Below, piece after piece: positions 1 through 64,000 of a stretch of DNA of 64,000 bases. The DNA is taken from IMG/VR virus record IMGVR_UViG_3300027782_000065, positions 17,664 to 81,663 of that record. One strand, given 5' to 3'. The notes beneath the pieces are model-generated. The model saw only the letters and a program-made list of their open reading frames with translations, made no database searches and was not told where the DNA came from. Position 1 is the stretch's first letter, and every line of letters begins with the position of its first letter. This stretch comes from a virus (lineage: Duplodnaviria > Caudoviricetes). A program made the position numbers and the translations under genes.

Positions 1-301
1 CAGTATCATAAACCGCAGCATAATCAGTATAGTCCTGGACAACCTGATCGGAGTTTTTTTGATAATCGGATATAATTTTAAGAGGATTTTTAATTGGATC
101 AATTTCTGTGATGTGATTCTCCCTCCACATACCATCACGTCCCTGAACAACCTGCCTTCTTGTTACACTTTCTGGAAGAACAGTACCGTTAAGATCACTA
201 CCTTCTACACCATATTCATTGCATTTGGTTAATTCATCCGTAAGAAATTGTGTTATTTTATATGCGGCAACTTCTTGTCTATTTTGTCCATCCATATTCA
301 T
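1..301 (-). CDS. hypothetical protein, 3'-truncated by the window edge (MNMDGQNRQEVAAYKITQFLTDELTKC...)
   Basis: Manual translation: ATG at 301, open to position 1; not in the ORF track; follows the propeller genes co-directionally. Confidence 0.6.
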   Translation of the reverse strand, partial: MNMDGQNRQEVAAYKITQFLTDELTKCNEYGVEGSDLNGTVLPESVTRRQVVQGRDGMWRENHITEIDPIKNPLKIISDYQKNSDQVVQDYTDYAAVYDT

Positions 302-351
302 ACTTAATCATAATTGATAGAATATCTATAAGAGTTATAGTGAATTAAGTT

Positions 352-1602
352 TTATTTCAAGACTAATTTATATTGAAAAATTATTTTACTTCCATTTCCC
401 ACAATATAAAAATCCATATTATTATTTTGGGTATTCATGAACACTCCTTGAGGTTCTCTCTCACCAGAATTTAATGCTCCCACATATGACATATTATTAC
501 TAGGATCGCCAGTTGATGAAATATCTACTGTAGGAGGATTTATAACATCAACAAAAGAATTATCATAATTTAACCCAAATAAAACTGCTTTAGTTACTCC
601 GATGAAATACATCTTATTAGAATTATTATTGACGCACATTCCTCTAATGTTTCCATATGATCCCTCATAACTAGTACCAGTTATTAATCGAGATCCTCCT
701 TGAATAGTATAATTTGCACTATTACTTGATATTATGGTACTATTTGCAATAGCAGCACCACTATATGCATATGATCCAATGTCAAATGGAGTTCCGCCAC
801 TTTTTAATATAAATCTATGCACTTGTTCGATTCCTATAGGATTAGTAGTAGGAGGTTGCCTTCGTGTTCCTAAAACATAAAGATTTAGACCATCATCAGA
901 AAAACAAAAATCACGATCTTGAAGTTTATATGAAAGATATGCTTGGTTTGAAGCATCTGTTCCAGAAATTGTCCAAAATATTGGTGCTGGTGTGAATGGT
1001 GGAAAATTTTGCCTACAGTCGGGGAAAGATAATGATCCATCACTTAGGTCCCATGGAGTATTCAATGTAAATTGAACAATTTTGCAGTATCCTGCATTAC
1101 CATCCAAAATATGCATTTTTGTTCCATCAGGACTAAACCTTATGCCTTGACCGTCCAACAAATCATAATAACTTTTTGGACTTCCTGGATTCTGAGTTGG
1201 TGATGTATCAACCCAATTTGGATTAATATTAGTCTTGGTAGCACCAGTTGTTCGTTCAATTAAATATGAATTAAGATTACGACTACCAGTTATAGATGCT
1301 GTATCTAAAGTTGAAATGTCCCATGGTGTTAAAAGAGTATATCGATACACTTGGCGGGTATTTCTATTATAAACAAAAGCATATTTACCCAAATAATCTC
1401 CAGAACCACCAATAAATAATCCAGGAATGTCAATATTGGGATCAATACCTGTTAATGCTGGAGATTGTCCTACCTGTACATAACATTCAGGACCTCCATT
1501 AAAGGATTGTATATGTTCATTACTTTCTGGTCGATAGATACCAAGATTAGCAGTTCTATCAGTAATTGTATTTCCAGTAAAACCCAAAAGACCTAATTTC
1601 AT
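352..1602 (-). CDS. beta-propeller-like virion/tail-tip protein
   Basis: Repeated FSxDG(T/L)x(M/L)(H/Y)(I/V)L and LxTPWD(I/L)S motifs typical of phage propeller repeats; lies in a fibre cluster. Confidence 0.6.
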   Translation of the reverse strand: MKLGLLGFTGNTITDRTANLGIYRPESNEHIQSFNGGPECYVQVGQSPALTGIDPNIDIPGLFIGGSGDYLGKYAFVYNRNTRQVYRYTLLTPWDISTLDTASITGSRNLNSYLIERTTGATKTNINPNWVDTSPTQNPGSPKSYYDLLDGQGIRFSPDGTKMHILDGNAGYCKIVQFTLNTPWDLSDGSLSFPDCRQNFPPFTPAPIFWTISGTDASNQAYLSYKLQDRDFCFSDDGLNLYVLGTRRQPPTTNPIGIEQVHRFILKSGGTPFDIGSYAYSGAAIANSTIISSNSANYTIQGGSRLITGTSYEGSYGNIRGMCVNNNSNKMYFIGVTKAVLFGLNYDNSFVDVINPPTVDISSTGDPSNNMSYVGALNSGEREPQGVFMNTQNNNMDFYIVGNGSKIIFQYKLVLK

Positions 1603-1608
1603 AATAAT

Positions 1609-2844
1609 TTAAAATGCAAGAGTATCGAATTGAAAATATCTATTATAAGCACTGTTATAATTATTAGAAACAATTAAACTTTCTTGATTATTTGAAAATG
1701 CCATGCCTGTACCAACGTACAAAGAAGCCTCTTGTTGGCTAAATGCATTAAGATAACCAAGTGTTTTATATTGTCCAACATAAAGATAACTATTATATGT
1801 TGCAGTAGTTATATCCCAAGCAGCAGAAAGATTATATACATATAAAGCTCCACCATAATTTCTACCAAGAAGATAAAGTGTGGTTCCATCAGAACTAAAT
1901 GAAATTGACACAAGATAATTTTTACCATCAGCAAAATCCCTTGATCCTGCCGCAGATAAATTAGCACCATCAGATCCTATATCCCAAGAAGAAGAAATAT
2001 TGGATTGATATAATACATCACCTCTCAAATAATATAATCTACTTCCATCTGGTTTGACAAAAATATCTCGCATTTTTATCTTGGTTGTATCATATGCATT
2101 AAGTGCTTGTGGACCTCCAAACGTAGCAGTTGATACTTTAACAGATTCTGTGTCTAGTGCATATTTTCTATCTGGTGCGTAACTATAAGCGACAGGAACG
2201 GAGTTAGTATATATATTATAAGTAACACCATCCAAAGTGAAAGATGAGTTGGTATTCATTGAATTTAAATTCCATGCAGTATTAAGATTATATTGGAATA
2301 TAAATGGACCATAGTAATAAAAATTTTGACTTCCACCAAAACCATAAAAAACACGTATAAGATTTCCACAAATAATTAATCTTGTTCCATCTGGTTTAAA
2401 TGAAATTCCGGAAGGTTCTGGATAAATTACAGTATAACTAGCACCACCCTCTGATGATGTTCCCATTTTTAAATATTTTCTATTATAAGTTGTAGATGCT
2501 GAAATTGATTCGATGCTCCCATTATTCAGAGGCATTGATGTAATAGAATTGTCAGCACTAGGATACTCATAAAATGGATCAGCATTTGCACCAGTTACAA
2601 ATAATGTTGAATCATCTGGTTTAACAAACATTCCAGTTACAGTACCCGGATTATTATTATATACCGAATCACTACAATCAGTATAAAAAAGATGTTTTAA
2701 ATTATCTTGTTTAGCATAATTTTGTATGTAAGCATTATCTTCTGGACGATACATTCCAGATTTATATCGCCTTTGTGCCCGACTATCTACGGGAGCAGTA
2801 TAATCAGAACCAATTCGACTAAGAGTACTTCTTTGAGGGCTCAT
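1609..2844 (-). CDS. beta-propeller-like virion/tail-tip protein, paralog of 352..1602
   Basis: Repeats FKPDGTRL, FVKPDGSRLY, FSSDGTTLY and LNTAWNL, SSSWDI, LSAAWDITTA. Confidence 0.6.
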   Translation of the reverse strand: MSPQRSTLSRIGSDYTAPVDSRAQRRYKSGMYRPEDNAYIQNYAKQDNLKHLFYTDCSDSVYNNNPGTVTGMFVKPDDSTLFVTGANADPFYEYPSADNSITSMPLNNGSIESISASTTYNRKYLKMGTSSEGGASYTVIYPEPSGISFKPDGTRLIICGNLIRVFYGFGGSQNFYYYGPFIFQYNLNTAWNLNSMNTNSSFTLDGVTYNIYTNSVPVAYSYAPDRKYALDTESVKVSTATFGGPQALNAYDTTKIKMRDIFVKPDGSRLYYLRGDVLYQSNISSSWDIGSDGANLSAAGSRDFADGKNYLVSISFSSDGTTLYLLGRNYGGALYVYNLSAAWDITTATYNSYLYVGQYKTLGYLNAFSQQEASLYVGTGMAFSNNQESLIVSNNYNSAYNRYFQFDTLAF

Positions 2845-3224
2845 GGTGGGTTTGAAATTTTCTCATAAGAAACTATGACATCAATATAATTTGTATTTCC
2901 GGCAGATGCTCTTATAGACCAACCTTCTTCTAGATAAAAATAAGTTTCTTTTGTAGAAATAATTTGTGTAGCATCTGGTGGAACATTGATGGTACTTGCA
3001 AGATAATGATCATTAGTGCCAGATGGGCCTGTCCCATACAGGGATATGCTGATTGTTGTGAAACTAGCCCCATTTGTATTTGCGGCAAAAATACTATTAA
3101 TTTTATAAACTTCTCCACTTGCAGCACCATTTGCTAAAACTGCTGTTAGACCAGTAGGAACGTTTTTATATACTGCAGTTTTTCCAATAAGGCTACTTGG
3201 ATTTCTAATATTAGGTGCTGCCAT
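2841..3224 (-). CDS. small beta-rich virion protein (MAAPNI family, putative adaptor)
   Basis: Clear paralog of 53360..53734 (MAAPNI..., KINSIFAAN/KVNTLLASN, DVIVSYEKIS/DIVASYETIS). Confidence 0.6.
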   Translation of the reverse strand: MAAPNIRNPSSLIGKTAVYKNVPTGLTAVLANGAASGEVYKINSIFAANTNGASFTTISISLYGTGPSGTNDHYLASTINVPPDATQIISTKETYFYLEEGWSIRASAGNTNYIDVIVSYEKISNPP

Positions 3225-3245
3225 TTTTTTATAGTCTTATGAGAT

Positions 3246-3252
3246 TATTTAT
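3246..3252 (-). promoter_or_regulatory. T4-type late promoter (ATAAATA)
   Basis: ATAAATA about 22 nt upstream of the 2841..3224 start. Confidence 0.55.
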
Positions 3253-3263
3253 TATTAAAAGCA

Positions 3264-6200
3264 TCAAAATAACATTGCCAAAATAACCAAACTAACGTCA
3301 TCGGAAGCAGCAAGACCTTGAGTAGATTGAACCCCTTGAAGTCCTTGAGTACCCTGATTATTACTTAATGGTCCTTGAAGTCCTTGAGTACCTTGATTAC
3401 TTAAACCTTGTAGTCCTTGTAGTCCTTGAGTACCTTGGGCATTCTGAACACCTTGAGCACCTTGAGCACCTTGAGCACCTTGAAGTCCTTGAGTACCTTG
3501 AGTACCTTGAAAATTACTTAAAGAACCTTGTAATCCTTGCAATCCTTGAGAACCCTGAAGTCCTTGTCTTCCTTGAAGTCCTTGAGTACCTTGATTACTT
3601 AAACCTTGAAGTCCTTGAAGTCCTTGAGAACCTTGAAGTCCTTGAGAACTTTGAAGCCCCTGTGTTCCTTGTCTTCCTTGAGTACCTTGAGCACCTTGAG
3701 TACCTTGAGCACCTTGAGTACCTTGGTTATCACTTAAAGCACCTTGAAGACCTTGAGTACCTTGAGATCCTTGTCTTCCTTGAGTACCTTGAAAATTACT
3801 TAAAGAACCTTGTAATCCTTGCAATCCTTGAGAACCTTGGAGTCCTTGAGAACCTTGAAGTCCTTGTCTTCCTTGAAGTCCTTGAAGTCCCTGATTACCT
3901 TGAGTACCTTGAGCACCTTGAGTACCTTGGTTATCACTTAAAGCACCTTGAAGTCCTTGTCTTCCTTGAAGTCCTTGAGTACCTTGAGCATTCTGAACAC
4001 CTTGAGCACCCTGAGTACCTTGAGCACCTTGAGAACCTTGAAGTCCTTGTCTTCCTTGAGAACCTTGATTACTTAAACCTTGTAGTCCTTGAAGTCCTTG
4101 AAGTCCCTGATTACCTTGTGTTCCCTGTTCCCCCATTGGACCAAATCCAACAGAATTTAAACTTGAAAATTCTTTAAAGGAACTGTCAAGATACAGTGGA
4201 ATTCCAATAGATCTTTCCGTGGTTCTGATACCCACACCATCTTTCCAATATCTAACATTATATCCATCATAGGTAATACTGACAACTGTTGAAGTAGTAT
4301 AAGATCCATGTGAATATAATGTTGAACCAAATTGATCAGTTTCATGAATTGCTAATACACCACCCAAACTAAAAAGCCACCCATAATCTATGGTGTTAAA
4401 ATTAGCACTTGTTGTTGGATTTGTATTGAGACCAACCACAATTTCAGCATTTATTTGAGATGCCTTGGCAGTAACATAAACGCCTCTAGTATAACCTTCA
4501 GTTGAATAAACTTGTCCATCAAAAACATTATTGTTTCCATTGGATTTGGTAAAAGTATTACCATTAACAATAACAACACCACCAGTTACATTTGGAGTCC
4601 ATTGGGATGTTCCACTTATACCTTGAGAACCTTGATTACTTAAACCTTGGATACCCTGAAGTCCTTGAGTTCCCTGAGCACCTTGAGAACCCTGAAGTCC
4701 TTGAGTGCCTTGAGCATTCTGAACACCTTGAGCACCTTGAGTACCTTGAGCACCTTGAGTACCTTGAGCACCTTGAGAACCTTGAAGTCCTTGATTACCT
4801 TGAGTACCTTGAGTACCTTGAGTACCTTGAGCACCTTGAGAACCTTGAAGTCCTTGAGCACCTTGAGTACCTTGAGCACCTTGAGTGCCTTGAGTACCTT
4901 GAGCACCTTGAGTACCTTGAGAACCTTGAAGTCCTTGAGTACCTTGGGCATTCTGAACACCTTGAGCACCTTGAGTACCTTGGGCACCTTGAAGTCCTTG
5001 AGTACCTTGAGCATTCTGAACACCTTGAGCACCCATAGGTCCTTGAGCACCCAATGATGAATATACTTGCCACGTAGTTCCATCATAGATAAGATCCAAA
5101 ATTGTATTTCCAATATCAACTGTCAAAACTTCATCAGCATATCCCTCTATTGTATTACCATAAGTAAGGGGATTTATGAGTAAATTATTAACAGTCCAAT
5201 CTGCACCATCAGCAATACGAACTATTGAGGAAACTGTTGGTGATTCTGGAAGAGTTAAGGTAAATGAACCTCCAGAAGTATTTGCAATAATTTGATCTCC
5301 ATCATTCAGGGTATAATCAGCAGTCTTTACTACCCATCCAGAAGGTTTTCCTACAATTCCTTGAATTCCCTGAGAACCTTGTCTTCCTTGAGTACCTTGT
5401 AGTCCTTGAGAACCTTGAATACCTTGTGTTCCCTGAGCACCTTGATTACCTTGCAGTCCTTGAGTACCTTGAGCATTCTGAACACCTTGAGCACCCTGAT
5501 TACCTTGAATACCTTGTGTTCCCTGAGCACCTTGAGAACCTTGAAGTCCTTGAGTTCCCTGCAATCCTTGAGAACCTTGAATACCTTGAGAACCTTGAAG
5601 TCCTTGAGAACCTTGAAGACCTTGATTTCCTTGCAATCCTTGAGAACCTTGAAGTCCTTGAGAACCTTGAAGTCCTTGAGAACCTTGAAATCCAGAACCC
5701 TGAAGTCCTTGAAGACCTTGATTACCTTGGGATCCAGAACCCTGAAGTCCTTGAAGACCTTGATTACCTTGGGATCCAGAACCTTGAAGACCTTGAAGAC
5801 CTTGAGTACCTTGTAATCCTTGAGTACCTTGGGCATTTTGAACACCTTGAGCACCTTGTCTTCCTTGAAGACCTCTGCTTCCCAGATCACCTTGAAGTCC
5901 TTGATCACCTTGAGTACCTTGAAGTCCTTGAGTTCCTTGGAGTCCTTGATTACCTTGAAGACCTTGATTACCTTGGGATCCACCTTCACCAGAACCACCA
6001 GCAAAACCCTGAAGACCTTGAAGTCCTTGAGTACCTTGGGCATTTTGAACACCTTGAGCACCTTGTCTTCCTTGAGGACCTCTGCTTCCTAAATCACCTT
6101 GAAGTCCTTGATTACCTTGTATCCCTTGAGTACCTTGAGCACCTTTTGCACCAACTCCAGATGGAGATATCCAATATCTTTTTCCGGGATATCCATCAAC

Positions 6201-6377
6201 TGCACTTAAAATATATTTTTCTCCACTAGGTGCTGGATTTACACTGACTGAAGAAACACCAACTATAGGATCACCTAAATCTGGTTCTGCCTGTTCCAAT
6301 CCAAGAAATTCATACCTATCAGAGGTAATCCCCGATTGCCCAAATCTTCTTACTCGTCCAGAATTATATCTTACCAT
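3264..6377 (-). CDS. collagen-like (Gly-X-Gln)n fibre protein with three globular inserts, 1037 aa
   Basis: Three GXQ tracts; internal domain TADYTLNDGDQIIANTSGGSFTLTLP resembles T4-like fibre repeats; hydrophobic C-terminus VILAMLF. Confidence 0.8.
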   Translation of the reverse strand: MVRYNSGRVRRFGQSGITSDRYEFLGLEQAEPDLGDPIVGVSSVSVNPAPSGEKYILSAVDGYPGKRYWISPSGVGAKGAQGTQGIQGNQGLQGDLGSRGPQGRQGAQGVQNAQGTQGLQGLQGFAGGSGEGGSQGNQGLQGNQGLQGTQGLQGTQGDQGLQGDLGSRGLQGRQGAQGVQNAQGTQGLQGTQGLQGLQGSGSQGNQGLQGLQGSGSQGNQGLQGLQGSGFQGSQGLQGSQGLQGSQGLQGNQGLQGSQGLQGSQGIQGSQGLQGTQGLQGSQGAQGTQGIQGNQGAQGVQNAQGTQGLQGNQGAQGTQGIQGSQGLQGTQGRQGSQGIQGIVGKPSGWVVKTADYTLNDGDQIIANTSGGSFTLTLPESPTVSSIVRIADGADWTVNNLLINPLTYGNTIEGYADEVLTVDIGNTILDLIYDGTTWQVYSSLGAQGPMGAQGVQNAQGTQGLQGAQGTQGAQGVQNAQGTQGLQGSQGTQGAQGTQGTQGAQGTQGAQGLQGSQGAQGTQGTQGTQGNQGLQGSQGAQGTQGAQGTQGAQGVQNAQGTQGLQGSQGAQGTQGLQGIQGLSNQGSQGISGTSQWTPNVTGGVVIVNGNTFTKSNGNNNVFDGQVYSTEGYTRGVYVTAKASQINAEIVVGLNTNPTTSANFNTIDYGWLFSLGGVLAIHETDQFGSTLYSHGSYTTSTVVSITYDGYNVRYWKDGVGIRTTERSIGIPLYLDSSFKEFSSLNSVGFGPMGEQGTQGNQGLQGLQGLQGLSNQGSQGRQGLQGSQGAQGTQGAQGVQNAQGTQGLQGRQGLQGALSDNQGTQGAQGTQGNQGLQGLQGRQGLQGSQGLQGSQGLQGLQGSLSNFQGTQGRQGSQGTQGLQGALSDNQGTQGAQGTQGAQGTQGRQGTQGLQSSQGLQGSQGLQGLQGLSNQGTQGLQGRQGLQGSQGLQGLQGSLSNFQGTQGTQGLQGAQGAQGAQGVQNAQGTQGLQGLQGLSNQGTQGLQGPLSNNQGTQGLQGVQSTQGLAASDDVSLVILAMLF
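3320..6150. repeat. 9-nt-period coding repeat arrays (about 3320-4130, 4620-5050, 5360-6150)
   Basis: Recurrent ccttgagtac/ccttgaagt/ccttgagcac units, the reverse complement of GXQ codons. Confidence 0.9.
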
Positions 6378-6383
6378 TTTTCA

Positions 6384-6743
6384 CTATTGTTTTGCAGTTT
6401 CTAAAATACTTAATACAAGATTTAAAGCATTATTCGCATTTGCTTTGATTTTAATAACATCATCAGTTTCTAGTGCAAGTCTTCCATCAGAAACTAAATT
6501 TAATCCATCGTTTGATGGAATTGAAATCTCATTTGCAAAAATATAATCTGCCGGTGATTCGCTAGTTCTTGAATGAGTTGCGGTTACAGTATATGTACTT
6601 CTTGCTGCACCAGATGATATATTGCTAACCTGAGATAAAATAACAATAGATGCAACACCTGTTGGACAAGTATAAATCCCAACATTATTGGTTGTAATAC
6701 TAACTCTAATTGTTCGGAACTTATTAAGTGCTACTACTGCCAT
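6384..6743 (-). CDS. small beta-rich virion protein (putative adaptor)
   Basis: 119 aa; IYTCPTG..SIVILSQVSN..LALETDDVIKIKA..LNLVLSILE pattern resembles 57926..58285 and the MAAPNI proteins. Confidence 0.55.
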   Translation of the reverse strand: MAVVALNKFRTIRVSITTNNVGIYTCPTGVASIVILSQVSNISSGAARSTYTVTATHSRTSESPADYIFANEISIPSNDGLNLVSDGRLALETDDVIKIKANANNALNLVLSILETAKQ

Positions 6744-6744
6744 T

Positions 6745-9700
6745 TTAGTTACCTAGTGCAATGATAAGGGGTGTTACTGTATTTAATAAACTTTGACTAA
6801 ATGCTCTACCAGAAATAGTTCCGGTTAATTGATTAATTATAACATCATCTCCGATTTGAAAATTACCAGATTGATTTGTACTAGTATAAATTACTTGTCC
6901 ACCATTTACCTTATAAACCTCATTATCTTGAATAGAAACTCCACCCAAAGCAGGTTTTGCAGTATTAATATTAGTTCCAGATCCAACCCATTCTAATGAT
7001 ATTGATGTTGCAAGTTGCAGACTTAATCTTGAAAAATATGCAGTTGATCCGGCACTAACTGTATTATTTAGATTCTGTGTCAAAACGATTGTAGATATTC
7101 CTGCATTTGGTAATGTTGCACTTTCAATTCCATAATAAATTGGATCCAATACTGGAGATGCTGCAGCATTAGATCCCTCACCACCAGTAATTTGAATATT
7201 TGGATTAGTTAAGTATTGTGATCCAGAACTAATAATATCAATAGAAGTTACTTTTCCACCCGAAATGTTTGCAGATCCTTCTGCCCTAATTCCACTTGGA
7301 CCTGTTGGAGCATCAATTGTTACTATAGGAACTGATGTATAACCAGAACCACCATTAGTTACATCAATTCTCAATATGGAGTAATATAATTTATCAAAAT
7401 AAACTGCCTGACCATCATAAGGACGATTTGATGCAATTCCAGAAATAATTAAAGTATCAGTACCTTGTGATGCAGTCTGTGTTACTATTCCACTATAACG
7501 ATAGATGGATCTTGAAGATGCATCCCCAATTCCATTGGAATATAACCCATAATTACCAAAAGATGCATTAGAATTGGTAATATCACATTGCCCACCACCT
7601 GCAGTATAAACCGCAATATCATCACAAATTGTAAAGAGAGAAACCAACTGAGCATATGCACCATTGGTGATGGATGCACCTATTCCACCTTGATTGTATT
7701 GAGTATATGAATCCAAACTCATAGATCCAGTTACACCAATATCATCTTGATCTCCCGGTTCTGCCTCAAATCCATTAACTTTTAAACCAATACTTTTTGG
7801 TATAAAATTAGTACAGTTTCTGATGTAAGGTCCTTGTGTAATTGGTCCAACACCTGGCGAATAAGTATTTCCTCCAATTTTTGTTGCCGACCAATTATTA
7901 TTTGTTAGTCCATCATATGCTGTAGGATATGTAGTGTTAATTCCTGCACCACCAAGAGCACCCAATCCATCTCTAATAATTGTCGTAACAACACCAACAC
8001 AAGAGTAAATTGCCGATACAACATTTGCACAACCACTTAAACTTTGATTACCATATGCACCATCAGATTGCATACTTAAATCTTTTATTTGTGTATAATT
8101 TCTATAATTTCCACCACCTGGTTTTGTGAAAGAAACATTATTAATACAAGACCTTGCAATTCCGGCAGCATATGTTAGAGCATCCATTGTCTCAGTTTTT
8201 ATTCCAACAATATATTGAAGTACTCCTGCATCTGTATAATATGTCTTACCTGCTCCAACAGATTTAGAGTTTCCACCTCTTGTGATATCAAAACAAACTG
8301 CTTTCAATACTGATTTAATATCTGAGGTTGATACTCCAATTGAAAATGCTGGATTCCTATAATCAGTACTAGTTAAATATCCTACTGTTTCACTCGCAAT
8401 AAAATCTAGATTCATACGAATCATTCTTGCACCATCAAAGAAACGATTTGATGAAACTCCAGATAATGGGCGGAATGCTATAACTGATGCGCCGTTTGTT
8501 GAATCTGGTCCAACAAAACTCAAATCTGTTACGTGACAACTATTATTAACGTGGAATAAATCTAATCCAGAATTTTGTGGCGTAACAATGCAGTTTCTAA
8601 GTTCTGCCCCCTCAACAGAAACACTTTTTTCAAGAATTATTGGATTATTTTCAACATATACTCCAGGAAAAACTTTAATTGTGTCTCCAGAACTTGCAAT
8701 TCCTGCAGCAGATTTAATTGATCTTTTTGGATAATTTTCTGCTAAACCAGTATAACTATCATTGCCATTTTGTGAAACATAGATTGTTTTTCCAATTGGC
8801 GAATATGAATATACTTGAACTCTACCCTTTCCATTTACAGGATCTAATGTAACTCCAATACCAGCAACAATCTGAGTGACAATTCCAACAAGAGTTGCAC
8901 CACTACCATAATAATCAGTTGCTGTTGCAGTTCCAACAACTGTTAAAGTATTTGTTATAACAGTTGTTCCAATTCCAATACTTCCAGTTGATGGATTGAA
9001 GACTAATTTTTCGGATGAAACAAATATTGTTGATATGGATCCACTTGATGCTGTTGAAAGACCAATATATCTCAATTCATTTGATTGATCATTTTGTACT
9101 TTAAATGATTCACTTATATTGGAACCTTGTGTTCCTTGAAGTCCTTGAGTACCTTGTCTTCCTTGAGTACCTTGAAGTCCTTGAGTACCTTGTCTTCCTT
9201 GAGTACCTTGAAGTCCTTGAGTACCTTGAAGTCCTTGTGTTCCCTGAGCACCTTGAGTACCTTGAAGTCCTTGAGCACCTTGAAGTCCTTGAGCACCTTG
9301 AAGTCCTTGTGTTCCCTGAGCACCTTGAGCACCTTGAAGTCCTTGAGTACCTTGAGATCCAGAACCTTGCATACCTTGAAGTCCTTGAGCACCTTGTAGT
9401 CCTTGAGCACCTTGTAGTCCTTGAGCACCTTGTAGTCCTTGAGTACCTTGAGATGCAGAACCTTGCATCCCCTGAAGTCCTTGAGAACCCTGAAGTCCTT
9501 GAGTACCTTGAGCATTCTGAGAACCTTGAAGTCCTTGAGTTCCCTGCAATCCTTGAGAACCTTGAAGTCCTTGAGTTCCCTGCAATCCTTGAGAACCTTG
9601 AATACCTTGAGAACCTTGAGTACCTTGAGAACCTTGAGAACCTTGTAATCCTTGAGAACCTTGAGATCCAGAACCTTGCATCCCCTGAAGTCCTTGAGAA

Positions 9701-11415
9701 CCTTGAAGACCCTGAATACCTTGTAATCCTTGAGTACCTTGCAGTCCTTGAGAACCTTGTAGTCCTTGTATTCCTTGAAGTCCTTGTATTCCTTGAAGTC
9801 CTTGTATTCCTTGAAGTCCTTGAGCACCTTGAAGACCTTGATTGCCTTGAAGACCTTGATTGCCTTGAAGACCTTGATTTCCTTGAGATCCAGAACCTTG
9901 AATACCTTGAAGTCCTTGAAGTCCTTGATTACCTTGATTACCTTGATTACCTTGAGCACCTTGAGTACCTTGAGCACCTTGAGTACCTTGAGCACCTTGA
10001 GAACCTTGAAGTCCTTGATTACCTTGAGTACCTTGAGTACCTTGAGCACCTTGAGCACCTTGAAGACCCTGAGTGCCTTGAAGACCCTGAGTACCTTGAA
10101 TTCCTTGAGTACCTTGAATTCCTTGAGTACCTTGAGCATTCTGAACACCTTGAGCACCCTGGGTGCCTTGAAGTCCTTGCCTCCCTTGAGTACCTTGAGC
10201 ATTCTGAACACCTTGAGCACCCTGGGTGCCTTGAAGTCCTTGTGTTCCCTGAGCACCTTGAGCATTCTGAACACCTTGAGCACCCTGGGTGCCTTGAAGT
10301 CCTTGTGTTCCCTGAGCACCTTGACAACCTTGAAGTCCTTGAGTTCCCTGCAATCCTTGATTACCTTGAAGTCCTTGAGTTCCCTGTAATCCTTGATTAC
10401 CTTGAAGTCCTTGAGTTCCCTGTAATCCTTGAGTTCCCTGCAATCCTTGAGAACCTTGAATGCCTTGAGAACCTTGAATGCCTTGAGCACCTTGAAGTCC
10501 TTGAGTTCCTTGAAGTCCTTGCAATCCTTGAGTACCTTGTAATCCTTGATTACCTTGATTACCTTGATTACCTTGAAGTCCTTGAAGACCTTGAGTGCCT
10601 TGAGTACCTTGGTTATTACTTAAAGCACCTTGAAGTCCTTGAAGTCCTTGAGTACCTTGAAGACCCTGAGTGCCTTGAAGACCCTGAGTACCTTGAATTC
10701 CTTGAGCACCTTGCAATCCTTGAGTACCTTGAGCATTCTGAACACCTTGAGCACCCTGGGTGCCTTGAAGTCCTTGAAGTCCTTGATTACCTTGATTACC
10801 TTGATTACCTTGATTACCTTGATTACCTTGAGCACCTTGCAATCCTTGAGTACCTTGAGCATTCTGAACACCTTGAGCACCCTGGGTGCCTTGAAGTCCT
10901 TGAGCACCTTGCAATCCTTGAGTACCTTGGTTATTGCTTAAAGCACCTTGAAGACCTTGTCTTCCTTGAAGTCCTTGCCTTCCTTGAAGACCTTGAAGAC
11001 CTTGAGTACCTTGAAAATCGCTTAGTGCTCCCTGAACACCCTGACCTGCAAATTGTCCAGCAATTCCCTGATTACTTCTTCCCTGAACACCCTGAGCTCC
11101 CTGATCTCCTCCGCCAGCGCCACCACCACCTCCAGAAGCATAGGCAAGAGCACTCCAAGCAGTTGATCCATCACCAAATTTAAACTTACGAGTATCAGAT
11201 TCAATACCCATTTCACCTGCAAGAAGTACAGGATCTTCATCAATCCATTCTGCTTCAGTTGCATATTTAAGTATAATATGTTGAGCAGTTAAAACACCAT
11301 TAACAACACTAAGTCCTTGAACACCACCAGTTCCAGTGACAGATAGACTATCAACCTCTAAAAAAGAAACATCTTCTGGAGGTCTGTCGGTGTAATAGAC
11401 TTTAATTCTAGTCAT
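6745..11415 (-). CDS. large collagen-like fibre protein: Mtd_N-like N-terminus, about 660-aa GXQ tract, putative beta-helix C-terminal region
   Basis: EWIDEDPVLLAGEMGIESDTRKFKFGDGSTAWSALAY (Mtd_N/hyaluronidase-N-like); IYVSQNGNDSYTG..PKRSIKSAA..GDTIKVFPGVYVE (start typical of pectin-lyase-like folds). Confidence 0.75.
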   Translation of the reverse strand: MTRIKVYYTDRPPEDVSFLEVDSLSVTGTGGVQGLSVVNGVLTAQHIILKYATEAEWIDEDPVLLAGEMGIESDTRKFKFGDGSTAWSALAYASGGGGGAGGGDQGAQGVQGRSNQGIAGQFAGQGVQGALSDFQGTQGLQGLQGRQGLQGRQGLQGALSNNQGTQGLQGAQGLQGTQGAQGVQNAQGTQGLQGAQGNQGNQGNQGNQGNQGLQGLQGTQGAQGVQNAQGTQGLQGAQGIQGTQGLQGTQGLQGTQGLQGLQGALSNNQGTQGTQGLQGLQGNQGNQGNQGLQGTQGLQGLQGTQGLQGAQGIQGSQGIQGSQGLQGTQGLQGTQGLQGNQGLQGTQGLQGNQGLQGTQGLQGCQGAQGTQGLQGTQGAQGVQNAQGAQGTQGLQGTQGAQGVQNAQGTQGRQGLQGTQGAQGVQNAQGTQGIQGTQGIQGTQGLQGTQGLQGAQGAQGTQGTQGNQGLQGSQGAQGTQGAQGTQGAQGNQGNQGNQGLQGLQGIQGSGSQGNQGLQGNQGLQGNQGLQGAQGLQGIQGLQGIQGLQGIQGLQGSQGLQGTQGLQGIQGLQGSQGLQGMQGSGSQGSQGLQGSQGSQGTQGSQGIQGSQGLQGTQGLQGSQGLQGTQGLQGSQNAQGTQGLQGSQGLQGMQGSASQGTQGLQGAQGLQGAQGLQGAQGLQGMQGSGSQGTQGLQGAQGAQGTQGLQGAQGLQGAQGLQGTQGAQGTQGLQGTQGLQGTQGRQGTQGLQGTQGRQGTQGLQGTQGSNISESFKVQNDQSNELRYIGLSTASSGSISTIFVSSEKLVFNPSTGSIGIGTTVITNTLTVVGTATATDYYGSGATLVGIVTQIVAGIGVTLDPVNGKGRVQVYSYSPIGKTIYVSQNGNDSYTGLAENYPKRSIKSAAGIASSGDTIKVFPGVYVENNPIILEKSVSVEGAELRNCIVTPQNSGLDLFHVNNSCHVTDLSFVGPDSTNGASVIAFRPLSGVSSNRFFDGARMIRMNLDFIASETVGYLTSTDYRNPAFSIGVSTSDIKSVLKAVCFDITRGGNSKSVGAGKTYYTDAGVLQYIVGIKTETMDALTYAAGIARSCINNVSFTKPGGGNYRNYTQIKDLSMQSDGAYGNQSLSGCANVVSAIYSCVGVVTTIIRDGLGALGGAGINTTYPTAYDGLTNNNWSATKIGGNTYSPGVGPITQGPYIRNCTNFIPKSIGLKVNGFEAEPGDQDDIGVTGSMSLDSYTQYNQGGIGASITNGAYAQLVSLFTICDDIAVYTAGGGQCDITNSNASFGNYGLYSNGIGDASSRSIYRYSGIVTQTASQGTDTLIISGIASNRPYDGQAVYFDKLYYSILRIDVTNGGSGYTSVPIVTIDAPTGPSGIRAEGSANISGGKVTSIDIISSGSQYLTNPNIQITGGEGSNAAASPVLDPIYYGIESATLPNAGISTIVLTQNLNNTVSAGSTAYFSRLSLQLATSISLEWVGSGTNINTAKPALGGVSIQDNEVYKVNGGQVIYTSTNQSGNFQIGDDVIINQLTGTISGRAFSQSLLNTVTPLIIALGN
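9120..11100. repeat. about 2-kb 9-nt-period GXQ coding array
   Basis: Continuous ccttg-based 9-mers. Confidence 0.9.
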
Positions 11416-11417
11416 TG

Positions 11418-12368
11418 TTATGTTGTGGTATTATATGGATAATAAAAACTATAAGGATTATTTAATGAATTACTAGAATTTACAAATTCTTCAGTATTTC
11501 TATTAGATATTGCTGCCATACCAGAAGATGCATATTCCCTATTATCTCCAGGATAATCATCATAAGTTCCTTCATATTCTGGAATATTTTTTCCAGTATC
11601 TGCTCTTTCACCATAAACAGTATAATAACAATTAATTGTAGAACCAGAATTATTTTTAATTAAAATTCTAGTTCCCCATTCAATTTTATCAACATATAAT
11701 TCTTGATGTGCTGCAATCGGAGTCAAATTTACAGTAATCGTTTCGGGATCAACTAAATTTTTCCAATATTCTGGAAGTTCAATTACGTTTGAACCCTTAA
11801 GTTTTCCTCTCACATATACATCTGCCGTTGGACCTTCAATACAAACGTGTCTCAATCTCCATCCACTTTTTGTTGGATGTGGAATATCAAATGGTTTTTT
11901 TGCAGTCCACTCTGCAGCTTTTGCAAACCAATCCAAACCACCAATATTAATACTCATACCTTCTATTGTTACTTTCAATCCTTCAACACTTACACCCGTT
12001 GCACCAGTAATGAAAGCTTTATCGGTAGTAACATTAAAACTTCCAGTATTAAAAGATGCAGTTGTCGTACTACAATCCATTAATGCGCCAGAAAGTTGAG
12101 TGTGACCTAATACAAACATAGAACCATTCTGATTATGAACTCCAGTAAATGTAGAGGCACCAGCAAGCACTTGTGAAAGTGGTGCTGTTGGAGATGGTCC
12201 TACAGCAAGTGAGGCAAGTTCAAGTCCAGTAACTTTTCCAACAGAAATATTATATAAATTACAATATCCACTTTTATAAAAAGTAGTGGGAAGATCCACA
12301 GAAGCCCCAAATAAGGAATTGACTCCTTCTATATTTCCAAATGCTACTGAATCAAAATAATGCGTCAT
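11418..12368 (-). CDS. baseplate/tail-associated protein with conserved cyanophage C-terminal domain
   Basis: KPFDIPHPTKSGWRLRHVCIEGP..VYVRGKL motif common at cyanomyovirus fibre/baseplate C-termini; sits downstream of the gp5 region. Confidence 0.55.
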   Translation of the reverse strand: MTHYFDSVAFGNIEGVNSLFGASVDLPTTFYKSGYCNLYNISVGKVTGLELASLAVGPSPTAPLSQVLAGASTFTGVHNQNGSMFVLGHTQLSGALMDCSTTTASFNTGSFNVTTDKAFITGATGVSVEGLKVTIEGMSINIGGLDWFAKAAEWTAKKPFDIPHPTKSGWRLRHVCIEGPTADVYVRGKLKGSNVIELPEYWKNLVDPETITVNLTPIAAHQELYVDKIEWGTRILIKNNSGSTINCYYTVYGERADTGKNIPEYEGTYDDYPGDNREYASSGMAAISNRNTEEFVNSSNSLNNPYSFYYPYNTTT

Positions 12369-12380
12369 AATACTATCCTC

Positions 12381-12980
12381 CTAAATTATTGAAACACTTC
12401 CACAAGATTTTGTTAAACCTTCAATCAAAGCTCCCCAGTTTCCGGCAACAAGATTTTTAATTGCAGAAACTGCGGTTACTGGACCAAATGCTTTTAAATC
12501 TCCAGACATATTAATAAAATTTCCACTTACAATATTTACACCTGCTGTTCCATTAATACAAATCCTAGTTCCGGCAAGGCGAACCTCTTCGGTGGAAGCC
12601 AAAACAATGTATCCATTAGAAGTTAGTAAAAAATTTCCTTCTGGTGATGTTCCATTTGTTTCCATTAAAATATTTTTCGCTATCAGTTTAATATTTCCTT
12701 TTTCGGCATTTATAACAATATCTCCAGAATGGGCAGTTATTGATCTTGCAATTGCTTCATTTTGTTTAGGATTTTTACCTAAACCAGAAACTTCTTTCCA
12801 AGCTCCTTCTATGTGTTCGGTTTTATTGCCGTTTTTATAATGAGCAATATGATTTCCTCCACCCCCAGTAATAATAGTCAGATCTCTTCCATCATCCTCT
12901 TTATCGGATCCTATTGGACCACAATGTATAAGAGCGTGTGGATTATTTGCAAGGGTAAAATCTGGTGCTGGGTTTGCCAT
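12381..12980 (-). CDS. gp5-C-like baseplate spike protein (beta-helix type)
   Basis: Short beta-strand repeats (GDIVINAEKGNIKLIAKNILM...); position after the gp5 N-terminal gene. Confidence 0.5.
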   Translation of the reverse strand: MANPAPDFTLANNPHALIHCGPIGSDKEDDGRDLTIITGGGGNHIAHYKNGNKTEHIEGAWKEVSGLGKNPKQNEAIARSITAHSGDIVINAEKGNIKLIAKNILMETNGTSPEGNFLLTSNGYIVLASTEEVRLAGTRICINGTAGVNIVSGNFINMSGDLKAFGPVTAVSAIKNLVAGNWGALIEGLTKSCGSVSII

Positions 12981-15352
12981 TATCTAGTAATACAATCTAT
13001 AACTTGGACTAATTTCTGTGGACCAATTGCTGATAATTCTAATTGTTTTTCAGTAATAAATTGTCCAATAGGAGTGAATTTAAGATTCAATCTAAACCTT
13101 GCTCCTACGCCAGTATCACTATTTATTACCATATCAGGAATGGTGACAAATCCATATCCAGGAGAAATAACTTTTACATTAACAATTTGACCTGTAGGTG
13201 TAAGTTCAAGTTCAAAATCTGCCCCATTATTTCCTCCAATTATTTCGACAGTATCTTCTGGCAAATATCCAGTCCCAGTATCATCAATTATGATGACATC
13301 ATCAATTTCGGAAATGGCATCATTTGGATTATATTCATTTACATTAGGAGTTTCGCCACCAGCACCAATATCAGCAGGAACACCATCCCCAGGATCAACA
13401 ATACCACCTTCACCATCAATACCACCAATATCCGGAGGTACTAGCAATGATCCAGTACTCACTTTCTTTACTATTTCAACAGAAATTGTATTAGTAACAA
13501 CTCTTTGACCGATAGGAGCATTTGAATTTTCTGCGGTTAAAGTATATGTTTGAAATAACTTACTCCCATCTGCAGGAAATTTTAAATCTGATGGTACAAC
13601 AAAAGATATTGCCCCATCAAAAGGAACCGTTTCAAATCCAGGAATATTAAGAGAGACTTTTGTTGTGTTTGATGTTTGCCAGTTGAGTGTTAGTACATCA
13701 CCCAATGATAAAACTTTTGGATCTGGCTCAAACAAATCAATTGTTGGAGGATTTGCATTTATATCCGCATTGAGATTCTGATCTTTAGTCACAACAGTAA
13801 TTTCCAAATCTCTAGTTACAATTTGATCCTCGGATTTATCATTTTTATTTTTTGCAGTAAGTGTATATGTTACTTTTGCTTCTGTTTCACCCGGAGCAAA
13901 GTAGACGTCCTCCTCATAAATTGGTAAAGATATTGATTGGACGGGTGAAAGATCACTATAACCAGGAACATTTAATGAAATTTTTGATGCATTTCTAACA
14001 TCCCAAGATAAAATTAATGCTGTTCCAACAGTGATTGGATTTGGAGATCCATCAAAGGAATTAATAATTGGGGGACCACCATTAAACTTGTCACTATAAC
14101 CATATCCCGAACCAATAATAATAATTTTTTCAACTTCACTTTTATTATCATTATTTGGATCAGGTGGTCCTAAAACGGAATATGCGGATGCATTTACTCC
14201 ACAACCCGCAGGATCCACAATTGAAACAAAAGGTGGCGAAGTGTATCCAGTACCTTTAAAGAATAGGTTGGCACCAATCACTTGCCCGATAGAATTGACA
14301 ACTGCACCCGCAACGGCACCAGAACCTCCACCGCCAAAAATTTGAATCTGAGGAATGCCACACTCAAAAGATCCAGAATAACATCCACCAGGAGATAAGT
14401 ATTCTTCATCTCTTGGTCCAAAGAAATCATTCATCCAACCTTCAACATTCTTATTATTAATTACATTTGAAATTTTTAAAAAACCAAAATCAAGTTTTGA
14501 ATCTTTTTCAGATTCTTCGGATCCTCCAGTTTTATATTCCTTTACTTCTGGACATTTTGGTCCTTTACATAAGAACCCCTCAAATCCAAGAACAAAATCT
14601 ATTGCTTGAAATACCGATGCAGTAATCTGACTAACACCCCCCAAAACTTGATTAATTTGAGCAAAAATTGGATCCAATGCTCTCTGAATATCATTTGCAA
14701 CTTTGTTTAAGAGAGCATTGACAAAATTCTCTGCGGCACATAAAGGGGCATTGATAATTTGCCCAACCAAAGAGTATAAAAATTCTGCAACCAATTTAGC
14801 AAGATTGGCAATAATCTGTTCAAACTTACAAAAAAGTTGATCTATAAGTGTCTTCAAAACACCACTCTTAATTTGTTTAAGTAGTGGTGGTAAGATCATA
14901 TTTAATATGTCTTCTATACCTGCTCGTATTTTTTTTAAAATCCATTCCCTAATTCTTTGAACAATACTACGCATAGCAGATGCTATTACTTCTATTGTGG
15001 AACGAATTTCTCCCTCCAAATCTTGAATGGCATTGATTGCTCCATTAATGTATTTGTCTGCAAATTTCTTAACTTTCTTTAAAAATTTAAACAATCTTTG
15101 AAGAGCTCTATTAATCTTAGAAAACTTATCCTTACCACAAGGATCTCCAGTACTATAAGACACCTCACAATAACCATTATTCTTTTCAAGTGCAGCAGTA
15201 AGTGCTATTTTTTGGCGTATTGCAATTACCTGTTCTTCAGTGACTGGGCCACCACCCAATTTAATTCTTGCCTTTTCATCAAGTTCTTTTTGAACTTCTT
15301 TTGTAAATTGAGTTAGATCAGAATTAATAGCATCTGAATTTTTTTTTGCCAT
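12980..15352 (-). CDS. baseplate hub-associated protein (gp5-region), with two Ig-like inserts
   Basis: Cys-containing helical N-half; GGGGSGAVA..G.GYTSPPFVSIVD repeat; two PP.I..F..P..(I/L).(V/L)G..L.L.W repeats. Confidence 0.55.
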   Translation of the reverse strand: MAKKNSDAINSDLTQFTKEVQKELDEKARIKLGGGPVTEEQVIAIRQKIALTAALEKNNGYCEVSYSTGDPCGKDKFSKINRALQRLFKFLKKVKKFADKYINGAINAIQDLEGEIRSTIEVIASAMRSIVQRIREWILKKIRAGIEDILNMILPPLLKQIKSGVLKTLIDQLFCKFEQIIANLAKLVAEFLYSLVGQIINAPLCAAENFVNALLNKVANDIQRALDPIFAQINQVLGGVSQITASVFQAIDFVLGFEGFLCKGPKCPEVKEYKTGGSEESEKDSKLDFGFLKISNVINNKNVEGWMNDFFGPRDEEYLSPGGCYSGSFECGIPQIQIFGGGGSGAVAGAVVNSIGQVIGANLFFKGTGYTSPPFVSIVDPAGCGVNASAYSVLGPPDPNNDNKSEVEKIIIIGSGYGYSDKFNGGPPIINSFDGSPNPITVGTALILSWDVRNASKISLNVPGYSDLSPVQSISLPIYEEDVYFAPGETEAKVTYTLTAKNKNDKSEDQIVTRDLEITVVTKDQNLNADINANPPTIDLFEPDPKVLSLGDVLTLNWQTSNTTKVSLNIPGFETVPFDGAISFVVPSDLKFPADGSKLFQTYTLTAENSNAPIGQRVVTNTISVEIVKKVSTGSLLVPPDIGGIDGEGGIVDPGDGVPADIGAGGETPNVNEYNPNDAISEIDDVIIIDDTGTGYLPEDTVEIIGGNNGADFELELTPTGQIVNVKVISPGYGFVTIPDMVINSDTGVGARFRLNLKFTPIGQFITEKQLELSAIGPQKLVQVIDCITR

Positions 15353-15357
15353 GTCTA

Positions 15358-15846
15358 CTATTTTCTAAAAAATTTGAAATCAACTGGAGCATTTGTCTGA
15401 TTTGAGCGATTTGATTTTACCAAAACTAGATATTGTGCCGGAGTTAAGGAACCAAACCAATTTAAAGTTGTTTTATATTCGCTACTTTCACCATTTTTTA
15501 CCTGACTTCCAGTAATATTATAAGAAGGATCAGTTCTTCCCAGAACACCAATAATCATAGGTTTTTCATAATCATCATCAAGAAAGATACCAACTACCCA
15601 TTCACCACCAACAATTCCAGTACTCATTTTATTTAGAGACCCATGAGAAGTGTGGCGAAGAACAATTGCCCAGGGCAAATCTTTATCTTTTAATATAGAT
15701 CCTTCTGCAGGTTGATATCCCATAATACGAACCTTAACTCTATCGGCCCATCCTTCAGGATTTGTTTTATTTTCAGTTTGATCTAATGGAACTTGTCCAA
15801 TAAACCAACGAGGTGGATTTTTACCAAAAAAACCTGGTTTAAACAT
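15358..15846 (-). CDS. gp5: gp5 N-terminal OB-fold (baseplate hub/spike)
   Basis: WFIGQV..RVKVRIMGY..DLPWA..G.WVVG.FLD..P.I.G motif of T4 gp5 OB domain. Confidence 0.8.
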   Translation of the reverse strand: MFKPGFFGKNPPRWFIGQVPLDQTENKTNPEGWADRVKVRIMGYQPAEGSILKDKDLPWAIVLRHTSHGSLNKMSTGIVGGEWVVGIFLDDDYEKPMIIGVLGRTDPSYNITGSQVKNGESSEYKTTLNWFGSLTPAQYLVLVKSNRSNQTNAPVDFKFFRK

Positions 15847-15853
15847 TTGCTAA

Positions 15854-17173
15854 TTATCCTCCACCTGTATATAGACCATAAGTATCACGAACTAATGTTA
15901 ATGATGTAAAGGATCTTTTTGTATCAAAAGAGTGGCAGAGATGCATAATTAAATACTTTCCACTCTTAGATTCTTCAATAGAACCCTCTGCCTTATTTCC
16001 GAAAGTTGTTTTTTCAAATTCACAAATTATATTATCCCCAGCTTTTAACTTCGGATTACAAGGAATCATCATAGTCAAAACTTGAGTCATCAATAGATTA
16101 TATCTCATTACTGCCTTTGCCTGATATTCTCTAGGATCGTTGTTGATTTTATTACTAATTCCAATTTCCATATTTCCAGGATCAAGTATAAAATGATGTG
16201 TTCTGGTGAAGGCATCTTTTGCATCAAATTCTCCAGGATACTCTGGTTCTGATCCCAAATTTATTAAACCTGCCTTAGATAATGAGAGATAAATTTCAGT
16301 ATATTCAAAATTATATGGATTAAAGAAAACATTTTTTGTTTTATATGAACCAGTCTGCAAAGCATTTAACATATTATGATCTTTTTGAGAACTATATGAA
16401 TAAATTCTAAAGTCATTATCATCATTATCATAACTAGTTGTCGCAACTCCATAATATTGATATGTTGCTACAGGAGAAGCACCAATTAAACTATCAATGG
16501 ATCTGAAATTAAATCCAACTCTATTCTCCCAAAATAAAAATCCAGCAGAACCTTGAACAGGAATTGATTTAGAGCATAAAGAATTAATTAGTGAAAATGG
16601 AGATCTACTAGATCCAGTAAATGCATATGAATTTTTAGTTTTTTCTACAGTAAGTTTATTTGAAGGAACATTTAATTCTTTAGTAAGAATTTGATTTACA
16701 GTCTCTCCAATATTATTGTAATACTTCTTATAAAGTGTTGCCGTTTCATTTTCAATTGCTGCTCTTGATGATAAGGACAGCATTGTTGCTTGGCGCAATG
16801 ATTCTTGAGTTGGTGTTGTTGCGGCAATTACATATAATGGATATGACCTAAAATCAAGTTTTCCCAATTTACTGTTTATAATAAATTCAAATTTTTCATT
16901 TCCCCGAATTGGAAGAGATGATGTAAGTGTTCCTGCTCTTTCAGAAACGTCCTCCGATTTATTAGCACTTACTGCATTACCCAAATCAGTATAAATTATG
17001 TTTGCGGTTACATTTGGATGGAAAAGACTTTCATAATATGAAAAATTATTAATGGTAATTTTCTTATCTAAATTTACAAAATTAACTCTTTCACCATTTT
17101 TATCAATGGTCATATGTTCATACTTTGATGCTTCCGATGCGTGTTTTGTGCTCATATTATGCTGATACGACAA
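15854..17173 (-). CDS. baseplate hub protein, gp27/GpD-like
   Basis: Position before gp5; FLFWENRVGFNFRSIDSL and C-terminal SGKYLIMHLCHSF..T.LTLVRD pattern of hub proteins. Confidence 0.6.
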   Translation of the reverse strand: MSYQHNMSTKHASEASKYEHMTIDKNGERVNFVNLDKKITINNFSYYESLFHPNVTANIIYTDLGNAVSANKSEDVSERAGTLTSSLPIRGNEKFEFIINSKLGKLDFRSYPLYVIAATTPTQESLRQATMLSLSSRAAIENETATLYKKYYNNIGETVNQILTKELNVPSNKLTVEKTKNSYAFTGSSRSPFSLINSLCSKSIPVQGSAGFLFWENRVGFNFRSIDSLIGASPVATYQYYGVATTSYDNDDNDFRIYSYSSQKDHNMLNALQTGSYKTKNVFFNPYNFEYTEIYLSLSKAGLINLGSEPEYPGEFDAKDAFTRTHHFILDPGNMEIGISNKINNDPREYQAKAVMRYNLLMTQVLTMMIPCNPKLKAGDNIICEFEKTTFGNKAEGSIEESKSGKYLIMHLCHSFDTKRSFTSLTLVRDTYGLYTGGG

Positions 17174-19610
17174 TTGGTTGGATTATTCTATTATTTACCA
17201 GTATAGTTTTCTGATTTGGATCTCCAGTATTTAATCGGGAAGCAATCATATTACCATCTTTACCTACAGTTCTAATTGATGCATTGCCACCATAATTACG
17301 GTAATTTTCTGGTGGTTGTTTATTTTTATAATATTTAAGATCGTTTAAAAGTTTCTTTAAAGTTTCTAAATTATCTTTATTCTTAACATCAACATTAATA
17401 TCCCATAAACCCAAGACATCTAAAGCTCCCAATGGACCTTTTTTCTCAACTTTTAGATTGGTGCCATCAAGAGTTAATGTATAAGGACCCAATTGTAATA
17501 TATCTTTCTTAAGATCTTGCATAGTATGAACAATTTCAGTCAATGGAGGAAGATTTTGTTTTGCTACTTTTGGGGCAGTTTTGTTTGCACCCAGATCTTC
17601 CAAAAATTTAACTGGATTCACTGTTCCTGCATATCCATAAGTTGTAGATTTACCTTTTCTAATTTCATAATGTATTACCCCGGTTGCAGATAATCCCTGT
17701 ACAACTTTATCTCCAGGATTAACCGAATCTCCTTTTTTAACTAAAACTTGTCTTCCTTCGGCAATTCTTTCAGTCACATTAAGTTTTGAATTATAAATGT
17801 CAATATAATTTCCATATCCTTTTGGAGATGGATCAAAATCCTTATAAGTAACTACTCCACCAATTCTACTATAAAAGTAGTCATTTTCACCTATTGGAAA
17901 ATCAACACCAGCGTGTTGTCTTTTTTTACCGTCTTTACCTATTCTTTCGGCACCATATTGTTGACCAGATAAATTTCTTTCTGGAAGTGGGGGAAGTTTT
18001 CTTTGACTTACTTTAGTAATTGCTTTTGGAAGCTTACCTTTGTATTTTTTATAAAAACCTCTTGCATAATTTTGACGCTTTGTAAGACCATCGCTTGCTA
18101 CCTCATATTTTTCATACCAAATTTGAGCTGCCTCTTCAGGAGTTTTTGCATTTTTAATCTCATTATAAGCAGTATTATAACTTCCTTCCAATTCGACCCA
18201 AGTCCATTCCAATTGAGTGTCAATATTTTCTGGATCGTATTTCTTTTTCTTGGCCCATTTTACCAATTGACCCCATCTATCACCATCACCACCATTTCCC
18301 CATTGAAATATTCCAATAAATTTGCCACCATTTCCTCTTTGAGAATGGGCAATCGTTGGATTAAATCCACTTTCTTGTTGAGCATTTCCCATAATTCCCG
18401 AAACAGCGATATCAGATAATTTTTTCCCCTTAAAGAAATTCCAAACTCTGTCGGCACCTTGTCCTTCAAAAACTGTTGCTCCCTCAAGTCCACCACCTCC
18501 ATTACCATCTCCAGTATCATTAGGATTTCCTCTATCAGTAGCATTTCCACTTTTATCATCTTTAAGTTTTGATTTTAACTTATTAACTGCTTTCAATCTT
18601 TCTGTAATATCTTCAAATTTATTAGTATTTTCCTCACTCATCTTAGTGTTTCTTTCCGAATTTTTAGTATTCTTATTAAATGCTCCAAAATAATTGACAG
18701 ATTGAACTGCCTTTCTTCCTTTTGCAGTCCCACCAGGTCTAGCAAATGGTGAGGTTGCAACTGTTGATGTTCTTGTTTCTGGTCGTGCTGAAGTTCCCAC
18801 AGCATTTGATCTGGAACTAGATACAGTGCCACCAGAAGCAAGTTTTTGCTTTGGTCTTTTCTGTTGTTGTATTGATGTAATTTGTTGTTGGGCACCATTC
18901 ATAACTTGAGGATTTTTTAATGCTGTTGCATAATTTGCATATGTTTTTCCAGTTGTGCTCGAATAATATTTTCCTTTACTTTTAGCATATGCTTGTGCCG
19001 CAGTTGCAGATGCTGCTGTCGATGGTTTTGCTGTTGGTTTTGGATTAAAGAATGAAGTCCATTTAGTAATTAAATCTTTAATTTCTTTTTCTGAGTTATT
19101 GTATAAATTACCCAAACCATCAATTTGTTTTTTTATATCTTGAGTGGTTTTAGCAATAGTGGCATAAGTTCCTCCAGCAAATTTGGAAAAATTATTAACT
19201 AAATCAATAAATCCCAGTATTCCCTTTCCAATTGTTTTAATAGTCCATTCAATAGTCTTAAGAATCCAAGGATTATTGCCAAAAAATTTCTGTAGTCCTG
19301 CAATAATTTTGGGAAGATTATTCACCAATAATCCAAAAACAATAATTGTAAGAAATTCCTTTATCTTATCAAGAATACTCATTGGACCAGCAATTAGTCT
19401 TTGTTTGATATTAGATCCTATGGATTTAATTTTCTCTAGAGGACTTTCAATCTTATTTTCCTTTTCATTTTTTTTATTTTCACTTTCTTCTTTGGAGAAG
19501 AAACTTTTTCTATCCGATCTTATTTTCTTAGATTGCTTGCCATAAGAAAACAAAGAACTCTTTATATTAGTAACGTTTAGTTTTAATTTTTTTAATTCTG
19601 TAGTTTTCAT
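17157..19610 (-). CDS. tail/baseplate protein with phage tail lysozyme domain and M23-like peptidase domain
   Basis: AVSGIMGNAQQESGFNP..GIFQW (Phage_lysozyme2-like); HAGVDF..GYGNYIDI..IHYEIR (M23-like). Confidence 0.7.
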   Translation of the reverse strand: MKTTELKKLKLNVTNIKSSLFSYGKQSKKIRSDRKSFFSKEESENKKNEKENKIESPLEKIKSIGSNIKQRLIAGPMSILDKIKEFLTIIVFGLLVNNLPKIIAGLQKFFGNNPWILKTIEWTIKTIGKGILGFIDLVNNFSKFAGGTYATIAKTTQDIKKQIDGLGNLYNNSEKEIKDLITKWTSFFNPKPTAKPSTAASATAAQAYAKSKGKYYSSTTGKTYANYATALKNPQVMNGAQQQITSIQQQKRPKQKLASGGTVSSSRSNAVGTSARPETRTSTVATSPFARPGGTAKGRKAVQSVNYFGAFNKNTKNSERNTKMSEENTNKFEDITERLKAVNKLKSKLKDDKSGNATDRGNPNDTGDGNGGGGLEGATVFEGQGADRVWNFFKGKKLSDIAVSGIMGNAQQESGFNPTIAHSQRGNGGKFIGIFQWGNGGDGDRWGQLVKWAKKKKYDPENIDTQLEWTWVELEGSYNTAYNEIKNAKTPEEAAQIWYEKYEVASDGLTKRQNYARGFYKKYKGKLPKAITKVSQRKLPPLPERNLSGQQYGAERIGKDGKKRQHAGVDFPIGENDYFYSRIGGVVTYKDFDPSPKGYGNYIDIYNSKLNVTERIAEGRQVLVKKGDSVNPGDKVVQGLSATGVIHYEIRKGKSTTYGYAGTVNPVKFLEDLGANKTAPKVAKQNLPPLTEIVHTMQDLKKDILQLGPYTLTLDGTNLKVEKKGPLGALDVLGLWDINVDVKNKDNLETLKKLLNDLKYYKNKQPPENYRNYGGNASIRTVGKDGNMIASRLNTGDPNQKTILVNNRIIQPIVVSA

Positions 19611-19614
19611 ATAA

Positions 19615-21840
19615 TTAACCTATCCCCTTTCCTATTCCCAAACTAGTCATCCAACCACCCATAGCTTCCGCAAACAGTCCATTAATTGGTGATATGTTGG
19701 GCAATGGAGTAGGATCTCCTCCAGATACTGGAACACTTCCTACTTTGTTTTTATTAGTAAGATCAATAGCAGAATTTGTTTCTACCATATTAAACACTTT
19801 TATAGAAGGTCCTGATGGTTTTAGTGATTCTAGGTTTTTTCTATTGGCAGAAAATAGACTACTTAGATTATCTGTAGATGGATTTTTAGTTTTGAACGGC
19901 AATAATCCAATAGGAGATGCTGTTGATTCTGGTGATGCTGATGATGTTGTTGGTTTTGGTTTTGGTGGTGGAAGATTACCAACTTGTTCCCCAATTCTAG
20001 GAGAGTTTGGATTTCCAGGATCTCCTAGTGCTCCAGGTTTGCTGGCATCTGGCATCGCTCTATTATTACCACCACCTCCACTAGTTGGAGTAGGGGCAGC
20101 AGCACCACCACCACTAGTTGCAGGAGCACCACCACCTCCACTAGTTACAGGAGTAGGAGCAGCAGCAGGAGCAGGAGCACCACCACCTCCACTAGTTACA
20201 GGAGTAGGAGCAGCAGCAGGAGCAGGAGCACCACCTCCTCCACCAGAACTACCACCTCCACTAGTTACAGGAGTAGGAGCGGCAGGAGCACCACCACCGC
20301 CACCACCGCCAGGACGTGTTGGTTTGTTCTTCAACATCGTATCATTATATTTTTTACGCAATCTTCTTTCTTCTTCCTTTAAGACCTTATCATAATCTTC
20401 AAGAACTTTAGAAAATCTAGTATTATTTTCTGCCTGAACAGTATTTGTAGATTCTTGTTTCTTTATACCTTCTGCAAATTTAAGCCACTCTCTGCCACCA
20501 TTACTATTAATGTCTTTCAGAAGTGGTCTGAAAAGCATCGCTGCACTAGTTTTGATAACTTCTTCACCCTCATCAAGCATTACTCTTCTACCGCCACGAA
20601 CCATTGCTGGAACGGTATCTGTTCCTGGGCGATCTCCCTTACCAACTGTTCCACCTGTTGAAAAATGTGGAAACATAGAACAAGAAGTGCATTTCTTTTT
20701 GGGTTTTTCAATTGTTCCACCTTCTGCTTTGGCGTCGGCCGACGCAAGAGCAGAAAAAATATTCCATAAGGTACTAAAAGTTGCTGCCGTAATAGCACCT
20801 GCTCCAGTAAGTGCGGTTGTGTCTATATTTCCCATTCCTTGCACAATACCATCTATCCAAGAAGGATTTCCTTGTGATTGGAAGGCAGGTTGAGGTTGGG
20901 GTTGGGGTTTTCGTGTAGGTATTCCAGCTACAGGAGGAAGATTTAGTGGTTTTCCTGCAGGGCCAAGTAAAGGAGGTACAACAGGAACTGGAGGTATAGA
21001 AGCACCTCCAACTAAACCTTTTGCACCTTGTACGAAAATAGCATTTTTAAGTAAATTTTGTGCTAAAGATGTTACATTAGCAGGATCACCAAAACAACTC
21101 AACATTTGATTACAAATGTTAGGAATACCTCCTCCACCACCGGGAGGTTTCTTTTTGAATAGATCAATAAGACCTTTAAGAGCCTTAGCAGCACCAACTA
21201 CCTTGAGTAGAACACTTAAAAGTTTGGCGGTTCCTAATATAATTAAAATTTCTTTCCAATGATCAACTACAAAATCAAAAAATTTCTTTAATTTTTCTCG
21301 GTTTTCTTTCTTTGATAACCAATTAAATGCATTATTGACAATTAAACCAGTAAGTATTATTGAAAAGAAATCTATTAACTTTTGAAATATACTCTTTATT
21401 GGTGCAGTAACTCTATCAAAAATTCTTTCTGCAATATTTTTTTTAGGTTCTTCAATCTTTTTCTCTTTATCCGATACTTTTTTTCTTGATATTCTTTTCT
21501 TATCTTTTTCTAATTGTAATTTTTCTGCTGCAATTCTACTTAAATGATCAAGTGCTAATTGATTTTGAACTTGTACTAAAATTTTATTTGTTGATCCAAG
21601 AAAAGATTCTATGATAGAAAATTTCTTATCAGTATCTCCTTCTTTTTTTAGAATTGGTCCTAAACTTTCTGTGGTAAGACCTTCTTCTATTTTTGGTTTT
21701 ACAAAAGATCTGGCAAAACTAAAATTTGTTTTCTTTAATGCAATCTGTGGTTTAATGGCACCAGTAATTAGTGCAGACTTAATGTTCCTTCTGCCTAACT
21801 TGGGTATTGCTGGTGCCGAATAAACCTGATTAAGATCCAC
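19615..21840 (-). CDS. tape-measure/gp29-like tail protein with Pro/Ala/Gly/Thr-rich segment
   Basis: Coiled-coil helical N-half; GTV..G..PGTDTVPAM...LDEGEEVI motif; position next to gp51/gp26. Confidence 0.55.
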   Translation of the reverse strand: MDLNQVYSAPAIPKLGRRNIKSALITGAIKPQIALKKTNFSFARSFVKPKIEEGLTTESLGPILKKEGDTDKKFSIIESFLGSTNKILVQVQNQLALDHLSRIAAEKLQLEKDKKRISRKKVSDKEKKIEEPKKNIAERIFDRVTAPIKSIFQKLIDFFSIILTGLIVNNAFNWLSKKENREKLKKFFDFVVDHWKEILIILGTAKLLSVLLKVVGAAKALKGLIDLFKKKPPGGGGGIPNICNQMLSCFGDPANVTSLAQNLLKNAIFVQGAKGLVGGASIPPVPVVPPLLGPAGKPLNLPPVAGIPTRKPQPQPQPAFQSQGNPSWIDGIVQGMGNIDTTALTGAGAITAATFSTLWNIFSALASADAKAEGGTIEKPKKKCTSCSMFPHFSTGGTVGKGDRPGTDTVPAMVRGGRRVMLDEGEEVIKTSAAMLFRPLLKDINSNGGREWLKFAEGIKKQESTNTVQAENNTRFSKVLEDYDKVLKEEERRLRKKYNDTMLKNKPTRPGGGGGGGAPAAPTPVTSGGGSSGGGGGAPAPAAAPTPVTSGGGGAPAPAAAPTPVTSGGGGAPATSGGGAAAPTPTSGGGGNNRAMPDASKPGALGDPGNPNSPRIGEQVGNLPPPKPKPTTSSASPESTASPIGLLPFKTKNPSTDNLSSLFSANRKNLESLKPSGPSIKVFNMVETNSAIDLTNKNKVGSVPVSGGDPTPLPNISPINGLFAEAMGGWMTSLGIGKGIG
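20068..20310. repeat. tandem coding repeat (AP)AAAPTPVTSGGGG, about 51-nt units
   Basis: accacctccactagtt(a/g) recurs about 4 times. Confidence 0.8.
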
Positions 21841-22003
21841 TTTGATTCTTTGCGTTTTCTTCTTCTATATGCTGTTGTAAGAGAGATACATAGATATCTC
21901 TTTCCCAAGGAAGCATATTTTCAATATCCCATAATGAATATTTATGATGCTGCATCAAAGCAAAATTAATTTTAAAATATGACTCAAGATTGGTATGAGC
22001 CAT
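21830..22003 (-). CDS. gp51: baseplate hub assembly catalyst gp51 (57 aa, missed by the ORF track)
   Basis: Manual translation MAHTNLESYFKINFALMQHHKYSLWDIENMLPWERDIYVSLLQQHIEEENAKNQSGS; directly after gp26. Confidence 0.9.
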   Translation of the reverse strand: MAHTNLESYFKINFALMQHHKYSLWDIENMLPWERDIYVSLLQQHIEEENAKNQSGS

Positions 22004-22005
22004 TA

Positions 22006-22728
22006 TTAGGTGAAAAAACTTGCTAAGCCCTCCAGTACTACTTCACTTTCAATTTCAGTCTTAGGATTTTTTACTACAATTGTATGAGACAACTTAGGCA
22101 TAGTTGTAAAGAAAGATTCAATTTCTTTAAACTGCTTGGTATTCATTTGCTCAACAAATTCCTTAAGTTCTTTCTTGGTGCAATCCTTAGAAGACCAAGA
22201 TTCTTCGGCATTATAAACCATATCAATACAGGATGTGATCATCATTAAAGATTTATCAACATCAGTTTCTTCTTCACTGAATTCAAAGTTATTTTCAATA
22301 AATTGATCCAAAGAAGGATACTTCATTTTCATTGAAAGAGTATCATCAAGTTTTACAATACTGTTATGATTTGGATCTCTCTGAACTTTAATCGTATCAA
22401 TATCAATTTCCATTGATACTTGAGTTTCTCCATCATCTGGGCAAGTAATATTAACTTCAATAGTTTCCCCAACTGATTTGGCACGAACATTCAGGAACAA
22501 ATATTCAATGTCAAATGTAGAAAGTTCGGAAATCTTCACACCCTTACTAAGAATACATTCTGTCAAGATCTGAACAATTGCATTAGAAATCTGTTTCATA
22601 TCTTCAGATTCCAATGCCATAATCAGAATTTTTTCTTCTTTAACTAGAAATGGGCGATATCTGATCTTTTTTTCATTTGAAGGCAATTCCAACTCATATG
22701 TTGGTGTAGAAATTTTTGGTAAAGGCAT
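22006..22728 (-). CDS. gp26: baseplate hub subunit gp26
   Basis: MPLPKISTPTYELELPS..IRYRPFLVKEEKILIMA..FDIEYLFLNVRAKSVGE. Confidence 0.9.
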   Translation of the reverse strand: MPLPKISTPTYELELPSNEKKIRYRPFLVKEEKILIMALESEDMKQISNAIVQILTECILSKGVKISELSTFDIEYLFLNVRAKSVGETIEVNITCPDDGETQVSMEIDIDTIKVQRDPNHNSIVKLDDTLSMKMKYPSLDQFIENNFEFSEEETDVDKSLMMITSCIDMVYNAEESWSSKDCTKKELKEFVEQMNTKQFKEIESFFTTMPKLSHTIVVKNPKTEIESEVVLEGLASFFT

Positions 22729-22754
22729 AATGACCTATAGAATTCAGGTTTAGT

Positions 22755-22761
22755 TATTTAT
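22755..22761 (-). promoter_or_regulatory. late promoter ATAAATA upstream of gp26
   Basis: Motif 27 nt upstream of the start codon. Confidence 0.6.
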
Positions 22762-23546
22762 TGGGGAAAATCTTTTATTGTAATCGTGGGTTGTTCTGGA
22801 CCAAGTACTGCATCATAAGCTCTTTGTAAATCATCACCCTGAAAAGAACCTGGTGGATTAACAACCGGAGCATATTCTCTTCTTGCAATATAACGATCAT
22901 AGTTCATAGTAACTGTTACTTTTAATACTTCCGATTCACCATAAGATACTGATAGTGAAGAAACAGATTTTGGAAATGCATTTATCAGTTGAAAAGAAAT
23001 ATTAGGAGCATTTGAAGTTTGCCAATCTTTTTCAAACTTTTTAATATAAATTCCACTCTTATTCTTATAAAGATTGGGATAATTAAATCTTCTATAATAA
23101 TTACCAAGTTGCAAAGCATTATCATTATCTATAGCAACTTTTGCTCCACCAGAAATAAAATCCATCCAAGCTTCAAAAAAACCTAAAACCTTATATTCTC
23201 TGTCAATATAAAAAGTAAAATCAATATCCGTATTAATTCTTGTATGGGCAAACTCTTGGGATACTCCCATAAAATTATCTTTTACTTCTGAAGTTGCATA
23301 AGATGATGTCGGAATAGTTGCTTCAGAACATAAAAGACCTAAAGTATTTGAAAAATCATTTTCAAAATTAATTACACCATACCTACTGGCACCTTTTTTT
23401 AAATGTGTTAAAAAATTTTGCTCCGTTGCATCACGACCAATTCCCCACTGTGGAGTAATATAAACCTGATACAAATTGGTCCTTGCCAAGTTAAGAAAAC
23501 TTGGCAAAGTAGTCATATTGACTTGTCCAATTGGTGGAATTGCCAT
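22758..23546 (-). CDS. tail tube family protein (gp54/gp19-like baseplate tail-tube initiator)
   Basis: RTNLYQV..LCSEATIP...FTFYID...FFEAWMDFI...AFPKSVS..VTVTMNY tube-fold pattern. Confidence 0.7.
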   Translation of the reverse strand: MAIPPIGQVNMTTLPSFLNLARTNLYQVYITPQWGIGRDATEQNFLTHLKKGASRYGVINFENDFSNTLGLLCSEATIPTSSYATSEVKDNFMGVSQEFAHTRINTDIDFTFYIDREYKVLGFFEAWMDFISGGAKVAIDNDNALQLGNYYRRFNYPNLYKNKSGIYIKKFEKDWQTSNAPNISFQLINAFPKSVSSLSVSYGESEVLKVTVTMNYDRYIARREYAPVVNPPGSFQGDDLQRAYDAVLGPEQPTITIKDFPQ

Positions 23547-23547
23547 C

Positions 23548-23555
23548 TATAAATA
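23548..23555 (+). promoter_or_regulatory. late promoter TATAAATA for gp4
   Basis: Exact T4 late consensus 31 nt upstream of the gp4 ATG. Confidence 0.7.
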
Positions 23556-23579
23556 TTTCTATAACACTATATTATAAAG

Positions 23580-23586
23580 TATTTAG
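23580..23586 (-). promoter_or_regulatory. late promoter CTAAATA for the leftward tail operon
   Basis: Divergent partner of the gp4 promoter. Confidence 0.55.
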
Positions 23587-24024
23587 ATGTCTTATAAGGG
23601 AAAATATCAACCATCATTTCCCCAAAAGTATAAAGGAAATACCACAAATATTGTGTATAGATCTTTATGGGAAAGAAAATTTATGGTGTATTGTGATACT
23701 AATGAAAATATTTTGGAATGGGGAAGTGAAGAAATTGCACTTCCTTATAGATCCCCAATAGATAATAAGATTCATAGATACTTTCCAGATTTCTATATTA
23801 AAACCAAAGAAAGTAATGGGGAAGTTAAAAAATATTTGATTGAGATTAAACCAAAAAAACAAACAGTAGAACCAATACCACAAAAAAGAAAAACAAAAGG
23901 ATATATCTATGAGGTTTATGAGTATGTCAAGAATCAGGCAAAATGGAAAGCAGCAGAAGAGTTTTGTAAGGATCGTCAGTGGGTGTTTAAAGTTCTCACC
24001 GAACAAGATTTAAATATAAAGTAA
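23587..24024 (+). CDS. gp4: head completion nuclease gp4
   Basis: KYKGN..IVYRSLWERKFM..CD....WGSEEI..PY.SP.D...HRYFPDF..EIKP. Confidence 0.95.
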   Translation: MSYKGKYQPSFPQKYKGNTTNIVYRSLWERKFMVYCDTNENILEWGSEEIALPYRSPIDNKIHRYFPDFYIKTKESNGEVKKYLIEIKPKKQTVEPIPQKRKTKGYIYEVYEYVKNQAKWKAAEEFCKDRQWVFKVLTEQDLNIK

Positions 24025-24563
24025 TGGCACTTACAGGACTTGAAAAACCATTAGAACAATATAATAGGGACGACATTCGTAAGATTGCGGTTCTTTATGG
24101 AATTCCATTAAACAAAATTATTAGTCAAAAACTTACCAAGGCACAGGTAATTGATGCGATTCGCAATAGTCCAAAATATCAGGAGAAACAACAAAGAAGA
24201 CCCACAGATGATAACAGTAATCGTGTTCGCAATATAATTAATAATTTAATTGGAAATGAAGATCCAGATGATTTGATGGTTGAAATAATATCAGTTTTAA
24301 GTGAAAGTGGAAAGGTTCCTAGTGCAGGAAAATATTATGTATTTGTCTATAATCCCAAAACACCAAATATTCAATATGATCAGAATCCCCTAGTAGCAGT
24401 TACTGATGTTTTTTCTTGGGGATTTAGAGGAATTAATTTTCATTGGGGAGAAATTCGCCAATACACTTGGGATGAAGTTGCTAAAGGAATTTATGAAGTT
24501 TATTCTTGGGAAATAAAAGATCTTCAGGCAATACCATTTGGAAAATTTCGTCTAAATAGTTAG
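24024..24563 (+). CDS. conserved T4-like protein, DNA end protector gp2-like
   Basis: YVFVYNPKT...YDQNPLV...GFRGINFHW pattern; position after gp4. Confidence 0.5.
   Translation: MALTGLEKPLEQYNRDDIRKIAVLYGIPLNKIISQKLTKAQVIDAIRNSPKYQEKQQRRPTDDNSNRVRNIINNLIGNEDPDDLMVEIISVLSESGKVPSAGKYYVFVYNPKTPNIQYDQNPLVAVTDVFSWGFRGINFHWGEIRQYTWDEVAKGIYEVYSWEIKDLQAIPFGKFRLNS
24552..24558 (+). promoter_or_regulatory. late promoter CTAAATA for gp48
   Basis: Motif 14 nt upstream of the gp48 ATG. Confidence 0.6.
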
Positions 24564-24572
24564 AAAAGGATA

Positions 24573-25514
24573 ATGACACAGGTATTAAGATATCCTTATG
24601 AAGCTATAACCGATAGTACCGACTATTTGCAGATTACTATTTCGGCATATACACCTCCAGGAACAACTCTTGTTAGAACTAATATCCTAAACAATGCAGA
24701 TGCGGTTAATGTTAGTGAAACTAGACCCATTACGGATAAAAATATACAATCTTTAACTCAAGATGGTGTTATATTATTACCAATGCCGTCCAACATTCAA
24801 GATGGAAATTCAGTAAGTTATGGTGAGAGTAGTGTAGATGCTTTTACGGCAATTGGGGCTGCGAGTGCAGGAAACATGATGAATACCGATTTTACAAACG
24901 CAAAGACTGTCAATAACAAAAAGGTATTTGATATCACTGGAGGATTAAGCAAAATTGCAACTGAAGGTATAGAAGCAATAAAAGATCTTCAAGATGCTGG
25001 TGCTCAAAAAATGATTTTAAAGGCATTAGCTGCAGAGGCTGTTAGTGTTTTTGGGGGAAATATTACTGCTAATCAATTACTTGCAAGAGAAAGTGGACAA
25101 ATATTGAATCCAAATATGGAACTTCTATTCAATGGAGTTACCTTAAGGACATTTAGATTTTCATTTAAGATGACTCCAAGAGATGATAAGGAAAGTGAGC
25201 AAATTAAATATATTATGAGAAGTCTTAAAAGAAATATGGCAGCAAAAAGTGGCGGTGAAGGTAAAAATACTTTTTTAAATGCTCCCAATATTTTTGAACT
25301 TACATATAGAAAAGGTAATAATAATCATCCATTTTTACATAAATTTAAGCCGTGTGCATTGACAGATATGGCAGTTAATTATACTGGCGAAAATGTATAT
25401 GCAACTTATCATGATGGAACTCCAGTTTCAATGACTATGGATTTGACATTTAAAGAATTAGTTCCAATTTATGGCCTTGATTATAAAGATTCAGACACAA
25501 CAGTAGGATACTAA
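24573..25514 (+). CDS. gp48: baseplate tail tube cap gp48
   Basis: LRYP..ILLPMPSNIQD..NPNMELLFNGVTLRTFRFSFKMTPR..C.LTDMAVNYT. Confidence 0.9.
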   Translation: MTQVLRYPYEAITDSTDYLQITISAYTPPGTTLVRTNILNNADAVNVSETRPITDKNIQSLTQDGVILLPMPSNIQDGNSVSYGESSVDAFTAIGAASAGNMMNTDFTNAKTVNNKKVFDITGGLSKIATEGIEAIKDLQDAGAQKMILKALAAEAVSVFGGNITANQLLARESGQILNPNMELLFNGVTLRTFRFSFKMTPRDDKESEQIKYIMRSLKRNMAAKSGGEGKNTFLNAPNIFELTYRKGNNNHPFLHKFKPCALTDMAVNYTGENVYATYHDGTPVSMTMDLTFKELVPIYGLDYKDSDTTVGY

Positions 25515-25515
25515 A

Positions 25516-26244
25516 ATGGGATACTTCAGAGAACTACCAGATTTAGAATATCTCTCACCACTTTCAGAAAGAACTTCTTCTTCTGATTATGTTCTGGCAA
25601 AAAATCTTTTTAGAAGAGTTAAGTTAAGAACAGATTTACAAAATATTTTTACAGTCTTTGACAAATACCAAATTCAAGAAGATAAAAGACCAGATCAAGT
25701 TGCAGAAGAACTTTATGGATCAGCAAATCTTGATTGGGTAGTTTTAATTACTGCAGGTATCACTCATATCAGAGATCAGTGGCCACTATCCAATAAGGAC
25801 ATTTATGATTTTGCATATAATGTTTATGGAAATAATTTAACCAGCACACATCACTACGAAACAAAAGAAGTCAAAGACTCAAGTGGGAAATTAATTTTAC
25901 CTGCTGGTCAAATTGTGGATTATAATTTCAAATCTCCGAGACCAAAAACAAAATTTGATGATAATGGAAATATTATTCCCGAAGAACCAACGAGTTCATA
26001 TGTCAGATATTATGATTCTGCTTCTGGCATATATGTTAGAAAAGATAACATAACCATTTCAGTAACCAATTTGGAATATGAAATTAAAAAGAATGATGAA
26101 AAAAGAGGAATATATGTATTGAAACGTGGATATCTACAACAATTCTTAAATGATACTAGAAATATAATGATATATCCAAAATCTTCCCAATACGTGAATA
26201 CTCGCTTAATTAGAGGCGATAACGTTAGAATCAAGTCCCCATAA
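25516..26244 (+). CDS. gp53: baseplate wedge subunit gp53
   Basis: YFRELPDL..KNLFRR..RPDQVAEELYG..LDWVVLITAGI..WP. Confidence 0.9.
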   Translation: MGYFRELPDLEYLSPLSERTSSSDYVLAKNLFRRVKLRTDLQNIFTVFDKYQIQEDKRPDQVAEELYGSANLDWVVLITAGITHIRDQWPLSNKDIYDFAYNVYGNNLTSTHHYETKEVKDSSGKLILPAGQIVDYNFKSPRPKTKFDDNGNIIPEEPTSSYVRYYDSASGIYVRKDNITISVTNLEYEIKKNDEKRGIYVLKRGYLQQFLNDTRNIMIYPKSSQYVNTRLIRGDNVRIKSP

Positions 26245-26272
26245 AAAAGGGGAGATTTCTCTCCCCGTTCTT
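26243..26272 (-). terminator. intrinsic terminator between convergent gp53 and gp32
   Basis: GGGGAGA-GAAA-TCTCCCC stem followed by a U6 tract on the minus strand. Confidence 0.8.
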
Positions 26273-26273
26273 A

Positions 26274-27188
26274 TCACTCGGCAAGTTTTGCAAAGTAACT
26301 CAGAGTATCATCATCGTCTTCATCATAAGAAGAAGATTTGGTAGAACTCAGATTACTCAGTTCTGTACGAAGATCTTCATCAAGGTCACGAACCGGACCA
26401 CGGGAAGTTGATTCCTCATCGGCAACCTCAGGATCTTGACGACGAGTTCCTTTGTTACCAAGAACATAATCAAGACGCTTCTTCAGTTCATCATAGGACT
26501 TGAACTGATCAGGAGCAACGAGTTCTGCAAGAGAATACTGCTTCTTCCAGATTGCTTCCATTGCATCATCATCGTCCAGAAGAGCACCTTGTGCGGCAAA
26601 CTCACTGGAATCATAGTTACGATACCCAGCAACGTTCTTTGCTTTCAGTTTGAAGTTAGCACCCTGCCAGAAGTCAAACGGATCGATAGGAGTCTCATCC
26701 TCAAACTCAGGTTGCATTGCGGCAGTAATCTTATCAAAGATTTTCTTACCGAACTTATAAAGGAAAACTTTACCTTCGTTATCAGGATTTGCGGGATCCT
26801 TTACGACATAGATGTTGCTTACATAAGTCAGCTTACGCTTTTGCTTACGGGCAATCTCTTTACCAGCATCAGTACCATTGTTCCAGAGTTCAGAGTTCAG
26901 TTCCGACACAGGATCTTTCTGATTCAGTGTAGTCAAACTGTTCTCAATGAACCAACCACCAGGACCTTGGAAGGCGTGTGAGTACAGTTTTACAAACGGC
27001 AGATCTTCGCCGTTAGGAGCAGGAAGAAAGCGAATAACGGCATAACCATTGCCGCTCTTATCACATTCTAGTTTCCAGATGCGATCATCACCAGATGATG
27101 CGCTATTATTCATTTTTTCTACTTCTTTAACCAGTTTCGCAGTCAGCGAACCAAGTTTGGATTGTTTCTTAAGATCAGAAAAAGACAT
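26274..27188 (-). CDS. gp32: single-stranded DNA-binding protein gp32
   Basis: DDRIWK..DKSGNGYAVIRFLPAP..HAFQGPGGWFIENSLTTL..FDFWQGANFKLK; acidic tail. Confidence 0.97.
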   Translation of the reverse strand: MSFSDLKKQSKLGSLTAKLVKEVEKMNNSASSGDDRIWKLECDKSGNGYAVIRFLPAPNGEDLPFVKLYSHAFQGPGGWFIENSLTTLNQKDPVSELNSELWNNGTDAGKEIARKQKRKLTYVSNIYVVKDPANPDNEGKVFLYKFGKKIFDKITAAMQPEFEDETPIDPFDFWQGANFKLKAKNVAGYRNYDSSEFAAQGALLDDDDAMEAIWKKQYSLAELVAPDQFKSYDELKKRLDYVLGNKGTRRQDPEVADEESTSRGPVRDLDEDLRTELSNLSSTKSSSYDEDDDDTLSYFAKLAE

Positions 27189-27231
27189 TTGGATTTTTTG
27201 GGTAAATTGGATTTGTTGGATTTACTTAGAT

Positions 27232-27260
27232 ATTATAACAAAAATGATCTCATTTGTCAA
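27232..27260 (-). promoter_or_regulatory. sigma70-type early promoter for gp32
   Basis: TTGACA (27260-27255), 17 nt, TATAAT (27237-27232): perfect consensus. Confidence 0.85.
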
Positions 27261-27582
27261 TAAATTGTTTGAGAGATTCAATCGTTTTAGTCATACTATT
27301 GAAAAGTAAATTCATATCTGTGTCGGGAGGAAATCCCATAATTGCCACAGATTTGCGGAGATTCTCTTTCATCTCAACCGCTTGTGGGTCATCAGAAAGA
27401 GAAAGTCTTGTGTACATAATACGTTGCTTTTCCAGCAACTGAGACAGTTTATCAATGTGTTCCAGTTTATCTTCACGGGTCATTGAACCGAATGATAAAA
27501 TACTTCCATAAATGAACTTTTGAAGATCATTAATCTCCTCAAGTTCATCCTGAATCAATTCAGAATCAAAGAATTTACTCAT
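27250..27582 (-). CDS. DUF1825-like cyanophage protein
   Basis: FFDSELIQDELEEI..LQ....LLEKQRIMYTRLSLSDDP; canonical position between gp59 and gp32. Confidence 0.75.
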   Translation of the reverse strand: MSKFFDSELIQDELEEINDLQKFIYGSILSFGSMTREDKLEHIDKLSQLLEKQRIMYTRLSLSDDPQAVEMKENLRKSVAIMGFPPDTDMNLLFNSMTKTIESLKQFIDK

Positions 27583-28165
27583 TTACAATTTCCCGCAAAA
27601 GTTTTTTGTACTGAAACTTATCAATATTTAGAAACGGTTTGTACTTCTTGATTTTTAAACTTACGGTTTCCCATACAGGGTCCATAAGTTTCTTATCAAA
27701 CACATTCCCAAACTGAAAGATTATATCATAAATTACTAGTACTTCAGGTGAAATCTTCCCACCCAGGAACTTTTTTAGAACTGGTGGATGACCTTTCGAG
27801 CAGTTGAAAGCATCTTCTAATTTTGTTTCCGAGAGTAATTCTTCCGATTGTTCTTTGAACAAGTAGGTCAAACTCTGCTGTCGTTTCATCCACTCTGTGT
27901 AAGTCCTTTCTCCAGAGTTTATGATTTCTCCAATCCATATGTTTTGTGGGTTGTCTGTGGCAACAAAGTTTGATACAAGAAAATCTACAATTTCCTTATC
28001 AGAATATTTCCTTGAAGATTTTTCAAAAAAATACTTATCCTTGCGTTTGTTAAAGGAAGTCAGAGTTGCTCTAGACTTCCCACCATATTTAAAGAAATCG
28101 TATTTTGGATTTGTAAAATGACTTTTAAGTGAAAGATAATGTTGATATGTCTCAAATGGACTCAT
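27575..28165 (-). CDS. gp59: helicase loader gp59
   Basis: YLSLKSHFT..YDFFKYGGK....F.KRKDKYFFEK. Confidence 0.9.
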   Translation of the reverse strand: MSPFETYQHYLSLKSHFTNPKYDFFKYGGKSRATLTSFNKRKDKYFFEKSSRKYSDKEIVDFLVSNFVATDNPQNIWIGEIINSGERTYTEWMKRQQSLTYLFKEQSEELLSETKLEDAFNCSKGHPPVLKKFLGGKISPEVLVIYDIIFQFGNVFDKKLMDPVWETVSLKIKKYKPFLNIDKFQYKKLLREIVNE

Positions 28166-28494
28166 AGTGGAAGTTTTGCTCTTGAAGTTTTCTTCATAAA
28201 GTTTAGATTGATGGCATCATACTTCAATCTTTCCTTAAGAGGTTTAGATACAAGTTTTGTAACAGAATCTACCTCAATACCATTAATTTCACAATAGTGA
28301 CAAATAGCGTCAATATAATTCATATTCTCCTCCACAACAATCTTCTCTATTTCAAGAGAAAACTTAGAAGGAGTTAGAAACTTATCCTCTATTGCTTGTT
28401 GTAAGGTTTCTTCATACTTCGGAGAGTATTCGTAAAAAGAGTCATTTCTTACATTAGACTTTCCATCTTTTCTTAGCGTTTTATCTGGTTCCAT
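28162..28494 (-). CDS. gp33: late transcription coactivator gp33 (likely start MEPDK at 28494)
   Basis: FLTPSKFSLEIEKIV..NYIDAICHYCEIN.IEVDSV.KL.SKPLKERLK.DA. Confidence 0.88.
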   Translation of the reverse strand: MEPDKTLRKDGKSNVRNDSFYEYSPKYEETLQQAIEDKFLTPSKFSLEIEKIVVEENMNYIDAICHYCEINGIEVDSVTKLVSKPLKERLKYDAINLNFMKKTSRAKLPL

Positions 28495-29167
28495 ACTGCT
28501 CAAGTTTATCTCCAACAAACTTTCTAATATATTGGACGAGCAATTTGAGGTATTTTGCTTTGTCGTATTCTTCATAAACTACACATTCTCCATTTTCACA
28601 AGACATGATGATAACAAATTTTTTGACTGATATTCCAGTCAGTTCATAAAACATTGCTGCATAGGCACAGCACTGGACAAAATAATGATCAATCCACGCA
28701 CGTGGTTTGGGTTTTTTGGAAGTCTTAAAGTCGATGATTGCTAGTTCGCCATTATATTCGGCAATGCAATCAACCGTTCCCGCAATACCTAATTGCTTAC
28801 TATATAGGGAACCTTCAAGAGAGTGAATATTATCAATATTCTTGAGAGTTGATTTAGCAATATTAAAAAGAAACTCTGAAATTGGTAGAATATCCGTAGG
28901 AAGATCTTGATTTTTCAGAAAATACTCAGTAAGAGTATGCATATCCGTACCACGACTTGTTGCAAGTTTTGTGATACGGTCTGCTTCCTCATCACCAACT
29001 CTCTTCCGCCACTTCACAAAAATTTCTTTATTAAAATGACTTGTAACAGAAGTAATTGAAAATAGTTTTAGAATCTCATCTTCATCAGGAACTTTATAAT
29101 ATCGAATACCATCTATAGTCTCCCGTTCAAGTTGCGGGAGAATCATATCAATATGATTAAATTTCAT
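28481..29167 (-). CDS. PD-(D/E)xK exonuclease (cyanophage exonuclease, Cas4-like fold)
   Basis: SITSV..RGTDMH..GIAGTVDCIAEYNGELAIIDFKTS..YFVQ..AY. Confidence 0.85.
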   Translation of the reverse strand: MKFNHIDMILPQLERETIDGIRYYKVPDEDEILKLFSITSVTSHFNKEIFVKWRKRVGDEEADRITKLATSRGTDMHTLTEYFLKNQDLPTDILPISEFLFNIAKSTLKNIDNIHSLEGSLYSKQLGIAGTVDCIAEYNGELAIIDFKTSKKPKPRAWIDHYFVQCCAYAAMFYELTGISVKKFVIIMSCENGECVVYEEYDKAKYLKLLVQYIRKFVGDKLEQYGTR

Positions 29168-29874
29168 TTATGTAAAAATTTAAATGGACATTTTTTTATA
29201 GGCGTTTTTGAAAATAATTTAGATTTCCAATTATCTCTACTCATATCAAGATTACGATATTCTAATATATACTCATCAATTTTTTTTTGATCTAATTCTT
29301 TTTTTAAGATAATTCCATCATCTAAGTTTGGAGGATAAAAAGATAGTCTAAAAAGAGGATCTCCTTTTTTTATTGTTATTGGTTTTGTTTCATCTATCAT
29401 GGTTACTACCAAAGCAATATTCCTTTTCCAGTTAGATAAGTTAAACCATCCAGAAACAGCAACAAAATTATTATTTAAAGATGTCATTGGATGATCATTA
29501 AATTCCATCCAAATATTCGGAATATCTGTCCAAAAAAACAATCGCGGATAACTTATTTCAAATAATGGTGAGGGACCATCCAAATTAAATGGATAAAAAT
29601 TTAGTCCAGAATCAGATTCAAAAATATCCCGCGATTGCTCATAATTTATAAAATTTTGATCACCAACACTAATTAATTTATTTTTCCTATCAATTTTAAA
29701 AGAAAGGTCAAAGGGAGATATTCCAACAAAAGTTCTATTACTTTTATGATTAAAAACTGGACAAGTTGAATATAAAGATTTGCTATCAATTAATTTTGTA
29801 TTTCTAATTAATATTTCATTCAATTCAGTTTTATTATTTTCAGAAATTATACAATTAATTTTAACATTACTCAT
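29164..29874 (-). CDS. hypothetical protein
   Basis: 236-aa ORF overlapping both neighbours; weak dUTPase-like C-terminal pattern (IKKGDPLFRL). Confidence 0.6.
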   Translation of the reverse strand: MSNVKINCIISENNKTELNEILIRNTKLIDSKSLYSTCPVFNHKSNRTFVGISPFDLSFKIDRKNKLISVGDQNFINYEQSRDIFESDSGLNFYPFNLDGPSPLFEISYPRLFFWTDIPNIWMEFNDHPMTSLNNNFVAVSGWFNLSNWKRNIALVVTMIDETKPITIKKGDPLFRLSFYPPNLDDGIILKKELDQKKIDEYILEYRNLDMSRDNWKSKLFSKTPIKKCPFKFLHK

Positions 29875-30629
29875 TAAAGACCTACTTCTAATTTTGCAAT
29901 AATATATTCTTTGACAAGTCCAGAACGGACAATATCATCAACACCAAACTCTATTATATCAATAGATGGCATTTTACGCAAGATGTTCATAAAATCAACA
30001 ATTCCATTACGCTCATTAGATTTCTGCAAATCCGACTGAGAAGCATCTCCACAAAACATAATCTTAGAGTTCTCACCAACACGAGTAATGATTGAATCCA
30101 GTTCATGTGCTGTGCAGTTTTGGAATTCATCTACAATGACGATAGAGTTATCAAGTGTGGTTCCTCTTAAGAATGAGGTGCTCCAGAATTTAATAGTCTC
30201 CTGTGACTTAAGATTACCATAGAGCATCTCAAACTCGGCATCAGAAGGCATCTGGAACATATACTTCACCATATTCTTATAAGGAATCTGGTAGATGTCT
30301 GACTTATCCTCATAGGAACCAGGAAGGAAACCAATCTCTCTGGTAGCAACTAAAGAACGAACAAGATAAATTTTCTCATAAGGAGTTCTTTCATCAAGAA
30401 CTTCACGAAGAGCATTGTAAAGAGTGATGAAAGTCTTACCCGTTCCTGCACATCCATAGGCAACAAGGTGCTTACCTTCGGCATATGCATCAAAAAGTTT
30501 TCTTTGATTGTCTGTGAGTGGGTCAATATCTAATAGATATTCACTCCCAAGTGCCTTTTTTCTTTTCATCTGACGAGTTGTAAGACCAACACCGATTGGT
30601 TGATCATTCGTTCTTTTTCTTCTTGCCAT
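29874..30629 (-). CDS. phoH: PhoH family ATPase
   Basis: GCAGTGKT Walker A; LVRSLV..REIGFLPG; SFLRGTTL; IVDEFQN; GD..QSDL; IVRS. Confidence 0.95.
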   Translation of the reverse strand: MARRKRTNDQPIGVGLTTRQMKRKKALGSEYLLDIDPLTDNQRKLFDAYAEGKHLVAYGCAGTGKTFITLYNALREVLDERTPYEKIYLVRSLVATREIGFLPGSYEDKSDIYQIPYKNMVKYMFQMPSDAEFEMLYGNLKSQETIKFWSTSFLRGTTLDNSIVIVDEFQNCTAHELDSIITRVGENSKIMFCGDASQSDLQKSNERNGIVDFMNILRKMPSIDIIEFGVDDIVRSGLVKEYIIAKLEVGL

Positions 30630-30638
30630 ATTAGTAGT

Positions 30639-30881
30639 TTAGATTTTCTTTACTATTGACCCAGGCATTTTCTGAGCACGACCCAATACATCATTCCATC
30701 CAGGATTTTTTGCGACGAGTTTATCTTTCCACTCACCGACTTCTCCCGGACTTGCGGATCCCTGCGACCAATCCCTTTTCCATTCAGGATTGTCCTGATA
30801 CCACTGTGTGATATCATGAACACTCATTTCAATCACTTTAGTCTCACCAGTTTCTTTGTTTATAATGGGATATATTGCCAT
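30639..30881 (-). CDS. conserved cyanophage hypothetical protein
   Basis: YPIINKETGE..MSV....W...NPEW..GW.DVL; usual position before phoH. Confidence 0.7.
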   Translation of the reverse strand: MAIYPIINKETGETKVIEMSVHDITQWYQDNPEWKRDWSQGSASPGEVGEWKDKLVAKNPGWNDVLGRAQKMPGSIVKKI

Positions 30882-30903
30882 TTTTTTTAATAATGTGTAT
30901 GGT

Positions 30904-30910
30904 TATTTAG
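30904..30910 (-). promoter_or_regulatory. late promoter CTAAATA
   Basis: Motif 22 nt upstream of the 30881 start. Confidence 0.55.
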
Positions 30911-30911
30911 A

Positions 30912-31664
30912 TTAAGGACTCAACCTTGCCTTATGAAGTCTCTTCTCTTCATAGTATGCCCAAACATTTGGAGTCCATTTTTGAAGTTCTGGTGCAAAAG
31001 AATCACACAATGCTTGAATCTCAAGTTGTGCGTCAAGTTTAGAACGAAGATCCATAAAGTGAAGTACAGAACGAAGATTGAATGAAACTACAAAGTTCTG
31101 GCGAATTGCTTGTGCAAGATAATCACGAATGTGCTCTTCACACATACCCTTATCATACTTTACAGCATAACGCTTACACCCCTCCAGAATCCACTGTAGT
31201 TCATCTTGCCGATCTTCTCCTGTCCACTCATACTTCTTTCCCTTACGGTTGGTATAGAACCCCACAGGGCGCACATAGAAGACTTCTTCAACATCTAGTT
31301 CCCCACTGGCAACTTTAACTACACGCTTACCAGTATAACGCTGAGATTGAACATCCCAGGTAGTTCCGATACGATGAGTTCTTGCCTGAACCATTACATT
31401 ATGAACAAATCCAGCACAAGAAAATGTAATTTGTGGATGCTCTAAAGGTCCCCAATGTCCCCTTTCATTTGCCAGAAGTTGTTCTACAACCCACTCACCA
31501 CATTTTTGATTGCTAGGAACTTCCACTTGATGAATAGGAACTTCAGAATAATCACCCTTACCTGCTTGCCAAATTACTTGCTCTGGAATTGGGTAGCATT
31601 GAAGTTTTACTACCTCAAGATTCTTATCAAGTTCAAGTAGATCTTTTGATTTAATAGGTCTCAT
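30912..31664 (-). CDS. thyX: flavin-dependent thymidylate synthase
   Basis: GHWGPLEH..VQARTHR..WDVQSQRY (ThyX motif variant)..NLRSVLHFMDLR..AQLEI. Confidence 0.92.
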   Translation of the reverse strand: MRPIKSKDLLELDKNLEVVKLQCYPIPEQVIWQAGKGDYSEVPIHQVEVPSNQKCGEWVVEQLLANERGHWGPLEHPQITFSCAGFVHNVMVQARTHRIGTTWDVQSQRYTGKRVVKVASGELDVEEVFYVRPVGFYTNRKGKKYEWTGEDRQDELQWILEGCKRYAVKYDKGMCEEHIRDYLAQAIRQNFVVSFNLRSVLHFMDLRSKLDAQLEIQALCDSFAPELQKWTPNVWAYYEEKRLHKARLSP

Positions 31665-31816
31665 TTCTTTCCAAATCCTTTATATTCTTTTGATTTTTGC
31701 TTTTCTAATTCTAGCACAGAAAGTTGTGTCTTCATAAATTGAAGTTCTTCACCAGAATACAAATGGTCTTGTTTCAGTGCTTGCTTAATTAATTGAATTG
31801 CCTTTTTAGTTCTCAT
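31661..31816 (-). CDS. small hypothetical protein, 51 aa (not in ORF track)
   Basis: MRTKKAIQLIKQALKQDHLYSGEELQFMKTQL...KGFGKK; ATGA overlaps at both ends. Confidence 0.75.
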   Translation of the reverse strand: MRTKKAIQLIKQALKQDHLYSGEELQFMKTQLSVLELEKQKSKEYKGFGKK

Positions 31817-31968
31817 TCAAAATCCTCAAAAATTTCGTCGTAATCTAACTCTTTTGGTGTAATATCATCAAACTTATATTCCGGAATATCAGAATATAAT
31901 TCTGTTTTTAAGGAATCGACAAGAAGTTCCATATTACGAACAATAAGTTTTACTTTTTCCTTATCCAT
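31813..31968 (-). CDS. small hypothetical protein, 51 aa (not in ORF track)
   Basis: MDKEKVKLIVRNMELLVDSLKTELYSD...DYDEIFEDFE; stop overlaps next ATG. Confidence 0.75.
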   Translation of the reverse strand: MDKEKVKLIVRNMELLVDSLKTELYSDIPEYKFDDITPKELDYDEIFEDFE

Positions 31969-31989
31969 AAGTTAAAATTGTTTCAATTC

Positions 31990-32018
31990 ATTTTAGCATA
32001 AAAAAAGGAGGGAATCAA
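31990..32018 (-). promoter_or_regulatory. sigma70-type promoter overlapping a terminator hairpin
   Basis: TTGATT, 17 nt, TG-c-TAAAAT (extended -10). Confidence 0.55.
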
Positions 32019-32025
32019 TCCCTCC
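32000..32025 (-). terminator. intrinsic terminator of the riboswitch-peptide unit
   Basis: GGAGGGA-TTGAT-TCCCTCC followed by U7. Confidence 0.85.
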
Positions 32026-32031
32026 AGATAA

Positions 32032-32124
32032 TCAGCGCATTGCCATTGCAAGTTTTGCTTGGTGTTTGCGTTGTTCCTTTTCCTTTTGTTGTTTAATTAA
32101 AATAAGTTGCCAATTGTTTTTCAT
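32032..32124 (-). CDS. 30-aa basic, Gln-rich peptide downstream of a glutamine riboswitch
   Basis: MKNNWQLILIKQQKEKEQRKHQAKLAMAMR; AAGGAG SD 9 nt upstream; terminator right after the stop. Confidence 0.75.
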   Translation of the reverse strand: MKNNWQLILIKQQKEKEQRKHQAKLAMAMR

Positions 32125-32155
32125 AAGAGGTGCTCCTTTACTTTGTGGGTATTGG

Positions 32156-32201
32156 TGCGTTGCTTCCCTTATTGGTACTTCCACTGGTTTCCCAGTCAAC
32201 G
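32156..32201 (-). ncRNA. glutamine-I (glnA motif) riboswitch aptamer
   Basis: CGUUGA-CUGG-GAAA-CCAG-UGGAAGUA-CC-AAUAA-GG-GAAG-CAACGCA: P1 CGUUG/CAACG, P2 with GAAA tetraloop, E-loop strands GGAAGUA/GAAG, minimal P3. Confidence 0.85.
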
Positions 32202-32207
32202 TTTGGA

Positions 32208-32215
32208 TATTTATA
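32208..32215 (-). promoter_or_regulatory. late promoter TATAAATA (also a -10-like box) directly upstream of the aptamer
   Basis: Exact T4 late consensus ending 6 nt before the aptamer. Confidence 0.7.
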
Positions 32216-32225
32216 TAATTAATTT

Positions 32226-32241
32226 TGTAACATTTGATACA
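32226..32241. promoter_or_regulatory. NtcA binding site
   Basis: TGTA-ACATTTGA-TACA matches TGTA-N8-TACA exactly. Confidence 0.75.
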
Positions 32242-32301
32242 ATTTTAAAAACCTTCGCGTGAGAAAATTTTTGGAGGAATTTTTTCCGACTATTTTGAAA
32301 A

Positions 32302-32700
32302 TCACTTTCGCTTTTTCCTTTCGGGTGCCTTGTATCCCCAGACTTTTGGACTAACTCTTCCATCTGCCCATCTAAATTCCTTTAGATCTTCACGAAATTT
32401 ATCCCAATACATATCAAACAAACTAGTTCTTTTTGAACATCTTGTAATATCATAACAAAGTTTTCCATCAAGAACATAAGAAACTAAGTATGCATCAAGA
32501 GGTAACTGTGGATTTTTAGAATCTTTTACATTACAATTTTCGTGCAGTATTTCACAACCATAACGTGATTTGGAAATTTCTCTTTCTTGCAATGTCCAAA
32601 CTTCCAATTTTTCTTTCTTAGATACCTCTTCATTTTGTATTGACATCTTTTTTCTTGGTGCAGTATTATTTTCCATTATATCAATTTCAATGTTTTTCAA
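32302..32700 (-). CDS. conserved cyanophage hypothetical protein (likely start 32676)
   Basis: CEILHE....LP.DAYLV.Y.......YD......LFDMYWDKF......G..SPK.WG. Confidence 0.7.
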   Translation of the reverse strand: MKNIEIDIMENNTAPRKKMSIQNEEVSKKEKLEVWTLQEREISKSRYGCEILHENCNVKDSKNPQLPLDAYLVSYVLDGKLCYDITRCSKRTSLFDMYWDKFREDLKEFRWADGRVSPKVWGYKAPERKKRK

Positions 32701-33294
32701 TCAGGTCCTATTACCCCATTTAATGTCTGGATAAGCATCCGAAACAATTTGCTTGGTAATCTTATATTTTGTTTCTAGTTTTTTATCTTTAACCAGAATA
32801 AGAATCTCTGCCTCAAGTGGATGCAGTCCCTCAAGAACATTAATGAACATTGTTTCTCTACGAAGAGAACTTAGTCCATCATTACCTCCACGAATAAAAT
32901 TATAAAACCGTGTATATTCTTTGCGAATTGTAGATCTACCTTGATCATTCATACCAAGTGAATTAGATCCCATTTCAGACATTTTACTGACTGCATCATT
33001 AATTTTACCACTAACAGTCCCACCAAAAGAATTTTGCTCCCCAACACTTGCATAAGGAACATCCCCTTCAGGAAGCATAGAGATTAAACTTTCATCAAAA
33101 TTCCAAATAAACAGAGCCTTCAGAGAAGGATCTCCATATTTTTTAAGAACTTCAACTTTTTTTGCATTTGTACGCTGTTTTGATGCAAGATTCAAAACTT
33201 CATATGCAAATGGATTTTGTGGAAGTTCTATGATTGCTGTAGGTTCTTTTACAACAATTTCTTTAGTCTTCGTCTTCGGCGTCGTCGTAGTCAT
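32701..33294 (-). CDS. conserved T4-like cyanophage hypothetical protein
   Basis: EVL..ASKQR..AKKVEVL....LKA.FIWNFD....LPEG.VPY..LRRETMFI..LEGLHP.EAE. Confidence 0.75.
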   Translation of the reverse strand: MTTTTPKTKTKEIVVKEPTAIIELPQNPFAYEVLNLASKQRTNAKKVEVLKKYGDPSLKALFIWNFDESLISMLPEGDVPYASVGEQNSFGGTVSGKINDAVSKMSEMGSNSLGMNDQGRSTIRKEYTRFYNFIRGGNDGLSSLRRETMFINVLEGLHPLEAEILILVKDKKLETKYKITKQIVSDAYPDIKWGNRT

Positions 33295-33490
33295 AATTTT
33301 CGTTTTCAAATCTAAAAGCAATTACTTCGTCAGGAATAATATTCCCATTGTTATCAAAAAATTCAGGATGCACTTTTGGTCCTTCCTGATAGTTCATCAT
33401 ATATTCTCTAGCGACCCAACCCGCGAGCAGTCCAACAATAAGAAACAGAGTGGTTATTAAACAACCGATTACTAAACTTGTTGCTAACAT
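33263..33490 (-). CDS. small membrane protein (DUF2973-like cyanophage protein)
   Basis: N-terminal hydrophobic helix, then HPEFFD.NG. Confidence 0.6.
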   Translation of the reverse strand: MLATSLVIGCLITTLFLIVGLLAGWVAREYMMNYQEGPKVHPEFFDNNGNIIPDEVIAFRFENENYDYDDAEDED

Positions 33491-33507
33491 TTTTTTTCTC
33501 CTGGGAA

Positions 33508-33693
33508 CTACTTAGTTTTCTTTATCGATAAAGAAAATTCAAAATAGATGGTCACCTCCCTTTTTAGAAAGCAAACCAACTTTTCAAAAATAATATGGAA
33601 ATTCTTGGGTTGCCTTCTCTTACCTCCAGTTAAGATAAGTTCTAAACCACGATTAATGTGATTGTCTAAGTTATTTATGTTTGAATCAGACAA
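33508..33693 (-). CDS. hypothetical protein
   Basis: 61-aa ORF in operon, overlapping the glutaredoxin stop. Confidence 0.6.
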   Translation of the reverse strand: MSDSNINNLDNHINRGLELILTGGKRRQPKNFHIIFEKLVCFLKREVTIYFEFSLSIKKTK

Positions 33694-33922
33694 CTTGCAT
33701 CTCTTTCAAAAATTTAACGGTATCAGTACATCCACCAAGTTTTTTTTCATCACAAAGAACCTGGGGAAAGGTAGATCCTTCTCCAAATTCAGCATAAAAC
33801 TCCTCTTTCGTAAAGTCTTCATTCAGATTATACACTACAAAGTTATTCCCCGTCAACTCAAGAACTTTTTTAACTTTGTAGCAATATGGGCATTCTGGTT
33901 TTGAATAAACTGTAAAATTCAT
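33686..33922 (-). CDS. nrdC: glutaredoxin
   Basis: CPYC active site; TFPQV; LGGCTD. Confidence 0.93.
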   Translation of the reverse strand: MNFTVYSKPECPYCYKVKKVLELTGNNFVVYNLNEDFTKEEFYAEFGEGSTFPQVLCDEKKLGGCTDTVKFLKEMQVV

Positions 33923-33954
33923 AGTTTGTTTAATTCTATTATAATTTATATAAG

Positions 33955-33980
33955 AAAAAAGAGGAGATTTCTCTCCTCTT
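33955..33980 (-). terminator. intrinsic terminator
   Basis: AAGAGGAGA-GAAA-TCTCCTCTT followed by further U residues. Confidence 0.85.
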
Positions 33981-34055
33981 ATTATACCACCAACTCACTT
34001 CTTCCCACCACAGAAGAAGGTCTTGGTCCCGAAGTCACAGGGAATCATCAAGACT
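33955..34055 (-). ncRNA. candidate ~100-nt small RNA or micro-ORF transcript (17-aa ORF MIPCDFGTKTFFCGGKK at 34048..33995)
   Basis: Bounded by a perfect sigma70 promoter and a terminator; stems GUCUUG/CAAGAC with inner UCCC/GGGA, and CUUCUUC/GAAGAAG. Confidence 0.55.
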
Positions 34056-34060
34056 CCTAT

Positions 34061-34089
34061 ATTATAAAGGATTTAGTTTCAAATGTCAA
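34061..34089 (-). promoter_or_regulatory. sigma70-type early promoter
   Basis: TTGACA (34089-34084), 17 nt, TATAAT (34066-34061): perfect consensus. Confidence 0.85.
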
Positions 34090-34930
34090 TCCCCATATTT
34101 CTAAAAATATCCAATACTTCATCATAAAAACATGAATGACCTTTATATTCATCAATACTAAAGTGCTTGCTCGGCCATTCAAAATCTATGACATCTTTTG
34201 GAAAAGATAAAAATGCTTTGGTAATTGTTTGAATGGATACATCTTGAGAATGATACCAATAGATGGCACCATCATACAAAGACTTATCAGGTGTTAAAAT
34301 CAAATTATTAATCTCATCATTAAATTTAGCACAGTAGTGAGCACCAATATAAGTTTCTGTTCTTATAAAATGATTATAATATTTGTGCAGATGTTGTTTA
34401 GTAACTTTGATTTGATCTATCAATCCATATTTTTCTAAGGGAATATCAAAAAGGTCAATTAGGTCTTCAGTATAACCCCAGAAAATATGGTCCCTAGGGG
34501 AAAAAAGCAAATTGAGAAAAATACCGGCAACGAATATTCTACCTTTGGGTTTATTCTGATCATATTGATATGAAGAAACTTTATCCTTATTCATCATAAA
34601 AAAATCAAACATTTTCATCATACTATCGTATGTGTATTTTTGATCAGATCTCATCTTCACAGAATACATTGTATTTGATTTTTTTAATCCTTGAAGTGAT
34701 GAATAAATTTGAAGATTTCTATTATCAGTTCCTGGAGATTCTGGGTACTCATTTATTACAAATTGGACTCTATCGGAAAAATATTTTGGATAGACTGGAC
34801 CTTTATTATCTTCCCAACAGGAAACAATAATATCATTTACACAAGGTATATTCAGATAAGACTCAATAATCTGATCCGAATACTCATCATATTTTCCTTG
34901 AAGGATTATATTTACTTTATCTTCAATCAT
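34079..34930 (-). CDS. WavE-like lipopolysaccharide/glycan synthesis protein
   Basis: IILQG..IIVSCW..NRNLQIYSSLQGL....VKMRSDQ..F.PRDHIFWG..E.YIG. Confidence 0.7.
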   Translation of the reverse strand: MIEDKVNIILQGKYDEYSDQIIESYLNIPCVNDIIVSCWEDNKGPVYPKYFSDRVQFVINEYPESPGTDNRNLQIYSSLQGLKKSNTMYSVKMRSDQKYTYDSMMKMFDFFMMNKDKVSSYQYDQNKPKGRIFVAGIFLNLLFSPRDHIFWGYTEDLIDLFDIPLEKYGLIDQIKVTKQHLHKYYNHFIRTETYIGAHYCAKFNDEINNLILTPDKSLYDGAIYWYHSQDVSIQTITKAFLSFPKDVIDFEWPSKHFSIDEYKGHSCFYDEVLDIFRNMGIDI

Positions 34931-34945
34931 GGTTAGAAATATAAA

Positions 34946-37891
34946 TCATAAAACTGGTGTAACTGGTTCTCCAATCTTTTCAAGATTTTCGTAAATTGCT
35001 TTAAGATGTTTTGAATCTATTTCTTTATATTCTGAAAGAATTTCTTTCAATAAACTTTTTGTCTCTTCGGATTTTCCCCACTGCCATCCTGATATAGCCT
35101 TTTCAAAAAGTAATCCATATTTTCCAGGATATTCAACATTAGTTTTTAGCGGAGGGCAATCAAAATTACAATATCTCAATGCAAGATCAGCATTCATATA
35201 ACAATCTTGCCACCACTCTCGTTTTTCTGCAAATCGACTTAACAGAAAATATGCTTCTGGACGCTGTGGTAAAAATGCCTGTGCTTGCCAAAGTAATGAC
35301 CTAGCACTACCATCTCTAGTTCCCTGCTTCTCATAGCAATATGATCCACGAATTAATGCTTCATAAGCAAGATCTTCATCCTCTGCTCGTTCTGCACATC
35401 TCAGAAAATATGTCAGTGCTGGTGCAGTATGTCCTTGATTCTCATACCAAACACCTAGTGCAAAATTATTTTCTGCATTTTCAGTATCTAAAGAATAAGT
35501 AGTAATTAATTCTTCAATTTCAGATTTAACAATAGGATTTAAATTGATTTCTTTTTCACTTCTATCTTTATTTTTCCACCATTCTAACACAAGATCTCTT
35601 GCAACTTTATGATTTGTTTTTTGCCCACCATTCACATCATCATCATTATTTTCAAATGTAGAAACAAACTCAGTATTCTCAACAAATAATGGAATTGTAT
35701 AAGTTTTTCCAAGAGAAGTAAAAATAATATTTTCAATTAGTGGCATTACATCATAATTTACAACCTCTAAATGATAGGTGTCTCCTTTGATATAATTATC
35801 AATGATTTTTTTGGCATAATCTCTAGTCAAAATATATGCAGTTGCTGCCCAATCGTCCCAATATCTTTCACGAATCTCAAAAGTGTCAAAATTACTTCTA
35901 ATAGTCAATAACTGAACACAATCAGCATCTTCTGGAAGAGAATCAATGAATTCATCCCAAGTAAAATCCCAATAATCCACAGTTTCTAAACTTAAATCAT
36001 CTTCACAGAAGAATCCATAATCTTCTTGAGTATTTTCATACCAATCTTTAATTGCCTTTAAATGAGAAACGCAGCAACCTTTTGTACCATCATTTAAAGT
36101 ATGTAAGTGCTTTCCAGTTACGATATCATTAGATTCCGAAAATCTTTTTGATATGATTGATTTTGGAGAAATATTATATTTTTCAAATTGATCTTCAATA
36201 CTTTTCTGCCTATCAACACATTCTTCTAAACTCATGTAATACACAGATACAAGTCCATCTAATTTATTTTTCATATTAATTTCTTCTGCAAAATAATTTT
36301 GATCGTCCATTTGAACAATATTCCAATTAGTTTTGGGTTTTACATAATAATCGGAAATTTTACCGATCATATTTTTATTTTCCTCAATATGTTTTTGAGA
36401 TAATGCATATTCAACTTGCCACTCCAATTCCCGACCACTATAATTAGGACTTAAATTTTCACGAATCATATTCTTATAATTTTCATCCCAACCAAATCCT
36501 TCAAAATTTTCAGTTCTTTTGCCATCTGGATGTGGCAAATGAATTAAATAATTATCATAATCAAGTTTATTCTCATTTAATCCCATATATCTAAGACGTT
36601 GAAATATTTCATCATCCTCATAAGAATAACACTTACCAAGATTTTCATTATAACCACCAATCTTATTGTAATTTTCTTTTGAAATAAACAAGAGACCTGT
36701 TAGATATAAGAAGTATGGACTATAAGAATTAAAATATTCTTTTAACTGCTCATCACTCATTTCATGCTTATTAATCATATAAAGACCAGTCTCAGGATCC
36801 AAATACTCTGGACTATTGGTATTATAAGATCCAGAAGTAAATGAATTATGATCTGGAAAATATTTTTCTACAAAATTATAATAAGGATTGATCAAATAAT
36901 CAGTATCTAGTTTAAGAATATAATCACCAGTTGCAAGGCTTGCGGCAAGATTTAAAGGTTGTGGTTGATTGAAATATTTTTTATCTTCAACTCTTACTAT
37001 CTTAATTCTTGAATCTAATTTTGTAAGATGATTTAAAGGTTCATCCGAACTCCAATCAACAATAATTATCTCCTGGATATTCTTAATTGACAACCAAGAA
37101 TTTAATGATACTCTAAGAGAATCGTATCTATTTTTACATGCACAAATTACTGAAATACTCATATTTGGTGAATTGGAAACATCAAGATTTTCAGAGTGAG
37201 GGATAATTTTAATATTTGAATCTTCTTTATGAAATGAAAGTGTGGCAATAAACAAATTTACTCCATTTTGATAAATTGGAGAATAATCAATATGCTCATA
37301 TTCTTTTTGATACTCACTTGTCAGTTTTAATCCAGAAGACTCTACAATTTTAATTAAATTTTCTGGAGAAATAAATTCTCCAGGATCTGGAATAAGAGTA
37401 ACATCGGTAGAAGAAATTAATCTACCGTTAGGTTTTAAAACTCTATAAACTTCATCCGCAATATTTTTCCATCCCCAATTTTCAATTCCGTGTCCCCATA
37501 CAGGTTCAAAACAATGTACGGAGCAACTGTCAATCACAACATCTACACTTGCATCCTCCATTTGTTTCAGTTCATATAAGGCATCACCAAGAATCATTTT
37601 ACTTAATCCTTTAGGACACCAATGATCAACAGAATTTAAATCTATTCCAGTAACATCATTTCCCCAACTAGCAATAATATGAGGAACACAACCATCTGCA
37701 GATCCCAATTCAATTACTTTTAAATTATTTTTACCAATTGACTTGAATTCCTCTAATATTGTGACCCATTTCACCATCGCAGCATCTATGTTCCAAAATT
37801 TATGGTGAAATCCAATCTCATCCCATTTTTCTTGTTCAAGTATATTTCTACATTTAGAAATATCTTTATCAGTAAGTACTCTATTATACAT
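34946..37891 (-). CDS. multidomain protein: SAM methyltransferase + GT2/GT7-like glycosyltransferase + GT25-like glycosyltransferase + TPR
   Basis: VIELGSADG..VLKPNG; CACKNR..IIIVDWSS..KLDTD..GGYNE..YEDDE; VYYMSL..R..GCCVSHL..FCEDD..AYILTR; TPR-like C-terminus. Confidence 0.75.
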   Translation of the reverse strand: MYNRVLTDKDISKCRNILEQEKWDEIGFHHKFWNIDAAMVKWVTILEEFKSIGKNNLKVIELGSADGCVPHIIASWGNDVTGIDLNSVDHWCPKGLSKMILGDALYELKQMEDASVDVVIDSCSVHCFEPVWGHGIENWGWKNIADEVYRVLKPNGRLISSTDVTLIPDPGEFISPENLIKIVESSGLKLTSEYQKEYEHIDYSPIYQNGVNLFIATLSFHKEDSNIKIIPHSENLDVSNSPNMSISVICACKNRYDSLRVSLNSWLSIKNIQEIIIVDWSSDEPLNHLTKLDSRIKIVRVEDKKYFNQPQPLNLAASLATGDYILKLDTDYLINPYYNFVEKYFPDHNSFTSGSYNTNSPEYLDPETGLYMINKHEMSDEQLKEYFNSYSPYFLYLTGLLFISKENYNKIGGYNENLGKCYSYEDDEIFQRLRYMGLNENKLDYDNYLIHLPHPDGKRTENFEGFGWDENYKNMIRENLSPNYSGRELEWQVEYALSQKHIEENKNMIGKISDYYVKPKTNWNIVQMDDQNYFAEEINMKNKLDGLVSVYYMSLEECVDRQKSIEDQFEKYNISPKSIISKRFSESNDIVTGKHLHTLNDGTKGCCVSHLKAIKDWYENTQEDYGFFCEDDLSLETVDYWDFTWDEFIDSLPEDADCVQLLTIRSNFDTFEIRERYWDDWAATAYILTRDYAKKIIDNYIKGDTYHLEVVNYDVMPLIENIIFTSLGKTYTIPLFVENTEFVSTFENNDDDVNGGQKTNHKVARDLVLEWWKNKDRSEKEINLNPIVKSEIEELITTYSLDTENAENNFALGVWYENQGHTAPALTYFLRCAERAEDEDLAYEALIRGSYCYEKQGTRDGSARSLLWQAQAFLPQRPEAYFLLSRFAEKREWWQDCYMNADLALRYCNFDCPPLKTNVEYPGKYGLLFEKAISGWQWGKSEETKSLLKEILSEYKEIDSKHLKAIYENLEKIGEPVTPVL

Positions 37892-37900
37892 ATGATTTAT

Positions 37901-38371
37901 TCAAACAATTTTTTTATAAAACAAAGGTTTATCGGTACAAATACCATAACTGTTTTTTATATATTCAATTCCGTGAGGAAAACTGTACAATGAAATACTT
38001 TCAGGCAAAACAATTACAGATTTTGAATATGGATATTGACCAACCAACACCCAACCAATGCCTTTACTTGTTAAGGTATAACGATCAGTTTCGTGCCAAA
38101 AATAATTAAATGCGGTTTTAGAAAATTCAGAAAGTGCTTCTAAATTTTTACAATGAACCCATAAATTTTCCCTATATTGACTTAACCAATACAAACTGAC
38201 AACATATTGTGGTTCATCATGCCCCAAATAAAAACACTTATCTTTATTATCATAACGCACATCAATCTCCACATCAAATCCTTGGGATAATGCTTCTTCA
38301 ATATATTCTGGACTATTTTCCCTCAGTGGATTAGGTCCATTGAGATTTCCACGATGAGAAATAATTTTCAT
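37901..38371 (-). CDS. glycerophosphodiester phosphodiesterase-like (GDPD/PLC fold) protein; start MKIISHRG at 38371
   Basis: ISHRG..ENS....AL..GFDVEIDV..LGHD..WVHCKN. Confidence 0.75.
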   Translation of the reverse strand: MKIISHRGNLNGPNPLRENSPEYIEEALSQGFDVEIDVRYDNKDKCFYLGHDEPQYVVSLYWLSQYRENLWVHCKNLEALSEFSKTAFNYFWHETDRYTLTSKGIGWVLVGQYPYSKSVIVLPESISLYSFPHGIEYIKNSYGICTDKPLFYKKIV

Positions 38372-38372
38372 A

Positions 38373-39611
38373 TCAAAACTCCAAAATCCATTCGGGGAGA
38401 GATCCACCACCAGTTTCATATCCCCATTTATCTATGGCGGCACGAAACTCTGGTCCAGGGGTTTTATCAATTGCCTGTCTCATTGCCAGAGCACCTGCCA
38501 GAGTGCCCTCAGGATGCCCGTGAATGGCACCTCCACAGTTGGCAAGGAAATCTGTACCAAACTTCTCTGCTGTGGTATTAACGATGCCTGGATGCATCCC
38601 ACAACTCAATGCTGGAAGTACATTGCGATTATGAAGTGTTGCAAGAGTTTGACGAAGTTCATTCTCATCATCACTCAGATAACCACCCCACATTCCAGCA
38701 TGAATCGTATCAACACCCATCAATCCGGCAAGATCACAAATCACATCCCAGTCTATTCCAAATGCGTGGCGTTTATCGGTAAGAATTTTGTCGCCACTCT
38801 TTTGAAAGTGTTGAAACATCGGTAGATCAAGTCTACGAATAGAGTTATAAACACCCAAACCACTCCAAAAATTAATATGGATACCGTTTCCACCATTATT
38901 AGAAACGAACTTAGCCCTTTCAAGAATCGTGTGGTGATCCCCATTAATACAGAACGCATAGATTACATTCCTCCCACAGTTATTCACAATATTTGAAATC
39001 AGTTCTACACGATCTTCAAGACGGCAGAACGATGGATTTGCCAGAATCTCATCTTCCTTAATGAAATCTACACCACCATCAAGAAGTTCTTTCACCATCT
39101 CAGAAAGAGTTTGTGGCGAAATACCAGTCTTTGGTTTTACAATAGCACCAGAAAGTGGTTTGTCATAACGATTTACAAACTTACGGATTCCATCAATACC
39201 ATACTTGGGTCCAAGAAACTGTGCTTCCACATCAGCAGGGAATTCAAGTTTCTGAAGACGACAAGATTTGAATACATCAATATCTAATTGACCTCCCATT
39301 ACCTGACAAAGAAGATGAGAAATACCATCACCTTCCCAATCTGTATTTACTTTAGGAAAACCAATTTTTACTACACCTTCTGTGAGTTGTGAGAGTTCAT
39401 TTTCATCTGCGTAGATAACACAAGATGATAGTTCAAACAGTTCATCGTTTTCCCAACGATTACGAACTTTTGGATTACCCACACTCTGCCCAATAGCAAG
39501 ATTCCAAGCAGCATCACGAAGATTGCCAACATTGGAATATGATTCAATATAATATGTTGCTACTACACAACGTTCTCTTTCTTGATCTGTTAGTTCTCTA
39601 AAAAATTTCAT
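38373..39611 (-). CDS. RuBisCO-like protein (form IV RLP), not a bona fide carboxylase
   Basis: IVKPKTG, GGVDFIKEDE, SCGMHP, GGAIHGHP motifs; positions equivalent to K334, H294 and N123 appear substituted. Confidence 0.9.
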   Translation of the reverse strand: MKFFRELTDQERERCVVATYYIESYSNVGNLRDAAWNLAIGQSVGNPKVRNRWENDELFELSSCVIYADENELSQLTEGVVKIGFPKVNTDWEGDGISHLLCQVMGGQLDIDVFKSCRLQKLEFPADVEAQFLGPKYGIDGIRKFVNRYDKPLSGAIVKPKTGISPQTLSEMVKELLDGGVDFIKEDEILANPSFCRLEDRVELISNIVNNCGRNVIYAFCINGDHHTILERAKFVSNNGGNGIHINFWSGLGVYNSIRRLDLPMFQHFQKSGDKILTDKRHAFGIDWDVICDLAGLMGVDTIHAGMWGGYLSDDENELRQTLATLHNRNVLPALSCGMHPGIVNTTAEKFGTDFLANCGGAIHGHPEGTLAGALAMRQAIDKTPGPEFRAAIDKWGYETGGGSLPEWILEF

Positions 39612-39934
39612 TGATCAACCTCAAACTTATCTCCAGGAATAGATGGAACTTTAACTACAACCACAACACAGTCTTCTAAAAATACAGGATTTGCAACTTC
39701 ACCTTTTTCAAAAACAAACACATCTCCAGAGTTAAGTTCTTTACTCTGAATAGTCATTTTACCCTGCACAAGAACATTATATTCTACACTTTCTTTATGA
39801 TAATGGGGTGCCCAATATTCACCTTTTTGGTGAGTAAGAACACCGACTTCAAAATCTTTAGTTCTCAAAAGTGATGGTTCAAAGTCTCCAATAAACCATC
39901 CACGATGATAATCCTTCAATTGAGTTACATTCAT
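39608..39934 (-). CDS. cupin-fold protein (sugar epimerase/isomerase-like)
   Basis: RGWFIGDFEP..FEVG....KGE..PHYH..VEYN..GKM. Confidence 0.75.
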   Translation of the reverse strand: MNVTQLKDYHRGWFIGDFEPSLLRTKDFEVGVLTHQKGEYWAPHYHKESVEYNVLVQGKMTIQSKELNSGDVFVFEKGEVANPVFLEDCVVVVVKVPSIPGDKFEVDQ

Positions 39935-40644
39935 ACTTTACGAATAAAATTTTCAAGATCTTCAGGTACTCCAACAGGATTATGTTGCCAGGATGGAATA
40001 TGATGAATGCCAACTTTTAATCCAGCACCAATCATATGATTATATGTTGGTCCGACATAAAATTCACCATTCGGTGCCCTATCATTACATTCTATCATAT
40101 TTTCCGTACTTTGTACAAAGTATTTCCCCTTTCTCCAATAATGAATCCCATTCAATGATATATCACTTATGACTTGCTTTTCTTTAATTTCTTGCACAAA
40201 TCCATTTTTATCAAGTCTAGCATAACTATTTTTTGGAGTGTCTGTACTATAAGTAACAACTAACCCATCATACTTATAATACCTAGCAGTTGTAAGAAAC
40301 AGATCTGCATCCCACCACATAATTTGATCACAATTTGCAATCACCAATTCCTCTTCACTATTAATAAAATCTTTAAATAAAAGACAACTTGAGGCAGGAC
40401 CTTCTGTAGTTTCTTCTACGCTAATAATTTTTGCCGATGGGAGAAGTGAATGTAAAAGAGTACAGACCTGATCATAGTAACTATCTTTTCTAATTACAAA
40501 GTGATAAGTTCCCACTAATCCTAACGATTGTATTGCTCGTTGAATCATAGGAATTCCATCAATTTCTATTAATGGTTTTGGAATTTTATAGGTATCTCTG
40601 GGAAATCTAGTCCCTTCACCTGCCATTGGAATTAAAATATTCAT
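39931..40644 (-). CDS. sugar-phosphate nucleotidyltransferase (NTP_transferase family)
   Basis: ILIPMAGEGTRF..PKPLI..T.GPA.S..IANCDQ..EFYVGP.YN..G.PEDL. Confidence 0.85.
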   Translation of the reverse strand: MNILIPMAGEGTRFPRDTYKIPKPLIEIDGIPMIQRAIQSLGLVGTYHFVIRKDSYYDQVCTLLHSLLPSAKIISVEETTEGPASSCLLFKDFINSEEELVIANCDQIMWWDADLFLTTARYYKYDGLVVTYSTDTPKNSYARLDKNGFVQEIKEKQVISDISLNGIHYWRKGKYFVQSTENMIECNDRAPNGEFYVGPTYNHMIGAGLKVGIHHIPSWQHNPVGVPEDLENFIRKV

Positions 40645-41456
40645 TCCTTAAAAGAGTATGTTAATTGATATACTAGATTATGGAAATCATCAGAGATGAA
40701 TGGAGTTTCACATTCTCCAGTCAAATAATAATTATAATACCTTTTTATGGATTCTTCCAAAGGATCACTACCTATAATAATTTCAGTACCTTCAAAATTA
40801 ATAGTATTAAAGGTATTAGATTCTATTATTTTTTCATCTACAATAAATCTAGTATAAGTTTTATTTGAAAATCCAAACTCAAAAGTAATATTTTTATTAT
40901 CCAAAATAAATTTTGATTTATAAATGGTAGTGCTTACTTTTTCAACAGAATGTAACGTAACATCATCCAATTCAAGTGATTTTAAAATACAAATCATGTG
41001 AGGTAAAAAATCTTCCAATATGGTCAATTTTCTATCAACATAATTAGCAGAAAAAAATTGAATATCTAAATTTAGAAAATTATTAGGTATAATTTCTTTA
41101 ATTTTTTTTATTTTTGATGAATTATACCAAAGGTAATTTACATAAGGATTATTTTTATACGAATTTTTTTTATTTTTAATATTAAAAGGTTTTTCAACAA
41201 AAACTTTTTTATTAAAAAGTGATATTATTTCATGATGATATAAAGGTCCAGTAAGAATAAAAGTTGGTAAATTTTTATCAACCTCTTCTATAAGATTTCT
41301 TGTAAGTATATTTTTACAATTTACAAAAACATCTTTCTTATCGGTAACTAAATTTTGAATTTGATATCCACTTGATTCTAATTTTTTTGCAACTCTAGAT
41401 CCCCAATTCCCATACCCAATGATGTTAATTGGAATATCACAATTAAAACTATCCAT
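40641..41456 (-). CDS. Gfo/Idh/MocA-like oxidoreductase
   Basis: IIGYGNWG Rossmann motif; VFVEKP; DFLPH. Confidence 0.6.
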   Translation of the reverse strand: MDSFNCDIPINIIGYGNWGSRVAKKLESSGYQIQNLVTDKKDVFVNCKNILTRNLIEEVDKNLPTFILTGPLYHHEIISLFNKKVFVEKPFNIKNKKNSYKNNPYVNYLWYNSSKIKKIKEIIPNNFLNLDIQFFSANYVDRKLTILEDFLPHMICILKSLELDDVTLHSVEKVSTTIYKSKFILDNKNITFEFGFSNKTYTRFIVDEKIIESNTFNTINFEGTEIIIGSDPLEESIKRYYNYYLTGECETPFISDDFHNLVYQLTYSFKE

Positions 41457-42294
41457 TAGTAACCTCGTTTAAATATTCATTAACTTCTCTTGGTAAAATG
41501 TCTGCCATCCAGTTTCTCATTCCACCAAAATATCTATTTAATTTATGAGCAAGTGCCCCACCTGCTTGATGTAAAACTTTAATATGCATTATATCATTAG
41601 TCACTGGATCGTTCAAATATAGTTGATTGTCCTTAATATACATCTGCTTCCAACTTTGCCAAGGATCATATTCTGGTCCCCATCCATTGTTGATTCCATA
41701 AGATAAATTACTACCTATTGGATCAACAATTTCAGAAGTATACTTGTTAGAATGAAAAATTAAATTTAAAACCCATTGTTCGTCAAGACATTGCTCAGGT
41801 TTATCTGAAAAATAATGATTAACATCATGCCAGTGATACCAAAATTCTTTATTGTTAGATGCCAAAAGTCCACCACAAACATATTTTTGCGTTGGTATAA
41901 TATCCCCATTTCCGAATGGGGGATGGTGGGGAAGTTGAGTTGGAGACCATGCTTGTGCCAAATTAAAACTATTATAACATCTAGAACTTATAATATCAGC
42001 ATTACTATTAAACAACTCATCCATCGGACCTGTTATGGTTGAATCAGCATCCATATGGATCACCATATCATAATTTTCAATAAATGGGATACAACTTGGG
42101 GGAGTCATCCACTTATTTTTTTTTGGTTCTATCCATGAATATTTTCCATATACTTGATTACTCATTTCTGTATTAAAAATAATACAATCAACTTCCGGAT
42201 GAAAATATTTAATTGAATTGATTAATTTATTTACACCCAAAAAATCTGCATAGTCATCAGTACACCAAGTTGTAATAAGAATTTTTTTACTCAT
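41449..42294 (-). CDS. putative glycosyltransferase (GT-A fold)
   Basis: IHMDAD DxD motif; CGGLL; DEQWVLN; VLHQAG. Confidence 0.6.
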   Translation of the reverse strand: MSKKILITTWCTDDYADFLGVNKLINSIKYFHPEVDCIIFNTEMSNQVYGKYSWIEPKKNKWMTPPSCIPFIENYDMVIHMDADSTITGPMDELFNSNADIISSRCYNSFNLAQAWSPTQLPHHPPFGNGDIIPTQKYVCGGLLASNNKEFWYHWHDVNHYFSDKPEQCLDEQWVLNLIFHSNKYTSEIVDPIGSNLSYGINNGWGPEYDPWQSWKQMYIKDNQLYLNDPVTNDIMHIKVLHQAGGALAHKLNRYFGGMRNWMADILPREVNEYLNEVTNG

Positions 42295-43003
42295 AATCTA
42301 GAATTACTTCGATTGTTTTTGTATTCATATAATTCTTGAGAATTTTTGCATTTGGAATAACACAATGACCTCCAATTTTTTTAGTTGGATAAAGAACTGG
42401 TCTAACCACATTTTCTTTTCCTAATTTTATATAACCTTCATTATACGATTGATTATAAAGAGTCATAACTTCTTCAAAATCAATCTCTTCATTTTTACAA
42501 AGATTTGCAACATCAGAATGAAAAGCAATGCACATCCCATAATAAGTTGTATCTAACAGTTTAGCATATTCAGTTGTCTTACTATCTTTGCAAATATGAC
42601 TTCTAATTCCAATACTATCTAAATGCTTTTTATATAGTATGGCGGAATTATCATCTTCTGGTCCAATATATTTCAAAAAAGTTTTCATACCCAAATCAAG
42701 ATTAGGATGCAATCCCCTCATAGGTGAGTGACAAACTTTACCACCAATAAGTTTAGTTGTTCCAGGAGAAACAGTGGAGTGAATGATTGTATAGTTTGGA
42801 TTTGCTTTTGCAACATATTCTTTAACAATATCCACAAAGTTATCGATGGATGGAATACAAATATTAAGTATTTCAACTCCATTAATATCATCATCAAAAT
42901 TTTGAAATGGATCTACTACTCTAATATCAAATCCACCAAAAGATCTATACACTTTTGCAATGCTGCTACCAATTTCTCCATGTCCAATGATTCCGATTTT
43001 CAT
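42287..43003 (-). CDS. UDP-glucose/GDP-mannose dehydrogenase family protein (no C-terminal domain)
   Basis: IGIIGHGEIG; IIHSTVSPGTT; EYAKLLDTTY; IGGHCVIPN with catalytic Cys. Confidence 0.8.
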   Translation of the reverse strand: MKIGIIGHGEIGSSIAKVYRSFGGFDIRVVDPFQNFDDDINGVEILNICIPSIDNFVDIVKEYVAKANPNYTIIHSTVSPGTTKLIGGKVCHSPMRGLHPNLDLGMKTFLKYIGPEDDNSAILYKKHLDSIGIRSHICKDSKTTEYAKLLDTTYYGMCIAFHSDVANLCKNEEIDFEEVMTLYNQSYNEGYIKLGKENVVRPVLYPTKKIGGHCVIPNAKILKNYMNTKTIEVILDYE

Positions 43004-43980
43004 CAAACACAAACTCCATTAATATAGTATTCTACCACTTCTTGAATAACTTCGTCAACCCCTTTAGTCGGACTCCACCCAAGCCTTTCTTTAATTTTTT
43101 CACTATCGGGAATTTTTTCCGGTGCTTCTGCAAAAAGTGGTCCATGAAGATCTATTGGATCAACATGAAGAATTTTTGATTTAGTTTGAGTCATTTCTTT
43201 AACTTTTTCTGCAAGGTAAAGAATTGTTCTTTCATTATTTTTATTACCAATATTCCACTCCTCATTCCAATCAGAATCATTAGCAGTGGAAGCAAGATAA
43301 ATTCCATCCACAATATCTTTAACCCAAGTGAATGCTCTCAACTGCAGACCATCATAATAAACTGTTATGTCTTGATTGTTTAATGCCTGATTAACAAATC
43401 TAGGAAGAACAAATCCACCATTAGGAAGTTGATATTTACCAGTGACATTAAATGGTCTGATAATCTGATATTTAAAATCAGAGTCAATTTTTGCATGATT
43501 CGTTAAAACAATTTCAGATAATAATTTAGCAACTGCATATTCATTTCTAACAGTAAAATCACCATGAAGAACTTTATCACTCTCTTCTTTCAAATAACTT
43601 TTACCGTCCCTATGTCCATAAATTTCTGAAGTAGAAATAAATATTAAAGGACATTGATTATACTTGGCAGTATTAATTGCCCAGTAAATATCATCTAAGA
43701 TAATTCTTGCCATATTACCAGAGTGTTTTAAAACACCCACAGGTCCTACAGGAGAAGCAAGATGAAGAACTAAATCAAATTTGGGTAAAGATTTATAATC
43801 AACATCTAAAATATTTTTTCCAATAACATCAACATCTTCAACCAAATGATAATCTGTAGGTATAGCATTTGTAGATAAATTATCTATGACACAAATGTCC
43901 CAACCTTCAGATTTCCATTTTTCAATGCAGTGTGCTCCAATGAATCCTAATCCACCAGTTATTAATATTTTTTTATTCAT
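43003..43980 (-). CDS. NAD-dependent epimerase/dehydratase/decarboxylase (extended SDR)
   Basis: ITGGLGFIG; FISTSEIYG; YAVAK; RPFNVTG; RAFTWVKD. Confidence 0.9.
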   Translation of the reverse strand: MNKKILITGGLGFIGAHCIEKWKSEGWDICVIDNLSTNAIPTDYHLVEDVDVIGKNILDVDYKSLPKFDLVLHLASPVGPVGVLKHSGNMARIILDDIYWAINTAKYNQCPLIFISTSEIYGHRDGKSYLKEESDKVLHGDFTVRNEYAVAKLLSEIVLTNHAKIDSDFKYQIIRPFNVTGKYQLPNGGFVLPRFVNQALNNQDITVYYDGLQLRAFTWVKDIVDGIYLASTANDSDWNEEWNIGNKNNERTILYLAEKVKEMTQTKSKILHVDPIDLHGPLFAEAPEKIPDSEKIKERLGWSPTKGVDEVIQEVVEYYINGVCV

Positions 43981-44731
43981 AATTTTTAATTATTTGTCTT
44001 TCATTAAGCATTTTTGATGCAGAATTCCATAATGGATTCAAATTTCCATTGTTAAGTAACTTATTTACTTCATCATAGTAAATGTTTAATTTAGATTCTT
44101 TCCAGGAATTCCAGGAATTTGATATTTCAGGAACAGAATTTTCGATAAATTTATCCCAATGGTTGTAATTTTCTTCTGGAATATTTTTATATATAACGCT
44201 ATTATCATACTGATTATATTTACTTTGCCAATGAACTGTAGCATCAATAGAAGAATTAGTTAATGATGTTTTCCAACTATGGTCATATGTGGATTCTAAA
44301 CTTTCATAAATCGCAAAATCATTCATGTATATTCTCCAGACCCAATCACGATCCTCCCAACCAGAATGTGTAAATCTTTCATCCCACCAACCAATTTTCC
44401 TAACCAATTCTTTAGAAAATCCCATGAATCCGACATTATATAAAAGAACACATGCAAATCCGCTTTCTAATAAATCAATCATTTTTTCCACTTCTTCTAC
44501 TGTTGGAAGTGTTCTATCATTAATTAATATCATCCACTCTGTAGATGAAGTTGCCACAGAATGATTAATTAATTTAGAATAAGAATCATATATTTCAGGG
44601 TGACGATCAATTCTATTATTCCAATGAACTTTATATTTTTCTTTTAAAGGTTCTAAAATTTTAATTTGATTATCTACAACTTCTCTGCTGCACCCACAAT
44701 GAAGACATATGGTAAATTCTTCAATTTTTAT
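43973..44731 (-). CDS. GT2-like glycosyltransferase; frame opens 58 codons upstream of the tracked GTG but has no ATG (ATA at 44731)
   Basis: IKIEEFTICLHCGC...LINHSVATSSTEWMILINDR..GWWDERF..GWEDRDW. Confidence 0.7.
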   Translation of the reverse strand: MKIEEFTICLHCGCSREVVDNQIKILEPLKEKYKVHWNNRIDRHPEIYDSYSKLINHSVATSSTEWMILINDRTLPTVEEVEKMIDLLESGFACVLLYNVGFMGFSKELVRKIGWWDERFTHSGWEDRDWVWRIYMNDFAIYESLESTYDHSWKTSLTNSSIDATVHWQSKYNQYDNSVIYKNIPEENYNHWDKFIENSVPEISNSWNSWKESKLNIYYDEVNKLLNNGNLNPLWNSASKMLNERQIIKNYE

Positions 44732-45978
44732 TTTTTTTTTATCTTAACAAATCCGATCCCGTGATCTTTAGGGCAACAATTTTCAATTACATCCCATTTT
44801 GTTCTATCTAAATGTTCTAGAAAAATTTTAGGACCAGGATGGCAAGAGGTATCGTGAAATCCAACAATTCCATCATCTGCAAGAAGATTTGTATATTCCC
44901 AATCTAATAGTACTTGATTAATGCTATGCCATCCATCAATAAAAATAAAATCAAATTTTTCTACACCAATCTGTTTAAAAATATTCAAATTCTCACTATA
45001 ATTTGAACTATTATTTTGAATCGTATAAATGTTATTTTCAGAATCTCTTAAAAAAGATCTATCATCTATATCAATACCAACATAGATTGTTTCTTTCTTT
45101 TTATTATTAAAAAATACATGACAGAAAGATTCTGTCGAATTTCTTCCTATTCCAATTTCAAGTATTGCTTTAGCATTATCTCGTAGTTTGTTAAATTGTT
45201 CCAACAAATGATATCTATTACAATCAGTAACTTCAGCATCATAAATTTCATTTTGATTATCATCAATGCCACGAAATCCATATCCATAAGGATGTGGTAA
45301 AGACCAATCTCGATCATCAAATTCAGTGAAGGTCCTAATATCTTCAATTAAATCTTGATTAAATTTCATTTCATCAAACTCCTTTATGTTTTTATTTTCA
45401 AATGCACAATCATATTCATGTAAGGAAGGAACCTGCTCATATCCCATTCCCCTTAACATACATTCAAGATTGTATTTATAATCCCCAAGATGTTTATATT
45501 CAAACTCTATTTTTTTAATTTTATACTTTTTCCAATTAAAATTCAAAAGTATTTCAGATTCTATTCCCTCAATATCAAGTAGAAGATAATCCAAATAGTA
45601 AATATTATATTTTTCAAATAGTTTATCTAATGTTAAGCAAGGAACTTTAAACGATTTAATTTCACCATCTGCTAAACCAGGATTCCATCTCTCATCAGAA
45701 TGATTTAAAACATGCGATAACTTAGAAGAACAAATCTGACCAAAAATATCTGCAGTATTATAAAAAATTTCAAGTTCATTCTCCTTTTCAAAGGGAGATT
45801 TTATTGCAATATTTTCAACATTTACATTATCATAATTTGAATAAGATTCTTTTATCTTATCAATAAAGATAGAATTTGCATCTACAAATAATCCAAATTC
45901 TATCTTAGAATAATTAGATTTTAAATATCTTGATAGATCATCTTCTCCATCATTTGTGCCAATTTGAACTACCCTCAT
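44728..45978 (-). CDS. FkbM-family methyltransferase fused to a second class I SAM methyltransferase domain
   Basis: VQIGTNDG..LFVDAN..LLLDIEG..IEFE; ILEIGIG..DFIFIDGWH..GIVGFHD. Confidence 0.75.
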   Translation of the reverse strand: MRVVQIGTNDGEDDLSRYLKSNYSKIEFGLFVDANSIFIDKIKESYSNYDNVNVENIAIKSPFEKENELEIFYNTADIFGQICSSKLSHVLNHSDERWNPGLADGEIKSFKVPCLTLDKLFEKYNIYYLDYLLLDIEGIESEILLNFNWKKYKIKKIEFEYKHLGDYKYNLECMLRGMGYEQVPSLHEYDCAFENKNIKEFDEMKFNQDLIEDIRTFTEFDDRDWSLPHPYGYGFRGIDDNQNEIYDAEVTDCNRYHLLEQFNKLRDNAKAILEIGIGRNSTESFCHVFFNNKKKETIYVGIDIDDRSFLRDSENNIYTIQNNSSNYSENLNIFKQIGVEKFDFIFIDGWHSINQVLLDWEYTNLLADDGIVGFHDTSCHPGPKIFLEHLDRTKWDVIENCCPKDHGIGFVKIKKK

Positions 45979-46883
45979 TATAAAAATCTCTCCACTATTT
46001 TTTTAGTTGTTAAATTATTTTTAGTATGATTGAAAATATAATCATTAATCCAGTCATAATTTGGATGGACTTCATACCTTCTAGCGTATTTATTAGTTTC
46101 CAAAAATACTTCTTTTGGAAAATCCATCATCACAAAAGGAGGACAATCCCCAATATCCGGAAAATATGGAATACATTTATTTGCAAGAATTTCAAGATGC
46201 CTCATACAATTCCATTGACCTTTTTTCCAAGTCATCCCATAATAAGATTTTGCATAATCATTATAATATGATTCTTCATCATTGTAAATGTATGTTTTTC
46301 TATCTCCAGGAATAATATCTGCAAATATTTTTTCCTTCTTTGGATTTTCTTTGATTAATTGAGATTCTGGTATGCCAAAACAAATTGGATTTGCTGCTCC
46401 AATACTTTCCAATTGTGTTTTCCAAACGGTTCCATATGATGCTATTCCATTTGAATGAGCAAAGTTCCACGGATTATCTGATCCATCAATAAAATGAATT
46501 TTATCTTTTGGATAATATTTGACAACCTCATCAAGATAATCTAAACATTGCCTTCTTGGCATTCCTTCATGAGTATAAACACATCCGTAAATTATAATGT
46601 CATAAAATTTGGATTTTATTTTATGAACAATAGTAGATTCAGATTGAACTCTAGGTGTATGATTTAATTTACCATATAAAGTAAATGTAGTATTAGGCAT
46701 TCCACCATATATGTAATTTGACACATCATCATATATGCTTTCTTTTTTAAATTGAAATCCGGACATCATATACTGTGGATAATGAGTTTCATAAATTTCA
46801 AATCCACTATCAATTAAACCATGGTAAATTGTATCGGATTGATAATCTGGATAAGCAAAATTATAGACATATAAAATTTTCAT
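45978..46883 (-). CDS. putative glycosyltransferase-related protein (start MKILYV)
   Basis: DYQSD..YHGL..FIDGSD..KKGQWNCMRHLEILAN.CIPYF pattern seen in glycan islands. Confidence 0.5.
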   Translation of the reverse strand: MKILYVYNFAYPDYQSDTIYHGLIDSGFEIYETHYPQYMMSGFQFKKESIYDDVSNYIYGGMPNTTFTLYGKLNHTPRVQSESTIVHKIKSKFYDIIIYGCVYTHEGMPRRQCLDYLDEVVKYYPKDKIHFIDGSDNPWNFAHSNGIASYGTVWKTQLESIGAANPICFGIPESQLIKENPKKEKIFADIIPGDRKTYIYNDEESYYNDYAKSYYGMTWKKGQWNCMRHLEILANKCIPYFPDIGDCPPFVMMDFPKEVFLETNKYARRYEVHPNYDWINDYIFNHTKNNLTTKKIVERFL

Positions 46884-46887
46884 AGTT

Positions 46888-48507
46888 TTATTTTCCTTTT
46901 CTCCAAAAAACTGAGTATTTATTAATATCCACAATAGTATCCGTTATATTATGCTTATTTCTATAATCAACAACTGCTTTATGTGCTCCAGGAAGTGTCC
47001 AATCATCAACTATTAAATATCCACCTGCAGATAATCTTGGATATAAATTTTCTAATGCATCCCATGTAGAACCATACATATCACCATCTAATCTAATTAA
47101 TGAAAAAATTTCATTTTTCAGTGTCGGTAAAGTATTTTCAAACCACCCCTTCACAAAAATAATATTTTCATCTAATAAATCATATGCTTTAAAATTGTTA
47201 CTAACTTCATCAATCGATATTTTCATATAATCACACATCCAATGAGGATCTCCTTCTTCATCTGGAAATCTTTCTATATTAGGATATGGCAAACCTTCAA
47301 ATGAATCGGCAACAAAAATTTTTCTTTTTTGCTCATAAATTTTTATTAAACCTGCCATAAAAATAGTAGAACCTCCTCTCCACACACCAGTTTCAATCAA
47401 ATCTCCAGGAATATTATCTTTCATAACAGTATCAAAACACTCCTGAATATTATCAAGTCTCTTTAGACCTATCATAGATTGTGATCTTTTACTTGTAGTT
47501 AAACAATCTTCGGTTACACAAACACCATCCAAATGATCCTCTCTCAAAAGTTCATGGTTATATAAGGCATCTGTTACACTTTTTTTCAATAAATTTAAAT
47601 ACAAAAACTTAGTATTGTCTGTTGGAAAATTTTGAAAATTTCTAAAGAACTTTTCAGGAAAAAACTTAATTATTAATTTTTTTAAATCTTCTGGATAATT
47701 ATTAAAATCATAATCAGAACATGATATAGATTCATCGTAATATAATTTTTTATTTTTTATACAATTCTCAAGATAAATTTCATTTGTTAAATTTTCATTA
47801 TTAACTTCTTGATGAGCAAATGAATTAATTTTCAATTTAATTTTTTCAACATCTCCAAAATAAGTAAAATGCCATCCAGCATTTTCAATAAAATCAGTTA
47901 CTATCTCCATTTCATCTCTTTGATTTTGATCAAAATATTTAAAAACTCCACGCATAAACTCAGATCCATTTTTAATACAAGTGTCAACTGTTGCAACCGA
48001 TGTTCCCACCCATTGATCAGTTAAATATATATTAAAATTATAAACAAATGCTTGATGTTTTAAACCTACAACGGTATCATGATTTATAGTATTATCTAAA
48101 AAATTTTTTACAACTTTTTTTTTTGGAATTTCGTCCAAATCACTCACCATTATAATATCATCAGGAGAAAATTGGTCCAGATTTTTACTAATAAAATTTC
48201 TTTGTTCCTTTTCTAATCTCCAAGCATCATTATAGTAATACCTCCCATCAATTTCATATTTAATTCTAATAATTTTTTTGCGAATATTCTCAGGAATATC
48301 ATCAATTACTTCATCCAAATAATATGGTTTTGGAATTGCTGAATAAGTGTGATTGCATTCACAGATTAAAAAATAATCTACAATATCATTCAAATAATTT
48401 AAACGAAGTTTAAGTAAGTCAAATTCATTAAAAAATGAAAATGAATCAATTATTTTTTTGTTGTTTTTGTAAGAATTAAATTTATTCATAGTTAAATAAT
48501 AATCCAA
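46888..48507 (-). CDS. GT17-like N-acetylglucosaminyltransferase fused to TylF/MycF-type O-methyltransferase
   Basis: FSFFNEFDLL.LRL..SDLDEIP..GWHFTYFG; MIGLKRL..PGDLIETGVWRGG..DSFEG..RLDGDMY..IVDD. Confidence 0.8.
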   Translation of the reverse strand: MDYYLTMNKFNSYKNNKKIIDSFSFFNEFDLLKLRLNYLNDIVDYFLICECNHTYSAIPKPYYLDEVIDDIPENIRKKIIRIKYEIDGRYYYNDAWRLEKEQRNFISKNLDQFSPDDIIMVSDLDEIPKKKVVKNFLDNTINHDTVVGLKHQAFVYNFNIYLTDQWVGTSVATVDTCIKNGSEFMRGVFKYFDQNQRDEMEIVTDFIENAGWHFTYFGDVEKIKLKINSFAHQEVNNENLTNEIYLENCIKNKKLYYDESISCSDYDFNNYPEDLKKLIIKFFPEKFFRNFQNFPTDNTKFLYLNLLKKSVTDALYNHELLREDHLDGVCVTEDCLTTSKRSQSMIGLKRLDNIQECFDTVMKDNIPGDLIETGVWRGGSTIFMAGLIKIYEQKRKIFVADSFEGLPYPNIERFPDEEGDPHWMCDYMKISIDEVSNNFKAYDLLDENIIFVKGWFENTLPTLKNEIFSLIRLDGDMYGSTWDALENLYPRLSAGGYLIVDDWTLPGAHKAVVDYRNKHNITDTIVDINKYSVFWRKGK

Positions 48508-49247
48508 TTAGGAAGGTATAAATCTTTAGTATTCCAGTTGGATAAAGATCCATTTGGAGAAAACCAGTTTTTAGGAGCAATAGTTTGTTTGCTATTTGCC
48601 AACCAAGATCCCCACCAAGAAAATGAAGAGTTGGCAATAATATGATAATCACAAAGAGACATCAAGCAAATATCATAAAAAGGATCTTGAAATGGAGAGA
48701 TGATAAATGGATCTGTTTTAAATACATTTTTACACCACTCCGGATCATCACTAAAAACTATCACTGGAAAGTTTGGTAGAAGTTTTAATGCGTTCCAATA
48801 ATAATCAAGTGAAAGGCACTCAAAATTTGGATCGCTAGTATAATCACCTCTTCTAATATGTAGTGATATTATTTTAGTGTTTATAAAATTATTTTTGTAA
48901 GACAAACATTCTTCAAGTATTCTATCATGAAAAGTAAAGTCTTGTCTAATTTGTTGCTCTATGTGCTTAAAATATTTTTCCGATTGAAAGTATCCACACA
49001 CATCAACATCATCAGGGCAATTATTAAAAAACTCCTCATCAAATTCAAACTTTTCTACATTCACAACACTATGATTGTTATTGGACAATGTTTCTGGTAT
49101 TTTAAAACATTGACTCAAAGAAGTATTTGATGGTACAGAATACCAATATCCTTTGTGTGTTGCTATTCCTTTAACTCCAGCATACTGAAACATTTGGTTT
49201 CCCAAATATCCAATATATCCCATATTATTAAATGATATCATTACCAA
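48492..49247 (-). CDS. GT11 alpha-1,2-fucosyltransferase-like protein
   Basis: GYLGNQMFQYA; GYFQSEKYF; SLHIRRGDY; FSDD; IIANSSFSWWG. Confidence 0.9.
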   Translation of the reverse strand: MVMISFNNMGYIGYLGNQMFQYAGVKGIATHKGYWYSVPSNTSLSQCFKIPETLSNNNHSVVNVEKFEFDEEFFNNCPDDVDVCGYFQSEKYFKHIEQQIRQDFTFHDRILEECLSYKNNFINTKIISLHIRRGDYTSDPNFECLSLDYYWNALKLLPNFPVIVFSDDPEWCKNVFKTDPFIISPFQDPFYDICLMSLCDYHIIANSSFSWWGSWLANSKQTIAPKNWFSPNGSLSNWNTKDLYLPNWIII

Positions 49248-49996
49248 TTCACCAAATCAGGATACCAAACTTTTCTAAAATCTTGTCCATTATTAATTCT
49301 AACTGGAAAGTCAATTCTATTTGGAACTAAATTCATATTTTTTAAATGTAACTTCAACATCCTTTCAGGATAATATTTAATTGATTGCATATAATGAAAA
49401 TTATTATAAAGATTGGAATACAAATTTATCGCATGAGAATTTCCAATAGCAAATTGATCATTAATTGAATCATCACCCCAATCTTCCCCAGAAGGAATGT
49501 TTAAATTAGGATCTAAGAAACTAATATCTAAAGATTGGTATTTAAAATCACTATCAGTTCTCATTCTAATTACCCAATCAAAGATCATATTATTTTCTTT
49601 CTCATATTCCTTTTTAAGTTGATTTGCTTTGTATATCGAATAATACATACTGATTGGTCCCACATCAAGTCTTGGACATTCGTCTTCCGAATCTGTTGAA
49701 GGAACAAATTTTAAAGTACTTAAAAGATTTTCAAATTTTTTTTCACACTCATCATAATTTTCAATCAAAAGTTTTTCATAATTATAATATTCCAAAGAAG
49801 ATAAATTAGTCTCAACAGTTTTATCTACTTCTTTATGGTCTAATCCATGTAAAGTTTTTACAAATGCAGATCTATCTTTTATCTTCCATGTATGAATGAA
49901 TACTTTTACATATTCATTTGGTATAATTTTTCGAATACTTTGAAGGCCTAAATGTGGATATCTGACTCCCCCAGAAATACAAACCGCTATTTTCAT
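49241..49996 (-). CDS. glycan-island protein, putative glycosyltransferase
   Basis: KIAVCISG..VFIHTW..SMYYSI..FDWVIRMRTD..INDQFAIG..PE..L..HL. Confidence 0.55.
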   Translation of the reverse strand: MKIAVCISGGVRYPHLGLQSIRKIIPNEYVKVFIHTWKIKDRSAFVKTLHGLDHKEVDKTVETNLSSLEYYNYEKLLIENYDECEKKFENLLSTLKFVPSTDSEDECPRLDVGPISMYYSIYKANQLKKEYEKENNMIFDWVIRMRTDSDFKYQSLDISFLDPNLNIPSGEDWGDDSINDQFAIGNSHAINLYSNLYNNFHYMQSIKYYPERMLKLHLKNMNLVPNRIDFPVRINNGQDFRKVWYPDLVNW

Positions 49997-50973
49997 TCTT
50001 CAAAAATATACTCCTTTACAAATTTTTGATTAACTCTTAATAGATATGCAGCATTATCCTGAAAACCAAAAGTAATCAAATAGTCATCACCATATTCACA
50101 CATACCAACAGCAAACTCAATCTCTGCTTCAAGAAAAGAAAATCTTCTCGATACTTTTACAATATTCCAATCTTTATCCCAGACAATAAAACGGTGGCGA
50201 TATGTGCCATCTTTTCTTCCGGCAGGACTCTTAAACAAGAATGTTTCATGATTAAGTGCCAGACGATATTCACCGAAAGGAATCACCTGAGATCCACCAC
50301 GAAGATCAATACACCCAAGATCTTTCCATGCAGTAACTGCCACCTGAGTTGTTTGTCCGGTATGAATATCATACTTAACAACTTCAGTACCATTAGTCCA
50401 TTTCACAAAGTGATAAGGCATGTCAAGAATTGGCATCCAATTCTTTTCACAATAAGATTTATTGTCACCAGGAGTTGGAATTCTATATTGATTAATCTCC
50501 TTCACACCATTCTCAGTAATTTCAATTTCGCAAAGTTCCATTCTTCCAGTACCAATCGTATCAAGATCTCTCCTAACACCACAAGTATAAAGTTTTCTAT
50601 CCCAACGGACAATACGAGCATCCTCTAATCCAACAAATTCCCAAAGTTCTTTATCTGGGTGTTTTGAAGTATCAATACGATGATGCTGCCTAATTCTCAT
50701 ATTTTCATCCATTTCGCACATAAAATTCCATGTGCGAAGACGGAGATCATTCTCAGGATGAATATACACCAAAGGACCCCAATGATGCTCAAACTTCTTT
50801 TTTTCAGAATGATATAAGGTATAATTAATATTCCTAAGATTTACAAGAATTTTACCATTATCATTGTAGATAGATGGGTTTGTAATTGCTGGTCCTTGCA
50901 AATCAGATGTGGGAATTATAAGTGGATGAATAGATCCACCATTTTCGAGGGCAAGTTTGACAAAGTTGCTCAT
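49993..50973 (-). CDS. five-bladed beta-propeller glycosidase/phosphorylase-like protein (GH130/GH43-like)
   Basis: NPSI..LRNINY; GLEDARI; CEKNWMP; LRGGSQ; YRHRF; IEFAVG; ITFGFQD. Confidence 0.6.
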   Translation of the reverse strand: MSNFVKLALENGGSIHPLIIPTSDLQGPAITNPSIYNDNGKILVNLRNINYTLYHSEKKKFEHHWGPLVYIHPENDLRLRTWNFMCEMDENMRIRQHHRIDTSKHPDKELWEFVGLEDARIVRWDRKLYTCGVRRDLDTIGTGRMELCEIEITENGVKEINQYRIPTPGDNKSYCEKNWMPILDMPYHFVKWTNGTEVVKYDIHTGQTTQVAVTAWKDLGCIDLRGGSQVIPFGEYRLALNHETFLFKSPAGRKDGTYRHRFIVWDKDWNIVKVSRRFSFLEAEIEFAVGMCEYGDDYLITFGFQDNAAYLLRVNQKFVKEYIFEE

Positions 50974-50994
50974 ACTTTTTACAAATTTAATATC

Positions 50995-51023
50995 AGTATA
51001 TCATATTTAAACTCATTTGTCCA
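50995..51023 (-). promoter_or_regulatory. sigma70-type promoter heading the glycosylation island
   Basis: TGGACA, 17 nt, TG-a-TATACT; the spacer also holds a late-like TTAAATA. Confidence 0.6.
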
Positions 51024-51414
51024 TTACACGCTGTTTCAAATCCCATTCAAGATTTTCTTCATTCCATTCATAATAATACATATTATTTTTTTGTTCTTCG
51101 GTAAGTTTTGGTTCTGGAACAGAAGATTCCCAATCATAAGTTTCTATATTTAAAACCCAAGATGAATATGGTTTAGGTAATAGAAATACATTATGCTCTT
51201 CATTATAGGTCATTCCAATTCCAGCATAACGACATCTAAAGGAATTATTATAGGATGTCTGTTTCCATTTAGTAGTTGCCCCAAATAATTTCTTACAAAA
51301 TCCAATACCAATTTCTTCAACCTCATTTCCATTTAGGTCGGAGGTATCGTCATTTGATACAACAATTACTTGTTTAACTATATTATTTTCATCCAATTCT
51401 GCAAAATGTGCCAT
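51013..51414 (-). CDS. conserved phage protein (MAHFA family), paralog of 55631..56023
   Basis: MAHFAELDENN.V..V.VV..WKQTSYNNSFRCRYAGIGM.Y..FL..PY.SW.LN...W. Confidence 0.75.
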   Translation of the reverse strand: MAHFAELDENNIVKQVIVVSNDDTSDLNGNEVEEIGIGFCKKLFGATTKWKQTSYNNSFRCRYAGIGMTYNEEHNVFLLPKPYSSWVLNIETYDWESSVPEPKLTEEQKNNMYYYEWNEENLEWDLKQRVMDK

Positions 51415-51429
51415 AGATCTATTTTCAAT

Positions 51430-52404
51430 TTATGTATAATTTATATATCGGAGAATCACAATACCAGATCCACCAGATCCGCCAGATCCACCACCAGGAG
51501 ATGCTGCACCACCTCCACCACCTCCACCAGTATTTAGGGTTCCTGCAGTTCCATTTCTCAATGATGGTGCTACTGCACTGGGAATACCTCCAGCTCCACC
51601 TCCTCCAGATCCACCTGATCCTGCAGTTCCTGGACTAGCACCGCCTCCCCCACCAGCAAAAAATCTACCAGGAGTAGGGCCAGGAGTTCCGTAAGAAGGT
51701 GGAATACCAGAATCTCCTAAAAATGCTCTTCTACCATTACCTCCATTACCACCAGGTCCTCCAGGACCAGGTGAAGTTCCAGGAGTTCCAGCACCACCGG
51801 CACCGCCGCCACCACCTGATGCAAATGATAATATTGCACAATATCCACCAGGAGTTCCTTGATCTATTGTTCCATCACCACCATGATATTGTGATGTTCC
51901 TCCCCCTCCACCACCACCCGATCCACCAGGATTTCCGCTAACTGGTTGAGGCCAAACTCCACCTACTCCACCAGCAATCGCAGTTTTAGTGACAAATAAT
52001 GAGGGTCCAGAAATAGAAGAATTAGAAGTAGATCCCCCAACAGTAATTGTATAAGGTCCAGGATAAAATAAAGTATTACCTTCTAAAAATCCTCCGGCAC
52101 CTCCTCCACCACCAGAAGTATCAGTAAATGTACCGCTTCCAGAAGCACCAGTGGCGCCACCAGCAATTACAGCATAATCTATATAAATTTCACCACCAGA
52201 AATAGTAAGTGGACCTGTGCCAGTAAAAACGGTATAGGTATAACCATTTCCGGGAGAAAATGTAGCATTTCCACCAGAAATAACTGCTTTACTCACCCAT
52301 TTTTGTTTTCTAAGTAAAAATGATTGGGAGGATAAATTAAAAAGTCCCCCATCAGAGTAAGAACTTACACCAAATCCAATTCTATTTCCAAGATGCTTTG
52401 ACAT
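51430..52404 (-). CDS. glycine-rich domain virion protein
   Basis: Y.VFTGTG..DYAVIAGG..GGGGAGG..NTGGGGGG..GGSGIVILRY. Confidence 0.7.
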   Translation of the reverse strand: MSKHLGNRIGFGVSSYSDGGLFNLSSQSFLLRKQKWVSKAVISGGNATFSPGNGYTYTVFTGTGPLTISGGEIYIDYAVIAGGATGASGSGTFTDTSGGGGGAGGFLEGNTLFYPGPYTITVGGSTSNSSISGPSLFVTKTAIAGGVGGVWPQPVSGNPGGSGGGGGGGTSQYHGGDGTIDQGTPGGYCAILSFASGGGGGAGGAGTPGTSPGPGGPGGNGGNGRRAFLGDSGIPPSYGTPGPTPGRFFAGGGGGASPGTAGSGGSGGGGAGGIPSAVAPSLRNGTAGTLNTGGGGGGGAASPGGGSGGSGGSGIVILRYINYT

Positions 52405-52415
52405 TTAACTATCCT

Positions 52416-53354
52416 TTAAGAATATACATATCGAACAATTACAATTCCAGAACCACCTGCCGATCCCAGACCGCCATCGCTTCCACCACCCCCACCAGAT
52501 CCAGTATTAATTTTTCCAGGAGATCCAGAATCACCTTGACCACCCCCATTTCCTCCGCCGCCGCTGCCACCAAGTGCTGGAGTATTAAAACCAGGATCTC
52601 CGCCGCCAGCTCCACCACCAGCAAACCAACGTCCAGCAGTAGGTCCAGGCATTCCATAAGCACCAGGTAATCCAGTATCACCACTAAAAGCAGTCTTACC
52701 TGCACCACCTGCGCCACCAGTTGATGATGATGGACTAGTAGATTCACCTGAACCTCCTGCTCCTCCACCACCACCAGCTGGATTAAATGTAGGAGAATTT
52801 CCACCAGGAGTTCCTTGTGGCGGTGATACAGCTGGAACATTTCCAGATCCACCAAGTGATGTTCCCGTTGCACCATCCCCAGCACCGCCGCCCGATCCAC
52901 CTGAAGTTCCATTACCATTTGGAACTCCTCCACCTCCACCTGTCTGAGAAGTTATAGTAGTAAATAAAGGAGGTCCTCCAATAGAAGAATTAGATCCTGC
53001 ACCACCTACAGTGATTGTATATACACCTGATCCAAGTTGAATTGTTGAGCTCCTAAAACCACCTGCTCCGCCACCGCCCCCACCGCCAAAAGAAGGAGGA
53101 GAAGGAGATCCAGCACCTGCTCCACCACCAGCAATTACAAGATATTCAACAGAACCACCACTATTTACAGTTAGTGTTCCAGTGCTTCCAAAAACATGAT
53201 ACCTATAACCATTTCCCGGAATATGAGGTGTTCCTCCTGCTATATCAATTCTATTCCAAATATTTGTTTTCTTAAGAACTTGCTGAGATAAACTATTAAA
53301 AAATCCACCATTATCTGGAGATGCGCCAACAAAATTACCAATATCTCTAGTCAT
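52416..53354 (-). CDS. glycine-rich domain virion protein
   Basis: YHVFGSTG..VEYLVIAGGG..NTGSGGGG..GGSGIVIVRY. Confidence 0.7.
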   Translation of the reverse strand: MTRDIGNFVGASPDNGGFFNSLSQQVLKKTNIWNRIDIAGGTPHIPGNGYRYHVFGSTGTLTVNSGGSVEYLVIAGGGAGAGSPSPPSFGGGGGGGAGGFRSSTIQLGSGVYTITVGGAGSNSSIGGPPLFTTITSQTGGGGGVPNGNGTSGGSGGGAGDGATGTSLGGSGNVPAVSPPQGTPGGNSPTFNPAGGGGGAGGSGESTSPSSSTGGAGGAGKTAFSGDTGLPGAYGMPGPTAGRWFAGGGAGGGDPGFNTPALGGSGGGGNGGGQGDSGSPGKINTGSGGGGGSDGGLGSAGGSGIVIVRYVYS

Positions 53355-53359
53355 TTTTA

Positions 53360-53734
53360 TTAACTAATAGTCTCATAAGATGCGACAATATCAATAGAAT
53401 TTGCAGTTCCAGCAATTGCTCCTATTGAACGATTTTCTTCAATATAAACTGGCGTATCTTTTCCAATAAGTGCTAATGTAGATCCAGAAGGAACTGCGAT
53501 TGTGGTTCCTATTGAAACAGAAGTTCCAGCACCTGCAGATGCTCCAAAAAATTTAACCGTAATATTTGCAGAAGTTGCTGTAATATTAGATGCAAGCAAT
53601 GTATTAACCTTCAATACAGTATTACTTGATGAAGCATTAGAAATAATTACAGATGGTGATGTAGTACTAATACCTCCAACAAAAGTAGTAATTCCAATAA
53701 TTGAGGTTACATTGACAATATTTGGTGCTGCCAT
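53360..53734 (-). CDS. small beta-rich virion protein (MAAPNI family, putative adaptor)
   Basis: Paralog of 2841..3224. Confidence 0.65.
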   Translation of the reverse strand: MAAPNIVNVTSIIGITTFVGGISTTSPSVIISNASSSNTVLKVNTLLASNITATSANITVKFFGASAGAGTSVSIGTTIAVPSGSTLALIGKDTPVYIEENRSIGAIAGTANSIDIVASYETIS

Positions 53735-53767
53735 TTATTTTATCTTCTTTTTTAAATTATTTATAAA

Positions 53768-53977
53768 TTATCCAGGAGTCAACCAAGCAAGCATTGAAAG
53801 ACCCCTTCTATTCGCAGAATAGATTCCTTGAGTACCCTGTCCAAGATCTCCGCCACCAAGACCTTGAACTGCCTGCGTTCCTTGAAAACTTTGAATACCT
53901 TGAATACCTTGAAAACTTTGAAGACCTTGAAGACCCCTATTATTTGATGCTAGATATGCGGATAAAGATGTTGGCAT
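53768..53977 (-). CDS. 69-aa mini-collagen
   Basis: MPTSLSAYL cap, short GXQ tract, GLSMLAWLTPG tail. Confidence 0.7.
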   Translation of the reverse strand: MPTSLSAYLASNNRGLQGLQSFQGIQGIQSFQGTQAVQGLGGGDLGQGTQGIYSANRRGLSMLAWLTPG

Positions 53978-53993
53978 TTTTATTAGAACTAAC

Positions 53994-54203
53994 TTATGAT
54001 GGAGATAACCAAGAAATTACAGCAAGACCCATATCAGATCTTCCTTGAACACCCTGCGTTCCTTGAATATCATATGATCCTATTGTACCTTGTAACCCTT
54101 GTAACCCTTGAAGACCTTGAATACCTTGAAGACCTTGAGTACCTTGAAGACCTTGAAGTCCAGTATATGTTGTTCCTAAAAAACTAGATAAAGAAGTTGG
54201 CAT
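53994..54203 (-). CDS. 69-aa mini-collagen, paralog of 53768..53977
   Basis: MPTSLSSFL cap, about 12 GXQ triplets, GLAVISWLSPS tail; ATAAATA late promoter at 54225-54231. Confidence 0.7.
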   Translation of the reverse strand: MPTSLSSFLGTTYTGLQGLQGTQGLQGIQGLQGLQGLQGTIGSYDIQGTQGVQGRSDMGLAVISWLSPS

Positions 54204-54232
54204 TTTTATATTATAATATTTAGTTATTTATT

Positions 54233-54952
54233 TTATCGAGAAGCATCAAATGCACATTGAGAGCGTTGTCCATCAGCAAGAACATAATGAAAAAAGACTT
54301 GGTGATAATAAAGTCCTTCTTTTTCTACTCTTTTTCCATACCAAGTTCTCTTATATTCAGTTGGCATAAAATCTCTCCAATGAGGTCTTTCGCACCCCTT
54401 ATAAATCATTCCATCACCAACAGATAAAATTACAGAACGATTTTCACCTTTTTTTGAGATAATTGTTTTATTTTTATCTGTATATGTATCTGGAGTTTTA
54501 ATCCATATAGGCCAAGGTTCTTTGAGATTTGTACTGATATGAACTGTCACCGAAATTTCACAAGCATCACGATCTGCGTGACGTGTTAATTCTTGTCCTG
54601 GAAAATAAAAACGATCATAATAATAAGTATTATAAAGTTTTCTTCCAAGAATTTTTTCTAATTTTAAACGAACACCCGAATGAATTGAACGATATTGTGG
54701 ATGCCAGTAACAAGCAAGAGACCCTTCCACTTGCTGTTCTAATTCATAATGAGTAAATTGATCTAATTTTTTACCCCAATAATTAATTTGTCCTCTTTCA
54801 TCTGAAACAGGACGATAAAGTTCTTGGGAATCCCATAAGTTTTTTACAACTAAGTATCCATCTTTATCAAATTGTTCGTTACGAGTCCAAGTAGTTCCAG
54901 TGTTAAGTCTCTCTTGGTAGAAGAGTTGCTCTTCTGTCATTTGTTCTGCCAT
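54233..54952 (-). CDS. 2OG-Fe(II) oxygenase-like protein (start MAEQM at 54952)
   Basis: RFY..GQEL..HADR..CEIS.T....GDG.IYKGC..PHWR..QVFFHYV. Confidence 0.75.
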   Translation of the reverse strand: MAEQMTEEQLFYQERLNTGTTWTRNEQFDKDGYLVVKNLWDSQELYRPVSDERGQINYWGKKLDQFTHYELEQQVEGSLACYWHPQYRSIHSGVRLKLEKILGRKLYNTYYYDRFYFPGQELTRHADRDACEISVTVHISTNLKEPWPIWIKTPDTYTDKNKTIISKKGENRSVILSVGDGMIYKGCERPHWRDFMPTEYKRTWYGKRVEKEGLYYHQVFFHYVLADGQRSQCAFDASR

Positions 54953-54953
54953 A

Positions 54954-55574
54954 CTATTTCCACCTCGGACCAACAACCCATCCAACAAGACTCTTACGAG
55001 TTCCCTTTGTAACTTTAAGAACCCGATGTTGAGTTCGAGAATCAAAAATAATTACAGTCCCTCTTTTTCTTGGTGCAAAATAAGACTTTCCATCTTCTGC
55101 AAGAAGTTGAAGATTTCCACCCTCATAATCATCAGGGTCTGAAAGTTGAACTACAAAGGAAAGTTTTCTGACAAGTTCTAAATTCTCATTTAAGTAATCC
55201 TGTGCTCTTCCTTCGTGATGATTTCCAACAGAAACTGGTTTATAATGACCCGCAATACCAGCATCATTATGCCACCCATAAAATTCACCCTCATCATATT
55301 GAGTGAATTGCATAGATTCACCGTCAATATTTCTTATATCGTAAAGAAAATTTTCACGATTTGCTCTTTCTACATAATGCCAAACAAATCCCGCAGTCCA
55401 ATGACTTGTTGGAATCCAGGCATTTTTTGAGTTTCTTTTATCCCGATTAAGGGCATCTCCCATAAGTTTGGAGTCCCCCATTTGCGATTGAAACTTATCC
55501 GTTAAATCTTCTTCTATTGTTCTTACAATTTTTTCTGGAATATCACTGAAATGCCAGATTGACTGGAATGCCAA
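54954..55574 (-). CDS. 2OG-Fe(II) oxygenase (PKHD/prolyl-hydroxylase-like), TTG start
   Basis: QFTQY..FYGWHND..RKLS....LS...YEGG.L..GT.IIFDS...HRV..VTKG.RKSLVGW; AGGAG SD. Confidence 0.85.
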   Translation of the reverse strand: MAFQSIWHFSDIPEKIVRTIEEDLTDKFQSQMGDSKLMGDALNRDKRNSKNAWIPTSHWTAGFVWHYVERANRENFLYDIRNIDGESMQFTQYDEGEFYGWHNDAGIAGHYKPVSVGNHHEGRAQDYLNENLELVRKLSFVVQLSDPDDYEGGNLQLLAEDGKSYFAPRKRGTVIIFDSRTQHRVLKVTKGTRKSLVGWVVGPRWK

Positions 55575-55605
55575 ATCTCAATCTCCTTATAATTTATTCA
55601 TCACC

Positions 55606-55634
55606 ACTATATATCAATTCTATAAAAATGTCAA
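55606..55634 (-). promoter_or_regulatory. sigma70-type early promoter for the 2OG oxygenase pair
   Basis: TTGACA (55634-55629), 17 nt, TATAGT (55611-55606). Confidence 0.75.
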
Positions 55635-56023
55635 GTTATTGTGTTTAACACCCATTCTTTTGCTTCTTCATTCCACTCATAATAACTTCCAGATTCTTTT
55701 TGTTCTTCTGTAAGTTCTGGTTTTGATACTGGTGCGTCCCAATCATAATTTTCAGTATTCAAGATCCAAGAAGGATATGGTTGCTGATGTAAAAATACAT
55801 CATGCTCTACATTATAAACCATTCCTATTCCAGCATAACGACATCTAAAACTATTGTTGTATGATGTTTGAAGCCACATCGTCTTCTCGCCATGTATGGA
55901 TTTGAGGTATTGTATTCCTACATCTTCACTCTCATTTCCATCACCATCAAAAATATCTTCGTTTCTTACGACAGATACTCTTATAACTTTATTTTCATAA
56001 TCAATTTGTGCAAAATGTGCCAT
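55631..56023 (-). CDS. conserved phage protein (MAHFA family)
   Basis: Paralog of 51013..51414, sharing QTSYNNSFRCRYAGIGM exactly. Confidence 0.75.
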   Translation of the reverse strand: MAHFAQIDYENKVIRVSVVRNEDIFDGDGNESEDVGIQYLKSIHGEKTMWLQTSYNNSFRCRYAGIGMVYNVEHDVFLHQQPYPSWILNTENYDWDAPVSKPELTEEQKESGSYYEWNEEAKEWVLNTIT

Positions 56024-56038
56024 ATAAACTTAACCTCC

Positions 56039-57922
56039 TTATTCTGGGTATTGAATAATTACAATGCCTGAACCACCAGTTCCAGCAGTAAGTCCTCCAG
56101 CGGATGGTCCTCCAGCACCCCCACCACCACCAGTGTTTGCTGTAGCTGGTCTGGGAGTTGAAGGAGCTCCAGCGCCTCCACCACCTGATGCAGGTGCTGC
56201 TCCACCTGGATAACCTCCTCCTCCACCAGCAAAATATCTTCTTCCTACTACTGGTCCAGATGTTCCATATGCAGGTGGGGATATAACCGAATACCATCCA
56301 TCCCCACCTGGTGTTGGCATTGACCCACCATAACTTCCTGCTCCCCCACCAGCACCTCCACTTGCAACTGCTGGGAATACAGTTGAACCACCAGTATTAC
56401 CCTGAGTCGCAGGGGAGGGAGTCGCAGTACCACCTGAAGCAGATGGAGTAATGGCAGTTTTAGCTCCCCCACCACCCGATCCGCCCGCACCTCCAGTAGT
56501 TACAGTTGGAGCGCCATTAGCTCCTCCTCCTCCACCATATGCTATAATTTGAGTAGGACCTGGGGCACCAATAGTGGTTGGAGTACCTGTAGTACCAGTT
56601 CCTCCTGCCGTTCCACCACCTGCCCCTCCAGGTCCTATAGAAACTGGATAAGATGTAGCAGACACAGGCATTCTTTCTCCCGTTTGAATAGAATATCCAG
56701 GATTCCAAGGATATGCTTCTGGAATAGTAGTTGGAGTAGTATTTGAAGAGTGAATAGAAGTTACAAATCCTCCGGCACCACCACCTCCTCCTGCAGATGG
56801 TGCTGGTGCTCCTCCTCCCCCACCACCACCACCAACAGCCAAATAATCAATCCATTGAAGAGATGGATCAGTAACTGTGAAAGTTCCTGGTGTTGTAAAG
56901 ATATGTCTCCATACTCCTGGATGATTTGGATCAGTATTAGGTTCTATAGTACCTCCTGTGGCTCTTGAGTATGCTGAAGGTTTCAGGTATCTTATGCAAA
57001 CAATTCCCGATCCGCCAGCGGCGCCAGAAGTACTTCCATCAGCTCCATATCCCGTATTTGCTACGGCAGTCCTTTGTTGTGGTGCTGGAACTGGACCTCC
57101 ATATCCACCAGAAGCAAAACCACTAAGATCGATCAAGGGATACCAAGTAGGGTAATTTGCAGTAGGTATTGCCGGTCCAAGAGCACTTGTTGGAAAATTT
57201 GGTTCAATTCTTCCTGGACCTCTAGTCCCACCGATGTTCGGTGCAGAACCTCCGTTTCCTATACCCCCTGCACCACCACCACCTCCGCTACCTCCGGTGG
57301 CAGGACCACCGGAACCTCCGGAATATCCTTGTCTAGGAATTGTTGGTGGAGTATCACCAGGTCCTACTCCGATTGGAGTTACAATTCCACCTTGACCACC
57401 TCCACCTGAACCTCCCGAACCTGCAGCACCCCCAACTGCTGGAGAACCGGAGTAGCTGGATCCACCTCCACCGCCTGCAGCAGTCAATCCAAATGCAGTT
57501 GAGGGACTTCCGTTTCTAGGAGTTCCTGGAGCTCCAGGACTGGATGGTCCACCACCACCAACGGTGATTGGATAAGAACCAGGAGTATTTGATACTGTTG
57601 CCTGTCCAAATAAAAATCCTCCACCACCTCCTCCTCCGCCGCTCAGGAGTTGGGGGCCCGCACCACCACCCCCAGCAACAATCAAATATTCAACACTATC
57701 AATTATAGTAGGTGGACTTGTAACTGTAAAAGTTCCGTCACTAATAAAAATGTGATAGACGTATCCATCACCCGCATCAAAGACAGTTCCACCAGTACCA
57801 TAAGGATTTAATCCAGGAGCATTTTCTGAAGTGTAAAAATCACGATTTTTTCCACTTGCTCTATATTTTGTTGTTACTGGACCTGGACTCCAATTACCAG
57901 ATTTCGAACTTTTACCTGCCAC
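56039..57922 (-). CDS. tandem double glycine-rich domain virion protein
   Basis: Two copies of H.F...GTFTV..(E/D)YL.V.GGG...(NT/GY)G.G..GGSGIV.I.Y; Pro-rich. Confidence 0.7.
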   Translation of the reverse strand: MAGKSSKSGNWSPGPVTTKYRASGKNRDFYTSENAPGLNPYGTGGTVFDAGDGYVYHIFISDGTFTVTSPPTIIDSVEYLIVAGGGGAGPQLLSGGGGGGGGFLFGQATVSNTPGSYPITVGGGGPSSPGAPGTPRNGSPSTAFGLTAAGGGGGSSYSGSPAVGGAAGSGGSGGGGQGGIVTPIGVGPGDTPPTIPRQGYSGGSGGPATGGSGGGGGAGGIGNGGSAPNIGGTRGPGRIEPNFPTSALGPAIPTANYPTWYPLIDLSGFASGGYGGPVPAPQQRTAVANTGYGADGSTSGAAGGSGIVCIRYLKPSAYSRATGGTIEPNTDPNHPGVWRHIFTTPGTFTVTDPSLQWIDYLAVGGGGGGGGAPAPSAGGGGGAGGFVTSIHSSNTTPTTIPEAYPWNPGYSIQTGERMPVSATSYPVSIGPGGAGGGTAGGTGTTGTPTTIGAPGPTQIIAYGGGGGANGAPTVTTGGAGGSGGGGAKTAITPSASGGTATPSPATQGNTGGSTVFPAVASGGAGGGAGSYGGSMPTPGGDGWYSVISPPAYGTSGPVVGRRYFAGGGGGYPGGAAPASGGGGAGAPSTPRPATANTGGGGGAGGPSAGGLTAGTGGSGIVIIQYPE

Positions 57923-57925
57923 TTA

Positions 57926-58285
57926 TCAAGCCTCCCTATCTCCAAGAATTAAAACATTAATTGCAGTTGTAGCACTTGTATTAGCAATCTGAATAGTGTC
58001 ATTATTAGTTGATAATGTAATAGGATATGCAAGTTCAAAGAAATAAGTATCTACTGGTTGAATTGAAAGTTGTGCAAGTTGATTAATCGAACTTGCTGTT
58101 CCCGCACTTACACCAAAAGCTGGAACAACATGAATTTTTACAGTACTTGTAACTGTAGAATCAATATTATGAATGACTACTGAACGAATATAAGCAGTCT
58201 TTGCTGAACCTACAGTATAAACTGTGGATGTAGTTGATGTTCCAACTCTTGTAACTGTTGTTAGTCCTACCTTTGCAAGTGCCAT
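57926..58285 (-). CDS. small beta-rich virion protein (putative adaptor)
   Basis: VYTV.S.K.AYIRSVVIHN..ITL.TNND.IQI..INVLILGDRE; resembles 6384..6743. Confidence 0.6.
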   Translation of the reverse strand: MALAKVGLTTVTRVGTSTTSTVYTVGSAKTAYIRSVVIHNIDSTVTSTVKIHVVPAFGVSAGTASSINQLAQLSIQPVDTYFFELAYPITLSTNNDTIQIANTSATTAINVLILGDREA

Positions 58286-58309
58286 TATATTATTTTACTT
58301 ATTGAATAT

Positions 58310-58597
58310 TTATGCGAATAACATCACTTCTAGTATATCAATACTAGAACCACCCCCAGAAGCAGTGGAATTGATAGTTACTTGTCCAGTACTTGCAGAA
58401 ACACTAATATTACTACCAGCAACAATAGAAGTTACAATACCAGTTAAATTAGTACCAGAACCACTAAATGAAGTAGCAGTTACAATTCCAACAACATTTG
58501 CACCAGAAGAACTTAAGGTTACGGCAGAACCTACAACAACACTCGTATCAATCGTTGCTGTTCCGTAAATTCTTGTACCAGATTTAAGTTTTGCCAT
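58310..58597 (-). CDS. short fibre-like protein with hydrophobic C-terminal tail
   Basis: VGIVTATSFSGSGTNLTGIVTSIVAG (similar segment in 6745..11415); ends ILEVMLFA. Confidence 0.6.
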   Translation of the reverse strand: MAKLKSGTRIYGTATIDTSVVVGSAVTLSSSGANVVGIVTATSFSGSGTNLTGIVTSIVAGSNISVSASTGQVTINSTASGGGSSIDILEVMLFA

Positions 58598-58600
58598 TTC

Positions 58601-61600
58601 TTATGCTTGTGCCTCCGTCCAGGATAAACGACCAAACACATTACAACTTGTTGTTGTAAGGTTAGTAACCACAATCGTTAATGTATCTGGTCCATCAGGA
58701 TAAATTTGAGTATTAGCAGTAGTTCCCCCACCACCAAGAATTGAATTACCAAGGTCTCTAACTTGAGAAAGGTCAATTGAGTTTGCACCAGAACCCACGA
58801 AGAAACCAGCAGTAACCTCACCACCACTTACAGTTGTAGTAGTAATACCAGCAAAATCTGCAATTTGTGCAAGAGAAGAATTGACACGACCAGTAACATT
58901 ACCGACAGCATTTGTCCAAGTTGTTGCAGTAGATGGAGTTCCATTCAAAACTGCCTGAACAAGTAAGTTTGCATTTACAGTACCTGAAAGTGGAACTGCG
59001 GCAACATCAAGTGCTCGGAGTGTCAATTGCATTCTATTAACAAGTTCTCTTGCTCCAAATGCTGCAGAAATACCATTATCAACAGAAGGTGCTACACGAA
59101 TCGAAAATAGTGCTCTGGTTGAACTTGATCCAATAGCAAGTGCATTAGACTGACCATAAACAAAGACCAAAGATTTATCATCATCAAATCGTCCGTCCAT
59201 AATGACACTCGTACCCCAGTGTGAAATAGAAGGACCATAAGTTGGGAATGCAAACTCAACAGCAACAGGGTCAGTTGCAGAATAAGTAAATGCTACTCCA
59301 ACTGGTGAACCCATTGGAACTGCTGCCACTGTTGGGTTTGCTGCGGTTGCTGCATTACTTAATGTGATAGTTCCTGCACCAATAGCACTAATATAAGTAC
59401 CCTCGGGGAAACCTGTGTTTCCAGCACCTATAATTCTTTGTCCAACTTGTAGGTTCGTTGTAGTTGCAGTCGCCACATTTGAACCTGCTGGAATATTGGT
59501 AAGAGCAAGAGAAGCATTACCAGATTGTCCTCTAATCAATCCAGTAAATGCGGTCGTACCAATACCAGCATAATTCGCATACTCATAAGTTTCTGCATTT
59601 CTAATCAGTAATGTTCCAGAAGGTGCAAATCCTGCGGTACTTGCTACACCAACAGTAGTGTCAGATGCTCCCAAACTAGTGGTAATATAAGTTGTTGGTG
59701 GTCTGCTTTCAGATTCATATCGTGCGGGTAAGTTTCCAGAACGCATATATGCTTCGGTATTCACATTATTGTTTATAACCTTATGACAATAAAATACATT
59801 ACCATCTGGACCTCTAAATCCCCAACGAATAAATCCAGCACCATACCAAGAATAGTCCATATAGAACATCTGCATCTTGGTGAGGTCAATGTTGTAACCA
59901 GAAGGTCCAGTACCATCACACTTATCAATATTCCAAGTTGATTGTGGATATTTTGTATCAACTGTTTCTGACATAATGACATAATCAGCAGTTGCTCCTC
60001 TATAAGAAGGAGAGATCGTCATACTTGTATCACTTGCAATATCAACAACACGATATGATTGCCCACGAAGAACAATAAAGTCTCCAATATTCAGTTGTTT
60101 TGCAAATGCCGTTGGGAATGATGCATTTGTTTGTGTTATTGTATTACTATTATTGGTTACCGTTACTTTACCTGCGAGTTGGAAAGTAGAGCTTCTACGA
60201 ACCGCAGAAAGTGTTTGACCATCAAACTCAAAGAAAATGCCGTTTTGAGAATCAAATATTCCAAGACGATTTGAACATCCATACCAACTCGCAACATTAC
60301 AACTATAATTACCAGATGCTGTTGTAGTTGTAAGTCCTGCTGTTGCAGTCACTTGAAAAGTATTATATCCAGTTACAGAAGTTACACTATAAGTTTGATT
60401 ATATCCAGTTTCATTTGCTCCAATAATTGCAATTTGAGTTCCTGGGGTTGCTGCTTGAATATTGTGTTGTTCTTTTGTTTGTACATTAATCGTACTTCCA
60501 ATACTGATTCCAGTAGCAGTTAGTGAATCAATTTGTAGATTTGGTTTGATAATTGTACCAGAACTGACTTGAAGACCTTTACCAGATTGATAACGGAAAT
60601 ATCTTCTTGTCTGACGAGTTGCCGTCTCAAAGTTACCATTTGCATTACTTGTAAAGAATACTCCACCATCAAATGGTCTATGTAAAAATTGTCCTTGTGG
60701 TCTTACATAAACTAAACCACCACTTGGAGCTCCTCCTGGTGCAGTATTTGTATAATAAGTAAAGGTTCTTGAACTTGTAATACCAGCAACAATGTGGGAA
60801 CCATTTGCATTTGTTTGATTAGTTCCAACAATTGAAACTTCATTACCAATTGCAAGTCCGTGTGGAACTGTTGTGGTTACAGTGACCGCAGTTCCAACAG
60901 AGGTAAATGTAGGAACTCCCCCAATTGCAGCACCAGAATAAACTGTTCCACTGAAAATACCAGTCTTATTTGGATCAAAAATACTAGTGACTAATCCAGT
61001 ATTTGTTGCTCTTGCACTATAAGTAAAACTTGTACCACTAGCACCAACACTTTCTATAATAAAGTTTCCATTTGCAATATTTAAATAAGTATCTTGGACA
61101 GTAATTGCGGTTCCAATTCCAGGAACTAATGTAGTTCCAGCACCAACTACTCCAACTGTTACTGTTCGGGAATTGGTTGGTAGTGTGATCGTAGCAATTC
61201 CAGTTATACCAACAGAAGAAGCAAAGGCAAAAGGACGATTATTAATCATTGCAATATTCTCCCACTTGGAGATTTGAGTACCATACTCAAAGTCAGTATC
61301 AATCAGTGCTTGTGGTGATGATGTACGGAACTTGTTTACTGGGTCAACATATACTTCAGAAGGTGTAAATTTCTCATCATACTCATCTACGGTGATTTGA
61401 AGTTTATCAGTACTACTCATTCCAGAAGTATTATAATTCAATACGACTGTGGTTGTATTTGTACCACCAGTAGTTGATACAGTATAAGTATTTGCTTTTA
61501 GGTTTGAATCAGAAAAATTATAGATTACAGTGTTCGTTGTTACATTCGTAATCAGTATCAATCTTTCTCTCGGTACTACACGAGGAATGACAATAGTATT

Positions 61601-61651
61601 TGTGGAAGGTGTGAATGTATATCCAGTTTCCAGTATTGCCTTTCTTGCCAT
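58601..61651 (-). CDS. large cyanophage virion structural protein
   Basis: YTFTP..ERLILITNVT..IYNF..KFRTSSPQALIDTDFEYG.Q.SKWE; T/S/G-rich beta content. Confidence 0.7.
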   Translation of the reverse strand: MARKAILETGYTFTPSTNTIVIPRVVPRERLILITNVTTNTVIYNFSDSNLKANTYTVSTTGGTNTTTVVLNYNTSGMSSTDKLQITVDEYDEKFTPSEVYVDPVNKFRTSSPQALIDTDFEYGTQISKWENIAMINNRPFAFASSVGITGIATITLPTNSRTVTVGVVGAGTTLVPGIGTAITVQDTYLNIANGNFIIESVGASGTSFTYSARATNTGLVTSIFDPNKTGIFSGTVYSGAAIGGVPTFTSVGTAVTVTTTVPHGLAIGNEVSIVGTNQTNANGSHIVAGITSSRTFTYYTNTAPGGAPSGGLVYVRPQGQFLHRPFDGGVFFTSNANGNFETATRQTRRYFRYQSGKGLQVSSGTIIKPNLQIDSLTATGISIGSTINVQTKEQHNIQAATPGTQIAIIGANETGYNQTYSVTSVTGYNTFQVTATAGLTTTTASGNYSCNVASWYGCSNRLGIFDSQNGIFFEFDGQTLSAVRRSSTFQLAGKVTVTNNSNTITQTNASFPTAFAKQLNIGDFIVLRGQSYRVVDIASDTSMTISPSYRGATADYVIMSETVDTKYPQSTWNIDKCDGTGPSGYNIDLTKMQMFYMDYSWYGAGFIRWGFRGPDGNVFYCHKVINNNVNTEAYMRSGNLPARYESESRPPTTYITTSLGASDTTVGVASTAGFAPSGTLLIRNAETYEYANYAGIGTTAFTGLIRGQSGNASLALTNIPAGSNVATATTTNLQVGQRIIGAGNTGFPEGTYISAIGAGTITLSNAATAANPTVAAVPMGSPVGVAFTYSATDPVAVEFAFPTYGPSISHWGTSVIMDGRFDDDKSLVFVYGQSNALAIGSSSTRALFSIRVAPSVDNGISAAFGARELVNRMQLTLRALDVAAVPLSGTVNANLLVQAVLNGTPSTATTWTNAVGNVTGRVNSSLAQIADFAGITTTTVSGGEVTAGFFVGSGANSIDLSQVRDLGNSILGGGGTTANTQIYPDGPDTLTIVVTNLTTTSCNVFGRLSWTEAQA

Positions 61652-61682
61652 AATTAATGAATACCTTTGTTATATTTATGTG

Positions 61683-61979
61683 TTAGTAAATAGTCGTAAT
61701 TTCATCAATCTCATTATAAACAATCACCGACTTATCAGTATTTTGTCTCATATATCTTCCTTGTCCTGCACCAAATAAAGTTCCTCCAAATTCATCATAA
61801 ACAATATCATAAGGAGGAAAGACATTTGCATCAAGTGTAGTAGTAATACCTACATTCTCAGAAAACTCTGATGCATAATAAGTTCCAATTCCAGTAATAC
61901 TTGGACCATTCGCAGTAGTCTCATCAAACTCAGTTGCGAGCATTGATGCATATTGGTCTAATCTTCCTACAACACCCAT
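61683..61979 (-). CDS. small conserved phage protein
   Basis: RL....ML.TEFDE...VYNEIDE pattern; ATAAATA at 61673-61679 precedes the next gene. Confidence 0.55.
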   Translation of the reverse strand: MGVVGRLDQYASMLATEFDETTANGPSITGIGTYYASEFSENVGITTTLDANVFPPYDIVYDEFGGTLFGAGQGRYMRQNTDKSVIVYNEIDEITTIY

Positions 61980-61983
61980 AATA

Positions 61984-64000
61984 TTATCCTGCTACAAAGT
62001 CCAAACTATTTGCAGTTGAGTTGTACTGTATGTAGAAGTTTGTGGTTCCTGCAGTTCCACCAAATCTCATTTTATTAGAACTGGTAATACGAAGGTCTCC
62101 CGCAACATCAGCAAGGAATTGTGGCGAACTGGTTCCAATACCAACTCTTACATTTATATCATCATAATTAAGTCCTGATGCACCACCGGCAACTCCACCG
62201 TTATTATAAATTACCTGCCCATCACTACCCGCAACAGGTCCAATAAGACCTTGAAGACCTTGAAGACCTTGAGCACTTTGATTACCCTGAGTACCTTGAA
62301 GACCTTGAGAACCTTGAAGACCTTGAGAACCTTGATTACTTAAACCTTGAAGTCCTTGAAGTCCTTGATTACCTTGAAGACCTTGAGAACCTTGATTACT
62401 TAAACCTTGAAGTCCCTGTCTTCCCTGAGTACCTTGAAGACCTTGAGAACCTTGATTACTTAAACCTTGTAGTCCTTGAAGTCCTTGTCTTCCCTGAGTA
62501 CCTTGAAGACCTTGAGAACCTTGATTACTTAAACCTTGTAGTCCTTGAAGTCCTTGATTACCTTGAAGACCTTGAGAACCTTGATTACTTAAACCTTGTA
62601 GTCCTTGAAGTCCTTGATTACCTTGAAGACCTTGAGAACCTTGATTACTTAAACCTTGAGTACCTTGTAGTCCTTGATCACCTTGTAATCCTTGAGAACC
62701 TTGATTACTTAAACCTTGAGTACCTTGTAGTCCTTGATCACCTTGTAATCCTTGAGAACCTTGATTACTTAAACCTTGAAGACCTTGAGCACTTTGATTA
62801 CCCTGAGTACCTTGAAGACCTTGAGAACCTTGATTACTTAAACCTTGAAGTCCTTGAAGTCCTTGATTACCTTGAAGACCTTGAGAACCTTGATTACTTA
62901 AACCTTGAAGTCCCTGTCTTCCCTGAGTACCTTGAAGACCTTGAGAACCTTGATTACTTAAACCTTGTAGTCCTTGAAGTCCTTGTCTTCCCTGAGTACC
63001 TTGAAGACCTTGAGAACCTTGATTACTTAAACCTTGTAGTCCTTGGAGTCCTTGATTACCTTGAAGACCTTGAGAACCTTGATTACTTAAACCTTGAGTA
63101 CCTTGTAGTCCTTGATTACCTTGAAGACCTTGAGAACCTTGATTGCTTAAACCTTGAGTACCTTGTAGTCCTTGATCACCTTGAGTACCTTGAAGTCCTT
63201 GAGTTCCTTGGAGTCCAGCAGCAAATGGAGTTGTCCAAGAAACTCCAGCACCAGTAGAGATTAAAATAGAACCAGCAATACCTACAGTATTATAAAAATC
63301 TCGCAATCCTGCATCAAGTTCAAGAATTCCACCAAAAGTGGAAACCCCAGTTATATTAATAGATGAAATTTTAAGATTTGTATCAGTAACTTGCATTCCA
63401 CCTGCTGCAAGTCTAACTCCATAAGGGACTTGAGTACTACCAATACCAACACCATAATTAAATATCCAAGCATCAGTACCCAATCCAGTCCAAGAACCAG
63501 ACTTCAACCACATAATCTGCTTATATGTGGATGGAATACTATCAGTACCAGTACCAGCATTAATATCAATTAATGGGGTGCCTTCTGTGGAAGCAATCGC
63601 AATACCACCGTGATTTGCTGTTGTATCAGTAGAAACATCCTGATTGGAGGCATTGGTTGTGATGCCAAGTATAATATCTTTATCTTTTACCTTAAGTTCA
63701 TTGACCGCAAGGAATGCTGATGTACCACCGATGGTTATATTACCACCAACAAAAAGATTAGATCCATCAAAGGTTAGATTATTAGAACCAGCAGGATTAT
63801 TAGAACCATCCTTATAGACAACTTGATTTGCAGAACCTGCTACTGGTCCAGAAACACCTTGAGTACCCTGAGTACCTTGAAGTCCTTGAAGTCCTTGATT
63901 ACCTTGAAGACCTTGAGAACCTTGATTACTTAAACCTTGAAGTCCCTGTCTTCCCTGAGTACCTTGAAGACCTTGAGAACCTTGATTACTTAAACCTTGT
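61984..64000 (-). CDS. collagen-like fibre protein, 5'-truncated by the window edge (frame is open beyond the tracked ATG at 63513)
   Basis: In-frame upstream: ...GTQGVSGPVAGSANQVVYKD...LAVNELKVKDKDIILGITT..TANHGGIAIASTEG..; two GXQ tracts. Confidence 0.8.
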   Translation of the reverse strand, partial: QGLSNQGSQGLQGTQGRQGLQGLSNQGSQGLQGNQGLQGLQGTQGTQGVSGPVAGSANQVVYKDGSNNPAGSNNLTFDGSNLFVGGNITIGGTSAFLAVNELKVKDKDIILGITTNASNQDVSTDTTANHGGIAIASTEGTPLIDINAGTGTDSIPSTYKQIMWLKSGSWTGLGTDAWIFNYGVGIGSTQVPYGVRLAAGGMQVTDTNLKISSINITGVSTFGGILELDAGLRDFYNTVGIAGSILISTGAGVSWTTPFAAGLQGTQGLQGTQGDQGLQGTQGLSNQGSQGLQGNQGLQGTQGLSNQGSQGLQGNQGLQGLQGLSNQGSQGLQGTQGRQGLQGLQGLSNQGSQGLQGTQGRQGLQGLSNQGSQGLQGNQGLQGLQGLSNQGSQGLQGTQGNQSAQGLQGLSNQGSQGLQGDQGLQGTQGLSNQGSQGLQGDQGLQGTQGLSNQGSQGLQGNQGLQGLQGLSNQGSQGLQGNQGLQGLQGLSNQGSQGLQGTQGRQGLQGLQGLSNQGSQGLQGTQGRQGLQGLSNQGSQGLQGNQGLQGLQGLSNQGSQGLQGSQGLQGTQGNQSAQGLQGLQGLIGPVAGSDGQVIYNNGGVAGGASGLNYDDINVRVGIGTSSPQFLADVAGDLRITSSNKMRFGGTAGTTNFYIQYNSTANSLDFVAG
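62245..63215. repeat. higher-order tandem array of 51-69-nt units encoding GLSNQGSQGLQG(N/T/D)QG...
   Basis: ccttgagaaccttgattacttaaacc recurs about 16 times and again at 63910-64000. Confidence 0.9.

What the first reader, a model, noticed from the sequence alone, without database searches (positions are those of the whole stretch)
38373..39611. Phage form IV RuBisCO-like protein with a rewired active site
Seen (by-eye alignment, spinach RbcL numbering): K175/K177 (IVKPKTG), K201-D203-E204 (KEDE), H327 and the phosphate loops (SCG, GGA) are kept. K334 appears as Y (GGYL), H294 as Q and R295 as K (HFQK), N123 as G and E60 as G. Established: K334 and H294 are needed for carboxylation, and RLPs catalyse enolisation, isomerisation, epimerisation or (de/trans)carboxylation of sugar phosphates or acids. 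Inference: an RLP of probably uncharacterised chemistry carried by a virus; it should not be read as a carbon-fixation gene.
Basis: partly seen in the sequence, partly recalled or inferred. Interest (0 to 1): 0.75.

Follow-up and report, generated by a model that had tools for sequence, protein, structure and literature searches.

The report
Phage RuBisCO-like enzyme feeding sugar activation
A marine cyanophage-like virus carries an intact RuBisCO relative that cannot fix CO2 and is almost always paired with, and in giant viruses fused to, a sugar-activating enzyme inside surface-sugar gene clusters, so it most likely prepares an unusual sugar phosphate for glycan building, a role never shown for this enzyme family.

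Summary
ORF 38373-39611 (-) encodes a 412-aa RuBisCO large-chain homologue. It keeps K175/K177, the K201-D203-E204 metal site, H327 and the phosphate loops. It has G, G, Q, K and Y at E60, N123, H294, R295 and K334. This signature is invariant in a monophyletic clade down to 35% identity, and the gene is under strong purifying selection (dN/dS about 0.08). The clade matches the phage/Beckwithbacteria 'form IV-like' group of Jaffe et al. 2019, so phage RLPs are not new, and this scan has flagged the same cassette on other DNA. What that paper does not discuss is the context. The RLP sits next to a PF00483 nucleotidyltransferase in 84/87 viral-set loci and 40/44 cellular loci, usually with a 108-aa cupin and a 156-aa mini-GDPD phosphodiesterase. 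Giant-virus contigs encode RLP-NT-cupin as one polypeptide. RLP-less cyanophage and bacterial versions of the cassette pair the same NT with RpiB, DHBP synthase or a HAD_2 domain. The best reading is a Mg2+/carbamate-dependent enolising isomerase or epimerase of a ketose (bis)phosphate that supplies the NT in a glycan island. The substrate is unknown. Cultured Azospirillum oleiclasticum and Nonomuraea rosea carry the cassette, so this can be tested.

The parts
38373..39611 (-). RuBisCO-like protein (412 aa) of the 'form IV-like' clade. Signature: G60 N65 P66 G123 / KPK / KxDE / Q294 K295 / H327 / Y334 / S-C-G / GG.
   Evidence: dN/dS about 0.08
39608..39934 (-). 108-aa single-domain cupin with canonical motif 1 (HYHKESVE...G). 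Its stop overlaps the RLP start (ATGA).
   Evidence: Pfam Cupin_7/Cupin_2 below cut-off; PDB 3d82 and KdgF, weak; 48% identical to the C-terminal domain of the giant-virus fusion P0122; found in 72/87 and 14/44 loci
39931..40644 (-). 237-aa sugar-phosphate nucleotidyltransferase (NT; PF00483, RmlA/GalU/GlmU-type fold), specificity unknown. This is the near-constant partner of the RLP.
   Evidence: adjacent in 84/87 and 40/44 loci; fused to the RLP in P0125, P0121 and P0122
37901..38371 (-). 156-aa mini-GDPD/PLC-like phosphodiesterase (p156). Invariant HRG, EN, ExD, GHD, WxHxK. Its start lies 1 nt after the RLP stop; the longer ORF starting at 38419 is probably not used.
   Evidence: alignment A1; AF2 pLDDT 95.9; Foldseek top hits are GDPDs at TMq 0.5-0.57; no Pfam or PDB sequence hit; found in 73/87 and 31/44 loci
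40641..41456 (-). 271-aa Gfo/Idh/MocA-type NAD(P) oxidoreductase, coupled to the NT by an ATGA overlap. It was not found by tblastn (E<=1e-5) in any of the 87 RLP loci compared (the 44 cellular loci were not searched for it), so it is an accessory to the cassette.
   Evidence: protein atlas score 0.96, structural TM 0.83 to GFO_IDH_MocA clusters; no Pfam hit above threshold; absent from the other loci
34946..37891 (-). 981-aa multidomain methyltransferase + GT2 + GT25 glycosyltransferase, directly downstream. It probably uses the activated donor.
   Evidence: homologues follow the cassette in 27/87 loci
34079..50973 (-). Glycan-biosynthesis island (WavE-like, SDR epimerase/dehydratase, UDPG-dehydrogenase-like, FkbM and TylF methyltransferases, GT17) embedded between phage tail/baseplate genes and virion structural genes.

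Best explanation
The gene encodes a catalytically competent RuBisCO-superfamily enzyme that does not carboxylate. It keeps the carbamylated-lysine/Mg2+ site and the K175/K177 acid-base pair that generate an enediolate from an alpha-hydroxy-ketone phosphate. It has lost the residues that add CO2 and cleave the C-C bond. It is therefore expected to isomerise or epimerise (possibly eliminate from) a ketose phosphate or bisphosphate, most plausibly a pentulose derivative. Its product is handed to the co-translated nucleotidyltransferase, which makes an NDP-activated unit. The cupin is an optional second isomerase/epimerase. The mini-GDPD performs a phosphodiester step, either transfer of the phospho-unit or opening of a cyclic phosphate. 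The glycosyltransferases of the island then install the unit on a host or virion glycan. Shown: the active-site pattern, its conservation, purifying selection, gene coupling, the fusions and the alternative partners. Inferred: the direction (RLP upstream of the NT), the substrate class and the roles of the cupin and p156.
For: 1. The metal/enolisation core is invariant and Q294/Y334/G60/G123 are fixed across the clade. dN/dS has a median of 0.077.
2. The junctions are ATGA or 1-nt spacers across oxidoreductase-NT-cupin-RLP-p156.
3. The NT is adjacent in 84/87 loci (80 viral, 4 bacterial, 3 giant-virus-like) and 40/44 loci from species-representative genomes of bacteria and archaea.
4. There are Rosetta-stone fusions. 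P0125 is RLP+NT. P0121 and P0122 are RLP+NT+cupin, with the P0122 domains 30% (E 3e-23) and 48% (E 2e-31) identical to the window's separate proteins, on contigs carrying Pox_VLTF3/P9_TM.
5. Where no RLP is present, the same NT family is fused or adjacent to enzymes that act on sugar phosphates, not NDP-sugars. These are RpiB in phage Bellamy (followed by the cupin), DHBP synthase in S-SKS1, and HAD_2 in S-CAM9, SAR11 and two alphaproteobacteria.
6. The context is always glycan-related: GTs, methyltransferases, SDRs, CysDNC.
7. The P1 phosphate loops (S379, G381, G403, G404) are kept, along with a basic residue at 295 and H327. MtnW-type monophosphate RLPs lose the last two. This fits a substrate with a second anionic group.
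8. There is precedent for an RLP isomerase followed by a cupin (R. palustris RPA2169/2170; PMC5893883) and for C3 epimerisation of the enediol in RuBisCO active sites (XuBP; PMC9833046).
Against: No substrate, product or nucleotide specificity is known. The NT's nearest solved relative (4evw) is itself uncharacterised. Typical PF00483 enzymes need an anomeric sugar-1-phosphate, and it is unclear how enolisation alone would deliver one. The cassette has no kinase or mutase. The cupin is missing from the SAR11 and DPANN versions, and the oxidoreductase was seen only in this window, so the pathway is not uniform. One full-length cellular locus (L099) has the RLP without NT, cupin or p156. Gene neighbourhood and fusion show a functional link, not the order of steps.
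Confidence: 0.55

Rival explanations
1. The RLP acts after the nucleotidyltransferase. It would enolise an NDP-keto-sugar, for example one produced by the Gfo/Idh/MocA oxidoreductase or an SDR dehydratase, to epimerise it or move the carbonyl. That is the job usually done by RmlC- or FdtA-type cupins.
For: A keto-sugar-forming oxidoreductase is coupled upstream in this window. SDR dehydratases lie in several islands. N123->G and E60->G remove side chains near the metal, which would enlarge the pocket (inference). A fusion does not fix the order of steps.
Against: All characterised RLPs and RuBisCOs use small sugar phosphates. The alternative partners of the NT (RpiB, RibB, HAD_2) all act on sugar phosphates. 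The oxidoreductase is absent from the other 87 loci compared. The P1 phosphate loop is conserved as in monoester-binding relatives.
Confidence: 0.15
2. The RLP and cupin are a salvage pair like the DeepYkr RLP and methylsulfurylase of the MTA-isoprenoid shunt. They would recycle SAM by-products (methylthio- or 5-deoxy-pentulose phosphates), and their location in glycan clusters would be incidental.
For: An adjacent RLP + cupin is the hallmark of that shunt (PMC5893883). Phage islands are rich in SAM-dependent methyltransferases.
Against: The constant partner is the NT, not the cupin. The cupin is absent in SAR11 and DPANN versions and remains with the NT when the RLP is absent. No MtnA or MtnP was seen among the annotated neighbours. 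In 401 alphaproteobacterial genomes, the cassette cupin found strong matches only in cassette-type loci, and its weak matches were not beside any RLP. The clade is separate from other RLPs.
Confidence: 0.07
3. It is a bona fide or residual carboxylase: an auxiliary carbon-fixation gene that boosts or redirects the host's Calvin cycle.
For: The host of related phages is a cyanobacterium with a large RuBP pool. The Mg2+/carbamate site, K175, and a basic residue at 295 plus H327 are kept.
Against: K334->Y, H294->Q, N123->G, E60->G and T65->N are invariant. These positions are needed for CO2 addition and C-C cleavage (established RuBisCO enzymology). The protein is below all curated RuBisCO cut-offs. 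The family also occurs in heterotrophs such as SAR11, CPR, DPANN, Nonomuraea and giant viruses. No small subunit, PRK or carboxysome genes were seen beside it among the genes examined.
Confidence: 0.02
4. It is a non-catalytic scaffold or pseudo-enzyme retained for structure or regulation.
For: Several canonical catalytic residues are replaced.
Against: The replacements are fixed to specific residues (Q, Y, G, N-P, C), the metal and acid-base residues are invariant, and dN/dS is about 0.08. Fusion to two enzymes argues for a catalytic role.
Confidence: 0.03

Closest known systems
'Form IV-like' RuBisCO-related proteins of phages and Beckwithbacteria (Jaffe, Castelle, Dupont & Banfield 2019, Mol Biol Evol; PMC6389311)
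   Same: Both are IMG/VR myovirus-type contigs carrying a highly divergent RLP that lacks carboxylase residues and branches outside the other RLPs. A Beckwithbacteria MAG carries a 51%-identical homologue with the same cassette (L104). This window's gene is almost certainly a member.
   Different: That paper left the function open and does not mention nucleotidyltransferase, cupin, glycosyl or polysaccharide context. This report adds the cassette, the fusions, the alternative partners and a wider distribution (SAR11, DPANN, Planctomycetes, giant viruses, two cultured bacteria). I could not align against their deposited sequences directly.
DeepYkr RLP (5-methylthioribulose-1-P 1,3-isomerase) with its adjacent cupin methylsulfurylase (R. 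rubrum, R. palustris RPA2169/2170)
   Same: An RLP that only enolises and isomerises a pentulose phosphate, encoded next to a small cupin. The downstream product (DXP to MEP) is eventually activated by a nucleotidyltransferase; that last point is recalled knowledge.
   Different: The clade and active-site signature differ. There are no mtnA or mtnP neighbours. The NT rather than the cupin is the constant partner. No homology of the cupins was detected beyond the fold. The context is glycan synthesis, not sulfur salvage.
MtnW/YkrW 2,3-diketo-5-methylthiopentyl-1-phosphate enolase
   Same: Same fold, KPK and KxDE core, and enolisation without carboxylation. Structural TM is 0.81 to 2oem.
   Different: It scores 173 bits against a 409 cut-off. 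MtnW-type sequences have P/A/L at 295/298/327 and K at 123, whereas this clade has K/R, variable, H and G. They lie on separate branches.
Form III RuBisCO, including IF-2B (ribose-1,5-bisphosphate isomerase) fusions of CPR/DPANN
   Same: Form III is the best sequence and structure match (2cwx 6.8e-41; TM 0.85). The logic of a RuBisCO-family enzyme fused to the enzyme of the adjacent pathway step is the same (P0163, P0172).
   Different: Form III keeps E60, T65, N123, H294, R295, H298 and K334 and carboxylates RuBP. This protein has none of E60, N123, H294 or K334.
GDP-heptose/ADP-heptose-type 'isomerase - kinase - HAD phosphatase - nucleotidyltransferase' pathways (GmhA/HldE/GmhB/HddC)
   Same: The pathway logic is similar: a ketose phosphate is isomerised and turned into the substrate of a PF00483-type NT. 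RLP-less relatives of the cassette contain RpiB, a weak PfkB-like match and phosphatase/HAD_2 genes.
   Different: Here the isomerase would be a RuBisCO-fold enzyme. No kinase is present, and a mini-GDPD replaces the HAD phosphatase. This is an analogy only; it was not tested.

Membership tests
RuBisCO large-chain superfamily | C-terminal TIM-barrel catalytic domain (PF00016) plus N-terminal alpha+beta domain | tested here: met
   PF00016 1e-43. PF02788 scores 19.5 bits, just under its 20.7 cut-off. AF2 pLDDT is 94.2 and TM is 0.85 over the full length to 2d69/2cwx/3a12.
RuBisCO large-chain superfamily | Carbamylatable K201 with D203/E204 metal ligands, plus K175/K177 | tested here: met
   IKEDE and VKPK are present and invariant in the clade.
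Bona fide RuBisCO (forms I-III) | K334, H294, N123, E60 and T65 needed for carboxylation | tested here: not met
   These positions are Y, Q, G, G and N. NCBIfam form III scores 196 vs 497, the large-subunit subfamily 190 vs 438 and form II 109 vs 489.
Form IV RLP (broad sense) | Full-length RuBisCO homologue lacking carboxylase residues | tested here: met
'Form IV-like' phage/Beckwithbacteria clade (Jaffe et al. 2019) | Encoded on myovirus-type phage contigs, groups with Beckwithbacteria sequences, and lies outside the other RLP clades | tested here: inconclusive
   Phage structural genes flank the island. There are 227 IMG/VR relatives and a Beckwithbacteria homologue at 51% identity. The clade is separated with SH-aLRT 99.
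MtnW (DK-MTP-1-P enolase) | Score above the curated equivalog cut-off | tested here: not met
   NF007095 scores 173 vs 409 and TIGR03332 131 vs 514. A true MtnW-type representative (P0222, 522 bits) lies outside the clade.
OiaX (3-oxo-isoapionate-4-phosphate decarboxylase) | Score above the curated equivalog cut-off | tested here: not met
   155 vs 700 bits
DeepYkr RLP (MTRu-1-P 1,3-isomerase) | Adjacent methylsulfurylase cupin, mtnA/mtnP-linked salvage context, DeepYkr clade membership | tested here: inconclusive
   A cupin is adjacent, but no specific homology to cupins beside other RLPs was found. No mtn genes were seen nearby. No labelled DeepYkr reference could be placed in the tree.
GDPD / PI-PLC-like phosphodiesterases (for p156) | HRG...EN...ExD...HD catalytic and metal motifs | tested here: met
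   H6 R7 G8, E18 N19, E35 D37 and H51 D52 are invariant or nearly invariant in 35 sequences.
GDPD / PI-PLC-like phosphodiesterases (for p156) | Complete barrel of about 230 aa and a Pfam GDPD match | tested here: not met
   The protein is only 156 aa and has no PF03009 hit. Foldseek gives TMq 0.5-0.57 and TMt about 0.4 to GDPDs. It is therefore a miniature relative, not a standard member.
Cupin superfamily (for the 108-aa protein) | Motif 1, G(X)5HXH(X)3-4E(X)6G | tested here: met
   Read directly from ...HYHKESVEYNVLVQG.... Pfam Cupin_7 and Cupin_2 hits are below their cut-offs.
Sugar-1-phosphate nucleotidyltransferases (PF00483) | Pfam match above cut-off | tested here: met
   33.3 bits vs a 21.2 cut-off. 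All NCBIfam equivalogs are far below their cut-offs, so the specificity is unknown.

The most novel reading that the evidence does not exclude
The RuBisCO fold has been recruited for biosynthesis. The RLP would take a phosphorylated ketose from central or Calvin-cycle metabolism, such as ribulose-5-P, RuBP/XuBP or sedoheptulose bisphosphate. By enediolate chemistry (carbonyl migration, C3 epimerisation or phosphate beta-elimination) it would create a rare sugar or deoxy-ketose phosphate that the fused or adjacent nucleotidyltransferase activates. That would give phages, giant viruses, SAR11, CPR and DPANN a previously unknown route to a new NDP-linked glycan building block.
Probability: 0.3. 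Interest if true: 0.85.

Novelty: new variant of a known kind. Interest (0 to 1): 0.62.

Why it matters
Every RLP function known so far is catabolic or salvage: methionine salvage, the MTA-isoprenoid shunt and apiose degradation. A clade tied to a nucleotidyltransferase in glycan islands would give the RuBisCO superfamily its first biosynthetic, cell-surface role. It would also explain why abundant marine phages, giant viruses, SAR11 and ultra-small CPR/DPANN cells keep a 'RuBisCO' gene, which metagenomic pipelines routinely annotate as carbon fixation (the JGI names read 'ribulose-bisphosphate carboxylase large chain'). It would point to an unknown activated sugar in phage-host surface interactions. 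The cassette is present in two cultured bacteria, so the question can be tested directly.

Tried and rejected
- Cultured phages: tblastn of the RLP against 50,697 records found nothing, so there is no isolate to lean on.
- p156: no Pfam or PDB sequence match. Only structure prediction and the motif alignment identified it.
- Tabita et al. 2007 (the IV-GOS clade): the paper is not held, so I could not check whether this clade equals 'IV-GOS'.
- Literature searches: 'RuBisCO-like protein' with 'nucleotidyltransferase' and 'cupin' returned no paper. 'RuBisCO-like' with 'giant virus' and 'nucleotide sugar' returned nothing relevant.
- Cupin homology to DeepYkr-associated methylsulfurylase cupins: in 401 alphaproteobacterial genomes the strong hits were all cassette-type, and the weak hits were not beside any RLP. 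No link was shown, but only 1.5 kb flanks and a sample of genomes were examined.
- Earlier scan note that the RLP 'replaces a phosphomannomutase': I saw no PMM. The RLP-less cassettes I examined hold HAD_2, RpiB or DHBP synthase instead.
- P0123 (724 aa): its C-terminal half is not the NT and has no Pfam match. It remains unexplained.
- Small hypothetical proteins flanking RLP-less cassettes: comparing them gave only glycan-island paralogue relationships.
- Beta-elimination by K334 or loop-6 RuBisCO mutants (a recalled lead): the paper I read documents misprotonation to XuBP and altered misfire products in a loop-6 mutant, but not that specific reaction. It stays a recollection.
Full report
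**Observation.** ORF 38373..39611 (-) is real: 412 aa, ATG to TGA.
- It matches Pfam RuBisCO_large at 1e-43.
- Its AF2 model (pLDDT 94.2) superposes on form III RuBisCO at TM 0.85 and on the MtnW enolase at 0.81.
- Kept: K175/K177, K201/D203/E204, H327, S379/G381 and G403/G404.
- Changed: E60->G, T65->N, W66->P, N123->G, H294->Q, R295->K, H298->D, K334->Y and G380->C.
- The motif-to-spinach numbering is standard knowledge; I did not align a spinach sequence.

**Is it a phage gene?** The window belongs to an 81.6-kb IMG/VR record estimated 38% complete.
- The RLP lies in a glycan island of about 17 kb (34-51 kb).
- On one side are collagen-like tail fibres, a baseplate hub and tail proteins. 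On the other are virion structural proteins.
- The nearest DNA matches are T4-like Synechococcus phages.
- No cultured phage among 50,697 records encodes a homologue, but 227 IMG/VR stretches do.
- Pairwise dN/dS against 30 phage homologues has a median of 0.077, so the gene is under strong purifying selection.

**A distinct clade.** An exhaustive search of 1.84 billion 50%-identity representatives found 1,494 clusters at E<=1e-3.
- The first ~22 full-length representatives (35-57% identity) share the same signature. G60, G123, KPK, KxDE, Q294, K/R295, Y334 and S379 are present in all; N65/P66, C380, H327 (two Q) and the second glycine of the GG pair in nearly all.
- The very next hits have ordinary form III or other RLP patterns.
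- In an ML tree, the 30 clade rows form one side of a branch with SH-aLRT 99.
- Outside that branch are an MtnW-type sequence above its curated cut-off, OiaX-like RLPs and form III sequences.
- The window protein is far below all curated NCBIfam cut-offs.
- The tree is unrooted and samples only the nearest 150 representatives, so I make no claim about deep placement.

**Prior knowledge.** Jaffe et al. 2019 (PMC6389311) reported about 80 'form IV-like' RLPs on IMG/VR phage contigs (some Myoviridae) that group with Beckwithbacteria and sit outside the other RLPs. They left the function open.
- The paper does not mention nucleotidyltransferase, glycosyl, polysaccharide or cupin context.
- The GOS paper had already noted new RuBisCO-homologue groups in ocean metagenomes.
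- So a phage RLP is not new, and this window's gene is almost certainly a member of that clade.
- Earlier notes of this scan flagged the same cassette on other DNA. I used them as leads and re-tested their main claims.

**The cassette.** In the window, five genes are translationally coupled: Gfo/Idh/MocA oxidoreductase (271 aa), nucleotidyltransferase (NT, 237 aa), cupin (108 aa), RLP, and a 156-aa protein (p156).
- Three junctions are ATGA overlaps and one is TGAtATG.
- p156 has no sequence-level family match. Its 35-member alignment shows invariant HRG, EN, ExD, GHD and WxHxK, which are the catalytic and metal motifs of GDPD/PLC-type phosphodiesterases.
- The p156 AF2 model (pLDDT 95.9) matches GDPD structures best, at TMq 0.5-0.57. 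It is a miniature GDPD relative.
- The cupin has canonical metal-binding motif 1.
- The NT is a PF00483 enzyme of unknown specificity.

Co-occurrence with the RLP:

| Partner | 87 loci: 80 viral, 4 bacterial, 3 giant-virus-like (tblastn) | 44 loci from 185,579 species genomes (profile HMMs) |
|---|---|---|
| NT | 84 | 40 |
| p156 | 73 | 31 |
| cupin | 72 | 14 |

- In the first set, two of the three loci without an NT hit are cut at a contig end.
- In the second set, three of the four loci without an NT hit are short contigs. L099 is a genuine exception.
- The oxidoreductase occurs only in this window.
- The near-constant core is therefore RLP + NT, with p156 common and the cupin optional. The cupin is absent in the SAR11-type and DPANN versions.
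- Hosts include many SAR11 single-cell genomes, Crocinitomicaceae, Beckwithbacteria, Saccharibacteria, Woese-, Pace-, Nano- and Micrarchaeota, Planctomycetes, Verrucomicrobia and Elusimicrobia.
- Two cultured isolates carry it. Azospirillum oleiclasticum has p156-RLP-cupin-NT followed by CysD, CysNC and a GT41. Nonomuraea rosea has the cassette followed by a GT2, on an island bounded by an integrase and a transposase.

**Fusions.** Searching longer proteins gave three fused forms.
- P0121 (813 aa) and P0122 (817 aa) are RLP + NT + cupin in one chain. The P0122 NT and cupin domains are 30% (E 3e-23) and 48% (E 2e-31) identical to the window's separate proteins.
- P0125 (667 aa) is RLP + NT.
- The contig carrying P0121 also carries Pox_VLTF3 and P9_TM, which are giant-virus markers.
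- p156 is not part of these fusions.
- These Rosetta-stone cases make a shared pathway for RLP, NT and cupin very likely.

**What replaces the RLP when it is absent.** Cultured cyanophages have NT homologues (30-42% identity) but no RLP.

| Genome | Partner of the NT |
|---|---|
| Phage Bellamy | NT fused to RpiB (PF02502, 3.9e-32), followed by a cupin homologue and preceded by a gene annotated as a phosphatase and one with a weak PfkB match |
| Phage S-SKS1 | NT fused to DHBP synthase (PF00926, 5.4e-65) |
| Phage S-CAM9 and a Pelagibacter genome | NT fused to HAD_2 |
| Two alphaproteobacteria | HAD_2 + NT + cupin, with no RLP |

RpiB and DHBP synthase both act on ribose-5-P or ribulose-5-P through enediol intermediates, and HAD_2 enzymes are sugar-phosphate phosphatases or mutases. 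This is my main argument that the RLP works on a sugar phosphate upstream of the NT, probably on a pentulose derivative. It is inference from analogy, not proof.

**Mechanistic reading.**
- The retained carbamate/Mg2+ site and K175/K177 are the enolisation machinery of the superfamily.
- The missing H294, K334, E60 and N123 are the residues used for CO2 addition, hydration and cleavage (established enzymology).
- The clade keeps the P1 phosphate loops. It also keeps a basic residue at 295 and H327, which MtnW-type monophosphate enzymes lose. This hints at a second anionic group on the substrate.
- Chemical precedents exist. The DeepYkr RLP performs a 1,3-isomerisation and is followed by a cupin. 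RuBisCO active sites epimerise the enediol to XuBP.
- I therefore propose an enolising isomerase or epimerase (possibly an eliminase) of a ketose (bis)phosphate that feeds the NT. The cupin would be an optional tailoring isomerase and p156 would do a phosphodiester step.
- Confidence by claim: about 0.95 that it is not a carboxylase, about 0.9 that it is functionally coupled to the NT, about 0.55 that it feeds the NT, and about 0.35 that the substrate is a pentulose.

**Weak points.**
- No substrate is known.
- PF00483 enzymes normally need an anomeric phosphate, and nothing in the cassette obviously makes one.
- The order of steps is not fixed by neighbourhood or fusion.
- I could not place labelled DeepYkr, Photo or IV-GOS references or the Jaffe et al. 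sequences in the tree.

**Verdict.** The gene belongs to an already reported but functionally blank clade. The added value is the near-obligate NT coupling, the giant-virus fusions, the interchangeable feeder enzymes and the availability of cultured carriers. Together these turn 'unknown RLP' into a specific, testable hypothesis of a biosynthetic role in glycan precursor formation.

Noticed in passing
P0194 (583 aa, not in the window): A TIR domain (PF13676, 3.3e-13) is fused to the N-terminus of a different, non-clade RLP that lacks K201 (F at that position). A TIR-RLP fusion could be a defence or signalling protein built on the RuBisCO fold.
   Followed up: no
L007:8001-10175 (P0123, 724 aa): This clade RLP is fused to a C-terminal half of about 330 aa with no Pfam match and no similarity to the NT. 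The NT and cupin are encoded divergently just upstream. The contig also carries DUF5899, ankyrin and AAA genes, so it looks like a giant virus.
   Followed up: partly
L091:5001-6428 (Synechococcus phage S-SKS1 SWZG_00042): A nucleotidyltransferase is fused to DHBP synthase (RibB) in a phage glycan cluster. This suggests activation of a four-carbon ribulose-5-P breakdown product, or a moonlighting RibB. The record annotates it only as DHBP synthase.
   Followed up: partly
window 46888-48507 (-): A single 539-aa protein combines a GT17-type glycosyltransferase with a TylF/macrocin-type O-methyltransferase. The 981-aa protein at 34946-37891 combines a methyltransferase, GT2 and GT25. The island is rich in multi-enzyme fusions.
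   Followed up: no
window 3264-6377 and 61984-63513 (-): Two collagen-like repeat tail-fibre proteins give very strong PHROG tail-fibre hits with many repeated stretches.
   Followed up: no
window 6745-11415 (-) with 9105-11183 (+): A 692-aa ORF lies antisense inside a 1,556-aa ORF. It is probably a compositional artefact of a repetitive structural gene, but this was not checked.
   Followed up: no
L131 / genome G001 (Azospirillum oleiclasticum): This genome holds three RuBisCO-superfamily genes: a bona fide-type one (444 bits to PF00016), a second RLP (225 bits) and the cassette RLP (119 bits). It would serve as an internal comparison system.
   Followed up: no
L099 (uncultured bacterium MAG, 13 kb locus): This clade RLP (55% identity) has no NT, cupin or p156 within 6 kb on either side. 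It is the one clear exception to the coupling.
   Followed up: no
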